Assembly (NCBI GenBank): GCA_039091535.1
Contig: JAWCLW010000003.1
Coordinates: forward strand, 2,183 to 66,182
Length of the DNA: 64,000 bases
Direction of reading: 5' to 3'
Origin: Candidatus Aenigmatarchaeota archaeon
GTDB lineage: Archaea; Aenigmatarchaeota; Aenigmatarchaeia; GW2011-AR5
Every line of letters begins with the position of its first letter. Positions within the stretch are counted from its first letter, which is position 1. This document shows, in pieces, positions 1 to 64,000 of the stretch. The notes below the pieces were generated by a model. The model saw nothing but the letters and a program-made list of their open reading frames with translations, was not told where the DNA came from and did not search any database. The position numbers were made by a program, and so were the translations under genes.

Positions 1-295
1 CGATAAGCTCTTTATATATCTGACCTGTTGTTATGTTATTTTTTTTAGGAATTTCATAACCAAGAAAACGTTCATAATTTCCTAAATCTTGGTCTATCTC
101 ACCACCATCATCCGTAACCCAAACCTCACCATGCTCTGTTGGTCGCAATGTACCTGCATCAAAATTTATATAAGGATCAATCTTTACAATAGTTACAGAA
201 TATCCATATTCTTGTAGAATTTTACCGATAGAAGAGGCTGCAACACCCTTTCCAACACCTGATATTACTCCACCAACAACAGTAATTATTCTCAT
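1..295 (-). CDS. pyrG: CTP synthase, N-terminal part (gene runs off the window edge)
   Basis: Reverse translation from the ATG at 293-295 gives [77 protein letters not shown]. This is the conserved N-terminal synthetase motif set of CTP synthase. It is not in the ORF track because it has no stop inside the window. Confidence 0.85.
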
Positions 296-469
296 TATCT
301 ATTTCATAGATATAGAAAAATATAAAAATGAATTTTTGAGAATTTATTTGTTATTATTTATATGTTTTGAGTAATTTCGGATTATAATACAAAACAATTA
401 CAAATAAATCACGCAAAATAGCTTAGATTATTCTTATAAATCTTTACGTATTTATAATATTGTGAAATT

Positions 470-1417
470 ATGAAAATTTACTATGCACTTTTGTTTATAA
501 TATGCATATCAATGATTTTTATTACATTTAATTCTCAAATTGAAGATGAACTTAATATTAATATTAAAACTGCTCCAGAATCAAATTTCTTGACGGCTGT
601 AACAACTGAAGAAAAAATAGAATTGAATAATACTTATATAACCGCAAATGGTATGCTTCTGACATTACATGAGATAGAAAATAATGAAAATGTCACAAAA
701 ACAAACATCATAATAGAATTTAATAATGAGAAAAAGACATTTGATGTTTTTATACCACCTTATGAATCATTTACGTATGCAACACTTGATAGTTTTGTTA
801 TTATACCAAAGAGACCTTCCTCTATAAATACATATAATACATCTTATTACAAGATGGGAAATGAACTTTACATTGAATTTCTATCACCTATAGATGAAAT
901 CTATGTATTTCTACCAAACTTGCCTTCACCTGGTATTGTTGTAGCGGATTCAAATATTGAGTGGAGATTTAATGAAAGAATAGTGCATGTAAAGTCAATA
1001 GATGGGTCTTTCTCAAAAGTTACAATGTTCTGGTTTGAACATACAAAACCAGGGACTCTATTTTTGGAAGACACAAAAAATATTGAAAGTATTTTAAATA
1101 ATATATTTATTTTTAACAATAACATAACTTTACTAACTAATAAATTACATACAACAGCAAATTCTGTTGCAATGCTTGAGAAAGAAGTTGAAAATTTGAA
1201 GTCTATGGTTGAAGATGCAAGATCTCAAAAACTATATGTGGAGCACCTTGCAACAAATATGAGTAATAAGAACAAAGAACTCGAGAATGTAGTTACATCA
1301 AATATACTCATGTCTCCAACAACAATATTTGTGGCAATAATAGTGTTTGTGATTATTATTCTATTACTTATTGATGTTATATTCTTTCGTCCAAAAGAGG
1401 TGAAACCCCGTGAATAA
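470..1417 (+). CDS. Hypothetical membrane-anchored coiled-coil protein (paralog of the next gene)
   Basis: 315-aa ORF with an N-terminal hydrophobic segment, an NxS/T-rich ectodomain, a heptad coiled coil, and a C-terminal TM (TTIFVAIIVFVIIILLLIDVIFF) plus basic tail. No family recognised. Confidence 0.5.
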   Translation: MKIYYALLFIICISMIFITFNSQIEDELNINIKTAPESNFLTAVTTEEKIELNNTYITANGMLLTLHEIENNENVTKTNIIIEFNNEKKTFDVFIPPYESFTYATLDSFVIIPKRPSSINTYNTSYYKMGNELYIEFLSPIDEIYVFLPNLPSPGIVVADSNIEWRFNERIVHVKSIDGSFSKVTMFWFEHTKPGTLFLEDTKNIESILNNIFIFNNNITLLTNKLHTTANSVAMLEKEVENLKSMVEDARSQKLYVEHLATNMSNKNKELENVVTSNILMSPTTIFVAIIVFVIIILLLIDVIFFRPKEVKPRE

Positions 1418-1946
1418 AATAGCAATGATATTTATTATTCTAATGGTATCAAGTGTAGCTAGTGCAAGAATAATTGATTTAAATGAAAATAATATAGTTA
1501 ATGGTGCAATTTCTCAAAATGGCTCTTTGTATAAAGTACTCTTTGCTACAGAAACATTTTCGAATAACTTATTTTTTAAGCGTATAATTGTTGAAAATGA
1601 AACAAAAATAATAGAACTTCAGAATGAAATAAATAATTTACGCTCCAAAATTAATGGATTGCAAAATGAAATAAATGCATTAGAGAATAAAACAATAGAA
1701 TTAAATGAAATAAGAAAAAATAATGAGATGGTATTAGAAAATTTAAAGACACAGAGAGAATTTTATGAAAATTTAATAGTTTCATTGGAATCACAAAAAA
1801 ATGAATTGGAGAATAAACTAACAAGTAATGTAGTTATTTCACCAACAGCGTATAGAATTGGAATAATAGTATTTGCAATTCTGATAGTTATTTTAATTTT
1901 GTTGAAAATTAATGATATATTCTTCAAAAAAAGAGAAGAAAAATGA
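1410..1946 (+). CDS. Hypothetical secreted/tail-anchored coiled-coil protein (paralog of the previous gene)
   Basis: GTG start about 6 nt after GAGGTGA. Signal-peptide-like N-terminus (ILMVSSVASA) and a LQNEIN-type heptad coiled coil. The C-terminal TSNVVISPT-TM-FFKKREEK aligns with TSNILMSPT-TM-FFRPKE of the upstream ORF. Confidence 0.5.
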   Translation: MNKIAMIFIILMVSSVASARIIDLNENNIVNGAISQNGSLYKVLFATETFSNNLFFKRIIVENETKIIELQNEINNLRSKINGLQNEINALENKTIELNEIRKNNEMVLENLKTQREFYENLIVSLESQKNELENKLTSNVVISPTAYRIGIIVFAILIVILILLKINDIFFKKREEK

Positions 1947-2018
1947 TTTTTTGATTCTGAAAGATTTATATTGGATACAATAAAAATCTTTATTTACTAC
2001 TGAAATGCTATTTTAATC

Positions 2019-2171
2019 ATGCGAATTACAATATCAAAATGTTATGCTTGCAAAAAAAATCGTCTTGTTGATAGGATTGATGAAAAGTGGATATGTTTTG
2101 CATGCAAGCAGAAACTTCATATGAGTCATAGACCAAAGCCGCTCACAGAATTTGCTGTGATTAATAATTAA
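2019..2171 (+). CDS. Small zinc-ribbon protein (50 aa), below the ORF-track cutoff
   Basis: ATG at 2019, TAA at 2169-2171. Sequence: MRITISKCYACKKNRLVDRIDEKWICFACKQKLHMSHRPKPLTEFAVINN. CxxC-x14-CxxC layout. Clear paralog at 17441-17554. A TATA-like CTTTATTTA lies about 25 nt upstream, so the transcript may be leaderless. Confidence 0.4.
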   Translation: MRITISKCYACKKNRLVDRIDEKWICFACKQKLHMSHRPKPLTEFAVINN

Positions 2172-2217
2172 TTCTTTTATTTATTTTGTCACTCTTGATA
2201 AGCAAATTTATATTATA

Positions 2218-3429
2218 TTATATGATCACACCATATCCAATTAGATGCCATCTACCTCCAACCTGAGAAGAAATAGCAACTTTGTCATCTTTGTCAGCAC
2301 AAACAGGTATTTTTAATTTTATATGTATAATATTTTTTTTAATTTCTTTGACAATACCAACTGTTTTTGCAATGGCAACAGTAAGCATTAATACGTCATC
2401 TGGTTTTATATCCGGTACTTTTTGCTGACCTTCAACTCCAATAACATGGTCAAACAATTCTATTTTTAATGTTAATTCATTAAATATTGGAGGCATTCTT
2501 TCTGGTAGACCAACAACATTTCCAACAAGTCCATCACTCCTTGTAAGAGATGGATCAAGCTCTGTTTGAAGTGCAACAAGTCCACCAGGTCTTGCTTTAT
2601 CTGTTTTTATAGATTGTACAATCTCAACTATTTTTGTTCTTAATGGCAACCAATTTTCATTTATTTTTACACCAGGTCTTATTTCTATTTCATCGCCAAC
2701 CCTTAGCACACCTTGTATAAGTGAACCACCAATAACACCACCTTTTAAATCTTCTATAGATGTTCCTGGTTTGTTTACATCAAATGAACGTGCAACATAA
2801 AAAATAGGATCTTTATTAAGGTCTCTTTTAGGTGTTGGTATATATTTTTCTATTGCCTCTATTAATGCATCTATGTTTGCATTATGTATTGCACTTATAG
2901 GTATTATTTGTGCATTTTCAGCCACAGTCCCTTTTATAAATTCTTTAATTTCCTCATAATTTTTTATAGCATCTTCTTCACTTACAAGATCAATTTTATT
3001 TTGTGCTATCACAACATTTTTTATACCAACAATATCTAAAGCCTTTAGATGCTCTGCTGTCTGTGGTTGTGGACACTTTTCATCAGCAGATATAACTAGT
3101 ATTGCTCCATCCATAAGTGATGCACCAGATAAAACAGTTGCCATTAATGTTTCATGACCAGGTGCATCAACAAAAGAGACGGTACGAGTTGGTTCTGTAC
3201 TTCCAAAACATTTTGGACATTTTTCGGTTGTTGAATATAAATTACAATTTTTACAATAATAAAATGTTGCATTTGCATATCCAAGACGTATTGTAATTCC
3301 ACGTTTCATTTCTTCGCTATGTGTATCTGTCCATTTCCCTGTAAGTGCTTGAGTAAGTGTTGTTTTTCCATGATCCACATGACCAACAAGACCAATATTA
3401 ATTTCAGGTATTTGTGTGAAATTTATCAC
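2218..3429 (-). CDS. eif2g: Translation initiation factor aIF2 gamma subunit
   Basis: GTPase motifs GHVDHGKTTL, DAPGHE and NKIDL, plus the zinc-ribbon insert CKNCNLYSTTEKCPKC typical of a/eIF2-gamma. Length 403 aa. Confidence 0.95.
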   Translation of the reverse strand: MINFTQIPEINIGLVGHVDHGKTTLTQALTGKWTDTHSEEMKRGITIRLGYANATFYYCKNCNLYSTTEKCPKCFGSTEPTRTVSFVDAPGHETLMATVLSGASLMDGAILVISADEKCPQPQTAEHLKALDIVGIKNVVIAQNKIDLVSEEDAIKNYEEIKEFIKGTVAENAQIIPISAIHNANIDALIEAIEKYIPTPKRDLNKDPIFYVARSFDVNKPGTSIEDLKGGVIGGSLIQGVLRVGDEIEIRPGVKINENWLPLRTKIVEIVQSIKTDKARPGGLVALQTELDPSLTRSDGLVGNVVGLPERMPPIFNELTLKIELFDHVIGVEGQQKVPDIKPDDVLMLTVAIAKTVGIVKEIKKNIIHIKLKIPVCADKDDKVAISSQVGGRWHLIGYGVII

Positions 3430-3611
3430 CTCTTATATTTTGATATTATTTTTCTGATTGAAATATAACTTTTACAATCTATGTCATTTCCATTACATTT
3501 TTTACAATCTCTCAATTCTGTAAACTCTTTATATTTTTCATTTTTATTTATATCTTCTATTTTTTCAATATATTTCCAAACACAGATGTCATTTTTCATT
3601 TTTCTCACCAT
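3426..3611 (-). CDS. Small Cys-containing hypothetical protein in the S6e-aIF2gamma operon
   Basis: 61-aa ORF abutting rps6e (3611/3612) and overlapping the aIF2-gamma start by 4 nt. Four Cys, including CKKCNGNDIDC. No family recognised. Confidence 0.4.
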   Translation of the reverse strand: MVRKMKNDICVWKYIEKIEDINKNEKYKEFTELRDCKKCNGNDIDCKSYISIRKIISKYKR

Positions 3612-3992
3612 TTATTGATTATTTTTCTTACCAAGCAATTCCTCAAGATTTGTTTCACCTTTGACTATTTTACAGTTTATTTGAACTATATCTGTACTTA
3701 TTGTATTCCCTCTTATAGTTTTTCTTTTTCGCATACCATCTTTTTTTGTATGAAATCCTATATCATTTGTCAAAATTAATTTTTTCTTAACAACACCTTC
3801 TACATACTTTATCATAGGAAATCCATCCCTATCAGAGCCACCTGTTATCAATAATTCACAACCAGGTAAACCAAGAAAATCACCAGCGATTATGTCCCCT
3901 ATCTTCTTTCCAATAATTGGGCAATCTTTTTGGTCTTTCTCTATTTGATAAGATTTGTCTCCTTGAGATATTACAAATTTGAATACTGCCAT
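3612..3992 (-). CDS. rps6e: 30S ribosomal protein S6e
   Basis: MAVFKFVISQGDKSYQIE...GGSDRDGFPM...RKRKTIRGN matches the archaeal S6e pattern. The start was moved to the ATG at 3992, which is preceded by GGTGAAATAT (SD). The track ORF extends to 4019. Confidence 0.9.
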   Translation of the reverse strand: MAVFKFVISQGDKSYQIEKDQKDCPIIGKKIGDIIAGDFLGLPGCELLITGGSDRDGFPMIKYVEGVVKKKLILTNDIGFHTKKDGMRKRKTIRGNTISTDIVQINCKIVKGETNLEELLGKKNNQ

Positions 3993-4160
3993 ATATTTCA
4001 CCTTTATTATTTTGCCCAACAGAAAAAACTAGAAATCCTTTTACCCAGTTTTTCCAGCCGGGCTTTTCTAAATAAATAGAATGAAAAGTTTATAAAGATT
4101 TCCCGATAGAATACAATTCTTTTAAAAAATATTTTAATATTGATTTTCTTTGTTTTTCTA

Positions 4161-4424
4161 TTAAGAGTATGATTTACCACTTTCTATCTTTTTTATTATA
4201 CGCATTTTTTTCGATTTTATATATTCTATTTTATTTAAGAGATCTTCCAATTCATCCGATAAAATTAATTTTCCAATTCCAGTATATCCTATACCACTTT
4301 TAATAAATTTCTTTAAGATATTATCAAAGCAATAAGGACTTATGTTATTTTCCATTTTACTTAAATTTTTAATATATCTATTGCATAATCTTTTTAGATT
4401 TGATGAATAATCATCCTTTTTCAA
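4161..4424 (-). CDS. Hypothetical protein
   Basis: 87-aa ORF with a TTG start in the track. The frame stays open further upstream without an ATG. No motif recognised. Confidence 0.3.
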   Translation of the reverse strand: MKKDDYSSNLKRLCNRYIKNLSKMENNISPYCFDNILKKFIKSGIGYTGIGKLILSDELEDLLNKIEYIKSKKMRIIKKIESGKSYS

Positions 4425-4571
4425 TGATAATAATGTCTCGTATATTAATTTAAATTCATTTTTTCTGTATTCCTTAATGTCTATTGTACACGGTATTTCT
4501 ATTTCTAATCTTCATAAGAAATAAGGATTATCTAAAAGTATTTAATACTTTTTTATTATTGTATTTTATTG

Positions 4572-5354
4572 ATGAAAAAAATTACTACCAAAAAGTATTT
4601 AATAATTTTGATATATAATATTTTAATGTCAAGAAGAATATTGAAAGCATGTGCTTATAATGATAGCAGATATTACTATAATAGACTAATGGAAAAACCA
4701 TTAATAAGTGTTCCACCACAGATCGATAAAATAACTGGATTAAATTTATCAGAAATATTGACATATTATATTTCAAAAGATTTTGCAGATAAATATTACA
4801 AAAAAATAAAATTAAATTTTGAAGATATAAATAACATAATCAACAATTGTATAAAGACAAAAGATCAAATTTCAAAAGATGGATATGAAATTCTTGATAT
4901 CAAAAACCCAATGAATAAAACAGAAGAGGATAAAAGAAAGATAAAAAATAATATTTTTTATTTATTCTCTATAAATTCTATTAAAGATATATTTTATATC
5001 TCCACAATAAATCTTTCTTTTAATACCATTTTTGATAAAAATATAAATGAGTGTGATATGTTTGAATTAAATCTAGAAATAGATGGCGAATTTTCAAGAA
5101 CTAGAACAAATTATCTTAGAAATATATTGGATACATGCAAAAAATATGAATTATTAATAATAGAACATATGATCGAAGATGAAGAAGAAAAACAAGATCT
5201 TTATATAGATGATGCAATAATATCAAAAGCAATGAAAAAATTTCTCAATGACCTGATTCTTGATACCCTTGATAAAAAAATGTCTGAAATTGAAAAGTTT
5301 ATAAGGTTAGTTTTTGTAAAATCAGGGCCAATAAAAGTAATTCATGAAGAATAA
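4572..5354 (+). CDS. Hypothetical protein
   Basis: 260-aa ORF, Lys/Asn/Ile-rich, no recognisable domain. Abuts the rtcB stop convergently. Confidence 0.4.
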   Translation: MKKITTKKYLIILIYNILMSRRILKACAYNDSRYYYNRLMEKPLISVPPQIDKITGLNLSEILTYYISKDFADKYYKKIKLNFEDINNIINNCIKTKDQISKDGYEILDIKNPMNKTEEDKRKIKNNIFYLFSINSIKDIFYISTINLSFNTIFDKNINECDMFELNLEIDGEFSRTRTNYLRNILDTCKKYELLIIEHMIEDEEEKQDLYIDDAIISKAMKKFLNDLILDTLDKKMSEIEKFIRLVFVKSGPIKVIHEE

Positions 5355-6785
5355 TTATCCTTTTATATTTCCAATTGGTCTTAATCTTACGACTTTTTTT
5401 GCAATATTAGCCTTGTCCATAACTTCTACAACTTCCGAAACGTCTTTATATGCATTAGGCGCTTCTTCAGCCAATCCCGGAAGGCTATGACATTTTACAT
5501 ATATACCTTTGCTTTCTAACTCATGAATTAACCTATCACCTCTGAATTGCTTTTTTGCTCCAATTCTACTCATAGTTCTTCCAGCACCATGACATGATGA
5601 GCCAAATGTTAAGCGCATACCATAATCTGTACCACGTAGAATATACGATGCTGTTCCCATTGTTCCACCAATTATTACAACTTGACCAATATCTCTATGG
5701 TCATGCGGTATTTCTTCTCTATTTGGACCAAATGCACGTGTACTCCCTTTTCTATGGACATATAATTTTTTTATCTTTCCATTTATTTCATGCTTTTCTA
5801 TTTTGCACGAGTTATGAACAATATCATAAAGAGTTTTTACTTCACAACCTGGAAATATCTTTGTAAATTGTTCTCGAACAAGATGCGCAATCACTTGACG
5901 ATTTGCATAAGCATAGTTTAATGCACAACACATCGCAGAATAATATTTTTGACCTTCTTCTGAATTTATAGGCGCACATACAAGCTCACGATCTCTTATT
6001 TTTATTCCATATTTTCGTGATGCTTGATCGAGAACATGAAGATAATCTGTCCCGATCTGATGTCCAAGTGCTCGTGAACCGCAGTGAATTGAAATTAGAA
6101 TTTGATTTTTCTGCAAGTCATACACCCTTGCAGCATTTTCATCATAAATCTCATCAACATATTGAACCTCTAGATAATGATTTCCAGATCCGAGCGTTCC
6201 AACTTGCCCACGTTCACGTTTTTTTGCAGTTTCACTTACATTATTTGGATCAGCACCATCTATGCTTCCATTTTCTTCTGTATGCTCTAAATCATCTTTC
6301 GTTCCATAACCTTTTTCAACAACAAATTTTGCACCTTTTCTATATAATTCATCTGCCTCACTTCGAGATAATCTTATTTCACCTTCGCATCCAAGACCAG
6401 CAGGAACTGTTTTAAAAAGTGCATCCACAACTTGCTTTATTTTTGGTTTTACATCATTAAGCATAAGGTTTGTTTTTAATGTGCGAACACCACATCCACC
6501 ATCAAATCCAACACCACCTACAGTAATTACACCTCCATTGTCAGGATCAAATGCACCAACACCACCTATTGGAAAACCATAACCCCAATGTGCATCTGGC
6601 ATTGCTAGAGATGCTTTTTGAATTCCCGGAAGTGATGCAACATTTGTAACTTGTTCCCAAACCTTATCATCCATTTCACGTATTAATTTTTCATCTGCAA
6701 CAATAAGTCCAGGAACTAGCATTTCGCCTGTTTTTTCAATTTGCCATTCAAAATCACTAATTTTTTTGAATTTATTTATGTCCAT
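5355..6785 (-). CDS. rtcB: RNA-splicing ligase RtcB
   Basis: Motifs PDAHWGYGFPIGGV, GSGNHYLEVQ, IHCGSRALGHQ, HNSCKIEKH and GSSCHGAGR. 476 aa, with no intein-sized insertion. Confidence 0.95.
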   Translation of the reverse strand: MDINKFKKISDFEWQIEKTGEMLVPGLIVADEKLIREMDDKVWEQVTNVASLPGIQKASLAMPDAHWGYGFPIGGVGAFDPDNGGVITVGGVGFDGGCGVRTLKTNLMLNDVKPKIKQVVDALFKTVPAGLGCEGEIRLSRSEADELYRKGAKFVVEKGYGTKDDLEHTEENGSIDGADPNNVSETAKKRERGQVGTLGSGNHYLEVQYVDEIYDENAARVYDLQKNQILISIHCGSRALGHQIGTDYLHVLDQASRKYGIKIRDRELVCAPINSEEGQKYYSAMCCALNYAYANRQVIAHLVREQFTKIFPGCEVKTLYDIVHNSCKIEKHEINGKIKKLYVHRKGSTRAFGPNREEIPHDHRDIGQVVIIGGTMGTASYILRGTDYGMRLTFGSSCHGAGRTMSRIGAKKQFRGDRLIHELESKGIYVKCHSLPGLAEEAPNAYKDVSEVVEVMDKANIAKKVVRLRPIGNIKG

Positions 6786-6949
6786 TCTATCACCTTATAA
6801 CTAATATGTGTGAGAAATAAATTTGAAGTTCACACATACCCTATCCCTATGGAAATATGGCTCTTACTTCCATTCATGGAAGGTATGTATGATAGCAGTA
6901 ATTATGAAAGTGAAAATTTATAAATATTATTTTAAAGTGCGAAATTTCC

Positions 6950-7366
6950 TTAAACATCAACAACACATTGAACAATGAACTTATCACCACTTTTTTCAAC
7001 TTTTAATTGTGAGAATGTAGCCGCCTTTACCTCTAATTTTAATTCATGCTTTTCTGGATTTCTCTTTTCGCCAAATGCATACCCGGACAATTTATATTTA
7101 TTATTCTTTTTTATTTTAATTTTAAAATCAGAAAAGAAAAATCTATTAATATCCGCTTCTGCTAATAATGTATTAAGAAATTCTATAAAAAGGCCTGCAT
7201 CATCATCTGCTTCACATTTTATTTCTATTTTACTTTTTTTATCAACATTTTTTATATTACCCATAACACCAAACATAGCTTTTGCTGCTTCTTGAAATGC
7301 CTCTTCTAATGTTTTTCCAAAACCTCTTATGCCTATGTCAGCACGATGATCAAAATATTCATACAT
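6950..7366 (-). CDS. Archease (RtcB activator)
   Basis: MYEYFDHRADIGIRGFGKTLEEAFQEAAKAM and a C-terminal KAATFSQLKV pattern typical of archease. Lies immediately upstream of rtcB on the same strand. Confidence 0.9.
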   Translation of the reverse strand: MYEYFDHRADIGIRGFGKTLEEAFQEAAKAMFGVMGNIKNVDKKSKIEIKCEADDDAGLFIEFLNTLLAEADINRFFFSDFKIKIKKNNKYKLSGYAFGEKRNPEKHELKLEVKAATFSQLKVEKSGDKFIVQCVVDV

Positions 7367-7549
7367 ATTTTACCAACAATCATTTATTTTTCTGATATTT
7401 ATATACATGAATAACTTGAAAATGTTAAATAAATAAAAATTAAAATTATCTTTTTTTCTTATAAATTCTTTCCCATCCTTTTTTATATCCCTTATAGTGT
7501 TTTTTCTTTCTTTCAAAGACCTCTAAGTCAACCATCCTTTATCACAAAT

Positions 7550-7996
7550 TTATTTTAATGCTAAAAGAGTTTTCAACTCAGCTATGTGTTCTTGTTCATC
7601 CATGATTATGTGCCTTACTTCATGTTCTAATTTCCAAAATTCATAAGGTAAGCTTTCTTTTAGTTCATTTATCTTTTTCAGGATTTTTGTATAGAAATCA
7701 ACTGCATCTTTTTCATCCTTTAAGTTTATCTCTAAAATTTCTTTTATTGTTTTTGCTGGTTTCGTCTTCGCTATACCCATTGATGGGACTCCTCCAAGAA
7801 AATTACCAATAAGTGTTCTAAATTTCTTCTGGTGCTCTTCCTCGTCATTTGCAATTTCCTTTAGTCTCGCGATTATTGGTTCTGCATTTAATCCATCAAC
7901 CAGTTCTACATGACTTAGATATTGTACATAGGCCGCATGCTCTAATTCTAAGGCTTGATTTAATAGTTTTATCAATTCTTCTGTTACTTTAGACAT
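7550..7996 (-). CDS. Ferritin-like (bacterioferritin/Dps-like) di-iron protein
   Basis: Four-helix-bundle style ligand motifs LELEHAAYVQY, DEEEHQKKF, DEKDAVDFY and MDEQEHIAEL. Last gene of the perR-sod operon. Confidence 0.7.
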   Translation of the reverse strand: MSKVTEELIKLLNQALELEHAAYVQYLSHVELVDGLNAEPIIARLKEIANDEEEHQKKFRTLIGNFLGGVPSMGIAKTKPAKTIKEILEINLKDEKDAVDFYTKILKKINELKESLPYEFWKLEHEVRHIIMDEQEHIAELKTLLALK

Positions 7997-8024
7997 TTAT
8001 TTACACCTCCAAATTTTTAATTAT

Positions 8025-8615
8025 CTATTTGTTTAATGCATTCTTAAATCTATTTATTAAAACCTTCCAATTAATTGCTTTGAAAAAGTTTTCTATATAA
8101 TCTGCACGTCTCAATCCATAATCTATCATGTATGCATGCTCAAACACATCCATAATCAATATTGGAATATTTTCAACAAGATGACCAACATCATGCTCAT
8201 TAATCCATACATTTAGAAGTATATGTGCTTTTGGGTCATAATATAAAATCACCCAACCAATCCCACGCATTGTTCCTATTGTCTTGAAATCTTTTTCCCA
8301 GTTTTCAAATGAACCAAAATCTTTTTCTATTTTTTTAAATAATTCTGAATTTCTATCTATTTCTGAAAATTCTTTTGTTATATTTTCAAAATAAAGTTCA
8401 TGTAATCTCATACCGTTGAATTCCCAACAAAATCTGCGCTTAAGTTCTGCAAATTCTATTATTTTACCTTCTTTTATAAGATTATTTAATGTCTCAAGAA
8501 TTTTGTTTGTATTTGTTACATACCCCTGATATAAAATAAAATGGTTTTTCAAAAGTTGTTCACTAAATCCACTTATTCCAAGTAAATAATCAAAATTTTT
8601 GGGTTCGTATGTCAT
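8025..8615 (-). CDS. sod: Fe/Mn superoxide dismutase
   Basis: Metal-ligand contexts NHFILYQGYV, NGMRLHELYF and the signature DVFEHAYMIDYG. 196 aa. Confidence 0.9.
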   Translation of the reverse strand: MTYEPKNFDYLLGISGFSEQLLKNHFILYQGYVTNTNKILETLNNLIKEGKIIEFAELKRRFCWEFNGMRLHELYFENITKEFSEIDRNSELFKKIEKDFGSFENWEKDFKTIGTMRGIGWVILYYDPKAHILLNVWINEHDVGHLVENIPILIMDVFEHAYMIDYGLRRADYIENFFKAINWKVLINRFKNALNK

Positions 8616-9055
8616 ATTCTCATCTCTTCTAATACTTTACCAACTCTTCTGCAATTTTTGCACGTCCCATAAAAAACAAAAGAATAATCATAAATTTTAA
8701 ATCCACATTTTTTTATCACATCTTTTTTAAATATAATTCTTACAGGTATATCTATGTCATAAATATTTTTGCAATTTTTGCATACAAAGTGTTTATGATT
8801 TTTTGGATTCCCATCAAATCTACTAATTTCTCCTTCAAATTCTTGTATCATTCCAAGTTCTTTCAACACTCTCAGATTTCTATAAACTGTTCCAAGGCTT
8901 ATATTAGGAATTTTCCATTTGACAATTTCATAAATTTGACTTGCTGTTGGATGCGTCTTTACTTTTCTTAATTCATTTAATATAATTTTCCTCTGTTTTG
9001 TTAATCTCATTTTATTTTCCTTAATCTTTTTTTCAAAATTTTCTTCATTTTTCAT
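8612..9055 (-). CDS. Fur-family (PerR-like) transcriptional regulator
   Basis: RLTKQRKIILNEL...HPTASQIY...SLGTVYRNLRVLKELGMI wHTH, followed by HHKHFVCKNCKNIYDI and GTCKNC structural-zinc CxxC pairs. Confidence 0.85.
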   Translation of the reverse strand: MKNEENFEKKIKENKMRLTKQRKIILNELRKVKTHPTASQIYEIVKWKIPNISLGTVYRNLRVLKELGMIQEFEGEISRFDGNPKNHKHFVCKNCKNIYDIDIPVRIIFKKDVIKKCGFKIYDYSFVFYGTCKNCRRVGKVLEEMRI

Positions 9056-9131
9056 AGATTCACTTTATTGATAATAGTAATTATTACTATTAATAGAAAA
9101 TTATTTAAATATTTGCTAAAAAATAAAAAAT

Positions 9132-9982
9132 GTGAAAATGGATTTAGCTTTGTTTGGTGTGCTAACATTTATTTTGTTATCAGATTGCATTTTTGCGGTT
9201 ACAGACCCAATTTCTACAAAGGTGTCACCAGTAATAGCAGTTCCAGCAGAAGCAATTAAAACACATAAATTTAACGTCACAAACGGAAACAACAATCGAG
9301 CCAATAGTAATACAATTTCAAAACTCAACAAAAGTTAAGAGCATACCTGTTGGCTGTAAAAACTTTTTTGAAGACAATATCTGTGAAGAAATTGTTTGCC
9401 TGGCTTAGGCTGTCTTGCCCAGAAACTGTAAAAAGCTGCCCCCAAGATTGCAGTGGAGTTTCACCTATGGCACCTGTAGCTCCAATAATAGCATTACCAA
9501 CAGAAACAAAACCATACTTGTTGAGAATATACCGGTTGAATTTAAAGGTATAGAAACAATTCCAGCAATTTCTACACAAGTAAAATCTGTTTCAACTCAA
9601 GCACCAGTCACAGTTAAAGTTAATGTGGATAAAGAGAAAAACTAAACAAAGATTGAAGTTGGGGAAACAACAGCTGTGACAAAAGAGGTTTTGAAATTTG
9701 AAAATGTTTCTTTAAAAGTAGAAACACCTAAAGGAGATGTTACTGTTCAAGTTCTTCCAAACACTGCTACACAGACAACAATTTCAAAAGAAGCACAGAA
9801 AATTGAATACATTGAACTTAAAGTTTTTAATGAAAAACCAGTCTACAAAATTGAATGAAGGAAAAGATGCTAAGCTACTTTGGATATTTCCTGTCAGTGT
9901 GCCAATAACAACTCATGTAAGTGCTTTGACAGGAGAAATAGAAAAAATAGAAAAGCCTTGGTGGGGCTTTCTAGCTCAATAG
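9132..9982 (+). pseudogene. Disrupted secreted protein gene (PepSY-like C-terminus), with multiple frameshifts and in-frame stops
   Basis: Signal peptide in frame 0 (MDLALFGVLTFILLSDC). The body is mainly in frame 1 and is interrupted by TAG (about 9409) and TAA (9646-9648). The tail GKDAKLLWIFPVSVPITTHVSALTGEIEKIEKPWWGFLAQ is in frame 2, after a one-base shift near 9856. Confidence 0.5.
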
Positions 9983-9985
9983 TTT

Positions 9986-11143
9986 TTATTCAATTTTAAT
10001 AATTTCTATCTTTTTTATTGTGTTAGAAATTAATTTTTTAATCTTCAGCATTTTTTCCAGGTTTCTTATAATATTAATATTCCCTTTTGTTGTTGGGTGT
10101 TTTGAAACAAAGAATGAGCAACAGTCATTATATGGTTTTATAGATGTGTTATACGTACCTATTTTTTTAGACATTAGAATTATTTCATTTTTATCAAAAC
10201 CTATCAATGGAGAAAATACTAAATATTTTGTCGAATTGTAAATTATATTGAGATTTTCAAGTGTTTGTGATGCAACTTGTGCAATATTATCACCTGTAAC
10301 AAATGCTTTAGCTTTTTCCTTTTCTAATATATTTTCAGCAATTCTCAACATAATAATTCTATAAATTATCATTCTATATTTAGCAGGAACATATTTTATT
10401 ATCTCTAATTGTATTTCTTTAAATGGGACAAGATACAATTTTGAATTAAATTGATATCTATTAAGAATTTCTACAAGTTTTATTATTTTATTTTTTACTT
10501 CATAAGATAATCCTGTATAATTATGAAAATGCACAAAAACTACCTCACAACCACGCTTCATCATCATAAATGAGGCAACAGGACTGTCTATCCCACCAGA
10601 AATTAATGATACTACTTTACCAGAGACACCTATTGGAAGTCCGCCAAGTCCTTTGACTTTTTCATAATAAATAAATGCATTTCTTTCTGTTATCTCAATA
10701 AAAATTTCTATATCCGGTTTGGAGAGATTAACTTTCATTCCAGTACAATCAACAATATATTTACCGACAATCTCATTTACTTTTCTTGATTCATATGGAA
10801 ATTTTTTATAAGATCTACGTGTTGTTATTCTGAACGTTTTTCTTTTATTTGTTTTTAATAAAATGAGTGCTTTTTTCTTCATGTCATTTATGCTAATTTT
10901 TGCATCTATAGCAAATGAGAAATAAGAAATTCCAAATACATTTTTTAGTCTTTTTTTAATCATTTTTATGTTAGAATTCTTTGTAAGTTTTATTATTATT
11001 CTTCCATAAAGTCTATTAATAAATTCATATTGAAGACCATAAAGAGCCTTTTTGATATTTTCAATCAATTTTTTCTCAAAATATATTCTATTTTTACCTT
11101 TTATTCCAATTTCACCATAATGAACCAAAATATATGTATACAT
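9986..11143 (-). CDS. thiI: tRNA 4-thiouridine synthase ThiI (THUMP + PP-loop, no rhodanese domain)
   Basis: N-terminal ILVHYGEIGIKGKNRIYFEKKL, PP-loop SGGIDSPVA, and C-terminal NDCCSFF. The start was placed at the ATG at 11143 (MYTYILVHYGEIG). The track ORF extends to 11194. Confidence 0.9.
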   Translation of the reverse strand: MYTYILVHYGEIGIKGKNRIYFEKKLIENIKKALYGLQYEFINRLYGRIIIKLTKNSNIKMIKKRLKNVFGISYFSFAIDAKISINDMKKKALILLKTNKRKTFRITTRRSYKKFPYESRKVNEIVGKYIVDCTGMKVNLSKPDIEIFIEITERNAFIYYEKVKGLGGLPIGVSGKVVSLISGGIDSPVASFMMMKRGCEVVFVHFHNYTGLSYEVKNKIIKLVEILNRYQFNSKLYLVPFKEIQLEIIKYVPAKYRMIIYRIIMLRIAENILEKEKAKAFVTGDNIAQVASQTLENLNIIYNSTKYLVFSPLIGFDKNEIILMSKKIGTYNTSIKPYNDCCSFFVSKHPTTKGNINIIRNLEKMLKIKKLISNTIKKIEIIKIE

Positions 11144-11190
11144 AAAATAAAGATGAAGAATAAAATTTATAATGATTTTCTCTGGGTCAA

Positions 11191-11628
11191 TCACTTAAAA
11201 TTTTGTTTTGGAATTTCAAAATCAAAAATATAGTCTGAATCAAAAGGTTCTTGATAAATATTAAATTTCCATCCGTTTTTGAAGTCTTTATAAAAATCAT
11301 AAAATTTATTTTCATCACGCCCAAAAAATCTTTGTATTTTAAATTTAAGATAATGATTTTTTATGAATTCTTTTATTTCATTCTTTTTCATTATTTTTAT
11401 GTTAAAATTATCAGTGAGTATACATAAATAATTCCTATCATTAACATTACCATCTATACTAAATGATATGCAAAACCAATTAACACCCTTTATGTTATCT
11501 AAATATGACATAATTTCTTCGTATTTATTTTCTATTTTATTCTCTGAGAAAAAATCTTTTATATATGGTAGTGTAAAAAATATTTTTGCATCATCTTTGT
11601 TAATAAATCTTAATACATATTTGCTCAT
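11191..11628 (-). CDS. Hypothetical protein
   Basis: 145-aa ORF directly upstream of thiI on the same strand. No motif recognised. Confidence 0.4.
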   Translation of the reverse strand: MSKYVLRFINKDDAKIFFTLPYIKDFFSENKIENKYEEIMSYLDNIKGVNWFCISFSIDGNVNDRNYLCILTDNFNIKIMKKNEIKEFIKNHYLKFKIQRFFGRDENKFYDFYKDFKNGWKFNIYQEPFDSDYIFDFEIPKQNFK

Positions 11629-11678
11629 GATATAAGGATAATCTCAATTTTCTTAAATCTTTATGTTAATATTTTTTG

Positions 11679-12155
11679 ATGAAAAAACAGTTTAAAGAGC
11701 TAAAGAAATTTCTTGATGAAAATAATGTTAAGTATTTTATTTCTGAACATGAACCTGTTTATACATCAGAACAGGCAGCAAAAGTTAGAGGTGTTGAACT
11801 TAAAACAGGTGTCAAGGCCCTCATATTTAAAGTACTTGCAGAAAAACCATATTTTATTCATGTACTTATACCTGGTGATAAAAGGGCTGACATAAATAAA
11901 ATAAAAAATATTGTTGGTCATAAAACTAAGTTAGCAAGCTCGTATGAAGTGCTAAGGGTATGTGGATGTGAGATAGGAAGTGTTCATCCTTTTGGAAATC
12001 TATTTAATTTGGGAACATATATGGATAAAAAAAATTTAGAAAACGAATTTGTAAATTTTAATGCAGGTTTGCATACAATTTCTATAAGAATGAGTTCAAA
12101 AGATATGAAAAAGTTAATAAATCCTGTTGTTGGAGATTTCTGTATAGATAGTTGA
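11679..12155 (+). CDS. YbaK/ProX-type aminoacyl-tRNA deacylase domain protein
   Basis: HEPVYTSEQAAKVRGVELKTGVKALIFK...GSVHPFG...FNAG pattern of the YbaK/EbsC editing-domain family. Confidence 0.7.
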   Translation: MKKQFKELKKFLDENNVKYFISEHEPVYTSEQAAKVRGVELKTGVKALIFKVLAEKPYFIHVLIPGDKRADINKIKNIVGHKTKLASSYEVLRVCGCEIGSVHPFGNLFNLGTYMDKKNLENEFVNFNAGLHTISIRMSSKDMKKLINPVVGDFCIDS

Positions 12156-12184
12156 AGTTAATACTGTTGCGAAGAAACTAAAAT

Positions 12185-12532
12185 TTATACATTTCCTCTA
12201 TGAATTCTTGCTGTTTTTGGTGTTACAATTAACCATTCGTCACCGACACCTGCTATGTCACCATCAATACCTGTTACTATTGTTTTTATTTTTGAAATTA
12301 TCTGTTTAAGTTCATCCGTGTTTGTATCTTTAAGTTCTTTTATTCTTGCGATAACAATGTTTCCATTTTTTACATTCTTTATTATATTATCAGAATCTGG
12401 AATACCTGTAATCTTTTCTATCATAATTTTTATGTGTTCCGTTTCTTCACCGATATCTAATGGTATTTCTGTAAACTCTTCGATAGATGGTTCTTCTTTT
12501 CCTTTCTTGAAAAATCTACTAAATAATGACAT
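12185..12532 (-). CDS. sepF: Cell division protein SepF-like
   Basis: N-terminal amphipathic MSLFSRFFKKGK, then a DUF552-like core (NGNIVIARIKEL...ELKQIISKIKTIVTGIDGDIAGVGDEWLIVTP). Confidence 0.7.
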   Translation of the reverse strand: MSLFSRFFKKGKEEPSIEEFTEIPLDIGEETEHIKIMIEKITGIPDSDNIIKNVKNGNIVIARIKELKDTNTDELKQIISKIKTIVTGIDGDIAGVGDEWLIVTPKTARIHRGNV

Positions 12533-12950
12533 TCTAAATCACTTAATAAATAATATTAAATTATATACTTAAAGCTTTCATATTATGCTTCTATTAACTT
12601 AATGTTGATGTCTTAAACATTAAAAATCAAATTAAAATCTTTAATCTTAGACTCACTTCTAAGTTAATAATCTTTATGAGCTGTTCCTAGGTCTAGGTCA
12701 ATTAATGGCAGATATTTATAACTGGAAAAGGAAAATTGAAAGAGAATTGGAAAGAATTAAAGAATTGAATATCTGTTAGGTAGTAGAAACAACTCTTTTG
12801 AAAACTTCGGCAAGTTCTGGATCTGTTCCACCACCTTCTATTACTCCTATTGTTGGGTTTTTATTTATCATATTAATAGTTATTGCTTTACTTTAAAAAT
12901 TATTCACTCAAGGCGGACTTCTGAATTATTCCTAATGTATGTGTTATTGC

Positions 12951-13037
12951 GAGCCAAATGAAGTAAGAAATCTCAAATGGAAAGACATAAACTTTGACAG
13001 AGAAATAGTCCATCTTAAAACAACAAACCATTTTTAA
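12951..13037 (+). pseudogene. Tyrosine recombinase (integrase) fragment
   Basis: Short open frame EPNEVRNLKWKDINFDREIVHLKTTNHF*. It resembles the G-x-R-x-S/N-E-x-x-x-L-x-W-x-D-I-D/N block (first catalytic Arg region) of XerC/D-like integrases. There is no start, the upstream frames are broken, and the catalytic Arg position reads E. Confidence 0.4.
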
Positions 13038-13075
13038 AGTTTTATGGAATAAAAATATATTAAAAGTGATGATTT

Positions 13076-13201
13076 ATGGCGTTCTTTAAGGATAGACTTG
13101 ATCGTGGTCTAACAAAAAGATGTATTATGTGCGATGGTGCTATTGAGAAGGCTAATCTGGGTAATATATGCAATGCATGCAGGGACAAGATGAGAAAGTA
13201 G
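13076..13201 (+). CDS. Small zinc-ribbon protein (41 aa), below the ORF-track cutoff
   Basis: MAFFKDRLDRGLTKRCIMCDGAIEKANLGNICNACRDKMRK. CxxC-x11-CxxC with the same GNIC-x-AC ending as the 17441 micro-ORF. Lies in a gene-poor decayed region. Confidence 0.3.
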   Translation: MAFFKDRLDRGLTKRCIMCDGAIEKANLGNICNACRDKMRK

Positions 13202-13351
13202 AATAAAAATTTAACAGAGACATAAATTAGAACATGTAAAAAATTCAGGTTTGAAAAATATAGCTGATAAGTAATTAGATAAAAATAAAGATTTTACATA
13301 GGGTATGCATGCTATTGTGTTAAACCTTGAAAATATATTGATAACTTATAA

Positions 13352-14872
13352 TTAGTTTTCCATTGCTTTGATCTTGAATTTTAGTTTATCTATTTCCTTC
13401 TTGAATTTCTTTTCTATTTCATAAGGATATCTAAATGTATAAGATATTGCATGCATTATGTTTCTTGCAGGCTCCACAGCAATAGCATACCAAAAAACAT
13501 ATCGTATAGGTATGTCGCTATGTCTTATAACTACTTCGCCTAATTTAGGAAGCAACAACAAACATGCTAATCTAAGCAAAAATGAAAGTAAAAATATTAT
13601 TTGGAGTCCATGCAACCATAAAAATGTTGTATTAGACCAAGATTCTGCAAGAATACCACCAATCACTGATCCAAGGATTACACCTATGCCTATAAAAAAA
13701 TTAAAGTTGGCAACATATTGTGGTCGCTTTTCTGCAGGTGTTATGTCGAGAAGATAATTAAAAACTACCATATCAAAACCAGACCATATAAAACCATCAA
13801 ATACTTTTAGAATCGCTATTGTAAAAATATCAAATACAAGCATCCAACCAAATGGTGTAAAGATACCAAAAAACCCGCAAACAATTAGAATTTTTCTACT
13901 GCCAAATTTGTCATTTAATTTTCCCCAGTATTTAAAAGACAATATCCTTGCAACAGCACCTATAACAGTTAATATGCCAAACCAGATATAATCTATTTTT
14001 AGCTCACGCAACATATAAACTGCATAAAATGGTGATGCAATCTCTACAGCTAGATACATAAAAAATATATATACTGTAAATATTGCAAGGCTTCTGTTTA
14101 CTCTTAATGTATTTGGCCAATACCTTGGATTGAATTCAAATCTATGTTTATAATGATAAATTTTCTTGAATGGCGGTTCATATATTTTAAGAAATAAAGG
14201 AATGGATATCGCAGCAAGTATAATTGCTATTATAAATATCAACGGAAATCCATAATATGAAAGTAAAAACCCAGCTGCAAGTGTTGCAACTACACCGGCT
14301 ATACCATTAATCGTATTTCTCCATCCAAAATATCTTCCACGTATTTTCATAGGTACTAAATCACCCATAAGACTAGACCAAGCAGGGGAGCGTAATGCAG
14401 AGAAAAATCCAGCAATAGCAAATAATAATATCAATAATGTTATAGGATTTTTAAGCGGTATAAATGGTAAAAGTATTATTGGTATCCATATAATAATCCT
14501 TGAAATAATCTGAGAAAAAAACCATATAAACTTTCTGTCAAAAAATTCTGTAAGCTTTGCTCCAGGTATTTGTGCAATTGTATTTGCAAAATTTCTAATG
14601 GAAAAAAGAAGACCTATATCAAGATTTGATGCACGTAACATAAGAGCAAAAGGTGTTATATAAGATTCTGTTATACTTGAAGATGCTGTATTGAACACAC
14701 CTTCTGTTATAGAATATTGCAGACTTTTATGAATTTTTTTATCGATATTCTTTTTTTCTATTTTTGTTTGTTCTTTTTTTGCATTATTACTTTTTATTTT
14801 TTTCGAATCAATCCTACCTTCAACTAATACAGATCTTGTTATATTGTCCAATTTTCTTTTCTCAAATGGCAT
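13352..14872 (-). CDS. MFS-type transporter
   Basis: 506 aa with about 12 hydrophobic spans and an MFS loop motif (GDLVPMKIRGRYFGWRN, D-x-x-x-x-RGR-like) between TM2 and TM3. Basic N-terminal cytoplasmic extension. Confidence 0.8.
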   Translation of the reverse strand: MPFEKRKLDNITRSVLVEGRIDSKKIKSNNAKKEQTKIEKKNIDKKIHKSLQYSITEGVFNTASSSITESYITPFALMLRASNLDIGLLFSIRNFANTIAQIPGAKLTEFFDRKFIWFFSQIISRIIIWIPIILLPFIPLKNPITLLILLFAIAGFFSALRSPAWSSLMGDLVPMKIRGRYFGWRNTINGIAGVVATLAAGFLLSYYGFPLIFIIAIILAAISIPLFLKIYEPPFKKIYHYKHRFEFNPRYWPNTLRVNRSLAIFTVYIFFMYLAVEIASPFYAVYMLRELKIDYIWFGILTVIGAVARILSFKYWGKLNDKFGSRKILIVCGFFGIFTPFGWMLVFDIFTIAILKVFDGFIWSGFDMVVFNYLLDITPAEKRPQYVANFNFFIGIGVILGSVIGGILAESWSNTTFLWLHGLQIIFLLSFLLRLACLLLLPKLGEVVIRHSDIPIRYVFWYAIAVEPARNIMHAISYTFRYPYEIEKKFKKEIDKLKFKIKAMEN

Positions 14873-15010
14873 AAAAAGTAATTAATATAGTCCTTGATTA
14901 ATAAATTTTTTTCTTAACAATTATTGCTATGAGTTTATTGATTTTTGGAAACATCAGATTATCACAACCTTTTAAATGTTTTCTTAACATATTTTTATTA
15001 GGTGGTATGA

Positions 15011-15532
15011 ATGGATGCAAACCTTCTTGTTACATTTGACCCAAATCATATAGGAAAGGCAAGTGAGGAAGTAAAGGCTTTGCTCGAAGATATTGGTGAT
15101 TTCGAATTCCTTGATAGCAATGTGGATGGGGTTTTTCTCCTAAAAACAAAAAAAGATTCAAAAAAAATTGTAAAAGAACTGAAAGAAATTTGCAAAGAAA
15201 ACCCAAAAAAATTTGAATATACCTTTCACTGGGTACCTATAGAAAGATGGTGCAAATCAACAATTGAGGATATGATAGACGTTATGAAAGATATAGATAA
15301 TAGAATGGATCCTAACAAGAGTTGGAAGATGGATCTAAACAAACGTAATTTTAAAGAAGATACAATGAGTTTAATAATAAAACTAACAGACCATATAAAT
15401 AAACCAAAAGTTGATTTGAAAAATCCACAACAAATAGTAAAAGTGGAAATACTTGGTGACAAGACAGGTATATCATTGCTAGATGCAGATGAATTGCTAG
15501 ATATTCCTAAAATAAAAAGAGAATTTGAATAA
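15011..15532 (+). CDS. THUMP-domain-like small RNA-binding protein (tentative)
   Basis: LLVTFDPNHIGKASEEVKALLEDIG...DGVFLLKT...WVPIERW resembles stand-alone archaeal THUMP proteins. GGTGG SD upstream. Confidence 0.45.
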   Translation: MDANLLVTFDPNHIGKASEEVKALLEDIGDFEFLDSNVDGVFLLKTKKDSKKIVKELKEICKENPKKFEYTFHWVPIERWCKSTIEDMIDVMKDIDNRMDPNKSWKMDLNKRNFKEDTMSLIIKLTDHINKPKVDLKNPQQIVKVEILGDKTGISLLDADELLDIPKIKREFE

Positions 15533-15616
15533 GCATAAGCTTCTATATTTTTTAGATATTATTTTTAGATATTATTATAATAAACAAGAAATATTCAGAG
15601 TTTTGTTCTATCTTTT

Positions 15617-16633
15617 CTAGCTACAACCACCAGAAGAACTTGTACCGCTTCCTGAACCAATTGCTCCAATACCTGGAGATTCCACGGTCGTACTCAATTT
15701 TTGAGAGCATTCTGTTGGTGGATTTTTGAAGGCTGAGCATATTGCTTGTTTAATAGATTCTGCAGCTCTATTCACACTTATCGTTACACCATTCAAAACA
15801 AAAGTTGGTGAACCTCTAACATCGTATTTGTTATTCAGCCCTGAATCAATTGGATATGGTGGATAGGCTGCTCCACTCTCTTTAAACAAACTTGAAATGT
15901 TATATTGTTTATTAGTAGATTCCATGCAAGCATTAAGTCTTATTTTATCTATCTTGGTTTCTGAGATACATTTTTCAGCATCTCCACTTTGGACGAAACA
16001 TCTCAAATAGTTTGTGAACTTGTCTTTTTGTTCTTTCTGTATGCAATACATTCTGGTGTTTTCTATCATTTCTTTCTCACCATGCATAATATAGTCTACA
16101 AAATTGACATACAGGTCAGCTTTATTACCTAAAAGCTCCATAACCGGAATGTAAGCTTTCAAGAATTGCAAACCAAATGGGCAGTAGCTCATTACAAAAA
16201 CTCTTGCTTCCGGCCTATCTGTTTTTGGAACTTCTTGTTGTGGCTGCTCTGCTTGAGTTTCTTGTTTTGGAAGCTTTTGACTCATATTAATGCCTTCCAA
16301 AAATAGATAGCTTCCATCTTTTGAAGCATAAACAGAAATTATGTTACCTTGATAGCTTGTAACGATTTCATAGAAACTTCCCATGTCATTTACAGAAACT
16401 AAACTTGCATTCCCTGTTGCGACAATATTTTGATTTATGTAATTTATAACTTTTTCACCAATTTGTTGACCTGAAACTGATGATAAATTTAAAATACCTG
16501 ACAAATTAAATAAACCAACTATTTGAGCAAAAATTATCACAGCTAGAATAATTGTCAAAATCTGCCATACATTAACATTTGGAATTTTTGTTATTTTTTT
16601 CTCAGCTGTTTTCTTAGGTTTTTCTTCAGTCAT
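15617..16633 (-). CDS. Membrane-anchored thioredoxin-fold (DsbA-like) protein
   Basis: N-terminal TM (VWQILTIILAVIIFAQIVGLF). Thioredoxin-like core with VFVMSYCPFG at the active-site position and VRGSPTFVLNGV near the C-terminus. Gly/Ser tail ending GGCS. Confidence 0.45.
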   Translation of the reverse strand: MTEEKPKKTAEKKITKIPNVNVWQILTIILAVIIFAQIVGLFNLSGILNLSSVSGQQIGEKVINYINQNIVATGNASLVSVNDMGSFYEIVTSYQGNIISVYASKDGSYLFLEGINMSQKLPKQETQAEQPQQEVPKTDRPEARVFVMSYCPFGLQFLKAYIPVMELLGNKADLYVNFVDYIMHGEKEMIENTRMYCIQKEQKDKFTNYLRCFVQSGDAEKCISETKIDKIRLNACMESTNKQYNISSLFKESGAAYPPYPIDSGLNNKYDVRGSPTFVLNGVTISVNRAAESIKQAICSAFKNPPTECSQKLSTTVESPGIGAIGSGSGTSSSGGCS

Positions 16634-16741
16634 ATTAACAATAATTTATGAAAAGAAAAACATAAAAAGCTTGTTTTTATCATTGGTATTTTGATATACA
16701 CAAAATTAAATTTTAAATTATTTTAATTGAAATCGATATTT

Positions 16742-17380
16742 ATGCAGTCAAAAATTGGTGTTGACGAATCTGGTAAAGGTGATTATTTTGGTTATTTAGT
16801 TGTTGCAGGTGTTTATGTAAATAAAAAAATAGAAGAAAAATTAAGATCAATGAATGTTAGAGATTCAAAACTCATTTCTGATAATATTGTTCTTGAATTA
16901 TCAAAAGAGATAAAGAAAATATGCCCTTATGAAATTTTGAAAATATCTCCAGAAAAATACAATAATCTTTATAAAAAATTTAGAAATTTGAACAAACTTC
17001 TTGCATGGGGTCATGCAAGGGTTATTGAAAATTTGTTAGAAAAAACAAGACCCGATATTGTTATAACAGATAAATTTGCAGATGAAAAATTCTTAAGAAA
17101 TGCTCTTTTTAAAAGGGGCAGATCCATTAAAATTATACAAAAAATAAAAGCTGAATCAGACATTGCTGTTGCTGCTGCATCTATACTTGCACGTGCAGAG
17201 TTCTTGAAAACATTAAAAAAACTTTCTATTGATTTAGGTTACAAATTACCTAAAGGTGCTACACACGTAGAATATGCTGCAAAATACATATTGAAAAAAT
17301 TTGGTAAAGATACCTTATACCAGGTAGCGAAGGCGCACTTCAAGATTTCAAAAAAGATATTTGAAAAGTTGAATGATTGA
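16742..17380 (+). CDS. RNase HIII-like ribonuclease H (catalytic domain only)
   Basis: GVDESGKGDYFGYLVVAGVYV, VRDSK, LNKLLAWGHARVIENLL, TDKFA, KAESDIAVAAASILARAEF, LPKGATHVEY and VAKAHFK follow the RNase HIII pattern rather than archaeal RNase HII (GIDEAGRGP). ATG at 16742. Confidence 0.7.
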   Translation: MQSKIGVDESGKGDYFGYLVVAGVYVNKKIEEKLRSMNVRDSKLISDNIVLELSKEIKKICPYEILKISPEKYNNLYKKFRNLNKLLAWGHARVIENLLEKTRPDIVITDKFADEKFLRNALFKRGRSIKIIQKIKAESDIAVAAASILARAEFLKTLKKLSIDLGYKLPKGATHVEYAAKYILKKFGKDTLYQVAKAHFKISKKIFEKLND

Positions 17381-17440
17381 TTTTATCACAAAATCAAAGG
17401 TTACAAAAAACTTTATACATTCAAAGATACATAATTATTT

Positions 17441-17554
17441 ATGATGAAATTATCTATTTCGAGATGTTCTAAGTGTAAAAAGATAAGATTAGTTGATAAA
17501 ACAAAATATGGAAATATATGTTTTGCATGCAAACAGATGATAAAGAAAAAATAA
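17441..17554 (+). CDS. Small zinc-ribbon protein (37 aa), below the ORF-track cutoff
   Basis: MMKLSISRCSKCKKIRLVDKTKYGNICFACKQMIKKK aligns with the 2019-2171 product (S-x-C-x-x-CKK-x-RLVD...ICFACKQ). TATA-like CTTTATACA lies about 25 nt upstream. Confidence 0.4.
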   Translation: MMKLSISRCSKCKKIRLVDKTKYGNICFACKQMIKKK

Positions 17555-17594
17555 CAATTTATGAATTTAAAAATTTTTCAATTATATTTTTAAT

Positions 17595-18407
17595 ATGAAA
17601 ATTATAAATAAAATATTTAAGAATGTTAAAAATAAAAATCCAAAATATAAAAATTTGCTTGTAGGTTTATTATCTTTACCTTTAATTTTTACACTCTCAA
17701 TGAAAGCTGATGCACAAACAAAAATTAGATCACATTTAAGTAGATCACAAGTAACAAGACAAGTAAGATTTATAAAGCCACCGTATATAAGATTACAACC
17801 TTATTTGTATAGTTTTTATGGGTATCCATATGTATTTTATTATCCGGAGTCATATTTATATAAAGAGATAATGATTAGACAAATGTTTTGCTATCCACCA
17901 CAAAAATGGTATATTCAATTGGATGTTAAAGAAGAAACAATGAAAGAAAACAAAGAAATAGAAAGATATCAAAAAGAAATAGAAAAATTGAAAAATAGGA
18001 TTGTTGAACTTGAGAAAAAGATAGAAGAGAAGCCAAGAGAAAAAAAGGCTTATCAGCCTGGATATCAGTATGGTGGATTAATGAAAGGACAATATATTGG
18101 TGAGGCTGTATCATTTCTTAATTGGTATCTATACAATAATGGTTTTGATGGTTGGCATGCTTATACACATAGATACGTTCCTGTGGATGATAAGAAATAC
18201 ATTTTTGATGTTGTAGTGGAGGATGAGCAAAATAATCAACTTTGTATTTTTGAATTTCCTGATAAAGAAGATGCATATGAAAAAAATAAAATGGAACTAA
18301 TAGAATATGGAAAATTAAAAATACCTGCTTATGTGATAGAACCGAAAGATAAAGGTCCAGATTTTATAAAACAATTGGAAGATGTCATTTACAAAATTAT
18401 AAAATAA
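17595..18407 (+). CDS. Hypothetical secreted/membrane protein with coiled coil
   Basis: 270 aa: N-terminal hydrophobic segment (LLVGLLSLPLIFTLSMKADA), a Tyr/Pro-rich stretch, an EKLKNRIVELEKKIEE coiled coil, and an unknown C-terminal domain. Confidence 0.4.
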   Translation: MKIINKIFKNVKNKNPKYKNLLVGLLSLPLIFTLSMKADAQTKIRSHLSRSQVTRQVRFIKPPYIRLQPYLYSFYGYPYVFYYPESYLYKEIMIRQMFCYPPQKWYIQLDVKEETMKENKEIERYQKEIEKLKNRIVELEKKIEEKPREKKAYQPGYQYGGLMKGQYIGEAVSFLNWYLYNNGFDGWHAYTHRYVPVDDKKYIFDVVVEDEQNNQLCIFEFPDKEDAYEKNKMELIEYGKLKIPAYVIEPKDKGPDFIKQLEDVIYKIIK

Positions 18408-20402
18408 TTATCTACTAATTCTAGAGACATGCCCCTCTTTATAAACTTTTATCGTATTTTCTACAAATGTGTCTATTTTTGGCTCATGAGAAACTATTAT
18501 AATTTGTTTTAAATTTAATTTTTCAATAACATCACGCATCCTTTCTAATTGATCTGTGCTAAATCCGTCTGTTGGTTCATCTAAAATTAATAAGTCTTTT
18601 GTCTTTATACCTTCCAATAAGATATTTACAACTTTATTAAGTGCAAGACGATACGCAAGTGCAACAGATGTACGTTCGCCACCAGAAAGATTAGCGTATT
18701 CTGTTTCGTATCCATTCTGCTCTATTATTGGGGTAAATTGTTCATCTATACGTACATTTAATTCATCACCCATAAGAATTGTAAACCATTCTTTGAAAAA
18801 TTTATTGAATTCTTGTTGTATACTATACATTACATGCTTTTCAATTGTTTCCATAAGATTTATAAAATGCTCATCAATCCAATTTATGAGCTCACCTATG
18901 TAATAACTACGATCTTTTTCTTTCTTCTTATTCTCTATTTCTTTTTTTAGGTTTGATATCATTTCATGCATATGTTTTAACTGTTCTTCTGTCCTTGAAA
19001 TATTTTTTTCAACAAAAAGTTTTTCATTATTAATTTTATCTAATTCTCCCTCAAGAGATTTGTATTTTATTTCTATTTTGCTGTAACTTTCCAACATTGG
19101 TTTGAGGGATAATATCTTCTTATTTAATTCATCTATATCATTTTTTATACTACTCTTTTCAACTTCTAATTTTTTCATCCAATTTATATAATCATTTATT
19201 GTTTTTTCAATTTGTGACTTTTTTTCGAGAGAATAAATATTTTCAAGAATTTTTTCTATCTTTTTTTCCATATCTGAAATATTTTTTTCTATTTCTTTGC
19301 ATTCATTTATTTTATTTTCTATGCGATTATTGAATTCATCCTTATTATATACTTTTTGCCCACAAACACCACACACGCCATTTTTCAATATTTCATTCAA
19401 TTTTTCAATTTCTTTCTTTATTGCACCATAAACAGAAATTGCATCAGATTTCTTTTTTTGCATCTCAGATAATTCATTCTTTAAATCATTAATATATCCG
19501 GTAACCATAAATTTTCTAAGTTCGTCTTGATATAATTTTATTTTTGTATTCACATCTTCTATATCTATGATAATTGTTTTTAGTCTTCTTTCTTTGATCG
19601 AGAGTTCAGATTCATAATGTATAACTTCACGACTTATCTTATTTAATTTTTCTATTTCTTCTTTCGCTATGTTCATTTCAGATTTTTTTATTTCCAACCT
19701 TTTATTCACATCCTCTAAAATTTTATTTTGTTCGATAAGCTTTTTTTCAGCATCAATCTTTTCTTTTTCTATTTTCTCTAATTCCAATAATTTATTTTCT
19801 AGATCCGCTATAGATATATCAAGCATTTTTTTAATAGATCTTAATTCTGTAAGAAACATTCTTGCATTGTTTCTTATAATCCCATATTTATCAATACCAA
19901 AAATTTTTCTAAGTACTTCAATACGTTCTTTGCTTAGAAGTATAGTTTTCATCTCTTCTTGTGGTGTATAAACTGTATAACGAAATATTGGCCTATTTTT
20001 CTTTATAGCATCTCTTGGATAGCCAAGTAATTCATATATTTTTTCTGTAAGTTCAGTTGGTGAAAATTCGCGTTCGATGCCATTAATCATTAACACGCCT
20101 GAATCCTGAACAACTCCTTTATTTCTTTTAAGCACTCTTTTTACTATTATATTTTTTCCATCGAGTTCAAATTCTAATTCAACCGAACCATGGTTCTTAT
20201 CGTGTCTTAAAAGATTTGTTCCATCAAGTTCACCTTTTCTTATGCCAAATAATGCAAAATCTGCTGCAAGAAGGATTGTGGATTTTCCAGAACCAACATC
20301 TCCAGAAAGTAATACAGAACCTCTTGGAAATTCTATTTTCTCATCAATATAACTTCTTATATTTTTCAATTTTATAAATTTCAAAATCATATCAAACACC
20401 AA
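18408..20402 (-). CDS. rad50: DNA double-strand break repair ATPase Rad50 (short coiled-coil form)
   Basis: Walker A GDVGSGKSTIL, zinc hook CGVCGQ mid-protein, signature LSGGERTSVALAYRLAL, Walker B LLILDEPTDGF, and D-loop/His VSHE. Only 664 aa. Confidence 0.9.
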   Translation of the reverse strand: MVFDMILKFIKLKNIRSYIDEKIEFPRGSVLLSGDVGSGKSTILLAADFALFGIRKGELDGTNLLRHDKNHGSVELEFELDGKNIIVKRVLKRNKGVVQDSGVLMINGIEREFSPTELTEKIYELLGYPRDAIKKNRPIFRYTVYTPQEEMKTILLSKERIEVLRKIFGIDKYGIIRNNARMFLTELRSIKKMLDISIADLENKLLELEKIEKEKIDAEKKLIEQNKILEDVNKRLEIKKSEMNIAKEEIEKLNKISREVIHYESELSIKERRLKTIIIDIEDVNTKIKLYQDELRKFMVTGYINDLKNELSEMQKKKSDAISVYGAIKKEIEKLNEILKNGVCGVCGQKVYNKDEFNNRIENKINECKEIEKNISDMEKKIEKILENIYSLEKKSQIEKTINDYINWMKKLEVEKSSIKNDIDELNKKILSLKPMLESYSKIEIKYKSLEGELDKINNEKLFVEKNISRTEEQLKHMHEMISNLKKEIENKKKEKDRSYYIGELINWIDEHFINLMETIEKHVMYSIQQEFNKFFKEWFTILMGDELNVRIDEQFTPIIEQNGYETEYANLSGGERTSVALAYRLALNKVVNILLEGIKTKDLLILDEPTDGFSTDQLERMRDVIEKLNLKQIIIVSHEPKIDTFVENTIKVYKEGHVSRISR

Positions 20403-21597
20403 GAATTTTTTTTACATTACTCTTTATTCTTTCTTCATATGTTGTATTTGTTTCACCTTCCATTTTTTCTTCCTTAAAGGTATTCATTAAATCTAAAATT
20501 ATTTTTTTTATTTCATTATTAGAAAATTTAGATAATTTGTAGGTATGCTCTGCTATCAATGTCTTTTCTAGTTCTTCAACTGTAACATTTGGTTTTATCT
20601 TAATTTCTTCGAATTCTTTTGTTGTTAGCATACTTATGTTTTTTTTAACAACCTTTGCACCTTTTTGATAAACTTTTGAATATATCGTCTTGAAATCTAT
20701 ATCAGATGGCTTACCATTTTCAAGCACCCCAGAAATCTTTAGCAAAAATATTTTATTTTTCAAATCCATATGCTCTATTTTATTTAATATCTCGTCTTCA
20801 ACACGCTTTACAGATTTTTTGTCAGCATTTATCTCTATTGTGACAACATCAATAATATTTAAATCAAACCAGTTGAGATTTATTTTACCATCATAATTCA
20901 CAAAATAAAAACCAGGTTTGCATTTTTCAAGCTCATCAAAGCTTGTTGGAAACAAAGCACCAGGATATACTATTTTGCCAAATTCTTCATCCCTTTCAAA
21001 TTTATGGTGTACATGTCCACCTGCATAATAATTGAAATTTTTTGGTAGAAGTGACAATGATATTGAGTCCATTTCTTTCAAATGTTGTGGTTTATATTCT
21101 GTTATTGCTGAATGAAAAACAAATATACTTAATCCATTATAATTTTCTGGACTCTCAAGACTTTCATAATAAGATTTTTCAAGACCACCTCTTCTACCTA
21201 ACATACCTGCAATCCTTGCACCACTTTTATCATTCACAAATTTTAGTTTCAATTTACCATCAACCTCAATGCATCTAGCAACATTTACTATAAGGCCTGC
21301 ATCCTCTAAAACAGATAGCATTGTTTTACCAGTAGGGGAAAAATCATGAGAACCAGGTATAGCATAAATATTTATTCCCGCATCTTTACATCTCTTTAGC
21401 CATGAAACAGCAAATCGCAAAATATCTATTGGAGGTATGCTTGAATCAAATAAATCCCCTGATATTATTATGAAATCTACAGCAGAATTTATGCATACAC
21501 TTATAGCCTCTTTAAATGCTAATAATGGATATTCACGCATATCTGGGTGATTATTCCATGAACCAAGATGCGGGTCAGCCATGTGTGCAAATCTCAT
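20392..21597 (-). CDS. mre11: DNA double-strand break repair nuclease Mre11
   Basis: Phosphoesterase motifs FAHMADPHLG, ISGDLFD, IPGSHD and GGHVHH. Overlaps rad50 by 11 nt. Confidence 0.9.
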   Translation of the reverse strand: MRFAHMADPHLGSWNNHPDMREYPLLAFKEAISVCINSAVDFIIISGDLFDSSIPPIDILRFAVSWLKRCKDAGINIYAIPGSHDFSPTGKTMLSVLEDAGLIVNVARCIEVDGKLKLKFVNDKSGARIAGMLGRRGGLEKSYYESLESPENYNGLSIFVFHSAITEYKPQHLKEMDSISLSLLPKNFNYYAGGHVHHKFERDEEFGKIVYPGALFPTSFDELEKCKPGFYFVNYDGKINLNWFDLNIIDVVTIEINADKKSVKRVEDEILNKIEHMDLKNKIFLLKISGVLENGKPSDIDFKTIYSKVYQKGAKVVKKNISMLTTKEFEEIKIKPNVTVEELEKTLIAEHTYKLSKFSNNEIKKIILDLMNTFKEEKMEGETNTTYEERIKSNVKKILGV

Positions 21598-21691
21598 TCA
21601 AAAACACTTCCTAAATTTTTTTTTGAAAGAAATGTACGCTTTGTGAAATATCTCATAAAGAAAAATAATCAAGAAAAATACTTAAAATAAA

Positions 21692-23206
21692 TTAATACTC
21701 TTCCCAATGCACCTTTCTTTTTTCTCTATTTTCTAAAATATCTTCAAATTTTGGTATACTTATAGGTATTGCGAATTTTGTGAAACTTGAAGTAACTATA
21801 GCTTCTCCTATGTCTAAACTTGCTATATTTCTATTCTCTTTTGATAAATCTTGAGCAGCACTTTCTATTACTGCATTTCTTTCTGATACAAGCTCTATCC
21901 CGAGTATTATCTTTGTATTCATGTTTGCAAGTATTTCTTTTGGTATAAGACTTGGTAATTGCGTTATAGCTATCAATCCAATATTAAATTTTCTACCCTC
22001 TCTTGCTATTGTTGTAAAAATATTTTTTCTTTCAAGTGAGTCTGCATTAAGAACACGTGGCGCTTCTTCTAATACAATAGAAATAATTGGTTTTTTATTA
22101 ATAATATTATCCATTTTATATTGCTTGTAATTATTAAATATCTCTTTTGCTATCATTGAACCTATCAAAATTTCTATTTCACTTGAAAGCATGGATGTAT
22201 CTATAATAACATTTTTGCCATTTTCAAGTTCAGAGCATATATCACTTATTGTTGTTCTCCCAGCATTTATATCAAAAACCCCAGTACATTCTAGTTCGCC
22301 ATCTATTTTTCTTATTCCGAGAATTACATTAAATTTTCTCTGTAAAACATTTAGTGTTTCTGGTTTTATATTTATCATTTCACATATATCGCTGTCTGCA
22401 AGTACAAGTTCACTTACCCAATTATCTTTATATTCATTGTAAAATAAATACATAGCTTCTATTTGGGCATCACTAAGATTCATAACATCGTCAAGGTGCC
22501 ATGGTTTAAGTTTTTCTATGTTTATAATTAATTTTCTAGTGCCTGGTAATGGATTTAGTGAATAATAAATACAGTTATAATCTTTTAAACCAGGTCCATT
22601 ACGTCCATAATATTCATCATGAGGATCGAGAATAAGAAATGAGCAAAAATCTTGCTTCATTGCAGATGCTGCCATAACTTTTACAAGGTTACTTTTCCCA
22701 CGTCCAGTTGTTGCTGCAATAAATACATGATGTTTAAGTGTATTTTTTCCTTGCAAAAATACATCGGCATTTATTATTTTTGAGCCTGAACGGATCTTCC
22801 CAACATATAATGCATCATATGGTTTTGATAAAAATTTCAAATCATTTTCTGTTATTGGTCTTATTTCAGAAAAAAATTCAGGTAGTTTTTTTGGTACCTT
22901 TGCGATACCATTTGAAACAGTAAGTAAAATCTTTAGACGCGCTAATGTATAATTTGATAGTTCTTTATCAAAAAAATCAAGGTTTTGATAGCCCTCAAGC
23001 TTCATACCAGCTATGAGCTCTCTTGTTGACTCTCCTATCTGACTACCATAAAGCAAATCAAATACCTCAAGAATAACATATGAATTTTGATCTATATCTG
23101 CAACAAAAAGATCACCAAGCTCTATTTCTTTTCCAGATTTTTGTCTTACAATTATTTCAGAAAAATTACCGCCTATAATCTGACCGACGATTTCCATTCT
23201 TATCAC
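21692..23206 (-). CDS. herA: HerA-type DNA helicase/translocase
   Basis: N-terminal barrel region ([14 protein letters not shown]), Walker [14 protein letters not shown], and Walker B-like SIVLEEAPR. 504 aa, in a cluster with nurA, mre11 and rad50. Confidence 0.85.
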
Positions 23207-23835
23207 CTGAAATATTTTAGCAGTTCATCAGGTTTATCTATAACAATATCTGCGTCTATTAATTTATTTTTATTTTCATACCCATATGAAACTGCTATAA
23301 TTCTTTTTACATGTGCACGTCTTCCGCATTCTATATCAATTCTTGTATCACAAACAAAATTTGTACTTTCTGGTTTTGAATCTAATTTTTTTATACATAA
23401 AAGCAATTGATCTGGATGTGGTTTAGGCTTTGCTACATTTACATCAACAATACAATCAAAAAAATTTAAGAGTTCATATTTTTTTAATATATTTTCTATT
23501 ACATCTTTGAAATTATTTGAGACAATACCAAATTTATAATTTTTGTGAAGTTCTTTTATTACAGAATCCATATTATTGACAATATTTATTTTATCCTTAT
23601 AGACTTTTGCTTCATTAGTAAATAATTCAGGAACATTTTTTAATTCATAATCATTAAAGCCAAGCTCCTTATAAACATCTTTCCAATATCTACCTGTAAA
23701 TTTTTCTATGAATTTTTCATAATCTTCAAATGGTTTCTTTCCAAACATCTTTAATATCTTATTGTTTATTTCATAATAATATCTAGAAGTATTTACTAGG
23801 GTACCATCAAAATCAAATATTATTACATTTTTCAT
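23203..23835 (-). CDS. HAD-superfamily phosphatase (phosphoglycolate phosphatase-like)
   Basis: Motif [13 protein letters not shown], motif II VSNN, and a late Asp motif region. The start was set to the ATG at 23835 ([11 protein letters not shown]), which removes the overlap with the nurA reading frame. The track ORF extends to 23946. Confidence 0.8.
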
Positions 23836-23839
23836 ATAA

Positions 23840-24910
23840 TCATCTGAAAATTTTGTTGAGTATTTCATGGGCATCTGATGCAGATATAAAATCTTCTTGT
23901 TTTTTGGTTTCTGATAATAATAATGCTCTGTGATATAACTTTTCATTTTCTGTTACTCTTGCAAGACTATCTGCATCTATAAGTCCAAAAGGATATCCTG
24001 GAAAACGAAAATCACAACTATTTTCTGCTAATGTTGCTATCACATCATTCACATCAATTTTTTTAAATTGTTCTTTCAATATTTCATATCTAAATACATG
24101 GTTAGAATTTGGATGCAATTTTGTTACAATAATCTCCGCCTTGTGGTCGGGTTGTTCTATATCAACAATTGGATAATAGTACCATTTTTTATTTGACATA
24201 ATAGCATTACCACGCTTTTTTAACACAGCTAAAAGACTGTTTCCTGTTGTTGTGAATAATGTTGATGTTTTTGCAAGACCTGAAAATATAACATTTTTTC
24301 TTATCGCTGCATCATAAACATCTTCTGAAAATATATGTTCATTTGTTACACCTGTTTGTAATGAACCATCCTTAACAATAATATCATCACAATCTAACTC
24401 ATTTTTTATAACATACTTTGCAATCTTCCATTCTGCAAATCTTCTTATAACATTAGATATTTTAGATATATCTACAATAAATATACCTTCTCTCAATGTT
24501 TGATCAAGCAAACTAAATGATAAATATTTTTCTTCTGGCAAAAATTCACTATAGTCACCCAACGGAAAGATTTCCGTTTTATATATTAATTCATTATTAC
24601 CAACCAATTTTACAATAGCGTAGAATTCTATCCTTGATTGCATTTGTGGCTTTATCTTTTTTACACCATCAAAAACATTAAAATATATGCGAATAAAATT
24701 TATTGAAAAATTTGGTGCAGATAAAATTTCAGCATTACCACCATCAACAAATGCTATCTTTCTATTTTTTTTTGATTCTAATATCTCATGAAAATTTTTA
24801 TTATCTAAAGGGATTGGCTTATACCTTTCGTCATGAAATTTTGGGTCACCATCTTCAAACTTTCTTATTTCACTTAATGAATTTGCTATTTTTTCAATTA
24901 CCCTTTTCAT
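23840..24910 (-). CDS. nurA: NurA-type 5'-3' nuclease
   Basis: 356 aa with NurA-like acidic motifs (IAFVDGGNAEI, IIVKDGSLQTG), in a cluster with herA, mre11 and rad50. Confidence 0.7.
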   Translation of the reverse strand: MKRVIEKIANSLSEIRKFEDGDPKFHDERYKPIPLDNKNFHEILESKKNRKIAFVDGGNAEILSAPNFSINFIRIYFNVFDGVKKIKPQMQSRIEFYAIVKLVGNNELIYKTEIFPLGDYSEFLPEEKYLSFSLLDQTLREGIFIVDISKISNVIRRFAEWKIAKYVIKNELDCDDIIVKDGSLQTGVTNEHIFSEDVYDAAIRKNVIFSGLAKTSTLFTTTGNSLLAVLKKRGNAIMSNKKWYYYPIVDIEQPDHKAEIIVTKLHPNSNHVFRYEILKEQFKKIDVNDVIATLAENSCDFRFPGYPFGLIDADSLARVTENEKLYHRALLLSETKKQEDFISASDAHEILNKIFR

Positions 24911-24935
24911 ATCAATTAATAAATCAGAGTAAAGT

Positions 24936-24944
24936 ATTTATAAA
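24936..24944 (+). promoter_or_regulatory. TATA-box-like element upstream of initiator tRNA
   Basis: ATTTATAAA lies about 28-36 nt upstream of tRNA position 1 (24972), consistent with archaeal promoter spacing. Confidence 0.35.
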
Positions 24945-24971
24945 TCTTAATAATATATTATTAGTTTGCAT

Positions 24972-25144
24972 AGCGAGGTGGAGCAGCCTGGAGTAAGACG
25001 CATTTTTGCGTCTTTTGATTGAATGCTCACCGGGCCCATAATCCATTTCCTTAAAAGAATGTGAGACCCGGGGGTCGTTGGTTCAAATCCCAGAGAAGAA
25101 TGTAATTAATGTAAATTAATTGGGTGAAATTCCAACCCTCGCTA
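24972..25144 (+). tRNA. Initiator tRNA-Met (CAU) interrupted by three insertions (D-loop, anticodon 37/38, T-arm)
   Basis: Acceptor AGCGAGG/CCTCGCT plus A73. D stem GAGC/GCTC. Anticodon stem CCGGG/CCCGG with loop CCCATAA. Variable GGGTC. T stem GTTGG/CCAAC with loop TTCAAAT. A1:U72 and a triple G:C in the anticodon stem. The span is 173 nt, versus about 75 nt mature. No encoded CCA. Confidence 0.8.
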
Positions 25145-25149
25145 TTTTT
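25145..25149 (+). terminator. Oligo-T tract after tRNA
   Basis: TTTTT follows the discriminator base directly. Oligo-T is the usual archaeal termination signal. Confidence 0.35.
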
Positions 25150-25256
25150 CATTAATAAAATTGTATTTCAATTTGACAAAAAAAGAAGAAAAAAATAAAG
25201 ATAACGACAATCTGTTACCAATCAACTTTTAAACATTTTTAATAAATTAGATACTT

Positions 25257-25814
25257 ATGCTTTCGGATGAGGATGGTAAATTTCTATTAAGGCTTGCACG
25301 TGATGCAATAGAAAAATTTGTTAGAAATGAAAAAGTAGAAAAACCTAAAAATTATCCAAAAATATTAGATGAGCCAAGAGGTGTTTTTTGTACAATAAAA
25401 AAGAATGGTAATTTGAGAGGCTGTATTGGAATGCTATATCCAATTATGCCATTGATAAAGGCTACGATTTCAGCTGCTATTTCTGCATGTAGTGAGGACC
25501 CAAGATTTCGACCAATAAGAGAGGCGGAATTGGATAAAATAAAAATTGAAATATCGATATTAACAGAACCAAAAATTATTGAAGTTAAGAAGCCTGAAGA
25601 ATATTTAGAAAAAATAAAGATAGGTAATGATGGATTGATAATAGAATATGGTCCATATTCTGGTCTTCTCCTTCCTCAAGTACCACTAGAATATAATTGG
25701 AATGTTGAAGAATTTTTAGATCATCTTTGTATGAAGGCGGGATTACCAGAAGGAATGTGGAAAGAAAAAGGTATTAAAATTTATAAATTTCAGGCACAAA
25801 TTTTTAGTGAATAA
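25257..25814 (+). CDS. AMMECR1-domain protein
   Basis: PRGVFCTIKKNGNLRGCIG and DPRFRP...EI motifs characteristic of AMMECR1. 185 aa. Confidence 0.85.
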   Translation: MLSDEDGKFLLRLARDAIEKFVRNEKVEKPKNYPKILDEPRGVFCTIKKNGNLRGCIGMLYPIMPLIKATISAAISACSEDPRFRPIREAELDKIKIEISILTEPKIIEVKKPEEYLEKIKIGNDGLIIEYGPYSGLLLPQVPLEYNWNVEEFLDHLCMKAGLPEGMWKEKGIKIYKFQAQIFSE

Positions 25815-25874
25815 TTTAACAAATGACTATTTATCGGATTCACATTTAAATTTTTCTTTTGTATATGTTAGTTT

Positions 25875-27095
25875 ATGGAGATATTAGAAAAAGCTAAAAA
25901 AATATTAAGACAACCTGTATGTGATAATTGTCTTGGACGGCAATTTGCACAATTGCTTCATGGGTATAACAACAAAGAAAGAGGTAAAATTATAAGAACA
26001 ATAATAGCCATGAGTATAGACAAAGAAGATTGCAAAACAGATATGGATTTATCAAATTTTTCTGGATTTAAATTTCATAATTTTGAATTAAAAGAAAAAT
26101 TAATCGAAAAAAAATGTTCTCTCTGTAATAATATCTTTGAAAAACTTGATATATTTTCAAAAAAAGCTATAGAAAAATCTAAAAATATCCAATTTAATAC
26201 ATTCCTTGTTGGTACAAAACTCTCCTTTGATTTGATAAGTAAAGAAGAAGAACTTTGGGAGCATATTGGCATAGATTATTGCGAGCCTATCAAAGCTGAA
26301 ATAAATAGAGAAGTTGGCAAATTGATTGAAAAGAAAATAAAAGCAAGATTCAACCCAAAGAATCCTGATGTAAATTTTATAATTGATATCGAAAAAAATT
26401 CAATAAATATAGAAATAAATCCAATTTTTATATATGGTGAATATCAGAAGCTCATAAGAGGTATACCACAAACGAAATGGCCATCTAAAAAATATAAAAC
26501 AAGTGTAGAAGAAATAATTGCAAAACCATTTATGTTAGCAACACATGGAAAGGAACATAAGTTTCATGGCCTTGGAAGAGAAGACATAGATGCAAGGTGC
26601 CTTGCATGGAGACCTTTTGTTCTTGAAATAATCGAACCAAAAATCAGAAATATAAATCTAAAAGAGATTTCAAAAAAAATATCTAATAAAATAAAGGTAA
26701 AAAAATTAAGAATATCTAATATAAGTGAGGTCAGAAAAATAAAGGAAGCACGTGTTGATAAAACATATCATGCAATAGTTGAATGCGATAAAAAAATAAC
26801 AAAAAATGATTTAGAAAAATTAAAATCACTTATAACACAAATAAGACAAAAAACACCGACACGCGTCCTTCACCGCCGTGCCGATAAACTTAGAAAAAGA
26901 AATGTAAAATATATAAAAGCAAAACTAATTAACTCTAAAAAATTTAATCTTGTAGTACGCTGTGAGGCAGGGCTTTATGTAAAGGAACTAATAAGTGGTG
27001 ATAATGATCGAACAAAACCATCTGTTTCTGAAATTTTAGGATGCAACTGTAGATGCAAGGAATTGGATGTCATCAAAATTGAAAGATACATTTAA
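25875..27095 (+). CDS. pus10: tRNA pseudouridine synthase Pus10
   Basis: N-terminal zinc motif CDNCLGRQFA...CSLCNN, a THUMP-like middle, and a catalytic region (GREDIDARCLAWRPFVLEI, KTPTRVLHRRADKLRKR). 406 aa. Confidence 0.85.
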   Translation: MEILEKAKKILRQPVCDNCLGRQFAQLLHGYNNKERGKIIRTIIAMSIDKEDCKTDMDLSNFSGFKFHNFELKEKLIEKKCSLCNNIFEKLDIFSKKAIEKSKNIQFNTFLVGTKLSFDLISKEEELWEHIGIDYCEPIKAEINREVGKLIEKKIKARFNPKNPDVNFIIDIEKNSINIEINPIFIYGEYQKLIRGIPQTKWPSKKYKTSVEEIIAKPFMLATHGKEHKFHGLGREDIDARCLAWRPFVLEIIEPKIRNINLKEISKKISNKIKVKKLRISNISEVRKIKEARVDKTYHAIVECDKKITKNDLEKLKSLITQIRQKTPTRVLHRRADKLRKRNVKYIKAKLINSKKFNLVVRCEAGLYVKELISGDNDRTKPSVSEILGCNCRCKELDVIKIERYI

Positions 27096-27121
27096 AAATT
27101 TTTAAAATACTCAATTTAATT

Positions 27122-27346
27122 ATGTCAAAAGAATTCATTTCATGTGGATTTTATAAATTCGGACTTTGTAATGAGTTGCTCCCAAAGAGGGTAGAATGTG
27201 GGGGAAATATCTTAAATTGTTTGTATTTGAGAAATTATTCCATAAAAACACCTAATTTAACAGCATCCTATTTTGGAGAAAAAACAAAAAATAAAGAAGA
27301 GATTATAAAAATTTTGAAGATATATCCAACACTCCAAACCTTTTAA
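27122..27346 (+). CDS. Hypothetical small Cys-containing protein
   Basis: 74-aa ORF between pus10 and rpl21e. Four Cys in the N-terminal 35 aa. No family recognised. Confidence 0.3.
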   Translation: MSKEFISCGFYKFGLCNELLPKRVECGGNILNCLYLRNYSIKTPNLTASYFGEKTKNKEEIIKILKIYPTLQTF

Positions 27347-27385
27347 GCTTTTATCTTCAATAAAAATCAAACAGGAGAAATAAAT

Positions 27386-27661
27386 ATGGTCAGAAAATCA
27401 TATGGAAAGATGCGCAAAACAAGGAAAAAATTGAAACTTAGTAAAAAACCAACGCTCACTAGATTCTTACAAGAATTTAATCCAGGTGATAAGGTTGTGA
27501 TAGATATAGCAACATGCAGGAAGATACCACACCCAAATTTTCAAGGCCTTACAGGAACTGTAATTGGCAAGCGTGGTAGGAGCTTTGAGGTAAAGATAAG
27601 AGATAAGAATTCTATAAAAACATTATTTATAAGACCAGAACATTTAAAATTACAAAAATGA
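27386..27661 (+). CDS. rpl21e: 50S ribosomal protein L21e
   Basis: SYGKMRKTRKKL...GDKVVIDI...HPNFQGLTGTVIGKRGRSFEVKI. AGGAG SD upstream. Confidence 0.9.
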   Translation: MVRKSYGKMRKTRKKLKLSKKPTLTRFLQEFNPGDKVVIDIATCRKIPHPNFQGLTGTVIGKRGRSFEVKIRDKNSIKTLFIRPEHLKLQK

Positions 27662-28002
27662 ATGGTGATTATATGGATGTAATTGTTGAAGAAGATGTAA
27701 GCATATATGATGCAAAGCAAATATTAAATGAACGTAAGAAAGAAAAAGACTTAAATTATGAGCAAAAAATTTGTTTTGAATATCTAGAAAAAATTTGCAA
27801 TTTATCTCCAGCAAAATTAAAAGATATGATTAATGAATTGAGCAAAATATCTATACTCAAACCAAGATATATTGCATTGATCTTAAACATGATGCCTGAT
27901 ACAGATGAAGAGGTTGAAACACTTTTCAGTAAAGAGAGAACAAATCTAAAGAAGGATGAGATAAAACAGATAGTAAGCATAGTAAATAAGTTTAAGAAAT
28001 AG
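27658..28002 (+). CDS. rpoF: DNA-directed RNA polymerase subunit F (Rpo4/Rpb4-like)
   Basis: Conserved archaeal position directly after rpl21e (4-nt overlap). HRDC-like tail LKPRYIALILNMMPDTDEEVETLFSKERTNLKKDEIKQIVSIV. Confidence 0.65.
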   Translation: MNGDYMDVIVEEDVSIYDAKQILNERKKEKDLNYEQKICFEYLEKICNLSPAKLKDMINELSKISILKPRYIALILNMMPDTDEEVETLFSKERTNLKKDEIKQIVSIVNKFKK

Positions 28003-28367
28003 TGAAAAACCATAAAATGTACTTTAATTTCTGTGTTCAATTTTTTTCATTAATTATACATCAATTCATTCATTGTTCATAAGATGACAGACGGTTTCGT
28101 TGCCTCTAATTGTAACGATCTTTTTAATTTTATATTCACTATTGGTTACATGCTTGCAATAGCATATGCTCTGCACAAAACTAACACCACAACAGATGTG
28201 GATATTGCCCAAAATAGAAATTATTTTAGTCTATGATCAATGCAAACCCATCTATCCCAATTCTAACATACTTTGAACATTTATGTAGTTTGGCAATTTT
28301 TTTAATAGTTTTACTGTTTCGCTATTTTTTAATTCCTCCTGACTATATATAATCCCATACCAAAAAA

Positions 28368-28375
28368 TTTATATA
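28368..28375 (+). promoter_or_regulatory. TATA box in front of the structured RNA candidate
   Basis: TTTATATA preceded by an A-rich (BRE-like) stretch. It lies about 26-33 nt upstream of the first base of the predicted terminal helix (28401). Confidence 0.4.
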
Positions 28376-28400
28376 CTCTATTTTTTCATTTATTTTTAAC

Positions 28401-28594
28401 GGACAAATCGGTTGGCCTGGAAAAGGCTAGATTGAAAACCTCTACTGAACAACAACCCCTTGGGTTTGGCGACTGGACTATACCTCGCCATTCCTATTGT
28501 TCAGCAAGTTAAATTCAATCTCAAAGAAAAATACTCCGTGAATTCAGCTGAAAAGGGTTGATTCAGCTCTTGAAGGAGTTTCTTTACCGAGTCC
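28401..28594 (+). ncRNA. Structured RNA candidate of unknown class (about 195 nt)
   Basis: Local GC-rich island in non-coding AT-rich DNA. Terminal helix GGAC-AAA-TCGG (28401-11) with CCGAGTCC (28587-94). Helix CTGAACAA (28445-52)/TTGTTCAG (28497-504) encloses hairpin GGCGA/TCGCC (28468-72/28485-89). Helix ACTCC (28533-37)/GGAGT (28575-79) encloses AGCTGAA/TTCAGCT (28546-52/28562-68). Confidence 0.4.
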
Positions 28595-28766
28595 AGAGTG
28601 AGTTAAATGGTGTGCCCAAAATTAAAAAAAGGAAATTGTAGTAATACTAAAAAGCCATGTAAGGCAAAATATCATGTAAAAATGATAAAACATAAAAATT
28701 GTAAAAATTACAAATCAAAGAAAAAATAAATAGTAATCATGCTAATTCTAAGAACAATCAAAAAAT

Positions 28767-29528
28767 TTATTTGAATATTGATTTTATAAATTCAATTATA
28801 TTTCTTTCGTGTTTATATTCTATACCAATTAAGTTTGAAGCAAATTTTATAATCTCTTTACTTGCTGGCGATTTTGGGTGCGAAATAGTTATTGGAACTT
28901 TATTATGCAAACTCTTACTAACGTTTTTATCATAAGGTATAACAGATATTACTGGAAGACCTGTGAAATATTCTATTTCATGCTTTCTCATTTCGTATTT
29001 ATCTTTTCCAACCATATTAACAACAACACCTAAAGGTTTTGCATTAACTTCTTCTGCAATTTCATGACATCTTATAATATCCATAATAGATGGTATATGT
29101 GGTGTTGTTATATAAATTAGTTCATCGCTTGCCTTAATTGCACTCATAGCTTCTCTACCCAAACCGGGACTTGCATCTAAAATAACTAAATCGTTTTTTT
29201 CAGATATATCTCTTACAACATCTTTAAGTTTAGATATGTCAACTCCTTTTAGTTCATGCACAGATATAGATGCTGGTATGACTTTTAAGCCACTAAAATG
29301 TGGGTGAATAGAATCTACTACACTAATTTCTTTTCTTAACACTTTATTTATTGTTGTTGGACAATAATACATACCAAGATGAAGACCTAAATGTGATGCG
29401 GTAAGATTACAATCAACTACAGTAACACTTTTTTTGAAATGTTGTGAGAGTGCAGCGCCCAAATTTAGTGCAAATGTTGTTTTTCCAACACCACCTTTTC
29501 CAGAAATCACACTAATTATTCTTGACAT
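28767..29528 (-). CDS. minD: MinD/ParA-family ATPase
   Basis: Deviant Walker A SGKGGVGKTT with the start set at MSRIISVISGKGGVGKTT (29528), and Walker B LVILDASPG. The track ORF extends to 29561. Confidence 0.85.
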   Translation of the reverse strand: MSRIISVISGKGGVGKTTFALNLGAALSQHFKKSVTVVDCNLTASHLGLHLGMYYCPTTINKVLRKEISVVDSIHPHFSGLKVIPASISVHELKGVDISKLKDVVRDISEKNDLVILDASPGLGREAMSAIKASDELIYITTPHIPSIMDIIRCHEIAEEVNAKPLGVVVNMVGKDKYEMRKHEIEYFTGLPVISVIPYDKNVSKSLHNKVPITISHPKSPASKEIIKFASNLIGIEYKHERNIIEFIKSIFK

Positions 29529-29784
29529 CTTTATCACTTGTTTGCTTTTCTTTTTTGTCACTTTTTTTCAAAAAAGAAAAAATACCACCACCTTCCTTTT
29601 TTTTTAGAAATGGAAGTCCTGTTTTCTGATTTTCAATAACCTCAAAACCCTTTGGTAAGCTATTTATAGCATTTGTTGGATCTTTTGAAAAATAATAAAG
29701 AGTAACCTTTCTATTTGTTTTTGCATGCAACCAAAATTTTTGGCCATTTTTAGATTTATATACGTATGGTGTAAATATCCCCAT
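29512..29784 (-). CDS. Small conserved-looking hypothetical protein
   Basis: 90 aa: YVYKSKNGQKFWLHAKTNRKVTLYYFSKDPTNAINSLPKGFEVIENQKTGLPFLKKK followed by a Lys-rich tail. Overlaps the minD start. Confidence 0.45.
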   Translation of the reverse strand: MGIFTPYVYKSKNGQKFWLHAKTNRKVTLYYFSKDPTNAINSLPKGFEVIENQKTGLPFLKKKEGGGIFSFLKKSDKKEKQTSDKDVKNN

Positions 29785-29817
29785 AATTTATTTTTATCAA
29801 TATGAATATAAAAAGAC

Positions 29818-31101
29818 TTATGACTCGGTTTCAATCGCTCTTAAAAGTTTCGGCTTTTTTGTTTGTCTCCTTTTTATGAAAATATATAATAATATTAACG
29901 ATGCTATTAGTATTATTGTTATTATGAAGATATAAATTTCAATAGGTGGTTTTGCATACAAAAATATCGCTGTTGCGTGGGTCAATTGAAAAACAGAATC
30001 TTCCAAATATTTTTTCACTATATCTAATTCAATTCTAGAATTTTCATAATCGCCTTTTTCATAATATTTAATAGCTTCTTCTAATTTAGATTTTGCTAAA
30101 CTTAGGCTATTACTTGCTAATGTTATGTCAAAACCTTTCATGTGTGCTGATAAAATTTTATTTTCTATTTCTGTTATTAATAATTTATAATTTAAGATTT
30201 TTAGAATTATATCCTCTTTTATTGGTTTTTCTGTAGGTAATAAATTCAGTTCAATATTCTTTGATAGAGTAATCTCGTTAGTAATTATTTCAAGATCCAT
30301 AGTATATTGACCAGGTGGTGGATATGATGTGTTTAATGAAATTAGAAACAATGCAGTATCATTTACTGACAATCTGTTTATTTGTTTTGGATTTATATTT
30401 ATATTTACAAAGCTTGTTGTTGATACATATAATCTAAGATTGTGGACAGGTATTTCTCCAGTGTTATTTATTGTAATATTTATTAGTATACTTTGATTTT
30501 GATATAAATCTATATTATTAGGACAATATATTTCTAATTTTGGTATGCCTGCTATATATGGTTCTGAAATTACAATACCACCAGCACCAACCCCTACTGC
30601 TGAAACTGGCTGTGGTGGTAATGGTTGTGATGGATAAACAACATAAAAAATTCCCCACAACTCTGCTATTCTTGTTTCATAAGATACTCTTAGTTTTATG
30701 TAATATATACCGACTTCAGGCGGTATAAAAACAGTTTTATAACTTCTTTTCATTCCAGGATTTAAAATCACAGAATTATCAAAATATGTTGCTATGGGAA
30801 TGAGACTTCCATTTTGATAAAAATATATATACTCTTCTATTTTTGCTGTAAATGTTTTTGTTCCCGTGTTTGTAAATTCTGCTGTTATGTTTTGTGTTTC
30901 ATAAATTGTAATCTGTGGTCTATAAACAAAACCTGTTATTTTTCCTTCAAACTTTTCTTTTATACTTACATGAATATATTGCATTATAGAAAATCCAGTA
31001 ATCTTATGTACATAAGAATAGATCATAAATAGAACTATTAAAATAAATAAAATCAAAAAATATCTATCTTTATCTTTCATAATTCTTATTATGTTAAGCA
31101 A
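29818..31101 (-). CDS. Bitopic envelope protein with two Ig-like (CARDB-like) segments and a coiled coil
   Basis: N-terminal TM (YFLILFILIVLFMIYSY). Two beta-rich segments of the style ITAEFTNTGTKTF and ILINITINNTGEIPVHNLRLYV, separated by a PLPPQP linker. Helical region. C-terminal TM (IYIFIITIILIASLILLYIFI) plus KRRQTKKPK. Confidence 0.5.
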   Translation of the reverse strand: MLNIIRIMKDKDRYFLILFILIVLFMIYSYVHKITGFSIMQYIHVSIKEKFEGKITGFVYRPQITIYETQNITAEFTNTGTKTFTAKIEEYIYFYQNGSLIPIATYFDNSVILNPGMKRSYKTVFIPPEVGIYYIKLRVSYETRIAELWGIFYVVYPSQPLPPQPVSAVGVGAGGIVISEPYIAGIPKLEIYCPNNIDLYQNQSILINITINNTGEIPVHNLRLYVSTTSFVNININPKQINRLSVNDTALFLISLNTSYPPPGQYTMDLEIITNEITLSKNIELNLLPTEKPIKEDIILKILNYKLLITEIENKILSAHMKGFDITLASNSLSLAKSKLEEAIKYYEKGDYENSRIELDIVKKYLEDSVFQLTHATAIFLYAKPPIEIYIFIITIILIASLILLYIFIKRRQTKKPKLLRAIETES

Positions 31102-31687
31102 GTTTATATATAATAACAGAGATCAATAAAATTATAAAAATAGCAATAATGTAATTATTATCCTTCTGTTCATCGTTTTCTTTATCAGTTTCAATAATAG
31201 ATATATTATTTACATGTTCATTTTTTTCATTATAATTTTGTTTGTCCGTATCTATTATTAATCTAAATTCTTGTTCCTGCAAAAATGTTATCTTGTTTTC
31301 TGGTAGAACGATTTTAGCTATTATTGTAATGTTATATTGGCCCCATATAGCTCCAATTGGGAAAATTTTTATAAGAACAGGTGTGGCTGATATAACTTCA
31401 TTAGGGGATGGCAAAATAATATATTCACTTCCTGTTGTTCTATTCAAAAGAAATTTGTTTGGCTCTATAAAAATAGAAAAATTTTCAGGTACATCTTTTG
31501 CATATATTTCTATTTCGTAGGTATTATTTTCTCTATTCCAAAAAATTGCTTTGACTGTAACTGTTTCATTCTCTATAATTTTTATATAATTATTTCTTAT
31601 TGAAGAACCAATGCCAATTGCATGCGCATATGAAAAGAAAAGTATGAGTGCTATAAAAAAACTAAGGATTTTCACCATTTTTAACAC
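31094..31687 (-). CDS. Secreted, C-terminally anchored Ig-like protein
   Basis: Signal peptide (ILSFFIALILFFSYAHA), a single beta-rich domain with sequons, an acidic linker, and a C-terminal TM (IIAIFIILLISVIIYKLA). Overlaps both neighbours. Confidence 0.5.
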   Translation of the reverse strand: MLKMVKILSFFIALILFFSYAHAIGIGSSIRNNYIKIIENETVTVKAIFWNRENNTYEIEIYAKDVPENFSIFIEPNKFLLNRTTGSEYIILPSPNEVISATPVLIKIFPIGAIWGQYNITIIAKIVLPENKITFLQEQEFRLIIDTDKQNYNEKNEHVNNISIIETDKENDEQKDNNYIIAIFIILLISVIIYKLA

Positions 31688-34382
31688 CTGTTATTATAAT
31701 GGTCCCAGTGTAACGTCCAGCATAAATTGGGGGGACATTTAACCAATACCATGTTGTTATATTTGTGTTTTTGGTTACATTAGTCCTGATTGGAGTATAT
31801 GTATGTTTTAGCTCTTTTGATGTACTATATGAATTACTTACATTACTCCATGTTATGTTTCCAACACCAATAATAGAATTTAGAGTACTATTTGTTAAAT
31901 TAGTTCCTCTTATATAAAAATCTAGGTTGCAACTCCCAGGATTAACTGTTATATTATATTTGTTTTTATCGTTTCCGGGAGCTGGATTTTCTTTTGTGTT
32001 AGGATTTAATTCTCCAAAATCTATGTGAGACCATTGTAAATTAAAATCTATTGAACAAGAAAAGATAGATATAGATATATCATCTGTATTATTGCTTTGA
32101 ATTTCTTGATCAGAAGAATTAAACAAAACATCTATTCTCCAATCAGAACCTATGTCACCTGTGGCATTTATTATCCATGATAAATTGCATTGTTGATTCT
32201 TGTTTAATTCACCACAATCCTTTGTGGCATTTCTAGGTATTTCAAAAATATAGAATGGTTTATCGCCTTCTGTAGTGTTTATTGGCGTGTCTGTTTCTGG
32301 AGAAGAAAAATTATATCTTATTGTTCCATTTACATTTCCACAGTTTCCACCTCTGCATATGACAGTTGCATTTACTATGAATGTATTATTTTGTATAATA
32401 TCTATTGTTGAAAGTGTTGGTGGATATGTTATATTAACTTCTAAATACCTGAAATAATTTATATACACCCATCTTATTTCTGAAACATTCATATTTCCTA
32501 CAGAATCATTTGCATAAACTTTGAATGTATAATTTCCATTTACAAGATTTGTTTTATTTTTATACCAATTAAATTCATTACCGTCCATCGTCTCGTTTGT
32601 ACCATTCCACTCTAATTGAATCCAGTCTGGGATTTCGGACAATGTGACATTTATGTATGTATTGTTTACATCTATTGTTTCGTTATTTGGTGTCGGAGCA
32701 ACAAAGATTATTTCAGGTGGTATTGAATCAATAGAAAAATTTACTGATGCAGAAGCATTATTATTGTTTGTATCATTTACAAAAACGAATAGTTCATGCC
32801 AACCTTGTCCAACATCGATTGTAATATTTACACATCCCGGTATAGTAATATTTTCACCACCATCTATTGAATATTTACATTTATCTATTTCTATGTTATC
32901 GGTTACTGTATAATTTAGAGGGATAATTGTGGTATTATATGTAACATTAATTGGTAATTGGATTTCAATTGTTGGTGAGATTTCATCAGAATATAAATCA
33001 TATGCAAACCAAAATGGCAATGGTGCTGAATTATCTGTTGTTGCAGATAATGAGGCTGTTAATGTTCCAGTTGATGGTATTCTTGTAAATGCTGTCGAGC
33101 CACAACCAGAACCATCCCACCTATTTCCTATAAGATCATCAACAATATCACCTCTTAGTATAAAAGAATCCTCATTATCTGGAGAAGGACCAACGATAAC
33201 AACTTGATCTACATCATCTGTATTCGACCCACCAACGTCTGCCGTTATACCAGTAAAGCCGGATGGAGTCCAACATACCACATCTTGTGTCAAGGCATTG
33301 CTATCTGTGTAAGAGAATAATGCATGGGATGTTGTCCTTGTCCATGTTGTTCCAATAGTTTTTCCAGTTGTTGTTTCTATAGTACCATCTATAGGATTTG
33401 TTGCAGTAGTTGTAAAACCTTCTGTTGAGCCGTCTGCTTTCCAAATATATAAATGTGCGTCATTTTCAGAATCAGCGATTGCCATAGAAATCCTGTTACT
33501 TGACGGATCTGAAGCAAGTTCTATCCATAGATTATTACCTGCACCAGTATCAGGTCCTGCTGTATTTGTTGTATCCCAGCCTGTTATTGGGTTATATTTT
33601 CTATAATAGGTTGTTCCATCTAATGTTGTTAGGTCAAAAACTACAAGACCATTCCCACTTATACTTTCCCATACTATTCCAAACGCTGGTTGTGCTGTTG
33701 CAGCTAAGGTAGATTCAGAAATTGTTATGTTATGGATCCAAGTAGAACCATTCCATCTTGCAACACCAAATCCCGTAGTACCAGAAACACCAAGAAGCAT
33801 ATCGTCTCCTCTTGGTACAAGTTTTATCCATAAAGGTACTCCGATACCATCTAACATTATACTATTGCTTGCTCCGGGTGAAAATGTTGAACCGCAGGCT
33901 GGCGTTGGTGACCAGCCTGTACCATTCCATAAACAATAATAGGCATAATTAGTTGTTGGATCATCTGCAAAAACAATCATGGCTCTTCCTGTAGTATTTT
34001 CATAAGCAATATCAAATGCCATTTTATTTGCATTTGTTGTACTTGTTGCGCCTGTTAGGGTTCCTATTAACGACCAATCACTTTGTTGATCACAACCATC
34101 AACACATCTTAAGACGTCTAATCTCCCATCTGCTTTTAAATGAGCTACAAATTTTTCATTTTTTTTCCATGTTGCCACTATTTTTGCAAAATATATTTGT
34201 GATGAAGATGTAGAAACAGTTGAATATTCTATTCCATTTGAACTTGGATATGTATAATCTCTAACTTTTAAAACACCAGGATTAATTGTGTCACCATATA
34301 TTATTGTACCATTTGCTGCATATACTATACCTTGTAAAATTACAAAAATAGATATGAAAATTAGAAAGCATTTTATTCTCAT
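31662..34382 (-). CDS. Large secreted surface protein (repeat beta-propeller-like N-half, sequon-dense Ig-like C-half)
   Basis: 906 aa with signal peptide MRIKCFLIFISIFVILQGIVYA. Recurrent W-containing blade-like motifs (YCLWNGTGWS, VARWNGSTWI, YRKYNPITGWD, LYIWKADGST, VVCWTPSGFT, GNRWDGSGC). Several dozen NxS/T sequons in the C-terminal half. Confidence 0.6.
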   Translation of the reverse strand: MRIKCFLIFISIFVILQGIVYAANGTIIYGDTINPGVLKVRDYTYPSSNGIEYSTVSTSSSQIYFAKIVATWKKNEKFVAHLKADGRLDVLRCVDGCDQQSDWSLIGTLTGATSTTNANKMAFDIAYENTTGRAMIVFADDPTTNYAYYCLWNGTGWSPTPACGSTFSPGASNSIMLDGIGVPLWIKLVPRGDDMLLGVSGTTGFGVARWNGSTWIHNITISESTLAATAQPAFGIVWESISGNGLVVFDLTTLDGTTYYRKYNPITGWDTTNTAGPDTGAGNNLWIELASDPSSNRISMAIADSENDAHLYIWKADGSTEGFTTTATNPIDGTIETTTGKTIGTTWTRTTSHALFSYTDSNALTQDVVCWTPSGFTGITADVGGSNTDDVDQVVIVGPSPDNEDSFILRGDIVDDLIGNRWDGSGCGSTAFTRIPSTGTLTASLSATTDNSAPLPFWFAYDLYSDEISPTIEIQLPINVTYNTTIIPLNYTVTDNIEIDKCKYSIDGGENITIPGCVNITIDVGQGWHELFVFVNDTNNNNASASVNFSIDSIPPEIIFVAPTPNNETIDVNNTYINVTLSEIPDWIQLEWNGTNETMDGNEFNWYKNKTNLVNGNYTFKVYANDSVGNMNVSEIRWVYINYFRYLEVNITYPPTLSTIDIIQNNTFIVNATVICRGGNCGNVNGTIRYNFSSPETDTPINTTEGDKPFYIFEIPRNATKDCGELNKNQQCNLSWIINATGDIGSDWRIDVLFNSSDQEIQSNNTDDISISIFSCSIDFNLQWSHIDFGELNPNTKENPAPGNDKNKYNITVNPGSCNLDFYIRGTNLTNSTLNSIIGVGNITWSNVSNSYSTSKELKHTYTPIRTNVTKNTNITTWYWLNVPPIYAGRYTGTIIITGVKNGENP

Positions 34383-34520
34383 AATAGAATTTATATTAAT
34401 CCAAACTTTTATACATTAATAATTATCTGAATAATTTGTTTTACAAATGAAATAAAAAGCTATTAAAACTAAAAAATATTATAATTAAGCACAAATAAGA
34501 ATCTATGAAGGAGAAATAAT

Positions 34521-35114
34521 ATGTTAGGAAAATTTATAGTATTTGAAGGGTTAGATGGCTCTGGAATTACCACACAAGCCACTCTACTTAGGAATTATCT
34601 GGTAAGTAAAGGAAAATATGCATTACTTACAAAAGAGCCAACTGATGGATTAATAGGTGGATTGATAAAATCTTGTCTAAGAAAGGAGTGGAAAACAAAT
34701 CCTTTAACATTACAGATGCTTTTTGCTGCGGATAGGTCTCATCATCTTGTTAGTGAAATAGAGCCTGCTTTAAAGAAAGGAAATATTGTAATATGCGATA
34801 GATATATTTTATCATCTCTTGTTTATGGAAGTATGGATGTATCGTTACAAGTCTTAAAGCAGTTAAATTCGAATTTTATGAAACCACATATAACTTTTTT
34901 TATTGACACACAACCAAGCGTTTGCATTAGTAGGATGAAAAAGGCAAGGTATCACATAGAATTGTTTGAAGAGGAGCACAAATTAGAGCAGATAAGAAGA
35001 AATTATTTATCATTAAAGAATTATTTTCCAGACACATACGTCATAGATGGTAACAGAACACCAGAAGAAATACATGATGATATAATAAAAATTTTAAAAA
35101 AATATATAGGATAA
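34521..35114 (+). CDS. tmk: Thymidylate kinase
   Basis: P-loop FIVFEGLDGSGITTQ, DRY motif CDRYILSS, and a lid region. GGAG SD upstream. Confidence 0.9.
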   Translation: MLGKFIVFEGLDGSGITTQATLLRNYLVSKGKYALLTKEPTDGLIGGLIKSCLRKEWKTNPLTLQMLFAADRSHHLVSEIEPALKKGNIVICDRYILSSLVYGSMDVSLQVLKQLNSNFMKPHITFFIDTQPSVCISRMKKARYHIELFEEEHKLEQIRRNYLSLKNYFPDTYVIDGNRTPEEIHDDIIKILKKYIG

Positions 35115-35120
35115 ATTTAG

Positions 35121-35678
35121 TTATACTTTTCCATTTGAATTAATATTATTTTTTTCAGCAATATTTTTTTTATCTTTTTTTGTTTCTTCGAACATTTTTT
35201 TTAACTCTTCTCTTCGTGCACCAAAATATTCTTCAAAATGCGATGTTGTTCTCAATAATTTTGTTCTTGATTTTTTTTCACTTTTTATCAAACCACGTTC
35301 TTCTAGTTCTTTTACATATTCATATGTTCTATTTCCAATTACCTTAACAATATCTGATTGACTTATTGGCTCATGATAAGCTATAATAGAGAGTACACGT
35401 AATAATCCACGTGATAAATCTGCATGTGGAGTTAGATGTGAAACTTTGCTTGCATATTCACTTTTGACAACAAGCTTGAATCCACCAACATCTGACAATT
35501 TTATACCAAATTCATTACTGTTATATTTTTCTTTTAGTGTTGAGAGTAATTTTTCAATTTCTTCTTTTTTCATTTTTAGATTTTTTTCTAACTCCTGTAT
35601 GGATAATGGTTCATCCGTTGTGAATAACATGGCTTCAAGTAGTGCAAGTTTATTTATTTGTTTTTGCTCATTATTCAT
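35121..35678 (-). CDS. scpB: Segregation and condensation protein B
   Basis: ALLEAMLFTTDEPLSIQEL and a second wHTH (LRVLSIIAYHEPISQSDI). Overlaps scpA by 8 nt. Confidence 0.85.
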   Translation of the reverse strand: MNNEQKQINKLALLEAMLFTTDEPLSIQELEKNLKMKKEEIEKLLSTLKEKYNSNEFGIKLSDVGGFKLVVKSEYASKVSHLTPHADLSRGLLRVLSIIAYHEPISQSDIVKVIGNRTYEYVKELEERGLIKSEKKSRTKLLRTTSHFEEYFGARREELKKMFEETKKDKKNIAEKNNINSNGKV

Positions 35679-36354
35679 TGGCTATCACTTCTTCTTTTGT
35701 CTCATCTTTTATTCTTATATAAATTTCCTTGAAAAATTCTTCCTGCTCACATATTATTTTACCACGTTGTGAAAGATAGAGGAGCGGAATGAATGTTTCA
35801 ACTATTTCTTTTCTTTTCCATACAGGAACAAGATCTGAAAATTTTATACTATAATGTTTTACTATTTTGTTGAATATGTTTTCTATTCTTGTTTCTATAT
35901 CCTCTTCTTCACCTATTAATGTTTCAACAGCACGTCTCATCCTTATTCGTTTTTCTTCCTTACGCTCTTTGAATTCCATAACTTTACTTAATGCATTTAT
36001 CAATTCATTTAATGTAACTTTTCTTGTTGGCTTCCTCAGAATCGGTGGTGATAATGGCGGAATATTTTCTATGTTAATTGGTGGTATCTTTTCTGCTTCT
36101 ATCCTTTTTTGTTCTTCCTCTTCTAAAAGAATTTCACATTTCATTCTTAGCAAGATTGCTGATATTAGAATAAATCTTGCAGGTATACGAAAATCAAAAC
36201 TTTTCAATCTTTGTAGATAAAGCATGAAGGCATCTGCCAATTTTACTAAATCTATAGCTAATGGATCCATTCCCTCTTCTGCAACTATCTCTGTCAAAAC
36301 TTCTTGCCAATCACTTCCAAGAATAATTGTCTGGATTACTTTTGCTTCATTCAT
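35671..36354 (-). CDS. scpA: Segregation and condensation protein A (kleisin)
   Basis: MDPLAIDLVKLADAFMLYL N-terminal kleisin motif and a C-terminal winged-helix region. Lies between smc and scpB. Confidence 0.8.
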   Translation of the reverse strand: MNEAKVIQTIILGSDWQEVLTEIVAEEGMDPLAIDLVKLADAFMLYLQRLKSFDFRIPARFILISAILLRMKCEILLEEEEQKRIEAEKIPPINIENIPPLSPPILRKPTRKVTLNELINALSKVMEFKERKEEKRIRMRRAVETLIGEEEDIETRIENIFNKIVKHYSIKFSDLVPVWKRKEIVETFIPLLYLSQRGKIICEQEEFFKEIYIRIKDETKEEVIANE

Positions 36355-36371
36355 TATATTTCACCATTTCA

Positions 36372-38780
36372 TTATCCCTTAGGTAATTCTATACCGAAGA
36401 CCTTTGAGACACCATCTTCCATTGAGACACCAAACACCTTGTCTGCCTCTGCTGTTGTTATATCATTGTGCGTTATAACTATGAATTGTACATCCTTTGA
36501 ATATTTCTTTATGAGATTTGTTATTTTTTTTGTGTTTGCTTTATCCAATGCAGCATCTACTTCATCTAAGACATAAAATGGTGCAGATTTATATTGCATT
36601 AATGCAAAAAGAAATGCAAGCGATGCCAACGTCTTTTCACCACCAGACATCGAATCTAAATTTAAAACATTTTTTCCACTTGGACTTGCTTCTATGATTA
36701 ATCCAGAATCTATGTTATTTTCTACCTCTAATCTTATTGTTCCAAAACCATTTGTTAGGTCTTTATAAATCCTTGTGAAATTTTCTGCTATACCATTTAA
36801 TGTTTCCATGAATTTATCACGTCTCTTTTTTTCAACCTCTTGAACAATCTTTAATATTGCATCCTTTTCTTCAATTAATTTATCTAATTTTTTCTTTAAT
36901 TCTTCAAATTCAATATTTATTGTCTGATACTCCTCTATTGCTTTCATGTTTACAGGACCAAGCTTGTTAATTTCAATTATGTATTTTTTTACAAGTTCTT
37001 GCAATTCATCTTCTGAAAGCTTCAAAAATTCTTTTACATCTTTATAATCTTCAAATTCTAGTTTTAGATTTGATAATGTTGCTTCAAGATGCGCCTTTTC
37101 TATTTTCAACTTTGTTATGTTATTTTGCAGAACTATTCTTTCTTCGTATATTGTTTTTCTTTTGTTTCTATAATCTTCAATAGTTTTTTCTATTTCTGAT
37201 TTTTCTTTCTGCAGTTTCATAACATCTTCTGATTCTTCTTTTTCTAATTTTTTAACATTCTCCAACTCTTTTTCAAGTTTTTCTATTTCAAATATCAATT
37301 TTTTATTTTCATCCTCTAATTTTTTTATCTCGTTTGAATGTATAGCATGTTTCTTTTGATAAAAACCACCTATCATTGCTCCTGATATCTCTATAAGGTC
37401 ACCATCAAGTGTTACAATTCTGAAGCCCGGGATCTTTTTTGCGGTATCTATATCTTTTACGACTAGAGTGTTTCCAAGAACATACTCCATTGCTGGATAA
37501 TATTTTTTATCAAATTTTACCAAATCAATCGCATATCCTATTATATCACCTTTGTATTGTTTTTTCTTTTTTCCCTTTATTTTATTTAATGGTAAAAATC
37601 TTGCTCTTCCTATTTTATTTTCCTTGAGATGTTTTATACAAAATGAAGCTACATCATCTGTAGAAACAATAATGTCATTTTTATGTTTGCCTATTGCAAC
37701 ATCTAATGCTATTTCATATTTTTTTGGTATTTCTATAAGGCTTGAAACAGTCCCATAAATTTCATCGTGTTTAAGATTTAATATCTCTTTTATTACCGGC
37801 TTCTCAAAATATATACTTTTCAAACGTTGAAGCTCGCGTTCGTTTAAATCTATTTTGTCCTTTTTTCTTAATATTTCCATTTGAAGAGAATCAATTTTTT
37901 TCATTATTTCATAATTTCTCGATCTTTTAATTATTTCATCATTTATTTTCTGTATTTTTTTCTCTTTATCTTCTAATTCTGTTTCTATTGTTCTGAACTC
38001 TTTTTCGAGTTTATCAAATTTTTCTGTATTTTCTCTTATATCTTTGTCTAATATTTTCATTTTTTCTTCTGTATTATCTAATCTTTTTTTAATAAGAGAT
38101 GCTTTTGCCCTCTTTAATTCTTCACTTAGTTTTTGATATTTTTCTGCATTTTCTTTTTCTTGCTTAAGTCTAATAACAAGTTTTTGTTTTTCTGCAACAA
38201 CAATCATGTTTTCCCTTACACGTGTTTCAACTTTTTCTAACTCTTTTGTTGCCTTTTCACGTTTTTCATCAAATTCCTTTATACCAGATATTTCATCTAT
38301 AATTTCTCTTCTTTCGAGAGGAGACATCTCTATGATTTTTGTTACATCACCTTGCATTATTATGTTATAACCTTCTGCTGACAGATTTGCATAAGATAAT
38401 ATATCAAGAATTTTTGATCTGGTTACTGTCCGGCCATTGAGTTTATAAATTGATATCCCATTTCTACTCACCCTTCTCATAATCTTGATTTCTTTTTCTC
38501 CAGGTATTTTATTATCATTATTATCTAAATATAATGATACTTCACAAAATTCAGCAGGTTTTCTATTTTTTCCACCATTGAAAATAAGATTTTGTAGTTT
38601 TTGTGCTCTGATGCTTCTTGCAGATGTTGTCCCAAGTACAAACATAATTGCATCTATTATGTTTGATTTCCCTGATCCATTTGGGCCTGCGATCACATTG
38701 AAGCCTTCTGGAAATGGTATTGTCACTCTATTTCCAAATGACTTAAATCCATATAATGTTATTCTATTAAGACGAACCAT
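36372..38780 (-). CDS. smc: Chromosome segregation ATPase SMC (short-arm form)
   Basis: Walker A GPNGSGKSNIIDAI, hinge (IYGTVSSLIEI...GRARFLPLNKI...TLDGDLIEISGAMIGG), signature SGGEKTLASLAFLFAL, and Walker B FYVLDEVDAALD. Only 802 aa. Confidence 0.95.
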   Translation of the reverse strand: MVRLNRITLYGFKSFGNRVTIPFPEGFNVIAGPNGSGKSNIIDAIMFVLGTTSARSIRAQKLQNLIFNGGKNRKPAEFCEVSLYLDNNDNKIPGEKEIKIMRRVSRNGISIYKLNGRTVTRSKILDILSYANLSAEGYNIIMQGDVTKIIEMSPLERREIIDEISGIKEFDEKREKATKELEKVETRVRENMIVVAEKQKLVIRLKQEKENAEKYQKLSEELKRAKASLIKKRLDNTEEKMKILDKDIRENTEKFDKLEKEFRTIETELEDKEKKIQKINDEIIKRSRNYEIMKKIDSLQMEILRKKDKIDLNERELQRLKSIYFEKPVIKEILNLKHDEIYGTVSSLIEIPKKYEIALDVAIGKHKNDIIVSTDDVASFCIKHLKENKIGRARFLPLNKIKGKKKKQYKGDIIGYAIDLVKFDKKYYPAMEYVLGNTLVVKDIDTAKKIPGFRIVTLDGDLIEISGAMIGGFYQKKHAIHSNEIKKLEDENKKLIFEIEKLEKELENVKKLEKEESEDVMKLQKEKSEIEKTIEDYRNKRKTIYEERIVLQNNITKLKIEKAHLEATLSNLKLEFEDYKDVKEFLKLSEDELQELVKKYIIEINKLGPVNMKAIEEYQTINIEFEELKKKLDKLIEEKDAILKIVQEVEKKRRDKFMETLNGIAENFTRIYKDLTNGFGTIRLEVENNIDSGLIIEASPSGKNVLNLDSMSGGEKTLASLAFLFALMQYKSAPFYVLDEVDAALDKANTKKITNLIKKYSKDVQFIVITHNDITTAEADKVFGVSMEDGVSKVFGIELPKG

Positions 38781-39336
38781 TTTTTACCACCTTTTTCTTT
38801 TGGTGTTTTTCAAAGTAATCAATTAATCGATTTAAAATATCATCATGGGTATCAGAACATTCGCCATATTTTTCAAATCTGGACTTTGTATTTTTTGATA
38901 ATCTAATAGATGTGAATTCCTCCACTTTTTCTGGCCATATTTCAAAGAAATTTTTTGTTAAATTATTTTTGTTTTTTAGTTTTTCTATTACAGTATTTGC
39001 TTTTTTTTCTCTGTAACTTGGTATAATTAAAATTATTTTTGTCAATTCATGTCCATATCTATTTAATTTTTCTTTTAATATTTTATAAGATATTGTAAGT
39101 TGACATTCTATACCAATTTTTTCTTTATTTTTTAGTGCAAGTGCATCTATTCTATTTTTTTTATTTATTTTGGCTTCTCTCACTACAGTATATCCCATGG
39201 ATTCAAACTTCTTAACTGCTTTATCAACAAGACTATCATGCAAAGATTTCCCTTTCGATGTCAAAACCATTTTAAACACCTTTATACTCTGAAGTAATTT
39301 ATACTTCGACATTTGTATTAAAACTTTTGTATACAA
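38767..39336 (-). CDS. Hypothetical protein, possible PD-(D/E)xK-like nuclease fold
   Basis: GYTVVREAKINKKNRIDALALKNKEKIGIECQL shows a D...E-x-Q/K-like arrangement reminiscent of restriction-endonuclease-fold proteins. Its 3' end overlaps the smc start. Weak. Confidence 0.3.
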   Translation of the reverse strand: MYTKVLIQMSKYKLLQSIKVFKMVLTSKGKSLHDSLVDKAVKKFESMGYTVVREAKINKKNRIDALALKNKEKIGIECQLTISYKILKEKLNRYGHELTKIILIIPSYREKKANTVIEKLKNKNNLTKNFFEIWPEKVEEFTSIRLSKNTKSRFEKYGECSDTHDDILNRLIDYFEKHQKKKVVKNGSS

Positions 39337-39347
39337 AATAAAATAAA

Positions 39348-40538
39348 TTAGAATTTGAATTTTCTTCTTATACCCTTTGCCCTGTATTTTAAATATATTT
39401 TTACGAGCTTTGCATAATTCTTACCATGAGCTAAATCTACAAGATCCTCACCACTTAACACTTCTGCTATATCATTCATCTCATCATCAGACATTTTTTC
39501 AAACATCTCTCTTACTTTCTCTATTTTTTTCAAACGCTCACCACACTCTTTCCACCATATTTTATTATACTCTGATAGTGCTTTAGCAGATACATCATTA
39601 TTTTTTACACAACGTGCTATTACTTCACCAGCAATTCTACCACCCTTTATACTTTCGGCAATTCCACCACCATGTATTGGATTTACTTGATTCACTGCAT
39701 CACCTACACCAACAATGCCATTAGAAACCATGTTGTCGAGAAACCCACCAACAGGTATGCAACCCCCTTTTATCTCAAGAATGCTACCTTTGTTTAGTTC
39801 ATGTTTACTAAGTATAAAATCATCTAGATATTTCTTTGCAGTTTTTTCATAACCTATCCCACCAATACCGATTCCAACATTTGCAATATCATTACCTTTT
39901 GGAAAAATCCAGATATAACCACGCTTTGCAATTTTTGTGCCAAAATAAAGGACAATCATATGAGGGTCTTCTAGATCTATACTAGCCATCTCATATTCGT
40001 ATCCGCTATCAACAAGTCTTGGATTTTTTGCTGCAAAGCCAACTTTTCTCAGTATTAATGATTCAACACCATCCGCTGCAACAACAACCTTAGAATTTAT
40101 TTTAGAATCTATATCTATTATTTTTGCCTTTACACCAGAAACAAAATCATTTTCTTTAATTATATCATAAACATTTGATTTTGCAATAACTGTTGCTCCA
40201 GATTTTGTTGCCTCATACGCAAGCCATTTATCAAAAATTTTTCTTTCAAGAATATAACCATTTGTACCTTTAAATTTTATTTCAATTCTTTTCCCGTTTG
40301 GTGCGTATACAATAGCACCTTTTATTTTTTGGGCGATACATTTTTTTGGTAATTTTAATTTCAATGTTTTTACAGCATTATCACTAAGACCTTCGCCACA
40401 TCTAACAGGTGTTCCTATTTCTTGATTTCTATCGAGAACAAGGACATCTAACCCATTTTCAGCACATTTTTTAGCAACTGCAGAGCCTGCAGGACCACAT
40501 CCAACAACAATAACATCATATCTATCTTTTATATTCAT
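39348..40538 (-). CDS. Geranylgeranyl reductase family flavoprotein
   Basis: FAD fold YDVIVVGCGPAGSAVA, RCGEG, VVAADG and GDAVNQVNPIHGGGI motifs typical of digeranylgeranylglycerophospholipid reductase. Confidence 0.85.
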   Translation of the reverse strand: MNIKDRYDVIVVGCGPAGSAVAKKCAENGLDVLVLDRNQEIGTPVRCGEGLSDNAVKTLKLKLPKKCIAQKIKGAIVYAPNGKRIEIKFKGTNGYILERKIFDKWLAYEATKSGATVIAKSNVYDIIKENDFVSGVKAKIIDIDSKINSKVVVAADGVESLILRKVGFAAKNPRLVDSGYEYEMASIDLEDPHMIVLYFGTKIAKRGYIWIFPKGNDIANVGIGIGGIGYEKTAKKYLDDFILSKHELNKGSILEIKGGCIPVGGFLDNMVSNGIVGVGDAVNQVNPIHGGGIAESIKGGRIAGEVIARCVKNNDVSAKALSEYNKIWWKECGERLKKIEKVREMFEKMSDDEMNDIAEVLSGEDLVDLAHGKNYAKLVKIYLKYRAKGIRRKFKF

Positions 40539-40543
40539 TTAAA

Positions 40544-40729
40544 TCACTCTAATTTTAATGCACCAGTAGGGCAGAACCTTATGCAAATATTGCAATTAGT
40601 GCATTTTTTATAATCGCAAAATGGAAATTTATTGTTCATATCCAGAGCTAGAACAGGACATACACTGACACAACCACCACAAGAAATGCATTTATTTTTA
40701 TCTACAGCAACACTCATTATTATCGCCAT
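40544..40729 (-). CDS. 2x[4Fe-4S] ferredoxin
   Basis: CISCGGCVSVCP and CTNCNICIRFCP cluster motifs. 61 aa, 5 nt downstream of the reductase. Confidence 0.85.
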   Translation of the reverse strand: MAIIMSVAVDKNKCISCGGCVSVCPVLALDMNNKFPFCDYKKCTNCNICIRFCPTGALKLE

Positions 40730-40785
40730 AAATCAATTAATAGTAAATTTTTAATAATTAAAAACTTTTTGTCAATTATGTTTTT

Positions 40786-41406
40786 ATGCAACAAATTGCT
40801 CGAGGTGCCGAGGCAATATTATACAAAGAAAACAAAAAATTAATAAAAGAAAGAATAATGAAGTCATATAGAATAAAAGAGATAGATGAGAAATTACGAC
40901 GTAGAAGAACGAGAATAGAAGCAAATCTTATAAGAAAAGCGAGATCTACTGGAATTAAAGTACCACAAATATTAGAAGAAGAGGAATTCAAAATTAAGAT
41001 GGAATATATTGATGGAAAAAGGGTAAAGGATATCCTTAATAATAATAACTATGCTGAAATATGTCAGGAGATTGGCAAATCAATTGCATTACTTCACAAT
41101 TTTGATATAATACATGGAGATTTGACAACAAGCAATATGATTATAAAATATAAAAAAAATATTGGAATACAAGAAAAATCCTTTGATATATATTTTATTG
41201 ATTTTGGACTTGGTTTTATCAGTAAGCGAATAGAAGATAAAGCAACAGATTTATTTTTGCTTCATGAGGCACTAGAATCAACACATTTTGATATTTTTAA
41301 AAAGGCTTGGAAGATAATCTTAAAAGCTTATTCAAAAAATTATGTTGATGCAGAAAAGGTTATTAATGTTTTGAATAAAATAGAAAAAAGGAGAAGATAC
41401 AAATAA
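40786..41406 (+). CDS. bud32: KEOPS kinase Bud32 (Kae1-associated kinase)
   Basis: ARGAEAILY N-terminus, KMEYIDG, IIHGDLTTSNMI, and IDFGLGF. 206 aa, not fused to Kae1. Confidence 0.85.
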   Translation: MQQIARGAEAILYKENKKLIKERIMKSYRIKEIDEKLRRRRTRIEANLIRKARSTGIKVPQILEEEEFKIKMEYIDGKRVKDILNNNNYAEICQEIGKSIALLHNFDIIHGDLTTSNMIIKYKKNIGIQEKSFDIYFIDFGLGFISKRIEDKATDLFLLHEALESTHFDIFKKAWKIILKAYSKNYVDAEKVINVLNKIEKRRRYK

Positions 41407-41484
41407 AATAGATAAAGTTATATAAATAGAAGATTTAATAAATTATATTGATCTATTAATGACATAAAAATAAGGTTGATATAG

Positions 41485-41931
41485 ATGGCTAGAATGCATT
41501 CACGAAAACATGGGAAACACGGTTCAAAGAAACCAATAAAGAAAAGGCCTGCATGGCTTATGTATGATGTGGAAGAGGTAGAACAATTAATACTTAAACT
41601 TGCGAGAGAAGGTCTAACAAATGCACAAATTGGACTTATTCTTCGAGACCAATATGGAGTACCGGATGTTCGTGCATTAGGTATGCGCATTTCAAAAGTT
41701 GTTAGAAATGAAATAAAAAAAGAAATTCCTGAAGATTTGTACAATCTTTTAAGGAAGGCTGTAAATTTGCATAGACATCTGCAACAGAACAAAGGAGATT
41801 CAAAGGCGATCCACGCATTTGAATTGCTTGAATCTAAAATAAGAAGGCTTGCAAAATATTATGTTCGTGAAGGAGAATTGCCAAAAGATTGGAAATATTC
41901 CATAGATAGAGCGAAATTATTTGTTAAATGA
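41485..41931 (+). CDS. rps15: 30S ribosomal protein S15 (uS15/S13e type)
   Basis: MARMHSRKHGKHGSKKP...GLILRDQYGVPDV...RHLQQNKGD pattern. Confidence 0.9.
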   Translation: MARMHSRKHGKHGSKKPIKKRPAWLMYDVEEVEQLILKLAREGLTNAQIGLILRDQYGVPDVRALGMRISKVVRNEIKKEIPEDLYNLLRKAVNLHRHLQQNKGDSKAIHAFELLESKIRRLAKYYVREGELPKDWKYSIDRAKLFVK

Positions 41932-41966
41932 AAAAAATTCTATTGATTTCTTAAGGAGTAAATATC

Positions 41967-42173
41967 ATGAAATATGAAGTTGAAGTAAAGCTTCATAAAG
42001 ATTTCATAACTGTTGATAAAAACAAGATTATTGTTGGATTAACTTCTAGGCCAGAAAAAGGGAAAGCAAATACAGAATTAATCAAAAAGATTGCAAAACA
42101 TTTCAAGATTTCAGCAAATCAAATTAAGATCGTATCAGGTTTGAAATCAAGAAGAAAGATTGTTGAAATTTAA
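41967..42173 (+). CDS. DUF167 (YggU-like) protein
   Basis: GKANTELIKKIAKHFKISANQIKIVSGLKSRRKIVEI matches the DUF167 C-terminal signature. AGGAG SD upstream. Confidence 0.7.
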   Translation: MKYEVEVKLHKDFITVDKNKIIVGLTSRPEKGKANTELIKKIAKHFKISANQIKIVSGLKSRRKIVEI

Positions 42174-42221
42174 TCCTTTGAAACATTATTGTTTTTAATT
42201 CTTTTTTTCTAAATTTAATTT

Positions 42222-43553
42222 ATGAATCGTCGAGAGATTATTGAATATTATTCCAGAGAAGAAATAATAAACGAATTATTGAAAAATGCAAAAAATAGGG
42301 AGATAGTAGGTGCATTCTGGGATGGAACATACGATAAAAGACCAAATATAATTCAATATAAGAATGATATAGTGCAAATGGCAAAAAATGGCGTTGTTTC
42401 ATTTCATTTTTCTGTTGAGCAATGGAGTAATCCAATGGCGATAAGCGCCGATAATTATAATAAATTAAGAATTGGATGGGATATGATTATAGATGTTGAT
42501 TCTAAATTAGGATTAGAAGAAGCAAAAATTGCAACAGAGATGATATGCAAACTCTTGGAAAAATATGGAATAAAAAATTATGGATTGAAATTCTCAGGTA
42601 GACGAGGATTTCATATATCCTTACCATGGATTATGTTTCCAAAAGAAATAGATTATAAACCACTTACGAGATTGTATCCAAAAATACCTAGAATAATTGC
42701 AAGATTCATAAGAAAAAAAATTTCTGAAGATCTAATGAAAGAATTAATCAGAATGAGTGGAGCAAAAAAACTTATAGAAATCTTAGGTGAAGTTCCATCA
42801 AAGATGAATCCATTCTATTTTGTTGAAGTAGAAAAGGATTGGGGAAACAGACATATGTTTAGAGCTCCTTATTCTCTAAATGAAAAGACGTGGCTTGTTT
42901 CATTACCGATAAAATTTTCTCAACTTAAGAATTTTTCACCTGAAATAGCAAATCCTAATAATATAAAAATCTATGATGAATTCTTCAAGGGTGAAGAGGG
43001 TGAAGGAATATATCTACTTACAGATGCATTAGATTGGTATGCCATAATTAAGAAGGAAAAACCTAAAAAAGAAGTTACAAAAATAAATTGGGAAAAAAAG
43101 ATAACAGAGGATTTGTTTCCACCATGCATAAAATCAATTCTTTCTGGTTTGAGTGATGGCAGAAAGCGCAGTATATTTACGCTTGTTAATTTCCTAAGAA
43201 TGTGTAACTGGAACTGGCAAGAAATAGAGGATAAAGTATTTGAATGGAATACAAAAAATAAGCAACAATTACCAAGAAATATTATACTTAGCCAATTAAG
43301 ATGGAGTCAACAAAATCAAATGAATCCAGCAAACTGCGACAATGATTTGTTTTATTCTGATATTGGTATATGTAAGCCTGATGATATATGTAAAGGCAAA
43401 ACAGACAAAATAATAATAAAAAATCCACTTTCGTATCCATTTAAAAAAATGAAACTAAGACCAAGGATTAGACGTGGTTTTTCTTGTGATATTTGTGGCA
43501 AAGAATTTAAAACAATGAATGGTCTAAACTATCATAAAGGAAGATATCATTAA
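42222..43553 (+). CDS. DNA primase, single-polypeptide PriS catalytic domain + PriL-CTD-like domain + C-terminal C2H2 zinc finger
   Basis: PriS motifs MIIDVDS (DxD), KFSGRRGFHISLPW and FRAPYSLNEKT. Then PPCIKSILSG...GRKRSIFTLVNFLRMCNW plus further Cys (NCDND, ICKPDDIC), as in the PriL Fe-S domain. Terminal FSCDICGKEFKTMNGLNYHKGRYH. Confidence 0.8.
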   Translation: MNRREIIEYYSREEIINELLKNAKNREIVGAFWDGTYDKRPNIIQYKNDIVQMAKNGVVSFHFSVEQWSNPMAISADNYNKLRIGWDMIIDVDSKLGLEEAKIATEMICKLLEKYGIKNYGLKFSGRRGFHISLPWIMFPKEIDYKPLTRLYPKIPRIIARFIRKKISEDLMKELIRMSGAKKLIEILGEVPSKMNPFYFVEVEKDWGNRHMFRAPYSLNEKTWLVSLPIKFSQLKNFSPEIANPNNIKIYDEFFKGEEGEGIYLLTDALDWYAIIKKEKPKKEVTKINWEKKITEDLFPPCIKSILSGLSDGRKRSIFTLVNFLRMCNWNWQEIEDKVFEWNTKNKQQLPRNIILSQLRWSQQNQMNPANCDNDLFYSDIGICKPDDICKGKTDKIIIKNPLSYPFKKMKLRPRIRRGFSCDICGKEFKTMNGLNYHKGRYH

Positions 43554-43625
43554 ATTAGATACAAATGGTTTATGATGTTAAAGAAACTTTATAAATTTTG
43601 TAATCAATTTAGTCATGTTGATATT

Positions 43626-44189
43626 ATGTTAACATTCGATAAAATAAGGGAATTGGAAAGAAACGAGAGAGATAGCAAAAAATTACAAAGATTACCAGAT
43701 GATATAATAGAGCAGCTAAAAGATTATTTGTATAGAAAAGAGAAGATAAAGGAAAAGACAGCAGCTGATATACTTGAGCTGGAGAATGTAAAGAACACAA
43801 TAAGAAGATTTTTTGAACTTCGTGAAAATAAGATAATGAATGCTGCAATTGATACAGCAAGGACAGGAATGCCACCGGAAAATATGACAAGAGAAGAAGA
43901 AAATGTTTTTTATAATATCGTTGCTATTCTTAAGGATCATAGAGAAAAATTTTTTGAGGAACTTCAAAAAGAACCAAAAAAAGATATTAAAGAAGAAAAA
44001 GAAATAAAAAAGAATAATAATGAAAAAAGATTTGTATACGTTGTAAAAAAGACACTACCTACATTTGTTGGTCCTGACTTAAAAATTTATGAACTAAAAG
44101 AAAATGATATAATAGAAATAGGAGCCTTTCCAAAGCCTTTAAATGATTTGCTGATTAAGGAAGGGATAATTGAGAAAAAAGAGATGTGA
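43626..44189 (+). CDS. GINS subunit (Gins51-type, A-then-B domain order)
   Basis: LTFDKIRELERNERDSKKLQRLPDDIIEQLKDYL...RENKIMNAA...TREEENVFYNI (A domain) and VVKKTLPTFVGPDLKIYELKENDIIEI...LNDLLIKEGI (B domain). Adjacent to primase. ATG at 43626 chosen. Confidence 0.55.
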   Translation: MLTFDKIRELERNERDSKKLQRLPDDIIEQLKDYLYRKEKIKEKTAADILELENVKNTIRRFFELRENKIMNAAIDTARTGMPPENMTREEENVFYNIVAILKDHREKFFEELQKEPKKDIKEEKEIKKNNNEKRFVYVVKKTLPTFVGPDLKIYELKENDIIEIGAFPKPLNDLLIKEGIIEKKEM

Positions 44190-44195
44190 ATAATT

Positions 44196-44480
44196 ATGTT
44201 AATACCAAAAATACAGAAGAGGTTTTGCCCTTTTTGTAAGAAGCACACAGAGCACACACTTGAAGAAGCAAAAAGAAGACCGAGAAGAAAAATGAGCAAA
44301 AGTCAAAGAAGATTTTTAAGAAAATTAAAGGGTTACGGCTCATTTCCAAAAGAAAATCCGAAAGGAAGAGAAAAACCAACAAAAAAATTGGATTTAAGAT
44401 ATAAATGCTCTGTATGTGGTAAAAAGCATCCGATAGGTACAGGTTTTCGCATAAAGAAATATGAATTTGAGAAAAAGTAA
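44196..44480 (+). CDS. rpl44e: 50S ribosomal protein L44e
   Basis: Zinc-ribbon pairs [10 protein letters not shown] and CSVCGKKH within a basic 94-aa protein. Confidence 0.9.
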
Positions 44481-44496
44481 AGTATGGTGTTAGCGA

Positions 44497-45138
44497 ATGC
44501 TAAATTTTCTTTTTGACCATTTTTTGATATTTAATCCAATTTTGTCCATTACAATATTTGCAACAATAATAATCATTATAATAAATATATTCTATAAGAT
44601 TTTAATAAACCAGAATGAGGCGAAACAGATAAAAGATAACATAAAAGAGATGAACAAAAAGATGAAAGAAGAGCAGAAGGCCGGAAATAAAGAAAAAGTA
44701 AATCAACTGATGAAAGAAATAATGACGGAAAATAGTAAGATAATGAGAATGACTATGAAACCAATGCTAATATCTTTTATCATAGTGATAATATTTCTTC
44801 CATGGCTTGCAACTGTTTATGGAGACAAAATTATTGCAGCAGATAGCAATATGAGTTTGAGTATAGGTGATAAAACATATCCAATAGAAAAATATGAGAA
44901 TAAAATAAAAATAAGTGAATTGAGTATTGATTGCAACATGCCTTGTGTGCAGAAAATAGAAAATTATTATTGGAAGATATATCAAGAAAATGAAAATATA
45001 AAATTTGCACGTATATCTGCAAGATTACCAATAGTATTGCCAATATTTGGCGCATATTTAGGATGGCTTGGATGGTATATACTTGTCTCTATACCAATAA
45101 TGATGATAATCAGAAAATTGATGAAGATTTATGTATAA
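44497..45138 (+). CDS. DUF106/Oxa1-superfamily (YidC/EMC3-like) membrane insertase homolog
   Basis: TM1, a coiled KQIKDNIKEMNKKMKEEQKAGNKEKVNQLMKEIMTENSKIMRMTMKPM helix hairpin, TM2, and a C-terminal LGWLGWYILVSIP TM. Carries an extra loop insertion. Confidence 0.6.
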   Translation: MLNFLFDHFLIFNPILSITIFATIIIIIINIFYKILINQNEAKQIKDNIKEMNKKMKEEQKAGNKEKVNQLMKEIMTENSKIMRMTMKPMLISFIIVIIFLPWLATVYGDKIIAADSNMSLSIGDKTYPIEKYENKIKISELSIDCNMPCVQKIENYYWKIYQENENIKFARISARLPIVLPIFGAYLGWLGWYILVSIPIMMIIRKLMKIYV

Positions 45139-45170
45139 CAGTTTAAAAATATTGTATTCAATAATTTCTA

Positions 45171-46124
45171 ATGGAAAATAATTGGATAATATTGAGTTAT
45201 GATATACCAACAGAATATGGAAAATATCCAGGTTCACGAAGTGTAGATGAATTGATAAAAAACGGAATAATAATCCTCGATAAATGGCCAGGACCAACTT
45301 CTCATGATGTTGTAGCAACTATAAAGAAAATTTTTGGATTAAAGCGTGCGGGGCATAGTGGTACACTTGATCCATATGTTTCTGGCGTTTTACCTATTAC
45401 ATTAGAGAATTCTTGTAAAGTAATACCAGCACTTCAAAACTTAGATAAAGAATATGTTGGTATTATGCATCTTCATAAGGATGTCGATGAAAATGAATTA
45501 AATGAAACAATAAAAAAATTTATTGGTGAGATAAAACAGATACCCCCTGTAAGAAGCGCTGTTACAAGGAAGTTAAGAACAAGAAAGATTTATTCGTTTG
45601 ATATTCTTGAAAGAAAAGATAGAGATGTTTTATTTAAGATTAATTGCCAAGCAGGGACTTACATAAGGAAATTGATCGATGACATTGGTAGAAGTATTGG
45701 TGGAGCTCATATGAGAGAGCTCAGAAGAATAAAGGTGGGAAGATTTGATGAATCTAAAATTGTAAAGATACATGATATTGTTGATGCATATTATTTGTGG
45801 AAAGAATGTGGTGATGAATTGATAAGAGATTTTATTCTTCCTATCGAGGCAGCAATCGAGCATTTAGGTAAGATAATAATAAAAGATTCTGCAATTCCAT
45901 CTATAATAAATGGTTCACCTCTTTATACAGGTGGGATATGCAAAATACAAAGAAGTATAAAATTTGGAGAACTTATCGCTATATTAACATTAAAAGGTGA
46001 ACTTGTCGCGCTTGCAAAATCTAATATAAATGCAGAAGATATTAGAAAAAGAAAGTGTCTTGTTGCAAAGACTGATAGAGTTATCATGAAAAAGGAAGTC
46101 TACTCAAGCTTTAAATTATTATGA
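45171..46124 (+). CDS. cbf5: H/ACA RNP pseudouridine synthase Cbf5 (TruB family with PUA domain)
   Basis: GHSGTLDPYVSGVLPI catalytic motif, QIPPVRSAV, YIRKLIDDIG, and a C-terminal PUA region. Confidence 0.95.
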   Translation: MENNWIILSYDIPTEYGKYPGSRSVDELIKNGIIILDKWPGPTSHDVVATIKKIFGLKRAGHSGTLDPYVSGVLPITLENSCKVIPALQNLDKEYVGIMHLHKDVDENELNETIKKFIGEIKQIPPVRSAVTRKLRTRKIYSFDILERKDRDVLFKINCQAGTYIRKLIDDIGRSIGGAHMRELRRIKVGRFDESKIVKIHDIVDAYYLWKECGDELIRDFILPIEAAIEHLGKIIIKDSAIPSIINGSPLYTGGICKIQRSIKFGELIAILTLKGELVALAKSNINAEDIRKRKCLVAKTDRVIMKKEVYSSFKLL

Positions 46125-46146
46125 TTTTATAATTTCTTTGATAAAT

Positions 46147-46314
46147 ATGATAAAAAAAGAATTATTAGATATACTTGCATGCCCTAAATGCAAGGGTGAC
46201 ATAAAATATGATAAAAGGGCGAATAAATTAATTTGCTATAAATGCAGATTAAAATATAAAATACTTGATGGTGATATACCTGATATGCTAATCGAAGATG
46301 CTGAAAAATTTTGA
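46147..46314 (+). CDS. trm112: Trm112/YcaR-like zinc-ribbon protein (55 aa), below the ORF-track cutoff
   Basis: MIKKELLDILACPKCKGDIKYDKRANKLICYKCRLKYKILDGDIPDMLIEDAEKF follows the LL-x-IL-x-CP-x-C...YPI-x-DGIP-x-ML consensus. Confidence 0.75.
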   Translation: MIKKELLDILACPKCKGDIKYDKRANKLICYKCRLKYKILDGDIPDMLIEDAEKF

Positions 46315-46515
46315 TTTCTTATCTTCATCTGTTTTTAATTTATACGTCTGGCAACAAACATTACAAAAATAAATATATTCATTTTCCTTTGATATTACTC
46401 TTTCTATCTTTCCATTGCAATTATTATTCAAACAACTCATACCAAATTTATATATTTTTAATTCTATTGGTCTACTTTTAATTCTAATCATAAAATTACC
46501 TTTAATTTTTCCCAT
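46288..46515 (-). CDS. Small zinc-ribbon hypothetical protein
   Basis: 75 aa with CLNNNCNG...CNVCC. Downstream of, and overlapping, the radical SAM gene end. Convergently overlaps the Trm112-like ORF by 27 nt. Confidence 0.35.
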   Translation of the reverse strand: MGKIKGNFMIRIKSRPIELKIYKFGMSCLNNNCNGKIERVISKENEYIYFCNVCCQTYKLKTDEDKKSKFFSIFD

Positions 46516-47954
46516 TCTTTCTCATTTATTATACAACCTGGATCTGATTGCTGTATATCCCCGTAATACCCATAAGCGCGAGCACGACAACCACCACATA
46601 TATTTCTATATTTACATTTCTGGCAATTTCCCTTAAAATTTTTTCTGTCGCGTAGTTTTTTCATAATTTCATTGTTTTGCCAGACATCTATTAAATCATC
46701 TTTTTTTATGTTTCCGCATTTTATAGGGATAAATACACATGGCTCTATATCACCGTTTGGCTCTAATGCACAATAAAGCCTTGCTGTACCACAACCACCA
46801 ATAAATTCTGCAAGAAATTGCGTTGAATCAAACTCGCTTTTTTGGCTAAATGTGTCAAAATGTGTCATCGATATAGGGTAATCCAACATTGAACAAACAC
46901 GCGCATATTGTGGTGCAGTTGAAAGTAGTGATAATTTCCTCTTTTTAACTTGTGAGAATAAATATTTTAGCAAGTCTTCTCTCTCCTTTGGTGTAATATC
47001 AAGATTTATTATATCTTTACCACGGCCTGTTGGTATAAAATTATAATGCATGAAAATATCAACACCCAATTTTTCTGCAAGGTCAATAATTTTTGTAACT
47101 TCTTTTATGTTATGTCTTGTTACTGTTGTTGCAACACCAACAGTTATACCAGATTCAATAACATTCTTTATTCCATCTATTGTTTTTTTGAATACATTCC
47201 TACCGCGAAATGAGTCATGTGTTTTTGCGGTTGCACCATCAAGAGAAATCTGAATATATAAACAATTAACTTCTTTTAATTTTTTCACATTTTCTTTTGT
47301 GAGCAATGTGCCATTTGTTGCAATAGAAAATGCCATCTCTCTTTCTTTTATCCTTTTTGCTATGTCAAAGAGATCTGGCCGTATCAATGGCTCACCACCT
47401 GATATAGCAACGTATGCAACACCTGCTTCTGCCATCTTATCAACGGCCTGTAATGCTTCTTCTGGTGTTAGTTCATCTGGAGCAGGAACATGTGCATCTT
47501 CATAACAATGGATACAATTTAAATTGCATCTTTTTGTTACATTCCATACAATAAGAAAAGGAGAATAAGCAATAAATGGTTTTTGCGGTCCATATTTTGC
47601 TATACCCTCTAAGACAGATGAAAGACCTTTTCGCCACATTGGATTTTTCAGATTTGTTAGGATTTCATTTTTATCAATCTTCCATTCTTTTATAAATTTA
47701 TCTAAAATCTTTTTAACAATAAATTTTGCTATCTTACAGTTAGTGCATAGCTTTTGCTTATCACCAATGTAATCTTTAAGAATAAGCTCAATTCTTCTAC
47801 CACATTTACATTTCTTTGTACAAAATCGTAGAATATTTTTGGATATAGGATTACCTAGCCATGTTTCAATCAATTCTGCCATTTTCTGCGCATCATGCTT
47901 TTCTGTAATTTTATATTCAGAATCGAGCATATCGATTTTTGGCATATAGATCAA
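46488..47954 (-). CDS. Radical SAM protein with C-terminal SPASM-like Cys cluster region and Cys-rich N-terminal extension
   Basis: CNLNCIHCY radical SAM triad, GGEPL, and C-terminal Cys motifs (GGCGTARLYCALEPNGDIEPC, CQKCKYRNICGGCRARAY). N-terminal extension of about 130 aa with CTKKCKCG...CTNCK. Confidence 0.85.
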   Translation of the reverse strand: MIYMPKIDMLDSEYKITEKHDAQKMAELIETWLGNPISKNILRFCTKKCKCGRRIELILKDYIGDKQKLCTNCKIAKFIVKKILDKFIKEWKIDKNEILTNLKNPMWRKGLSSVLEGIAKYGPQKPFIAYSPFLIVWNVTKRCNLNCIHCYEDAHVPAPDELTPEEALQAVDKMAEAGVAYVAISGGEPLIRPDLFDIAKRIKEREMAFSIATNGTLLTKENVKKLKEVNCLYIQISLDGATAKTHDSFRGRNVFKKTIDGIKNVIESGITVGVATTVTRHNIKEVTKIIDLAEKLGVDIFMHYNFIPTGRGKDIINLDITPKEREDLLKYLFSQVKKRKLSLLSTAPQYARVCSMLDYPISMTHFDTFSQKSEFDSTQFLAEFIGGCGTARLYCALEPNGDIEPCVFIPIKCGNIKKDDLIDVWQNNEIMKKLRDRKNFKGNCQKCKYRNICGGCRARAYGYYGDIQQSDPGCIINEKEWEKLKVIL

Positions 47955-48012
47955 AATTATAATTTCTCCAAAATTTTTAAGGTTTTATTCCAATTTATTA
48001 ATTAGTGAAAAA

Positions 48013-48426
48013 ATGAGAACAGAATACTTAGGAACATTAAAAAATTATAAAGGCAAAATGAATTTTATCATAGCTTCAGGACCAGTAATAATAGAAAAGG
48101 GTAAAGTTCTTCTTGATAAACATGGAAAGGATGAATTCTGGAAATTTCCTGGTTCGTCAATAAAGAAAAATGAAGGCTTTGAGGAATGCGCAAAGAAAAG
48201 GGTAAAGGCAGAACTTGGTATTGATATAAAAATAATTAGACCATTAAAACCGATGATAATTTGGAGAAAAAATGAAGTAATAATCCTGATACATTATCTT
48301 GCAAAAAGAATTGGCAAAGTAAAACCAGGAAAATACATACGCGAATGGAAATGGATTGATATCAATAAATTACCAAAGGATGTTGCACCAAATATTAAGC
48401 CTGTATTGAAAGAACTAAAATTCTAA
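48013..48426 (+). CDS. NUDIX hydrolase
   Basis: WKFPGSSIKKNEGFEECAKKRVKAELGI approximates the Nudix box GX5EX7REUXEEXGU (degenerate in the REx2EE part). 137 aa. Confidence 0.6.
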   Translation: MRTEYLGTLKNYKGKMNFIIASGPVIIEKGKVLLDKHGKDEFWKFPGSSIKKNEGFEECAKKRVKAELGIDIKIIRPLKPMIIWRKNEVIILIHYLAKRIGKVKPGKYIREWKWIDINKLPKDVAPNIKPVLKELKF

Positions 48427-48622
48427 TAGAAAGTTTTTAATAGAATAGTATAATTTATATTGTAGAAAAAGCTAAGTATGTTAAATGGTATAATGAAAAA
48501 AAGAAAAGAAAGTTTTGCCATTTTTGCCAAATCTTTTAGTAAAAAATTAAAAATATTGAATATACTCCTGTTTATTGTTTTGGCTTAAAGGATTTGGCAA
48601 GGCTTTTGAAATAAAAATCATT

Positions 48623-48737
48623 GCTGGGATGGCAGAGCTTGGTCCAATGCGCCAGCTTGGAGAGCTGGTATGCGTCATAGAATAATGCATTTGGTGTATC
48701 GACGTTGCATGCGGGAGTTCAAATCTCCCTCCCAGCG
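48623..48737 (+). tRNA. tRNA-Ser (GGA) with an insertion in the long variable arm
   Basis: Acceptor GCTGGGA/TCCCAGC plus G73. Class II D arm GCA-GAGCTTGGTCCAA-TGC. Anticodon stem CCAGC/GCTGG with loop TTGGAGA. T arm GGGAG-TTCAAAT-CTCCC. The variable region is 44 nt, versus about 16-20 expected. Confidence 0.8.
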
Positions 48738-48789
48738 CTTAATTTATAAAGTAAAAAGAGACAATTAATAATACTTTAGATAATAAAAG

Positions 48790-50001
48790 ATGATTTGTAT
48801 GGAAGTGCAAGTACTTCTAAGTCTTGCTTTGATACTACTTGTTGCAAAGATATTTGGAGAGATTGCTGAAAGATTGAGATTTTCTTCTATGGTTGGTGAG
48901 GTCATAGCGGGAATAGTCCTTGGCCCTGTTTTAGGACTTGTTGTTGCAACTCCCTTTCTTGAGCAAATATCAAGATTTGGTATTTTATTTTTATTATTTA
49001 TCATAGGACTCTCAACAAATTTTGATATGGTGAAAAAAGATATTTATACGGCCAGTATACTTGCAATAGGAGGTTGTGGACTGTCATTTGTTTTAGGGTT
49101 TTTAATAGGTTATATTTTATTTAATTCACTAAATATTGCTATATTTCTTGGTGTAGCTCTGTTATCTACAAGCACAGCGATAACAATGCGTTCTATTATA
49201 GATATAGGTGAATTCAAAACAAAACTTTATAATATACTACTTGCTATAGATATGGCGGATGAGGTATTAGCTATACTCGCTCTTTCATTATTTACAACAT
49301 ATGCAATATTTGGTTATGTTGAGATATGGAAAGTTTTTGGACTTTTTTTTGTTGTTATAGGATTTTTTCTTTTTATAATATCATTTGGTTCTAAAATTAT
49401 AGGTAGAGCTTTGCGCATATTTCAAAGTATGCATGACGAGCAGATAATTGTAACAGTATCATTAGCTATTGTATTTATTGTTGCATTTGCAAGTGAAAGT
49501 GTTAGTATAGCTGGTGTGACGGGTGCATTCCTTGCAGGTATGGCTATGAGTAAATCACCAATCACAGAATCTGTGATAATACCAAAGATAAAAATTATTG
49601 GATACGGTTTTTTTATACCTTTATTCTTTGCATATTCAGCAATTATACTTGATATCACAGCATTTTTATCATATTTCTGGATTATTTTATTACTTGTGAT
49701 TATTGGATTTACTGCAAAGTTTTTAGGCTGTGGAATTTTTAGTGGCTATTTTGGTTTTAAGAGACGTGAACAAAATATTATTGGTATAGGCATGCTCCCA
49801 CATGGAGAATATTCTATTTTAATAGCACAGATAGCATTAGGTTATAGCATAATAACACGCCAGCTTTACACATCTGTAATAGCATTTGTCTTGATAACGA
49901 TAATACTTACACCAATCTTATTATGGCTCATATATGGAAAAACTTATAGTTTTAAAAACATTCGCCCTCAATGGAAAAGAATTATAATACCAGGTGAATA
50001 G
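48790..50001 (+). CDS. Cation:proton antiporter (CPA2/Kef-NapA type)
   Basis: LLVAKIFGEIAERLRFSSMVGEVIAGIVLGP N-terminal motif and about 12 TM spans. 403 aa with no C-terminal TrkA domain. Confidence 0.85.
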   Translation: MICMEVQVLLSLALILLVAKIFGEIAERLRFSSMVGEVIAGIVLGPVLGLVVATPFLEQISRFGILFLLFIIGLSTNFDMVKKDIYTASILAIGGCGLSFVLGFLIGYILFNSLNIAIFLGVALLSTSTAITMRSIIDIGEFKTKLYNILLAIDMADEVLAILALSLFTTYAIFGYVEIWKVFGLFFVVIGFFLFIISFGSKIIGRALRIFQSMHDEQIIVTVSLAIVFIVAFASESVSIAGVTGAFLAGMAMSKSPITESVIIPKIKIIGYGFFIPLFFAYSAIILDITAFLSYFWIILLLVIIGFTAKFLGCGIFSGYFGFKRREQNIIGIGMLPHGEYSILIAQIALGYSIITRQLYTSVIAFVLITIILTPILLWLIYGKTYSFKNIRPQWKRIIIPGE

Positions 50002-50002
50002 T

Positions 50003-50530
50003 ATGGGGCTCAGACCAGGAAAATGCTATAGGAGGTTACATAGACCATATACTCGACAGAGTATACGTGTACCAAAAAAAGGATATGTTAAGGGTGTTCC
50101 AAAACCAAAAATAAGTGAATTTGAATTAGGGACAAAAGATGAATATGACAGTGCTCTGTTCCTTGTTTCCAAGCGTGCTGTGCAAATAAGACATAATGCA
50201 TTAGAATCTGCACGTGTGGCTGCTGTGCAGACTCTTGAAAAAAACCTTGGAAAGGCTGCTGAATTTTTCCTTAAGGTCCGTATTTATCCACATCACGTTT
50301 TACGCGAAAATGCTTTAGCAACGGGTGCAGGTGCAGATAGGTTTCAGCAGGGTATGCGTATGAGTTTTGGTAAACCTATAGGTACAGCAGCTCGCATATC
50401 AATTGGACAAAAAATAATAGAGATACGTGTTAACAAGGAACACATAGAAATTGCTAAAAAAGCATTAAAACAAGCAAGTTATAAATTACCAACCCCATGC
50501 AGAATTGTTGTAGAAAATATAAAGAAATAA
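50003..50530 (+). CDS. rpl10e: 50S ribosomal protein L10e (uL16)
   Basis: MGLRPGKCYRRLHRPYTR...RMSFGKPIG. The ATG at 50003 lies 6 nt after AGGTGA. The track ORF starts at a GTG at 49994. Confidence 0.9.
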   Translation: MGLRPGKCYRRLHRPYTRQSIRVPKKGYVKGVPKPKISEFELGTKDEYDSALFLVSKRAVQIRHNALESARVAAVQTLEKNLGKAAEFFLKVRIYPHHVLRENALATGAGADRFQQGMRMSFGKPIGTAARISIGQKIIEIRVNKEHIEIAKKALKQASYKLPTPCRIVVENIKK

Positions 50531-50555
50531 AAACACCTTCTTTCTATTTTAGTTT

Positions 50556-51047
50556 TTAGCAATTTATGAATATCACGTCTTTTCCCGGTATAGAATCAAA
50601 TGCTTGGTTAGGACAATTATTACTACTCACAATAATTTTTTCAATTGTTTTATTTATGCCATCACATGTATCTGTACTTACATTTGTTATTGTCAATGTT
50701 TCACCAACACTCAGAATTTTTGTTTCATTGATGTTATAATTAAATATAGAGCCTGTTGTATTTTGTATCACAATCCTACTTATCTCTAATGCCTTCTTTC
50801 CAGAGTTAGAGATACTAACATTCACACGGTGTATTATCCCAGAAGAACAATCCCCATTACAATCATATGTTGCATTAATGATATACATATCTGCAAATTG
50901 ACAACCAAGTCTTTCTTTTGTTGTATTTTTTATGCTTTCGGATCTTTCAGTAGATAATGTTGTTATCCAATTAAATACAAATGATGCTATAACAACTGTG
51001 AGAAGAATAAGCAAAACTGCAGATAAAAAAATATTGACACCTTTCAT
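50556..51047 (-). CDS. Archaeal type IV pilin-like (class III signal peptide) Cys-rich protein
   Basis: MKGVNIFLSAVLLILLTVVIASFVFNWI resembles the archaeal pilin/archaellin N-terminal domain. Eight Cys in the ectodomain. Confidence 0.5.
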   Translation of the reverse strand: MKGVNIFLSAVLLILLTVVIASFVFNWITTLSTERSESIKNTTKERLGCQFADMYIINATYDCNGDCSSGIIHRVNVSISNSGKKALEISRIVIQNTTGSIFNYNINETKILSVGETLTITNVSTDTCDGINKTIEKIIVSSNNCPNQAFDSIPGKDVIFINC

Positions 51048-51102
51048 AATTATTTATATACATTTTCTTATTTATTAGTTTTTAATAAGTATTTGATTAT
51101 TA

Positions 51103-51561
51103 TCATTTTACTTCTCTAATAAGACTTGTTTCTTCCTTTTTAATTATCTCCCCATTGATTGCATTTATATCAAAAGATGTAATAGCTATATCATTTGTAA
51201 CGACACCAATTCTCCAAATTGGTATTTCTTTTTTATGTAATGTTATTAAAATATTGACTATACCTTTTTTAACATCGCTTTTTGCCCTATCTATAGCGTC
51301 TTCGACTGATATCTTTATATCTAATACATTCAGCTTTTCAAATTTGCTAAGCGCTTGTGTTTCTTCTCCAAGTGTAATAAAATTGTCATTAACGCAACAA
51401 TCTATCGTACGATTTGTTTTAGGATTGTAAAAAATAAGTGTCCATTCTGTAATATTTTCATCTTCGGTTATACATGTAAATGCAGAACCAAGAAAAAAAT
51501 CATAAAGTTTCTTCACATCTTCATTATTTTCAGCATATCTGACAGCATCTATTATATTCAT
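51103..51561 (-). CDS. Hypothetical protein (PepSY-like C-terminal half, tentative)
   Basis: 152 aa. ISVEDAIDRAKSDV...FDINAINGEIIKKEE resembles a PepSY-type repeat. No signal peptide. Confidence 0.35.
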   Translation of the reverse strand: MNIIDAVRYAENNEDVKKLYDFFLGSAFTCITEDENITEWTLIFYNPKTNRTIDCCVNDNFITLGEETQALSKFEKLNVLDIKISVEDAIDRAKSDVKKGIVNILITLHKKEIPIWRIGVVTNDIAITSFDINAINGEIIKKEETSLIREVK

Positions 51562-51788
51562 TATATCTCCTTTAATTTTTCTGATATAAAATTTATTACA
51601 TTGTCATCTACTGGAATGGAAAACGATTTCTTATATCTTCTTTCGCCGCTTTGTGTAAAGAAGCCACGTGAAATAGATATAAACTCATTTTCACCATTAT
51701 TGGTTATAGCTTTTTTTCTTGCTATTTCAAGAAAATTTTTATTTCCAAATTTTATCTCGTCAGACTTCATTGTCTCGAAAGTTACCAT
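51561..51788 (-). CDS. Small hypothetical protein, possible PC4/YdbC-like ssDNA-binding fold
   Basis: 75 aa. NFLEIARKK...NEFISISRGFFTQSGERRYKKSFSIP resembles the beta-sheet core pattern of PC4-like proteins. Follows nreA after a 39-nt gap on the same strand and abuts the next ORF. Weak. Confidence 0.3.
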   Translation of the reverse strand: MVTFETMKSDEIKFGNKNFLEIARKKAITNNGENEFISISRGFFTQSGERRYKKSFSIPVDDNVINFISEKLKEI

Positions 51789-51827
51789 TTTTTAACACCT
51801 CTCTTAATTATTAGAACAAAAAAGTTT

Positions 51828-53102
51828 TTAAATACTGAATTTATCAGTTTTTAATTTATTAATTTCTGCTTTAGTTTTATTTGATGTCATTGATGTTGAT
51901 GAGTCAAATTTAAAATCATCCAATCTCTTCTGTCGTAATATTATACTGATTTTTTTATAATACTCTATTGGGAGTCTTAACTTTGTATTAATGTGATTTA
52001 ATGCTTCATCAAGTGTTGAAAATATTTTACATGGGTTCTTAAATGCATTTCTTACAGTCTCACGCACGACCCAAACACCCAATGGAATCATATAGCCTTC
52101 GTATATCTCACGGAAAACGATGACACGTGCCTGTCTTTTCATTTTATAAAGCGCCTCTACAACCCCGATTCTTGCTGCATAATACCCACCCCCTTCTTTT
52201 TCTGCATAACTCGTCCTTCCTTGAAATGGTTCATATTCCTCAACTATCTCTGCATTTTTTATGTAAGATGCCCAGAAAGAACCAGGTGACCAGGCCTCAA
52301 AATTTTCATATTCCCAATTACCTGGTATAAGTAATATCTCAAAATGATTATCTAAGTATTGAGATGAATAAACACGAAATTCATTTATAGATGGATAATT
52401 TCTGACATAGTTAAGCAAATTTTTACATATTATATCATCTATTGCGGTTATGCTATATCTTGTTGGTACTAGTTTTTTGTTTTTCTGTAGACCTAAAGCG
52501 CCTGTAGAGAATATTGTTGAAATCTTGTAAACATCAAGACCTGTCTTATATAATAAAAAACTTGACTCTTTTGCTTTTAAATCATCAGAAACGATCTTTT
52601 CAATTTTTTGTGGAATCTTTGGATTTTCAGCCAGATTTAATTTTTTTATAGATACAGATGGGCCCATTGGTTGGACTACATCAGAAAACATCACCTTATA
52701 TGTTGGTTTTTTATCAAAACTCATTTCAACATCTATTGGTTTTATGGATAATGCAATCTGTTGAATATTATCTACAATCTTTTCATTGGAAAATATGTTT
52801 TGTTTGCTTTTAGATCTTAGCATAGATGAACGAAAAGAAATAATATCAGAATACTCCATCCCAAACCACAAGTTTGGATTATCTATTTCATATAAATTTT
52901 TTAACAAGACTGGCACCACTGGACCAATAAACACATTAGGATAACCAATCCTACCAACAAAAACAGATGTTGATGGTCCGAAAAATTCTGTATCTATGTT
53001 AATTTTTGTTGTAATATCTATTCTTGCAAGTAGCGGGCATCTCTTTAAACCACAAAGAGCTCGCGAACCCTTGCAAATTATACATAGATTACCAGGTCTC
53101 AT
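51828..53102 (-). CDS. nreA: DNA repair protein NreA
   Basis: Hallmark N-terminus CIICKGSRALCGLKRCPLL and the conserved LVPTRYSITAIDD and GGGYYAARIGV blocks of the archaeal Nre family. Confidence 0.75.
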   Translation of the reverse strand: MRPGNLCIICKGSRALCGLKRCPLLARIDITTKINIDTEFFGPSTSVFVGRIGYPNVFIGPVVPVLLKNLYEIDNPNLWFGMEYSDIISFRSSMLRSKSKQNIFSNEKIVDNIQQIALSIKPIDVEMSFDKKPTYKVMFSDVVQPMGPSVSIKKLNLAENPKIPQKIEKIVSDDLKAKESSFLLYKTGLDVYKISTIFSTGALGLQKNKKLVPTRYSITAIDDIICKNLLNYVRNYPSINEFRVYSSQYLDNHFEILLIPGNWEYENFEAWSPGSFWASYIKNAEIVEEYEPFQGRTSYAEKEGGGYYAARIGVVEALYKMKRQARVIVFREIYEGYMIPLGVWVVRETVRNAFKNPCKIFSTLDEALNHINTKLRLPIEYYKKISIILRQKRLDDFKFDSSTSMTSNKTKAEINKLKTDKFSI

Positions 53103-53481
53103 AATAAAAGTATAAATGAAAAAATATTTAGAAGAATATTACTTTAGTTTCGATTTATGACCCGAAATAATTGAATACAATGCTTTTAATGTTAGGGTAT
53201 ACTTTATAATGGTTTTGTAGGAGCACTAGCTAAGCCATTAAAGTATCATAATCGATATTTTAAATGAAGAAGACCTAAAAATATTTTAAAAAAGAGTTGA
53301 TTTATATGGAAAGAAAACATAAAAATAAATTTCCAATCTAAGATATTTTTTAATACTATTTCTAATAATGAAAACTAATGCTTATACTAGAAATAAGTTA
53401 TGGAAAAGAAGAAATATTGAAACGAAATGACAAGTCTTCTAAACAAACTAGTACATCAAAATAAAAACAAAGAAATAAAAA

Positions 53482-53745
53482 TTATTTCTTTTTCTTTTCT
53501 TTCTTTTCCTCAGATTTTTCACGACTCTCCCATTTGAGATCTTCGTACTCAATCCAAGCTATTATAAGACCAAGGAATATTAATGCAACACCAATCAAAC
53601 CAACGAACACTGTAACGAATGCCCTGAATGTGCTCATTCCAAAAAACTGTTGTAGTCCTAAATGCCCAAATAATGGTGCTGCATACCAATAGATACCAAT
53701 CAAAAAGATTATAATCCCAATAATTAGCTTTATCGCTGAATGCAT
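53482..53745 (-). CDS. Small membrane protein
   Basis: 87 aa with three hydrophobic spans and an EKSEEKKEKKKK tail. Confidence 0.4.
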   Translation of the reverse strand: MHSAIKLIIGIIIFLIGIYWYAAPLFGHLGLQQFFGMSTFRAFVTVFVGLIGVALIFLGLIIAWIEYEDLKWESREKSEEKKEKKKK

Positions 53746-53808
53746 TGTATCACCTCATTTTTTATTTATTCTAATATTTTAAATACTTTTTTATTTATTG
53801 ATTAAGGT

Positions 53809-54300
53809 ATGAAAAGTTTTTACAGATTCTTAAGAAATGCGTGGAAAACAAGAAAAAAAGAAAAAATAAGAACTTGGAATAAAGAAAATGTTATTGTGAG
53901 AATTGAAAGGCCAACAAGACCTGACCGTGCACATGCTCTAGGTTATAAAGCAAAGCAGGGGTTTGTTATTGCACGCATAAGGATAAGAAAAGGTGGTAGG
54001 AGAAGACCCACTATAAGAAAAGGCAGAAAACCAGGTAAAACAGGTCTGATATATCTTCGCACGTCACAAAGCAAACAAGCAATTGCTGAAAAGCGTGTTG
54101 CAAGAAAATTCCCAAACCTAGAGATTCTTAATTCATATTATGTAGGTGAGGATGGAAAAAATAAATATTATGAGGTAATCATGGTTGATCCAAATCATCC
54201 TGAAATAAAATCTGATCCCGATATAAATTGGGTATGTAATCAAAGACGTAGAGTATTTCGTGGACTTACATCTGCCGCAAAGAAATCAAGAGGATTATAA
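53809..54300 (+). CDS. rpl15e: 50S ribosomal protein L15e
   Basis: [34 protein letters not shown] and [12 protein letters not shown] motifs. Confidence 0.9.
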
Positions 54301-54367
54301 GAAAATTTGATAACATAAAAACATTGCTTAAAAGCTTTCATTCTTAATAAATTAATAAGGTGTTGAG

Positions 54368-55084
54368 ATGCCATTTTATGATTTGCATGTACATACAAAT
54401 TTATCTATTGGTGAAAATAGCGTAGAAGAAATAGTTGAATTTGCAAAAAAATTAGGTTTATCTGGTATAGGGATTGTTAATTATTATCCAGGAAATATAG
54501 AAAAACTTCAAAAGATTGAAGGTATTGATTTAGTTTCCTGTATAATGATAAAACCAAAGAATCCAGAAGAATTGGACAAACTTGCAAAAAAAGTAAGAAA
54601 TAAAGCAGAAGTGCTTATGGTCCATGGTGGCGATTATGACATAAATCGTGCTGCATGCGAAAATTCATTAATAGATATTTTATGCCATCCAGAGCTTGGT
54701 CGCAAGGATAGTGGTCTAGATCACATATGCGTTAAGGCTGCTGGAGAAAATAACGTAGCAATAGAAATAAATTTTCGTGAGATTCTTGAATCTTACAAAA
54801 AGAATAAAATATACATAATCTCATCAATGAACAAGAATATAAAGCTATGTAAAAAATACAATGCAAAAATAATTACAACAAGCGGTGCTGTTACAAAATG
54901 GGGTATGCGCTCTGGTAGGGAATTAGCTGCTATAGCAAATATCTTAGGCCTTGAGCTTGGCGAAGCAATAGATACAGTTTCAACAATACCAGAGACTCTT
55001 GTTTATGAGAATAGGAAAAAATTAGAGGATAAAAAATTTGAAGGTGTGGAGGTAGTAGAAGATATGGTGAATAAGAATGGCTGA
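54368..55084 (+). CDS. rnp3: RNase P protein component 3 (Rpp30)
   Basis: FYDLHVHT PHP/TIM-barrel start. Conserved archaeal order rpl15e-rnp3-rnp2. GGTG SD. Confidence 0.8.
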   Translation: MPFYDLHVHTNLSIGENSVEEIVEFAKKLGLSGIGIVNYYPGNIEKLQKIEGIDLVSCIMIKPKNPEELDKLAKKVRNKAEVLMVHGGDYDINRAACENSLIDILCHPELGRKDSGLDHICVKAAGENNVAIEINFREILESYKKNKIYIISSMNKNIKLCKKYNAKIITTSGAVTKWGMRSGRELAAIANILGLELGEAIDTVSTIPETLVYENRKKLEDKKFEGVEVVEDMVNKNG

Positions 55085-55457
55085 ACCAAAAATTTTACCA
55101 CCAAGTCTTAGACCGCAAAAAAGATACATTGTATTTGAGATAATATCAGAACATCCTATAACCTATGGCGATTTAATAAATGCTGTCTGGAATTCTATGC
55201 TAAGTTTTCTTGGAGAACTTGGATCAGCAGAAGCGAGAATATGGTTTATACACAATCTTTATGATGAAAAAACTCAGCGCGGTGTTATAAAATGTAGACA
55301 TGATTCTGTTGAGAAGATAAGGGTTGTGCTTTCTCTTATACAGATGATTGGGGAAACGCGTAGTTTAATAAAGATAGTTGGTGTGACTGGTACAATAAAA
55401 TCAGCAAAAAACAAATATTTATCAGGTGGTACATTAAAAGATTTTACTGGTGGTTAG
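55077..55457 (+). CDS. rnp2: RNase P protein component 2 (Pop5)
   Basis: LPPSLRPQKRYIVFEI N-terminal signature. 126 aa. Overlap-coupled to rnp3. Confidence 0.8.
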   Translation: MAEPKILPPSLRPQKRYIVFEIISEHPITYGDLINAVWNSMLSFLGELGSAEARIWFIHNLYDEKTQRGVIKCRHDSVEKIRVVLSLIQMIGETRSLIKIVGVTGTIKSAKNKYLSGGTLKDFTGG

Positions 55458-55869
55458 AATGATTGAAAACGATTATAAAACGTTATTAAGAAAGGCAAAA
55501 CAAAATCTTCCAAACCTAAATATGCATTCAAGATTTGAAATCCCAGAAGCAATTGTTGTAATATCAGGTAGGCGAACTTTTATAAAGAATTTTGTAGAGA
55601 TTACAAAAATAATTAGAAGAGAACCAAAACATCTTGCAAAATATATTTTTAAAGAACTTGCTATTCCCGGAAACATAAAGGGTGGTGAGCTAATATTACA
55701 GGGTAAGACAAATTCTCAATTGATTAATAGACGTATAAATAATTATGTAAATGAATTTGTCTTGTGTAATGAATGCAAGAAACCCGACACAATCATAAAA
55801 AAGGAAAATAATATATACTTTATAAAGTGTGAGGCATGTGGCGCCAAAAGGACTTTAAGACGCATATAG
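55450..55869 (+). CDS. eif2b: Translation initiation factor aIF2 beta subunit
   Basis: RFEIPEAIVVISGRRTFIKNF...HLAKYIFKELAIPG...LILQGK and the zinc ribbon CNECKKPDT...CEACGA. Confidence 0.9.
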   Translation: MVRMIENDYKTLLRKAKQNLPNLNMHSRFEIPEAIVVISGRRTFIKNFVEITKIIRREPKHLAKYIFKELAIPGNIKGGELILQGKTNSQLINRRINNYVNEFVLCNECKKPDTIIKKENNIYFIKCEACGAKRTLRRI

Positions 55870-55876
55870 TGATTCT

Positions 55877-56173
55877 ATGAAATTTTCATTTAAGATATTT
55901 AAGTATGGTAAAGATACACTACTTGCTATATCCGATTTTTCCATATTAGGCAAAACATTTGAAGATGGAGATATGCAACTGAATGTTTCAAGGGATTTCT
56001 ATTTTGAAAAAACATGCGATGAAAAATCAATAAAAAGACTAATAGAATCTGCAACAATAGTAAATGCAGTTGGCAAAAACATAATAAACTTGATGATTAA
56101 AGAAAAGATGATAAAAAAAGATGATATTTTAGAAATATGTGGTGTTCCTCATGCCCAAATTATCACGATCTAA
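55877..56173 (+). CDS. DUF424 protein
   Basis: KIFKYGKDTLLAISDFSILGKTFEDGDMQLNVSRDFY pattern, in the usual position next to aIF2-beta. Confidence 0.7.
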   Translation: MKFSFKIFKYGKDTLLAISDFSILGKTFEDGDMQLNVSRDFYFEKTCDEKSIKRLIESATIVNAVGKNIINLMIKEKMIKKDDILEICGVPHAQIITI

Positions 56174-56549
56174 AGGTCAATGGTTCATAATATCTGCTAT
56201 TATGGTTTCAGCCGCATTTCTTATAATTTCAATCTTTTTCAAAGGATATTATGGTATCGATACATCAAGACCAACCAAACTCAGTGAGGACTATTATTTT
56301 ATGAATATAAAAGAACAGTTCAATAAGGTTGTACAAGATTCTAATTGCACAAATATGGACAAAAATCTTAAAGAATTTAAATACTTTTCTGAAAAAGTAA
56401 TGGGTGAATTGGGATATTTCCTATATATTAATTATTCTATTATATCATGTCCCCCAAAAAATATAAGAATGGGAATGCTTCTTGCATCCGATAAAATGAT
56501 ATTGCATGAAAATATAAATCCAAATGATGTAATACCTGGAATTGAATAA
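56151..56549 (+). CDS. Pilin-like (class III signal peptide) small protein
   Basis: MPKLSRSKGQ/WFIISAIMVSAAFLIISIFF: a basic leader, a KGQ cleavage-like site, and a hydrophobic helix. ATG at 56151 chosen. Confidence 0.45.
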   Translation: MPKLSRSKGQWFIISAIMVSAAFLIISIFFKGYYGIDTSRPTKLSEDYYFMNIKEQFNKVVQDSNCTNMDKNLKEFKYFSEKVMGELGYFLYINYSIISCPPKNIRMGMLLASDKMILHENINPNDVIPGIE

Positions 56550-56829
56550 TTTGGAAAAATTCTTTCAAATAATTAATATATTAGTCATTCTTTGTATGTA
56601 TTGTATACAGGTTTGAATTTCTCCATAACATCATTAGGAACCATTTTCATCTCGAAATTGTAGCTCCCACAATTCTTTTGGAGTGTATCTATTTCTCATA
56701 AATTTTATGAAATCAATAATTTTTATGCACTTCTTTTTTTGAACCATAGAGCTCAAAAGAAATATTTATATCTTTTATAATTTTAAATAACTCTTTAAAC
56801 CTCATTTTAATCCCTAAATATTTTTTATT

Positions 56830-57942
56830 TTATAATCTTTTAAGTATTTCTATATCATTTTCATCAAGATTGAATTCTTTTTGGAATGATTTAGATTTTA
56901 ACATACTTTTAATTAATGGAATATAAATTTTCACCTTTCTTTTTGATGTGTGCAGTTTTTTACCTATTTTTTCAAGTATTTTGTCATCCGAACTTTTATA
57001 AAAATGGTCAGGGCGTTTATACATTACAAAGTCATTATACTTATTTTTTTTGCTAAGCACTAAACTAAAAATGGATAAATCAAAAAAATATTTCTGCAAG
57101 CTCCAATCCTGTCTTTTTATAGCCCTTGAAAGAAATAAATCCGCTTTTGAAAAGTAATCGTATACTATTGCGATATCATTTATATCCTTATATTCTTCAA
57201 TTATGTTTTCTCTTATCCACATTATAAGTTCTTGAATATCTTCATAATTTTTTATTATCATGGATGCATTTTGTATATTTGTCGTTTTCATAATAATTCT
57301 GAGTATATTGAATATATCTTCTGTTTGCCCTCTTTGGCCAAGTTCATTTATGGGTATTTTTCCAAAAAATTCTAGATCTATCAAGGCAGAACGTATATCA
57401 CCATTACTTATCCTAGCTAATTGATACAAATCCTTTTTGTCATATTCAATTCCCTCTTTTTTACATATGTCAGCAAGAAATTTTGCTATCTCTTCATGAC
57501 TTAATTTCTGAAATTTTATCAATTTACAGATTTTTCTAACATCGTATAATTTTTTATCATATGGATTTAATGCGATTAAAACTACAGGAAATCTACTCTC
57601 TTTTATCAATTCTATTATGGACTTTGGAGAATCAAGCAAGTCTATCTCGTCTATTAGAAATAATTTTTTCTTAAACGAAACACTATATTGTTTTGACGAC
57701 TTTATCAAATCGATGAAAGATTCGTATGTTCTATTATCACTTGCATAACTCTCTATAAGTTCAAAATCAAGTTCTTTTGCAAGTAATTTTATTATAAGAC
57801 TTTTTCCAACACCTGGAGGACCATATAGCATAAGTGCAGAACCAGGTTTAAAATTTCTTATCCATTTTCTTATTTCTATTATTTGCATTTTGTTTCCGAC
57901 TATATCGTCTATTTTTTTTGGTTTGTATTTTTCAAGAAGCAT
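56830..57942 (-). CDS. rfcL: Replication factor C large subunit
   Basis: MLLEKYKPKKIDDIVGN, Walker A GPPGVGKS, YASDNR (NASD-R-like), and Walker B LFLIDEIDLL. Start set at the ATG at 57942. Confidence 0.75.
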   Translation of the reverse strand: MLLEKYKPKKIDDIVGNKMQIIEIRKWIRNFKPGSALMLYGPPGVGKSLIIKLLAKELDFELIESYASDNRTYESFIDLIKSSKQYSVSFKKKLFLIDEIDLLDSPKSIIELIKESRFPVVLIALNPYDKKLYDVRKICKLIKFQKLSHEEIAKFLADICKKEGIEYDKKDLYQLARISNGDIRSALIDLEFFGKIPINELGQRGQTEDIFNILRIIMKTTNIQNASMIIKNYEDIQELIMWIRENIIEEYKDINDIAIVYDYFSKADLFLSRAIKRQDWSLQKYFFDLSIFSLVLSKKNKYNDFVMYKRPDHFYKSSDDKILEKIGKKLHTSKRKVKIYIPLIKSMLKSKSFQKEFNLDENDIEILKRL

Positions 57943-58021
57943 AAAAATTATTAAAGAAGAAAACTTATAAATCAATTAATTACATGATAGTTTTTTAAGC
58001 ATTAACAGTATCTTATTATTT

Positions 58022-58222
58022 ATGGTTACTAAAAAAATTAAAGATAAATATAAATGTATACGTTGCGGAAGATTATTCAAATCAAGACTTGCATTGAAGA
58101 GACATAGTAATGAACATCTACGCGCCTTAAAAGAGTTAAAAATGCTCCAAGAAGGTTATGTGCCAGAAGAAACAAAACTCGGTTTCGGTTTTAAAGGAAA
58201 AAATAGAATAATTGTAACCTAA
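58022..58222 (+). CDS. Stand-alone C2H2 zinc-finger protein
   Basis: YKCIRCGRLFKSRLALKRHSNEH fits Y-x-C-x2-C-x3-F-x5-L-x2-H-x3-H exactly. 66 aa. Confidence 0.6.
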   Translation: MVTKKIKDKYKCIRCGRLFKSRLALKRHSNEHLRALKELKMLQEGYVPEETKLGFGFKGKNRIIVT

Positions 58223-58930
58223 TTATGCTGGAACATATTTAGGCACACCTGTACCTCTGAAATAATCAAACATTCTCCTAATTGAGCCTTTTGTTGTTTG
58301 TTTTGCTAATCTCCATAATGTCTTATAAAATGGCTCTGTTTGTGCATCTTTTATAAATGCCGCATATCCCTCTTCCCCTGTTTTTTCACTCTTATAAAAT
58401 CTATCAGCAACATTTCCAATAAACCATGCAGTTGGGTATGGATTTGCTTCTTTTATAAATTCTGCTTTTTTATTTTTTCTAAGTAACTTTGCAACCTTAT
58501 GTTTTGCATATGTACTTATGGATTCCATTATGTTTCTTGCATCATCATTTATTTTTTCACCTTTTGCAACATAAGAAGATAAAGCATGTGCTAGTTCGTG
58601 CTCTGTTGTAAGTTTTGCAATCTTATATACTTTTTCTTTTGCCCATTCCTTTCCTTTGCGATATTTTTCAGCAACCATTTTAACTAAATATGGTATTAAT
58701 CTATTAACATAAATTCCTATAACGCTTCCATCTTGAGCAATGTCTGTTGCACCCAAGACTGATGGAGGTAATGGAGAAACTTTAATTTCTTTGTATAACC
58801 CATAATAATTAGGATTTTTTAAACCTGCTACTTTGACTAAATATGGTGCTTCTTCTAAAGCAGCACGCCTACCATCCTTAATACCTTCAAACAACTCTTT
58901 TTCAAGTTCATCTACCTGCATAATTATCAC
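58223..58930 (-). CDS. Hypothetical protein with HExxH motif (possible zinc metallopeptidase)
   Basis: 235 aa with a single TTEHELAHALSSY motif. No signal peptide. Confidence 0.4.
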   Translation of the reverse strand: MIIMQVDELEKELFEGIKDGRRAALEEAPYLVKVAGLKNPNYYGLYKEIKVSPLPPSVLGATDIAQDGSVIGIYVNRLIPYLVKMVAEKYRKGKEWAKEKVYKIAKLTTEHELAHALSSYVAKGEKINDDARNIMESISTYAKHKVAKLLRKNKKAEFIKEANPYPTAWFIGNVADRFYKSEKTGEEGYAAFIKDAQTEPFYKTLWRLAKQTTKGSIRRMFDYFRGTGVPKYVPA

Positions 58931-59020
58931 ATATATCTTTTATTATGAATTATTTATAAGATTTTCCTATTTTTAAACTTTTTGTAATTCGATTCTATTA
59001 ACTTAAATGTTGATATATCC

Positions 59021-59460
59021 TCAAATCTTAATTTCAATATTTACACTGGAAAGATCAGAAAGAAGCAATACTAAAGCAGAGTCAGAAGCCATACTTTTAG
59101 CAATCAATGCTTGTACGATTGGAATTTCTGTTAAAGTTGAAAAATATAAAAATGTCCCAATATCGAAGCAATTAAATTTCCGATGAGATTGTTTTGACCA
59201 AATAAATTTTTAATCAAACTTTGATGGAGCAAAGGCATTATAAAACCTGTAATGAAAACTTCTATAAATAACAATGGCAATAAAATTTTAGCAAAATTCC
59301 ATGTTTCCTCAAGCTATATTTTATTGAATAATTTTGAACTTAAACAAAACAATAAGAACCATTCCTAATGTAAAAAAAGCCCATTAGAGAATACTTAAGA
59401 AAAGTGTTTATCTGTAAGCCATTTACAATAAGAATCCCAATAAGCATAAAAAGAAAACAC
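59021..59460 (-). pseudogene. Decayed permease gene (COG0701/YraQ-like predicted permease)
   Basis: The reverse strand reads LEETWNFAKILLPLLFIEVFITGFIMPLL...NLIGNLIASILGHFYIF, then after a frameshift FSTLTEIPIVQALIAKSMASDSALVLLLSDLSSV. Further upstream pieces are broken by stops. No ORF of 60 aa or more is left. Confidence 0.55.
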
Positions 59461-59486
59461 TTAAAACAAGGTAGATTAAAATAAAT

Positions 59487-59681
59487 TCATACTCTAAATT
59501 TCGCGACATCTTTTAATAAGTCGATATGTGTCAAAAATAACGCACGACAGCAATATCTTTCTAATCCAAGATCATCTAATACCTTTCCTGGATTTTCACC
59601 ATTCTCTACTCTTTTTTTATATTCTTCCCATAGCCCTGCAACAGGCTTACCGCATGTGAAACATCTAATAGGGATTATCAT
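59487..59681 (-). CDS. rpoN: DNA-directed RNA polymerase subunit N (Rpb10)
   Basis: MIIPIRCFTCGKPVAGLWEEY...LGLERYCCR signature. Confidence 0.9.
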   Translation of the reverse strand: MIIPIRCFTCGKPVAGLWEEYKKRVENGENPGKVLDDLGLERYCCRALFLTHIDLLKDVAKFRV

Positions 59682-59742
59682 TGGATCGCCATTTAATTAT
59701 AAAATAAAAATCTTTTTAAATTGATTGTTAGATTTAAAAAAA

Positions 59743-60177
59743 TTATCTCTTTGATTGTTGTTTACTTCTTCTTGGTCCTGCTGATGAGCGCGATGGTTTG
59801 TGTGGTTCTGTACGCCTAGAATCTGATATAAGCAAAGATCGGTCATAATCCATATAGATCTTTCTCAGATTTTCATTTTTATACCATTTTACAAGTGCGT
59901 TTGCTATTGCTGTTCTTGCAGCATCAGCCTGGCCCCAAATACCTCCACCTGAAACATTTACATCAATATCAACATTTTTTGCGAGTTCACCTGCAAGTAT
60001 TATTGGCTCTTTTATTCTCATTTGTCTATATCTTGGCTCAATGATATCTAATAATATTGAATTTATTCGAACTATTCCATTTCCATCGCGAATTGTAGCT
60101 CTTGCTATGGATTTCTTCCTTTTTCCTACTGTTTGAATTGTTTTTGTTGTTTTCTGATTTTTTTTCATATTACTCAT
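59743..60177 (-). CDS. rps9: 30S ribosomal protein S9
   Basis: GKRKKSIARATIRDGNGIVRIN...GGGIWGQADAARTAIANAL...ending SKR. Start ATG at 60177 (or 60168), overlapping the rpl13 stop. Confidence 0.9.
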   Translation of the reverse strand: MSNMKKNQKTTKTIQTVGKRKKSIARATIRDGNGIVRINSILLDIIEPRYRQMRIKEPIILAGELAKNVDIDVNVSGGGIWGQADAARTAIANALVKWYKNENLRKIYMDYDRSLLISDSRRTEPHKPSRSSAGPRRSKQQSKR

Positions 60178-60589
60178 GCCATCCCAATGATTTTGAAAGA
60201 TTACCAAGGGTTATGAAATCTGTTTTTATTTCTTTTGTTGCCATAGTTTCGAATTTTTTGTCCTTAAATTCTTCAGGAATACCAATATAAGCCCTCAATC
60301 TTTTTAATGCATTTCTTCCTTTCCTTGTTTTTGGGAGCATTCCACGTATTGTTCTTCTTAATATCAGATCAGGTTTTTTTGGGAAAAATGGACCATGTTG
60401 CGGTGAGCCTCTTCTGCGTTTCTTAAGATAATTAGCTACAATCCTTTTTGGATTTCCTGTAATTATAACTTTTTCAGCATTCAAAATGTTCACGCGCTCA
60501 CCATTCAGCAATCTTTTTGCAGAAAAAGATGCAAGTCTTCCAAGTATTGCACCATCCCCATCAATTAAAATAATTTTTTCATCCGTCAT
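60170..60589 (-). CDS. rpl13: 50S ribosomal protein L13
   Basis: MTDEKIILIDGDGAILGRLASFSAKRLLNGERVNILNAEKVIITG. ATGA overlap with the rpl18e stop at 60586-60589. Confidence 0.9.
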   Translation of the reverse strand: MTDEKIILIDGDGAILGRLASFSAKRLLNGERVNILNAEKVIITGNPKRIVANYLKKRRRGSPQHGPFFPKKPDLILRRTIRGMLPKTRKGRNALKRLRAYIGIPEEFKDKKFETMATKEIKTDFITLGNLSKSLGWHE

Positions 60590-60939
60590 ATAATAATCCT
60601 CGCTTTTTCTCTTGACTTCAATAGATCCATTAATGAAAGGCATTTACCACCTGCTTTTTCTATCTTATTTTTTGCTTTTGCTGAGAATGACCATGCGAAA
60701 ACATTGACAGGCTTTTTTATATCTCCAATAGATAAGACCTTTCCTGGTATAACTATATTCTCATTTTCTTTCGCAATTTTATTTATTTTTGATATATTCA
60801 CACCAATTTTTTTTCTTCTAGGTTTTTCAAGATGTTTTGCTACCACTAAGAAAAACCTCTCTTTTGTCTTCTTCATTTCAATTATGATATTTTTCAAATT
60901 TGGATCTGTTGGTCCTGTCGGTTTTGGCATGCGTCTCAC
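60586..60939 (-). CDS. rpl18e: 50S ribosomal protein L18e
   Basis: GPTDPNLKNIIIEMKK...RRKKIGVNISKINKI...IPGKVLSIGDI...FSAKAKNKIEKAGGKC. First gene of the rpl18e-rpl13-rps9-rpoN cluster. Confidence 0.85.
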   Translation of the reverse strand: MRRMPKPTGPTDPNLKNIIIEMKKTKERFFLVVAKHLEKPRRKKIGVNISKINKIAKENENIVIPGKVLSIGDIKKPVNVFAWSFSAKAKNKIEKAGGKCLSLMDLLKSREKARIII

Positions 60940-61127
60940 ATTTTTTTATTTTAATACAAATGTAAATAAAGAAAAGTTTAATTTAAATAGTTGTTGATAA
61001 TTATAAATAAAAATATTTAAACTTTCAGAATTTTAACTTTCACCTTTTAGTTGTAAAAATGATAAGACTTTATATAATATATTTAAAATTATAAGTTATA
61101 ATTATAAAAATTTGGTGCTGGTTGTTT

Positions 61128-61457
61128 ATGAGTAAAACAAGCATTACTATAATATTGGTTGTTATATTTGCTTGGTTGATCTTTGTTACTTATATGATTT
61201 TCAATCTCGTAATACCTGGTGAAAGATGGAAATGCTCCGCAGTAAATTGTACAAAAATGTTAACAGGTATTGAGTGGGCAAATCAGAATTGCTTTGTTGC
61301 AGGAAATCAGACATTATGCAAACTTGTAATCAACAATCAAAATCAATTGATTCCTATTGAATATCTTAATCTATCGGCTATACAACAGTGTATCGAATTC
61401 AGATGTATAGAGGAAATAAAAATCAGAAATGTTGATTATGTTATAAATATAACATAA
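61128..61457 (+). CDS. Small membrane-anchored Cys-rich protein
   Basis: N-terminal TM (ITIILVVIFAWLIFVTYMIFNLVI), then an ectodomain with 6 Cys and several sequons. Confidence 0.4.
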   Translation: MSKTSITIILVVIFAWLIFVTYMIFNLVIPGERWKCSAVNCTKMLTGIEWANQNCFVAGNQTLCKLVINNQNQLIPIEYLNLSAIQQCIEFRCIEEIKIRNVDYVINIT

Positions 61458-61508
61458 AGCTAAAATTTTTCAGAAATAATAAATATTAATTAATACAAAA
61501 TATTATGC

Positions 61509-62480
61509 ATGAAAAAAATAAAATTTTTATTAATTTTTATAGTTTTGTTTTTATTTGTAAAAACAACTAGTGCTACACTTATCTGTGATGTTGTACAGAC
61601 ATGCAATTATACGGATGTATTACATCTTTCCAATCTTAGCAATGCGCATGCAGAATTGCCAACATATTCAAATTACAACTATAAACTATGTTGTTACGAT
61701 TCAATCGGAATACAAATTGGAACATCATGTTCTGGTATTTATTCTACACTTCTGCGTCTTTCAAATGAAACAAATGCACATATTGAAAAAAATACAGAAC
61801 AAAATTATCCTTATAATATTTGCCTAAATGCAAGCACTGGCACATTGACATGCACATATGCAACATCGTGCTCAGGTTATGACACGTGTGTTGCAACAAT
61901 TTCATCAACAGAGGGCGGAAGTGACACAAATTTGCATATAGCAAGCTGCAATAATGATCCTTATACAACAAAGATCTGTTGTACGTTGTGGAAAGTATTA
62001 AGAAAGGTTACATTTTCTCTACAATTAAACATATCAGGCCCTACAAATGATGAGGCATTTGCAGATAATCAAGGTGCAGGTTATTATACAGACTTAGCAA
62101 ATAAATTTGCATGTATACAAGACAGGACAATTGCAAATGAGCCTGCATTTGGCCTTGCATTTGCTGGAAGCTCCTTTAATTATTTGAATCTTACAAACAC
62201 AAGTACTGGTTATATAATGAAGATTTCACAAAGTGAACGTAGAAATAAATTTGTAATACCTATTACAATAAACAACTGCACCTCTGTAAGAAATAAAATG
62301 CCTTTAGAAACAATTATACAACCTTTTATCAGTTTTGTTGAAAAGATAAGCACAATACAATTATCGGTAAGCTATCCTATGATAGATATTGTTGGTGACA
62401 TTCAAAAGACTGGGGCATTCAAAATTATTTTAGAGAAAAATGAGACAAATGAGAATCAAATAATAATAAAGCCTGTGTGA
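61509..62480 (+). CDS. Secreted Cys-rich repeat protein (LSN-x-(S/T)NAH repeats)
   Basis: Signal peptide (FLLIFIVLFLFVKTTSA). Repeats: VLHLSNLSNAHAELPTYSNYNYKLCC, LLRLSNETNAHIEKNTEQNYPYNICL, and a degenerate third (SDTNLHIASCNNDPYTTKICC). Confidence 0.5.
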   Translation: MKKIKFLLIFIVLFLFVKTTSATLICDVVQTCNYTDVLHLSNLSNAHAELPTYSNYNYKLCCYDSIGIQIGTSCSGIYSTLLRLSNETNAHIEKNTEQNYPYNICLNASTGTLTCTYATSCSGYDTCVATISSTEGGSDTNLHIASCNNDPYTTKICCTLWKVLRKVTFSLQLNISGPTNDEAFADNQGAGYYTDLANKFACIQDRTIANEPAFGLAFAGSSFNYLNLTNTSTGYIMKISQSERRNKFVIPITINNCTSVRNKMPLETIIQPFISFVEKISTIQLSVSYPMIDIVGDIQKTGAFKIILEKNETNENQIIIKPV

Positions 62481-62485
62481 TATTT

Positions 62486-63196
62486 ATGCCTTCGATACTT
62501 TCATATGCAATTGTGGTTGGTATTATAGTTATATCTACAATACTTGTATTGAATATAATAAATCCTATACTAGAAGAAGCAAGAATGGCTCAAGTATATA
62601 CAGAAAGCTTGAATACTATGAAATTTATTGACTCGCAGATAAGGTCAATAATATTCGAAGCACCTGGAACAAGACGCACGCTTGATTTGAATTTAAGAGA
62701 GGGTTCATTTACTGTTGTTGGTGGAGAAGATGAAATAAAAATAACATTAGAGGATGTGAAATTTTTCTCACCCGGAAAGACAAAAGAAGGCAATATTGTT
62801 GTAAAATCTGGAGCATGGATGGATGCAAGTGAAATTGATATAGACAATGATGGAACAATGGATCTTGTACTTGAAAATAATGCAGTTCTATTTGCTGTAA
62901 AAAAATTAGGTAGCCAATCGAATCATGTATTTATAAACACAACCAACTTTATAACAATGATACGAAATAAGCGTGCTGATGTAAATATAACACCTCTTAC
63001 CGCTATATACATAGATGACCAATTGAATACATCTTATGGATATGGCTACACAGAACTTACAAGAATAGGAAAGAACATACCTTCTTCTGGGATAAGATTA
63101 TGGCTCAATTCATCAGGAAATATAACATATGAAACATTGTTCACATTAGATACTATTAGCGATTTTGTAACATTAGAAATAAGGCATATAACATAA
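62486..63196 (+). CDS. Membrane-anchored (pilin-like N-terminal helix) protein
   Basis: MPSILSYAIVVGIIVISTILVLNIINPILEEAR hydrophobic N-terminus followed by a beta-rich ectodomain. Start coupled to the previous stop. Confidence 0.4.
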   Translation: MPSILSYAIVVGIIVISTILVLNIINPILEEARMAQVYTESLNTMKFIDSQIRSIIFEAPGTRRTLDLNLREGSFTVVGGEDEIKITLEDVKFFSPGKTKEGNIVVKSGAWMDASEIDIDNDGTMDLVLENNAVLFAVKKLGSQSNHVFINTTNFITMIRNKRADVNITPLTAIYIDDQLNTSYGYGYTELTRIGKNIPSSGIRLWLNSSGNITYETLFTLDTISDFVTLEIRHIT

Positions 63197-63288
63197 TTTT
63201 GTGAGATACAATAAAAAGACCATTAATTTTATATAGTGGTTTTTATATAATATCCATTAGACATTAATATTAATCATTGAAGTAATAC

Positions 63289-63304
63289 AAAGACGTTAGT
63301 CTTT
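63289..63304 (+). promoter_or_regulatory. Perfect palindrome upstream of the wHTH gene (possible operator or 5' hairpin)
   Basis: AAAGAC-GTTA-GTCTTT lies about 22 nt upstream of the ATG at 63326. Confidence 0.25.
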
Positions 63305-63325
63305 AATGTTTAGGATTGTGTTTAG

Positions 63326-63550
63326 ATGAAATCGACCAAAAGTATGGAAAAACTAATTTTAAACATACTTCGAAATTCTGATCTATCTTTGACTATTGAA
63401 GAAATTGCTGAAAAGGTAAAGATTCATCGCATCACTGCTTCAAAATATTTAGCTATTTTAGAAGCGAAAGGATTTGTAAAGCATCGTGATGTTGGAAAGG
63501 CAAAATTATATTCATTAACATCAAAAGCATCAAAAAAAGAGGTAAAATGA
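63326..63550 (+). CDS. Small winged-helix (MarR/TrmB-like) transcriptional regulator
   Basis: LSLTIEEIAEKVKIHRITASKYLAILEAKGFVKHRDVGKAKLY: HTH plus wing. 74 aa. Confidence 0.7.
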   Translation: MKSTKSMEKLILNILRNSDLSLTIEEIAEKVKIHRITASKYLAILEAKGFVKHRDVGKAKLYSLTSKASKKEVK

Positions 63551-63669
63551 GATGGAGATCTTAATAATCATTACCATGGGCGGATTGACATGTGGATTAA
63601 TTGGAGTATTAAAAGCAATTTTCGCTTCCACAAAAAATACAGATCAATAAAAAGAAATGTGAGAGAGTA

Positions 63670-64000
63670 ATGAAAAGGAGATGGAAAAAAGTGTTGAAAA
63701 CCATGGATAGAAAAGGTCTTGCAAAAATCACATTTGCAATATTGATTCTAATAGTGATATTAATTAGCGCGTATTATGCATTTGCTCTTATTGAATGCAT
63801 ATATTGTGAAGGCGTATGCTCTGGTGTTAAAGAATATATTGGTTGTGGGGGAGGTTATGGTAACGATTGTATTGAGTGTTGTGGCCCACCATCTTGTTCT
63901 ATATCTTGCGGAGCATCTTGTGAAGTAGATACAAACTGTGCTGCGGATGGCTGGTATTGTAATGGTGATACAAGAGAGAATAGGGACTACTATTGTGATC
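63670..64000 (+). CDS. Membrane-anchored Cys-rich protein, N-terminal part (runs off the window)
   Basis: ATG at 63670. Sequence: MKRRWKKVLKTMDRKGLAKITFAILILIVILISAYYAFALIECIYCEGVCSGV...CIECCGPPSCSISCGASCEVDTNCAADGWYCNGDTRENRDYYCD. Open to the window end, and absent from the track because no stop is present. Confidence 0.5.
   Translation, partial: MKRRWKKVLKTMDRKGLAKITFAILILIVILISAYYAFALIECIYCEGVCSGVKEYIGCGGGYGNDCIECCGPPSCSISCGASCEVDTNCAADGWYCNGDTRENRDYYCD

Follow-up and report, generated by a model that had tools for sequence, protein, structure and literature searches.

Archaeal tRNA genes contain up to three introns, mainly in the Thermoproteales (PMC4033280, PMC4090602), and multi-intron genes are also found in ARMAN-1/2, Nanoarchaeum, Korarchaeum and Methanopyrus (PMC4090602, PMC4033280). 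In Pyrobaculum islandicum, for example, the introns of tRNA-Pro(UGG) lie at 25/26, 37/38 and 56/57 (PMC4090602, PMC4033280). There is also a precedent for a disrupted initiator, namely the permuted tRNA-iMet gene of Thermofilum pendens (PMC4090602). The pre-tRNA-Glu(UUC) of Methanopyrus kandleri combines a canonical intron with a D-loop intron of the relaxed HBh′ form, in which cleavage at the intact 5′ bulge is easy but the disrupted 3′ site requires a broad-specificity enzyme (PMC5829648). Cleavage of relaxed hBH and HBh′ forms is known for EndAs that possess specific loops and have broad specificity. Variants of this kind occur in several DPANN lineages, in which 'unidentified disrupted tRNA genes' are expected (PMC5829648).

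Three-intron archaeal tRNA genes are thus rare but already known, and the initiator locus described here adds another. An earlier note on this DNA had called the three introns unusual. The three inserts are real, but three is the known maximum for an archaeal tRNA and not a record (PMC4033280). As in the multi-intron genes of the Thermoproteales, there are three short introns, one canonical and two non-canonical (in the D arm and the T arm), and as in the Thermoproteales and ARMAN genes the junctions carry BHB, hBH or HBh′ motifs, with removal presumably by EndA and joining by RtcB. Unlike in the Thermoproteales, the host is an Aenigmatarchaeota-like DPANN archaeon from a hot spring rather than a crenarchaeon, the tRNA affected is the initiator, the non-canonical insertion points are 21/22 and 59/60, and the geometry of the D-loop intron is off by 5 nt. 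The locus resembles tRNA-Glu(UUC) of M. kandleri in having an HBh′ D-loop intron together with a canonical intron, and differs from it in the tRNA and lineage concerned, in its third intron, and in a 3′ site that is ambiguous by 5 nt.

Locus layout and homologous initiators

The window (the whole 64-kb stretch of DNA analysed) comes from a hot-spring metagenome and has a G+C content of 25–34%. It contains archaeal genes for HerA, NurA, a Mre11/Rad50-like protein, AMMECR1, Pus10, L21e, RpoF, RtcB, Cbf5, RNase HII, SMC with ScpA and ScpB, and a fused PriS-PriL-like primase. For Pus10, the best relatives that bear a name all come from Candidatus Aenigm(at)archaeota (60–66% identity), and RtcB is about 70% identical to proteins from Aenigm-, Pace- and Woesearchaeota. 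The source is therefore taken to be an uncultured DPANN archaeon, probably related to Aenigmatarchaeota, of which the collections searched contained no close genome.

The locus occupies 24972–25144 on the plus strand, and is read as four exon pieces that join to give a 75-nt archaeal initiator tRNA-Met, AGCGAGGTGGAGCAGCCTGGAGTGCTCACCGGGCCCATAACCCGGGGGTCGTTGGTTCAAATCCAACCCTCGCTA. Exon 1 (24972–24994, tRNA positions 1–21) consists of AGCGAGG, U8, G9, the D stem strand GAGC and the D-loop segment AGCCTGGAGT. It is followed by the D-loop intron at 21/22, which by homology covers 30 nt (24995–25024) and contains an 8-bp hairpin (24995–25002/25007–25014). Exon 2 (25025–25040, positions 22–37) comprises GCTC, A26, CCGGG and C32 C33 C34 A35 U36 A37, and the canonical 37/38 intron (25041–25065, 25 nt) separates it from exon 3 (25066–25087, positions 38–59), which holds A38, CCCGG, the variable loop GGGTC, the T stem strand GTTGG and TTCAAA. 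The T-loop intron at 59/60 (25088–25130, 43 nt) precedes exon 4 (25131–25144, positions 60–73), made up of U60, CCAAC, CCTCGCT and the discriminator A; CCA is not encoded.

The stems that the earlier note had proposed are all present. The acceptor stem is AGCGAGG (24972–24978) paired with CCTCGCT (25137–25143), with the discriminator at A25144. The D stem strands GAGC (24981–24984) and GCTC (25025–25028) are 40 nt apart, and the hairpin AGACGC-ATTTTT-GCGTCT between them (24996–25013) can be extended to 8 bp. The anticodon stem CCGGG/CCCGG (25030–25034/25067–25071) encloses 32 nt, which is CCCATAA plus 25, and the T stem GTTGG/CCAAC (25077–25081/25132–25136) encloses 50 nt, which is TTCAAAT plus 43. 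Once the three inserts are removed, stems of 7/4/5/5 bp are formed with no mismatch in 21 cloverleaf pairs. No universally conserved position is altered, and the conserved tertiary nucleotides are all there (U8, A14, G18G19, G53, T54-T55-C56, A58 and C61). The initiator elements that had been named, A1:U72, three G:C pairs closing the anticodon stem (29–31:39–41) and the anticodon CAU, could all be read in the sequence, as could A11:U24.

The note had also proposed that the cloverleaf forms only when the three segments are taken out. This is borne out by ARAGORN, which found no tRNA anywhere in the 64-kb window, but gave a clean tRNA-Met(CAT) cloverleaf for the locus spliced in silico with its three inserts out. 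Rfam gave nothing at 24972–25144 even at E≤10, and its sole tRNA match in the window is at 48623–48737. Both programs are blind to the initiator gene because it is interrupted by three introns, and it surfaced only through manual reading and homology. The initiator tRNA is indispensable to every cell, and DPANN genome bins often seem short of essential tRNAs.

The exons have a G+C content of 62.7%, compared to 28–33% for the inserts and 24% for the flanks. A TATA-box-like element, TTTATAAAT, lies at 24937–24945 (plus strand), 27–35 nt upstream of tRNA position 1, and is a putative promoter; this placement agrees with that of archaeal promoters in general. A run of five T residues at 25145–25149 (plus strand) directly abuts the discriminator base and is likely to be an oligo-T terminator. 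Homologous initiator loci in metagenomes likewise finish with ...CGCTA and then T-rich sequence. Two independent hot-spring runs of one metagenome study yielded contigs with exactly the same sequence at this locus, so that run X2 adds no variant information.

Homologs were sought by scanning metagenomes for the anticodon arm with the pattern CACCGGGCYCATA-N(1-31)-CCCGGRGGTC, which returned at least 120 loci. Among the matches listed there are at least 36 archaeal-type initiators (A1:U72, no encoded CCA); the 36 listed reduce to 16 different sequences, of which 14 lack introns. Two of the contigs with such initiators are named as Ca. Pacearchaeota and Nanoarchaeota metagenome-assembled genomes. 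Proteins on the homolog contigs are only 35–41% identical to proteins of the window, and the contigs therefore belong to distant DPANN relatives. Elongator-type tRNA-Met matches with the same anticodon stem, found in the same scan, start with G1:C72 and carry U33.

Compared with intronless loci among the matches listed, the joined exons are identical at 72/75 positions to L110 and at 71/75 to L049 and L040. A MAFFT alignment of the locus with nine homologs opens three gaps and no others (30, 25 and 43 nt). Exon 1 equals L049 over all 23 nt, exon 2 is identical to homologs that have C33, and the T arm is identical to L110. The homology gaps and the spliced cloverleaf thus agree with the initial reading of an initiator tRNA-Met with inserts in its D-loop and T-loop and at 37/38. 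For the family cloverleaf of 15 aligned members, 99.3% of the cells are paired and six pairs show compensatory changes, a degree of pairing and compensation that was equalled in none of 500 shuffles; A1:U72 is invariant across the same members. Given the homology, the conserved cloverleaf and the compensatory changes, this is a genuine initiator gene under selection and not a chance pattern.

Two of the relatives also carry introns, one each: L044 has an 18-nt intron at 37/38, and L127 has a T-arm intron. In these two, in T. pendens and at the present locus, an essential initiator gene is disrupted and depends on the BHB splicing machinery. The present gene differs from that of T. pendens in having three cis-introns as opposed to a permutation, and from L044 and L127 in having three introns as opposed to one.

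An orthologue of the initiator gene in a close relative was looked for through the AMMECR1, NurA, RtcB and Pus10 neighbourhoods, and none was retrieved. The best AMMECR1 identity in GTDB genomes was 57%, with no initiator tRNA nearby, and no NurA homolog exceeded 47% identity. On the 405-kb contig L145, which encodes an RtcB of 84% identity, the genes are arranged differently and the 10 kb in each direction contain no tRNA. The order AMMECR1-Pus10-L21e-Rpb4 is kept in the Pus10 relatives L147–L151, with no tRNA upstream; where Pus10 is 71% identical, none lies upstream of AMMECR1. Rfam found no further intron-bearing tRNAs in nine DPANN loci.

Splice motifs and the D-loop 3′ cut

All cut pairs were scanned for a BHB motif, consisting of a helix h, a 4-bp helix H, 3-nt bulges cut after the second nucleotide, and a helix h′. 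Shuffled sequence contains about 380 matches to the loose pattern per window, and such matches are no rarer in the real window. Loose patterns are so common in this AT-rich window that only their coincidence with homology junctions carries weight.

The top match of the scan is the T-loop intron (25088–25130), with H=4, h=5 and h′=5. The helices are h GTTGG/CCAAC, H TTCA/TGAA and h′ CCCAG.../...TGGG, with bulges AA|T and AT|T, and the interior of the intron has an additional AATTAAT/ATTAATT hairpin. The cut at 59/60 sits on the homology junction and restores TTCAAAT exactly, and a motif of this quality has a frequency of 2.4e-6 per candidate site pair in the window. The T-loop intron therefore bears a strict (perfect) bulge-helix-bulge motif. 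The insert had previously been placed at 25089–25131; the motif moves it by one nucleotide, to 25088–25130, and leaves the spliced product unchanged. The earlier note had looked to BHB motifs to fix all three junctions, and a strict one was found at the T-loop, but the other two junctions have only relaxed motifs.

The 37/38 intron (25041–25065) has a relaxed hBH motif. Its helix h is the anticodon stem (5 bp), and H is CCCA/TGTG, paired in three of four positions with a C33-U mismatch; TA|A and AG|A form the bulges, and h′ amounts to 1 bp. The intron of L044 at the same site also has H paired at 3/4. The minimum free energy fold of the region favours another register than that of the BHB.

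In the D-loop, the motif at 24994|25020 is of the HBh′ form, with H=4 (one A-U and three G-U pairs, TGGA/TTTG), h=1 and h′=7, a bulge GT|A, and the hairpin serving as h′. Motifs of this quality occur at 8.9e-5 per site pair in the window. At the 5′ cut, 24994|24995, the BHB geometry coincides with the homology junction (...GGAGT|). At the 3′ end the two disagree: the geometry places the cut at 25019|25020, which is 5 nt upstream of the homology boundary at 25024|25025. By geometry only 24995–25019 would be excised, and TGAAT (25020–25024) would stay in the D-loop. The cut pair consistent with homology has an H of TGGA/TTGA with a G-G mismatch (3/4), h=0 and h′=0. Other cuts in the region (24993|25021, 24993|25024, 24992|25023, 24995|25019 and 24995|25025) were tried, and none had a motif better than that at 24994|25020. 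Forced folds gave energies of −49.6 kcal/mol for the geometric pair, −52.8 kcal/mol for the homology-consistent pair and −54.7 kcal/mol without H, so that nearest-neighbour folding supports neither.

The 3′ cut of the D-loop intron is therefore either at 25019|25020, which would give an 80-nt tRNA, or at 25024|25025, which would give the canonical 75 nt via a relaxed site. The former is a variant of the main reading, in which the initiator keeps UGAAU and has a 15-nt D-loop. Its appeal is that no other motif in the D region is well formed, that the 5′ cut of this one, which has an h′ hairpin of 6–7 bp, falls on the homology junction, and that the geometric rule gives the canonical sequence at every other intron examined. 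These are the T-loop and 37/38 introns here, the introns of L044 and L127 (the latter HBh′ with h=0), which it predicts correctly, and the non-canonical variable-arm intron, with a good BHB, of tRNA-Ser(GGA), the second tRNA in the window. Deleting TGAAT would also bring geometry and homology into line, which suggests that the present D junction arose by a 5-nt insertion. Against the 80-nt product, none of the 36 archaeal-type initiators among the matches listed has a D-loop of more than 10 nt, and the helix H, with its three G-U pairs and one A-U pair, costs folding energy (−49.6 vs −54.7 kcal/mol). We know of no description of a 15-nt D-loop. The 80-nt form is on balance somewhat doubtful, though it deserves to be kept in view.

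The D-loop 3′ site is thus a natural case in which the geometric rule and the exact restoration of the tRNA conflict. A precursor that combines a strict motif with two relaxed ones would make a test substrate for EndA. The D-loop intron also contains a run of five T residues (25003–25007), which could act as a weak archaeal terminator.

A blastn-short search with four introns, from the two tRNA genes of this genome that were covered, found no further copy in the window or in 151 loci, and there is therefore no sign of transposition of the Thermoproteales type.

Predicted processing and alternative readings

Our preferred reading, to which we give a probability of about 0.8, is that the locus is a functional initiator tRNA-Met(CAU) gene of an AT-rich (29% G+C) hot-spring DPANN archaeon. 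We infer from the sequence that it is transcribed, that the transcript is cleaved and ligated, and that the product functions in the cell. The precursor would be about 175–180 nt long, starting from the TATA-like element and ending at the T run after the discriminator. EndA would excise the three introns at the BHB-type motifs (behind position 21 of the D-loop, at 37/38, and at 59/60 of the T-loop), RtcB would join the four exons, and CCA would be added after joining. The 3′-phosphate/5′-OH RNA ligase RtcB is encoded in the window at 5355–6785 on the minus strand, identified by NCBIfam RtcB models and Pfam PF01139, and is 84% identical to P0122. EndA was not found among the 30 window ORFs scanned. 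Since only one of the three motifs is strict, the others being hBH and HBh′, the host should have a broad-specificity EndA of the kind described for other DPANN lineages.

The locus might instead be a decaying or non-functional copy, with the working initiator encoded elsewhere in the genome. Both the 5-nt offset at the 3′ site of the D-loop intron and the T run within that intron could be seen as signs of decay. The study's only metatranscriptome (X4) shows nothing at the locus, a result of little weight for a tRNA split into exons of 14–23 nt. In addition, other contigs from these runs carry intronless archaeal-type initiators at depths (4.6–21.7) similar to that of this contig (6.8), so the same genome may hold a second, intact copy, and the gene may not be the single initiator that the earlier note took it for. 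A decaying gene is nevertheless hard to square with 21 cloverleaf pairs free of mismatches and an intact set of universally conserved positions. The exons stand at 63% G+C in a background of 24–29%, and this contrast argues for ongoing selection. The perfect BHB is kept in the T loop, promoter-like and terminator-like signals are present, and the sequence is the same in two samples. We consider a pseudogene improbable.

That the exons are chance tRNA-like fragments, or part of the mechanically called ORF at 24703–24996 (plus strand), is so unlikely that it can be set aside. The ORF does overlap the 5′ end of the locus, and neither Rfam nor ARAGORN reports anything there; but the ORF has a TTG start, crosses the NurA promoter region and has no support, and the joined exons are 96% identical to real initiator genes. 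The alignment with exactly three gaps, the strict BHB on a junction and the sharp G+C contrast between exons and inserts also speak against it. A chance assembly is ruled out by the three-gap alignment, the identity of 72/75 and the compensatory changes (0/500 shuffles).

C33 in the anticodon loop

U33 is near-universal in tRNAs. The observation that position 33 appears to be C here had been made with a reservation about the splice boundaries. The reservation is not needed, as the loop reads C32-C33-C34-A35-U36-A37-A38 under any boundaries. Exon joins that would restore U33 were also searched for by hand, and no T-CAT-AA segment is present in the 3′ part. C33 had further been described as unusual, and in general it is, but within this clade it is the norm. 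Among the matches listed, 33 of the 36 archaeal-type initiators with this anticodon stem have C33 (CCCAUAA) and three have U33, in a sample biased by the fixed anticodon stem of the search pattern and with mostly intronless members. Given this frequency and a reading independent of the boundaries, C33 is a trait of the clade and not an error or a private mutation. It is limited to the initiator here, the tRNA-Ser(GGA) of the window having U33.

C33 is known in the initiators of multicellular eukaryotes (human, mouse, C. elegans, Drosophila and Arabidopsis), where it is an anti-determinant that blocks the t6A37 enzymes of bacteria and yeast (PMC8887486). In archaea it has been described in the tRNA-Cys(GCA) of Sulfolobales (PMC7668247). 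We found no mention of it in archaeal initiators in the literature searched, although it may have been reported. The present tRNA resembles the human initiator in its C32-C33-CAU-A37-A38 loop beside three G:C pairs, but differs from the eukaryotic C33 initiators in being archaeal (A1:U72). In DPANN, where it is seen on contigs named as Pacearchaeota and Nanoarchaeota, C33 probably arose independently of the eukaryotic C33.

Two features of the locus thus stand out: geometry and homology disagree by 5 nt over the 3′ splice site of the D-loop, and DPANN initiators carry C33 clade-wide. The presence of C33 in many DPANN initiators may matter for modification of the anticodon loop (t6A37; PMC8887486). 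Should the initiator indeed have a 15-nt D-loop, this would be an architecture with no described counterpart, in a clade that already has C33 for U33. The two together would suggest a lineage-specific remodelling of initiator recognition, for which the U-turn, the t6A37 determinants, and recognition by aIF2 or the ribosomal P site would be candidates. C33 also occurs in some of the bacterial-type initiators returned by the same scan.

C33 and the T arm among related initiator tRNAs

Metagenome loci were collected with an anticodon-arm pattern that fixes the stem. Among the matches listed (L025 to L144), C33 is the rule in archaeal-type initiators (A1:U72) with the anticodon stem of the window gene, being found in 33 of 36, for example at L049, L031, L025 and L033. 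Two of the contigs carrying archaeal-type initiators in this survey are named as Ca. Pacearchaeota and Nanoarchaeota. In the literature searched, no account of C33 in an archaeal initiator was found. C33 is also present in some bacterial-type initiators, which have a 1:72 mismatch and in some cases an encoded CCA (L027, L050, L058, L076, L084, L090, L134 and others), and which may come from candidate-phyla bacteria.

Among the matches listed, the C33 relatives are mostly 76 nt long (L025, L031, L033, L040, L049, L055, L059, L069, L083 and L143), and their T stem has one additional nucleotide, apparently bulged, on its 5′ strand, as in GCG-T-GG TTCAAAT CCCGC. The extra nucleotide is lacking in the window gene, in its intronless homolog L110, and in the metagenome locus L062.

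Intronless archaeal-type initiators are found on contigs from the same hot-spring samples as the window contig, as shown by comparison of metagenome runs X1, X2 and X3 with L110 (positions 1070-1144). The sequence ahead of the match ends in AGCGGG or AGCGAG, and the depth of these contigs is 4.6-21.7, as against 6.8 for the window contig. Their source may be other DPANN organisms, or they may represent a second copy within the genome of the window.

Introns of the window tRNA genes

The metagenome locus L127 served as a calibration case for the geometric rule (canonical bulge-helix-bulge, BHB, cut geometry). Its tRNA, at about 750-850, is an archaeal-type initiator with U33, in which an intron of 24 nt separates T-stem position 53 from T54. 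Although this intron has an HBh′ motif that lacks an outer helix, applying the rule gives back the canonical tRNA exactly.

The D-loop intron of the window initiator has the form of a G+C-rich hairpin whose loop is T5 (25003-25007), with T4 (25013-25016) after it. As judged from its sequence, it resembles a terminator, located inside the initiator gene.

A 115-nt tRNA-Ser(GGA) gene at 48623-48737 (+) was missed by ARAGORN and is detected by Rfam. Its variable arm contains a 28-nt intron (48679-48706, +) with a good BHB, in which H is CGTC/GACG and h is 5 bp. The two tRNA genes of the window together have four introns, and non-canonical introns therefore occur in both.

Gene content and neighbourhood

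RNA-processing genes are abundant in the window, namely RtcB (5355-6785), a THUMP-domain protein (15011-15532), RNase HII (16727-17380), Pus10 (25875-27095) and Cbf5 (45171-46124). The initiator gene lies between NurA and AMMECR1, whereas in distant C33 relatives it adjoins RNase HII and SMC.

A 443-aa ORF (42222-43553, +) matches PriS and PriL, each weakly, and is possibly a fused primase. This ORF, together with a short SMC (802 aa; 36372-38780, −) and a short Rad50 (664 aa; 18408-20402, −), was taken as a sign of a reduced genome. NCBIfam gave no match for two large ORFs, of 906 aa (31662-34382, −) and 427 aa (29818-31101, −).

On L145, a 405-kb contig encoding an RtcB 84% identical to that of the window, five very small called ORFs form a run at 5929-7088, for which an RNA family search gave no match. 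The same contig has a NifU-like gene (18005-19558) carrying an intein, with Intein_splicing and LAGLIDADG domains.

Follow-up and report, generated by a model that had tools for sequence, protein, structure and literature searches.

MinD/ParA-family ATPases place flagella (FlhG/FleN), Tad pili (TadZ/CpaE) and cellulose synthase (BcsQ), and BcsQ is preceded by and complexed with BcsR, a partner of about 60 aa. At the archaeal surface, the Sulfolobales protein SlaA is large and unanchored and SlaB consists of beta-sandwiches, a coiled coil and a TM anchor; to our knowledge, no MinD accompanies SlaAB operons. In Haloferax, MinD-family ATPases position archaella and chemosensory arrays (bioRxiv 10.1101/2020.04.03.021790; PMC11588486), and MinD2 is co-transcribed with a small protein of unassigned function, HVO_0596 (PMC11588486). 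For archaeal type IV filament loci, neighbouring MinD-like ATPases together with Ig-rich adhesins have already been recorded (PMC4858521; bioRxiv 10.64898/2026.04.22.720090), so the idea developed here is a variant of MinD/ParA-guided surface-structure placement and not wholly new. A literature search found no publication on the gene module itself.

The window, a 64,000-nucleotide stretch of a Candidatus Aenigmatarchaeota archaeon contig (JAWCLW010000003.1), carries five tightly packed minus-strand ORFs at 28767-34382 in the gene order A-B-C-D-MinD (ORF map). The window flanks are housekeeping genes, with SMC-ScpA-ScpB directly upstream; in compact small genomes, gene adjacency can persist without a functional link. 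The features of the locus are as follows:

34383..34520, minus strand, intergenic region common to the divergent thymidylate kinase gene (sequence read and ORF map)
34382..31662, minus strand, gene A, 906 aa (ORF map)
32988..34313, minus strand, head of A, about residues 24-465, beta-propeller domain in the AF2 model
32463..32975, minus strand, middle of A, about residues 470-640, Ig-like spacer domains
31665..32462, minus strand, base of A, about residues 640-906, cluster-specific C-terminal region with invariant cysteines
31687..31094, minus strand, gene B, 197 aa (ORF map)
31101..29818, minus strand, gene C, 427 aa as the longest ORF (ORF map)
29821..29874, minus strand, cytoplasmic tail of C, KRRQTKKPKLLRAIETES, a basic cluster, then the conserved motif, then an acidic end
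29785..29817, minus strand, C-D spacer of 33 nt, containing TTTTTATATT
29784..29512, minus strand, gene D, 90 aa (ORF map)
29561..28767, minus strand, longest MinD ORF, start GTG 29561 (ORF map)
28767..29528, minus strand, minD, 253 aa from ATG 29528, archaeal MinD-subfamily P-loop ATPase
29478..29501, minus strand, deviant Walker A GKGGVGKT of MinD, read from the translation
28770..28805, minus strand, C-terminal amphipathic helix of MinD, RNIIEFIKSIFK, predicted membrane-targeting sequence

The sequence-only reading had described the same five ORFs, with overlaps between neighbours and a 33-nt gap between C and D. The coordinates are confirmed and the spacings are correct for the longest ORFs, with details shifted by the likely true starts. 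For gene B the probable start is ATG 31678, which leaves 17 nt shared with A, and for gene C it is ATG 31080, which would replace the 8-nt overlap by a 13-nt gap behind B; the public gene call for C is 420 aa. The start of minD is probably ATG 29528 (MSRIISVISGKGG), which sets the D/minD overlap at 17 nt, and the TIGR01969 match starts at residue 14 of the long MinD ORF. These revised starts alter overlap details and leave the overall packing unchanged. Orthologues of all five genes occur in the same order in many related genomes, and because this order is kept at only 30-60% protein identity, the five-gene packing is no chance feature.

The conservation of the locus was investigated across 27 loci with close D homologues in species-representative genomes, whose named sources are all Aenigmatarchaeota and the rest archaeal MAGs. 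The distance from C to the downstream D is 0-46 nt in 25 of the 26 testable loci, and MinD lies downstream of D on the same strand at <1 kb in 25/26 (21 loci with at most 45 nt in between, 4 further loci with up to about 1 kb). One related locus, L009, has no MinD downstream of D. The C homologues across these loci are only 35-47% identical, and the C-D-MinD linkage, kept across Aenigmatarchaeota, is not due to chance. A-B usually sits directly upstream of C-D-MinD, with B orthologues adjoining A, and in four loci (L007, L010, L011, L016) it is inverted and downstream of MinD, so that the invariant core is C-D-MinD and not the five-gene unit. The operon proposed earlier is upheld as a conserved linkage, with the corrections that A-B is a separable sub-unit and that the cluster of most relatives is larger. 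In most relatives, the five genes make up half of a cluster of roughly 10-11 genes, which also encodes a wHTH protein and a second MinD paralogue; this paralogue usually belongs to a second, upstream module, absent from the window, and its gene overlaps another large gene for an envelope protein at the end of the latter, so that the MinD-envelope pairing occurs twice. The second MinD of relatives is fused to wHTH, which recalls the link of FleN to the transcription factor FleQ.

MinD scored 226 bits against the archaeal family TIGR01969 minD_arch (cut-off 201.75), and among solved structures its best match is A. fulgidus MinD-1 (1HYQ, E of 1.8e-46). The deviant Walker A motif reported from the translation is present, and the C-terminal helix has a hydrophobic moment of 0.80 (three orthologues 0.70-0.89), whereas 11-mers from the SMC protein of the window have their 95th percentile at 0.63; across 30 loci, MinD keeps a C-terminal tail of this kind. 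Haloferax volcanii MinD4 and MinD2 belong to the same subfamily (TIGR01969/arCOG00589) and position large envelope-associated machines, not the divisome. However, their genes lie outside any surface-protein operon, whereas here D precedes and overlaps minD, and the cargo here comprises Sec-exported bitopic or secreted Ig-like proteins with no type IV filament motor. Bacterial FlhG/FleN, TadZ/CpaE and BcsQ are likewise MinD-like ATPases encoded within an operon for an envelope machine, which they place, and the D-minD arrangement resembles that of BcsR and BcsQ, although the window MinD scores only 44 against the BcsQ family TIGR03371 (cut-off 158) and 52 against the CpaE homologue family (cut-off 154), and the cargo here is without a secretion motor or synthase.

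Protein D is small, basic and cytoplasmic; AF2 models a beta domain of five strands over about residues 6-64 (strands at 8-10, 16-24, 27-33, 47-51 and 58-62; pLDDT of about 90 at residues 11-60), followed by a disordered tail. Its tail in the window carries the motif GGG-I-F-S-F-L-K-K, and a GGGxFxxFKK tail is present in the MinD-linked subfamily (alignment A1) and absent from stand-alone members of about 60 aa, which end in LKKK. There were 56 homologues, the named ones all from Aenigmatarchaeota, and a profile search gathered 472 cluster representatives of the domain of about 60 aa, so the family is widespread. No family member scanned had a Pfam match, and D showed no significant fold match, no recognisable relative of known function, and no match to BcsR or MinE in Pfam and NCBIfam scans. 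The pair of MinD and D is similar to E. coli MinD-MinE in joining a deviant-Walker-A ATPase with a C-terminal amphipathic helix for membrane binding (predicted for the window MinD) to a protein of about 90 aa, and both MinE and D have their own short Phe/Lys-rich segment resembling a membrane-targeting sequence; in contrast to MinE, D is all-beta with a disordered tail, homology was not detected, and there is no MinC here.

Protein C is bitopic: an N-terminal signal/anchor is followed by beta-sandwich domains, among them CARDB/NPCBM_assoc, then by a helical stalk, and a TM helix lies towards the C-terminus (TM-like segments at 12-35 and 381-399). Its CARDB domain scored 26.5 bits (Pfam cut-off 22.7), CARDB and NPCBM_assoc were found in 12/21 and 8/21 homologues, respectively, and all 23 homologues with a source name are from Aenigmatarchaeota. 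Behind the TM helix, within the last 60 aa of C, the motif (R/K)P(K/R)LL(R/K) occurs in 30/30 loci (alignment A4 consensus RRKKxKRPKLLRxxxExET, with P, L and L near-invariant). This tail is conserved to the same degree as the folded domains of C, so a cytoplasmic binder of the tail is expected. Taken at roughly an even chance of being right, our reading is that of a lineage-specific Aenigmatarchaeota envelope module in which MinD and D would set the place or number of A-B-C surface complexes.

Transcription of the locus bears on how closely MinD is tied to the envelope genes. AT-rich TATA-like boxes precede the start codon of A in the sequence read, and 34383..34520 is likely the promoter region of the cluster, as predicted from the sequence. 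Within the C-D spacer, TTTTTATATT sits at -32 to -23 relative to the D start codon and may be an internal archaeal TATA box; many relatives have AT-rich elements at a similar distance from D. A private minD promoter outside the D gene is ruled out. A TATA-like box 23-32 nt before D makes a second, internal D-minD transcript possible. Such a transcript would suit MinD and D acting as a general spatial organiser, of the division site, nucleoid or other cargo, with the neighbouring envelope proteins working independently. The housekeeping flanks with SMC-ScpA-ScpB speak for this too, as does the D domain family, which is mostly not linked to MinD or envelope genes (next to enolase in L040 and methionine aminopeptidase in L036), and archaeal MinD paralogues are generalists whose genes often lie beside those of unrelated membrane or intracellular proteins (PMC4858521). 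We nevertheless regard a general organiser as unlikely, though worth weighing: the tight C-D spacing holds in nearly all loci, and in the GC-rich L009, which has no AT-rich element, the C stop codon abuts the D ATG and leaves no room for a promoter. Flanking housekeeping genes vary between loci while the envelope genes stay, the C tail is conserved, and the second MinD is also tied to an envelope gene. The association furthermore survives rearrangement in the distant L038, where a D-like protein, MinD and Ig-like envelope proteins lie together in a different arrangement.

The module could also serve, as accessory or regulator, a type IV filament machine encoded elsewhere in the genome, with A as adhesin and MinD as a FleN/TadZ-like regulator. 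Genes of FleN/MinD (arCOG00589) accompany archaeal type IV pilus loci, and one subsystem pairs a MinD-like ATPase with large Ig-rich adhesins; the subsystem 4G and clade 1/2 loci share with this one a FleN/MinD ATPase, large Ig-fold adhesins and membrane accessory proteins. However, those loci are defined by a secretion ATPase, platform protein, pilins and class III peptidase, none of which is present here. As the sequence-only reading had noted, no FlaI/PilB-type ATPase, platform protein (TadC/FlaJ) or prepilin peptidase had a Pfam match among 25 window ORFs scanned (all ORFs >=300 aa except one of 338 aa, no match, plus smaller ones). These three were likewise not found by query-set alignment in neighbourhoods of about 16 kb at 39 related loci, nor was a filament ATPase, platform or prepilin peptidase gene found when L010 was read ORF by ORF. 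Moreover, A, B and C carry ordinary Sec-type signals with A-x-A-like sites at their ends and not the class III signals of prepilins, and a filament accessory role is accordingly held to be quite improbable.

The envelope location of A, B and C, expected earlier from signal peptides and TM anchors, was borne out by N-terminal hydrophobic segments in all three and C-terminal TM segments in B and C. Their N-x-S/T sequons reach 2-3 times expectation, compared with values at or below expectation in seven cytoplasmic neighbours checked, which marks A, B and C as extracellular. B (TM-like segments at 1-28 and 175-197) has, behind its signal peptide, a single beta-rich ectodomain that an acidic linker joins to the C-terminal TM helix; it has almost no cytoplasmic tail and had no Pfam or NCBIfam match. 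A has a hydrophobic segment at residues 1-25, 15 Cys, 40 sequons against 18 expected and no C-terminal anchor; with its N-terminal signal peptide it is a predicted secreted protein, probably heavily N-glycosylated.

The head of A was modelled with pLDDT of about 85-96 in most 10-residue blocks (AF2), and its top PDB matches in Foldseek (E of 1e-7 to 1e-5) were the six-bladed fucose lectins AOL, AFL/FleA, RSL and AAL, with further matches to LGI1-EPTP and integrin propellers. With a TM of about 0.5 on the target and roughly 12-16% identity, the lectin resemblance may be generic beta-propeller similarity; a lectin-like head would fit an attachment role. This domain recurs at 43-68% identity in proteins of other architectures, including a Woesearchaeota protein, and is an exchangeable domain that A shares with other DPANN surface proteins. 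The middle of A is homologous to the Ig-repeat proteins P0243-P0245, with sub-threshold Pfam matches to Big_13 and Y_Y_Y at residues 592-636 and low confidence in the AF2 model. Proteins A of relatives range from 445 to 945 aa with a greatly varying N-terminal part and match only 31665-32684 (tblastn), so cluster membership of A is limited to its C-terminal ~270-340 aa. The base (alignment A2, 20 sequences) shows 62% mean column identity and invariant Cys, with no PDB relative in a profile search.

Pfam, NCBIfam and profile searches detected no homology of A, B or C to any S-layer or pilus system already characterised. SlaA/SlaB nevertheless resemble A-B-C in having a large unanchored glycoprotein gene beside that of a smaller type I membrane protein with beta-sandwiches, a helical stalk and a C-terminal TM, although sequence or profile similarity was not detected. 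A role of A, B and C in forming or anchoring an S-layer of this kind, with MinD guiding insertion of new lattice, is very improbable despite the parallel architecture, for no S-layer family matched any of them, the variable N-terminal part of A is unlike a lattice-forming protein, and a preprint predicts that S-layer proteins in Aenigmatarchaeota are MSTP-like beta-sandwich proteins (bioRxiv 10.1101/2024.05.28.596244).

Under the preferred reading, of surface complexes placed by MinD and D, we infer the following interactions and membrane cycle. A, B and C would be exported by the Sec route to form a membrane-anchored, glycosylated complex, with C-terminal TM anchors from B and C and the unanchored A docking by its conserved base; this docking is an architectural guess, because the base is modelled at low confidence. 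A would present its exchangeable head, here a lectin-like beta-propeller probably binding a partner cell or glycan. ATP-bound MinD dimers would reach the membrane through the C-terminal amphipathic helix, and D, as a dedicated small MinD partner, would stay there by means of its own Phe/Lys-rich tail. The two together would engage the RPKLL(R/K) tail of C and so set the site or the number of A-B-C complexes that assemble or cluster. A cluster that joins three exported envelope proteins, one with a lectin-like head, to D and MinD thus points to a possible, hitherto undescribed means of positioning an adhesion complex at the archaeal cell surface.

The cluster occupies the minus strand of a window with a GC content of about 29%, and its genes, taken from the ORF listing with minD at its longest ORF, are the following.

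34382..31662, minus strand: gene A, 906 aa
31687..31094, minus strand: gene B, 197 aa
31101..29818, minus strand: gene C, 427 aa
29784..29512, minus strand: gene D, 90 aa
29561..28767, minus strand: minD, 264 aa (longest ORF)

The overlaps and the 33-nt gap that the sequence-only reading had described are exact for the longest ORFs. The real start of B is likely the ATG at 31678, leaving 17 nt shared with A, and that of C is likely the ATG at 31080, since a 420-aa product is publicly annotated, leaving a 13-nt gap after B; minD likely begins at the ATG at 29528 (MSRIISVISGKGG), where the TIGR01969 alignment begins, which gives a 17-nt overlap with D. The five genes are tightly packed whichever starts hold. 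The A-B, B-C and D-minD junctions leave no space for a promoter. The 33-nt C-D spacer carries TTTTTATATT at −32 to −23 from the D ATG, a position that suits the TATA box of a leaderless archaeal mRNA.

29807-29816, minus strand: TATA-like box in the C-D spacer, read from the sequence

Similar AT-rich elements lie upstream of D in many relatives; because the genome is AT-rich, such a match counts for little, and in the GC-rich related locus L009 the C stop codon abuts the D ATG with no TATA-like element. The gene layout makes co-transcription of all five genes likely, and an additional internal D-minD transcript is possible.

The surroundings of the cluster in the window are archaeal housekeeping genes, with Pus10, ribosomal protein L21e and an RNA-polymerase subunit on one flank and thymidylate kinase, ScpB, ScpA and SMC on the opposite one. 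The two gene groups listed here are not kept as neighbours in related loci and therefore imply no link of the cluster to chromosome segregation.

35121-38780, minus strand: SMC-ScpA-ScpB, flanking the cluster on one side
18408-24910, minus strand: Rad50-Mre11-HerA-NurA cluster, about 4 kb from the five genes on the other side

Downstream of minD, a stretch of 764 nt (28003-28766) holds no ORF of 60 aa or more, and within it a locally GC-richer segment of about 200 nt (~28400-28595, minus strand) has a multi-branched fold (MFE −70.6 kcal/mol, z −3.45, 0/200 shuffles as stable) that may be an unannotated ncRNA. The stretch matched neither Rfam at a permissive threshold, nor tRNA, nor the related loci, and in relatives its position is held by a gene for a two-TM coiled-coil protein of 140-161 aa. 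Elsewhere in the window, 48623-48737 on the plus strand gives a complete Rfam tRNA match (50.8 bits, model positions 1-71) across 115 nt, probably an intron-containing archaeal tRNA; ARAGORN reported no tRNA anywhere in the window.

Sequence comparison indicates that the cluster is real, conserved and lineage-specific, and makes a strong case for it over a narrow phylogenetic range. A-B-C-D-MinD recurs in identical order and orientation in three long metagenomic contigs with D homologues, where tblastn supports the orthology of all five genes, and a pattern scan of one genome per species in GTDB r232 yielded 33 loci, all of them in archaeal MAGs and, where named, in Aenigmatarchaeota. Homologues of the cluster proteins that carry a name likewise all come from Candidatus Aenigmatarchaeota MAGs, which places the source of the window in this DPANN lineage. 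Among the 27 loci with close D homologues, which the spacing counts cover, C ends 0-46 nt upstream of D in 25 of the 26 that were testable (the exception is L030), so that the linkage drawn from this one sequence holds in related genomes. MinD starts 0-45 nt after D in 21 loci, one gene intervenes in four (L007, L010, L011 and L016), and MinD is absent downstream of D in one (L009), while A-B lies directly upstream in 16 loci and is inverted, downstream of MinD, in L007, L010, L011 and L016. Because A-B is inverted in those four loci, the invariant unit is C-D-MinD, with A-B linked and separable; the five-gene unit first proposed thus stands as the order shared by the three contigs, and its invariant core narrows to C-D-MinD. 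A literature search found no publication describing the A-B-C-D-MinD cluster.

Individual relatives show further variations. In L030, C and D are separated by an insert of roughly 7 kb (740-8000) that encodes a RelE/ParE-like toxin and a PIN-like protein, along with two large ATPase genes and a toxin-antitoxin pair of the nucleotidyltransferase type; the insert has the look of a mobile or defence island that interrupts the conserved core. In L010 (8281-8757, plus strand), a gene between D and minD encodes a polytopic membrane protein of 158 aa that bears the motif HEFGH, possibly an intramembrane metalloprotease, with equivalent inserts in L007, L011 and L016, the subgroup with inverted A-B. 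A more distant archaeal MAG of 45% GC (L038, 1-5900) has the cluster in rearranged form: here a D-like protein of 86 aa and three Ig-like envelope proteins are joined by a MinD whose tail is amphipathic and by a 601-aa coiled-coil protein with a high Lys and Glu content.

By profile matching, the MinD of the window belongs securely to the archaeal MinD subfamily, with 226 bits against TIGR01969 minD_arch (arCOG00589; cut-off 201.75) and only 92 bits against the bacterial minD_bact model (cut-off 212.9). The nearest solved structures are Archaeoglobus and Pyrococcus MinD, matched over nearly the full length (1HYQ, E 1.8e-46; 1G3Q, 1e-32; 1ION, 1e-30). The deviant Walker A motif noted at the outset is present and intact with its signature lysine, as GKGGVGKT, within SGKGGVGKTT at residues 9-18 of the 253-aa form. 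The last 12 residues, RNIIEFIKSIFK, form a strongly amphipathic predicted helix with a hydrophobic moment of 0.80 (0.70-0.89 in this MinD and three orthologues; the 95th percentile among 11-mers of the window's SMC protein is 0.63), and tails of like kind close the protein in 30 loci. This is the predicted membrane-targeting feature of a membrane-cycling MinD.

The small protein D had no Pfam or NCBIfam family and no match to MinE there; its one match in these libraries, DUF1996 at 18 bits, lay under the cut-off and was rejected. In an AF2 model from 26 homologues, residues 8-62 fold with confidence into a beta domain of five strands, and residues 73-90 are a disordered tail. Foldseek against PDB and BFVD returned nothing at E <= 0.001, and a profile search of PDB sequences gave a marginal match to the PH domain 1wgq (E 0.012), a weak lead. 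When the D-domain profile was searched against 1.84 billion representatives, 472 cluster representatives were recovered at E <= 0.001, most of them stand-alone proteins of 55-70 aa and a few of them C-terminal domains of larger proteins, sharing the signature Y-x-Y-x-N-x-KG-x-x-YYLH…LYYFSK…LP-x-GYEV-x-EN-x-x-TGLP-x-LKKK. A widespread family of basic beta domains of about 60 aa (D-family proteins P0080-P0229) is thereby brought to notice, with a Pfam match over the domain in none of the members scanned. Fusion partners in distant relatives (coiled coil, nitroreductase, zinc finger, DUF2188) offered no consistent functional clue. The MinD-linked subfamily bears an extra tail, KKK-x-GGG-Φ-F-x-x-F-KK followed by polar residues, whose predicted hydrophobic moment of 0.44-0.54 resembles that of a short membrane-targeting segment; the stand-alone family members lack the GGG-Φ-F-x-x-F-KK tail, and tail-less relatives adjoin unrelated genes.

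L036 7995-8177: tail-less D-family member, just downstream of methionine aminopeptidase
L040 777-977: tail-less D-family member, just downstream of enolase

On the envelope side, C consists of an N-terminal hydrophobic segment, beta-sandwich domains, a helical segment, a TM helix (381-399) and an 18-residue cytoplasmic tail, and its CARDB domain (PF07705) scores 26.5 bits, above the gathering cut-off of 22.7; CARDB was found in 12/21 orthologues and the related NPCBM_assoc in 8/21. Across the 30 orthologous loci examined, the tail (KRRQTKKPKLLRAIETES in the window) without exception has a basic cluster, then (R/K)P(K/R)LL(R/K) and an acidic end. A profile search of the PDB with the C family alignment (A4) found nothing. 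In B, a signal peptide is followed by a beta-rich ectodomain (~130 aa) and an acidic linker, and the protein closes with a TM helix that leaves hardly any cytoplasmic tail. N-x-S/T sequons occur at two to three times the composition-based expectation in A (40), B (6) and C (7), and at or below expectation in the seven cytoplasmic window proteins checked.

A carries a signal peptide and no anchor, and combines a head and a base of different conservation. In the AF2 model, residues 24-465 form an all-beta propeller, mostly at pLDDT ~85-96, which is consistent with six or seven blades; residues 467-906 are of low confidence in the full-length model. The top Foldseek PDB matches of the head are the fucose-binding propeller lectins AOL, AFL/FleA, RSL and AAL (E 1e-7 to 1e-5, probability 1.0), at only 12-16% identity, followed by generic propellers (LGI1-EPTP, integrin alpha and sialidases), so that a lectin function for the modelled head is a lead. 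The head (window 32988-34313, ~470 aa) is found again, at 43-68% identity, in proteins that otherwise differ greatly (P0232-P0242); these are DPANN surface proteins of 600-1230 aa with, for example, beta-helix or Ig repeats C-terminally, one of them labelled Woesearchaeota. This distribution points to a shuffled, exchangeable binding domain common to DPANN lineages. In a homologue search with full-length A, the head swamped the results and just one orthologue of the same architecture appeared. Related clusters encode A proteins of 445-945 aa, and alignment with them is confined to the last ~270-340 residues of A, a base that contains invariant cysteines. The alignment of its locus-derived orthologues (A2) detected no relative in a PDB profile search, and profile-profile comparison of A2 with A4 found no relationship between the base of A and the C family.

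Most relatives have a second module directly upstream, or inverted; tblastn did not find it anywhere in the window. It encodes two small Ig-like envelope proteins (u169 and u250), a 70-aa winged-helix protein, a CarboxypepD_reg-type envelope protein of about 770 aa and a second MinD paralogue, whose gene overlaps the end of the ~770-aa envelope gene. The small upstream protein u70, considered as a D paralogue, was ruled out, being a wHTH protein. L007, L010 and L011 have the winged-helix and second MinD genes joined in frame into one.

L010 2457-3404, minus strand: wHTH-MinD fusion, 315 aa, joining the 70-aa winged-helix protein and the MinD paralogue (also in L007 and L011)

By analogy, this fusion links the second MinD to DNA binding or gene regulation, a link of the kind seen in type Ia ParA proteins and the FleN-FleQ pair.

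Could MinD and D be a general organiser that is merely parked beside envelope genes? The arCOG00589 proteins are generalists (PMC4858521), and the possible internal promoter before D would suit such an arrangement; we nevertheless regard it as unlikely. C-D-MinD has been kept across deep divergence and despite rearrangements, conservation extends to the short cytoplasmic tail of C, the pairing of a MinD with envelope genes is duplicated in the second module, and the D tail is limited to the MinD-linked subfamily, and for these reasons we favour a real functional link of MinD-D with the envelope genes.

The closest functional precedents are Haloferax MinD4/MinD2, bacterial FlhG/FleN, TadZ/CpaE and the BcsR-BcsQ pair. 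Haloferax MinD4 and MinD2 position the motility machinery (bioRxiv 10.1101/2020.04.03.021790; PMC11588486), and MinD2 has a co-transcribed small protein (PMC11588486). Archaeal type IV filament loci are accompanied by MinD-like genes and also by Ig-rich adhesins (PMC4858521; bioRxiv 10.64898/2026.04.22.720090), which would fit an accessory module of a filament system encoded elsewhere. We hold this to be improbable: the scanned window ORFs yielded no core filament gene, and neither did alignment across 39 related neighbourhoods; judged by inspection, A (…QGIVYA/ANG) and B (…SYAHA/IGIG) begin with what look like Sec type I rather than class III (prepilin) signal peptides. The lack of a secretion ATPase and platform protein, already remarked in the sequence-only reading, recurs here, with no FlaI/PilB-type ATPase or FlaJ/TadC platform among the 25 window ORFs scanned or in the Pfam lists and alignments of related neighbourhoods. 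That A, B and C are S-layer components is very improbable despite a parallel to SlaA/SlaB architecture, as no Pfam or NCBIfam S-layer family and no PDB relative by sequence or profile matched any of them, the N-terminal region of A is too variable, and a preprint predicts MSTP-like S-layer proteins for Aenigmatarchaeota (bioRxiv 10.1101/2024.05.28.596244).

The cluster also departs from bacterial MinCDE, in that no MinC-like gene turned up in the cluster or in those related loci for which gene lists were read, and D is predicted all-beta and unmatched to MinE. The BcsQ-BcsR pair is alike in gene arrangement only, and MinD scores 44.1 bits against TIGR03371 (BcsQ equivalog), where the cut-off is 157.85. 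The recently described archaeal Dip oscillator, which is GTPase-based, was set aside as unrelated to the MinD-D module. Since their defining parts were sought and not found, the cluster is not a MinCDE, type IV filament, BcsRQ or known S-layer system.

The reading that we prefer, to which we give roughly even chances, is that A, B and C form an anchored exported complex whose placement or number is controlled by MinD-D through the tail of C. A, B and C would be exported to build an anchored glycoprotein complex, with C and B as the anchors and with A docking by its conserved base and presenting its exchangeable binding head. Inside the cell, MinD would bind the membrane as an ATP dimer in the course of its ATP cycle, D would be its dedicated partner, and contacts of the two with the conserved cytoplasmic tail of C would set where, or how many, complexes assemble. 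A bolder version, which we advance tentatively and think rather doubtful, is that D-MinD is a new membrane-patterning pair, a functional analogue of MinD-MinE with an unrelated small beta-domain protein, which takes hold of the RPKLL tail of the bitopic anchor C and in this way directly positions a Sec-exported adhesion complex with a lectin head. The coupling of a MinD/ParA-family ATPase to a surface structure is of an already known kind; what we propose as new is a small partner protein of a novel type and a cargo that is unusual in consisting of Ig-like proteins exported by Sec, with filament machinery absent.

To our knowledge, how DPANN archaea build and place host-attachment structures is largely unknown, and we know of targets and partners of archaeal MinD proteins only for the Haloferax motility machinery. 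As a candidate, the cluster is compact and phylum-wide: a single locus spells out the full, directly testable chain from the ATPase and its proposed small partner through a membrane adaptor with a conserved cytoplasmic motif to the exported cargo and its exchangeable binding head. If the direct positioning of an adhesion complex by D-MinD is true, a host-dependent DPANN archaeon would gain a localised attachment site without type IV filament machinery, and in relatives the second MinD, fused to or paired with a wHTH protein, would couple this apparatus to gene expression.
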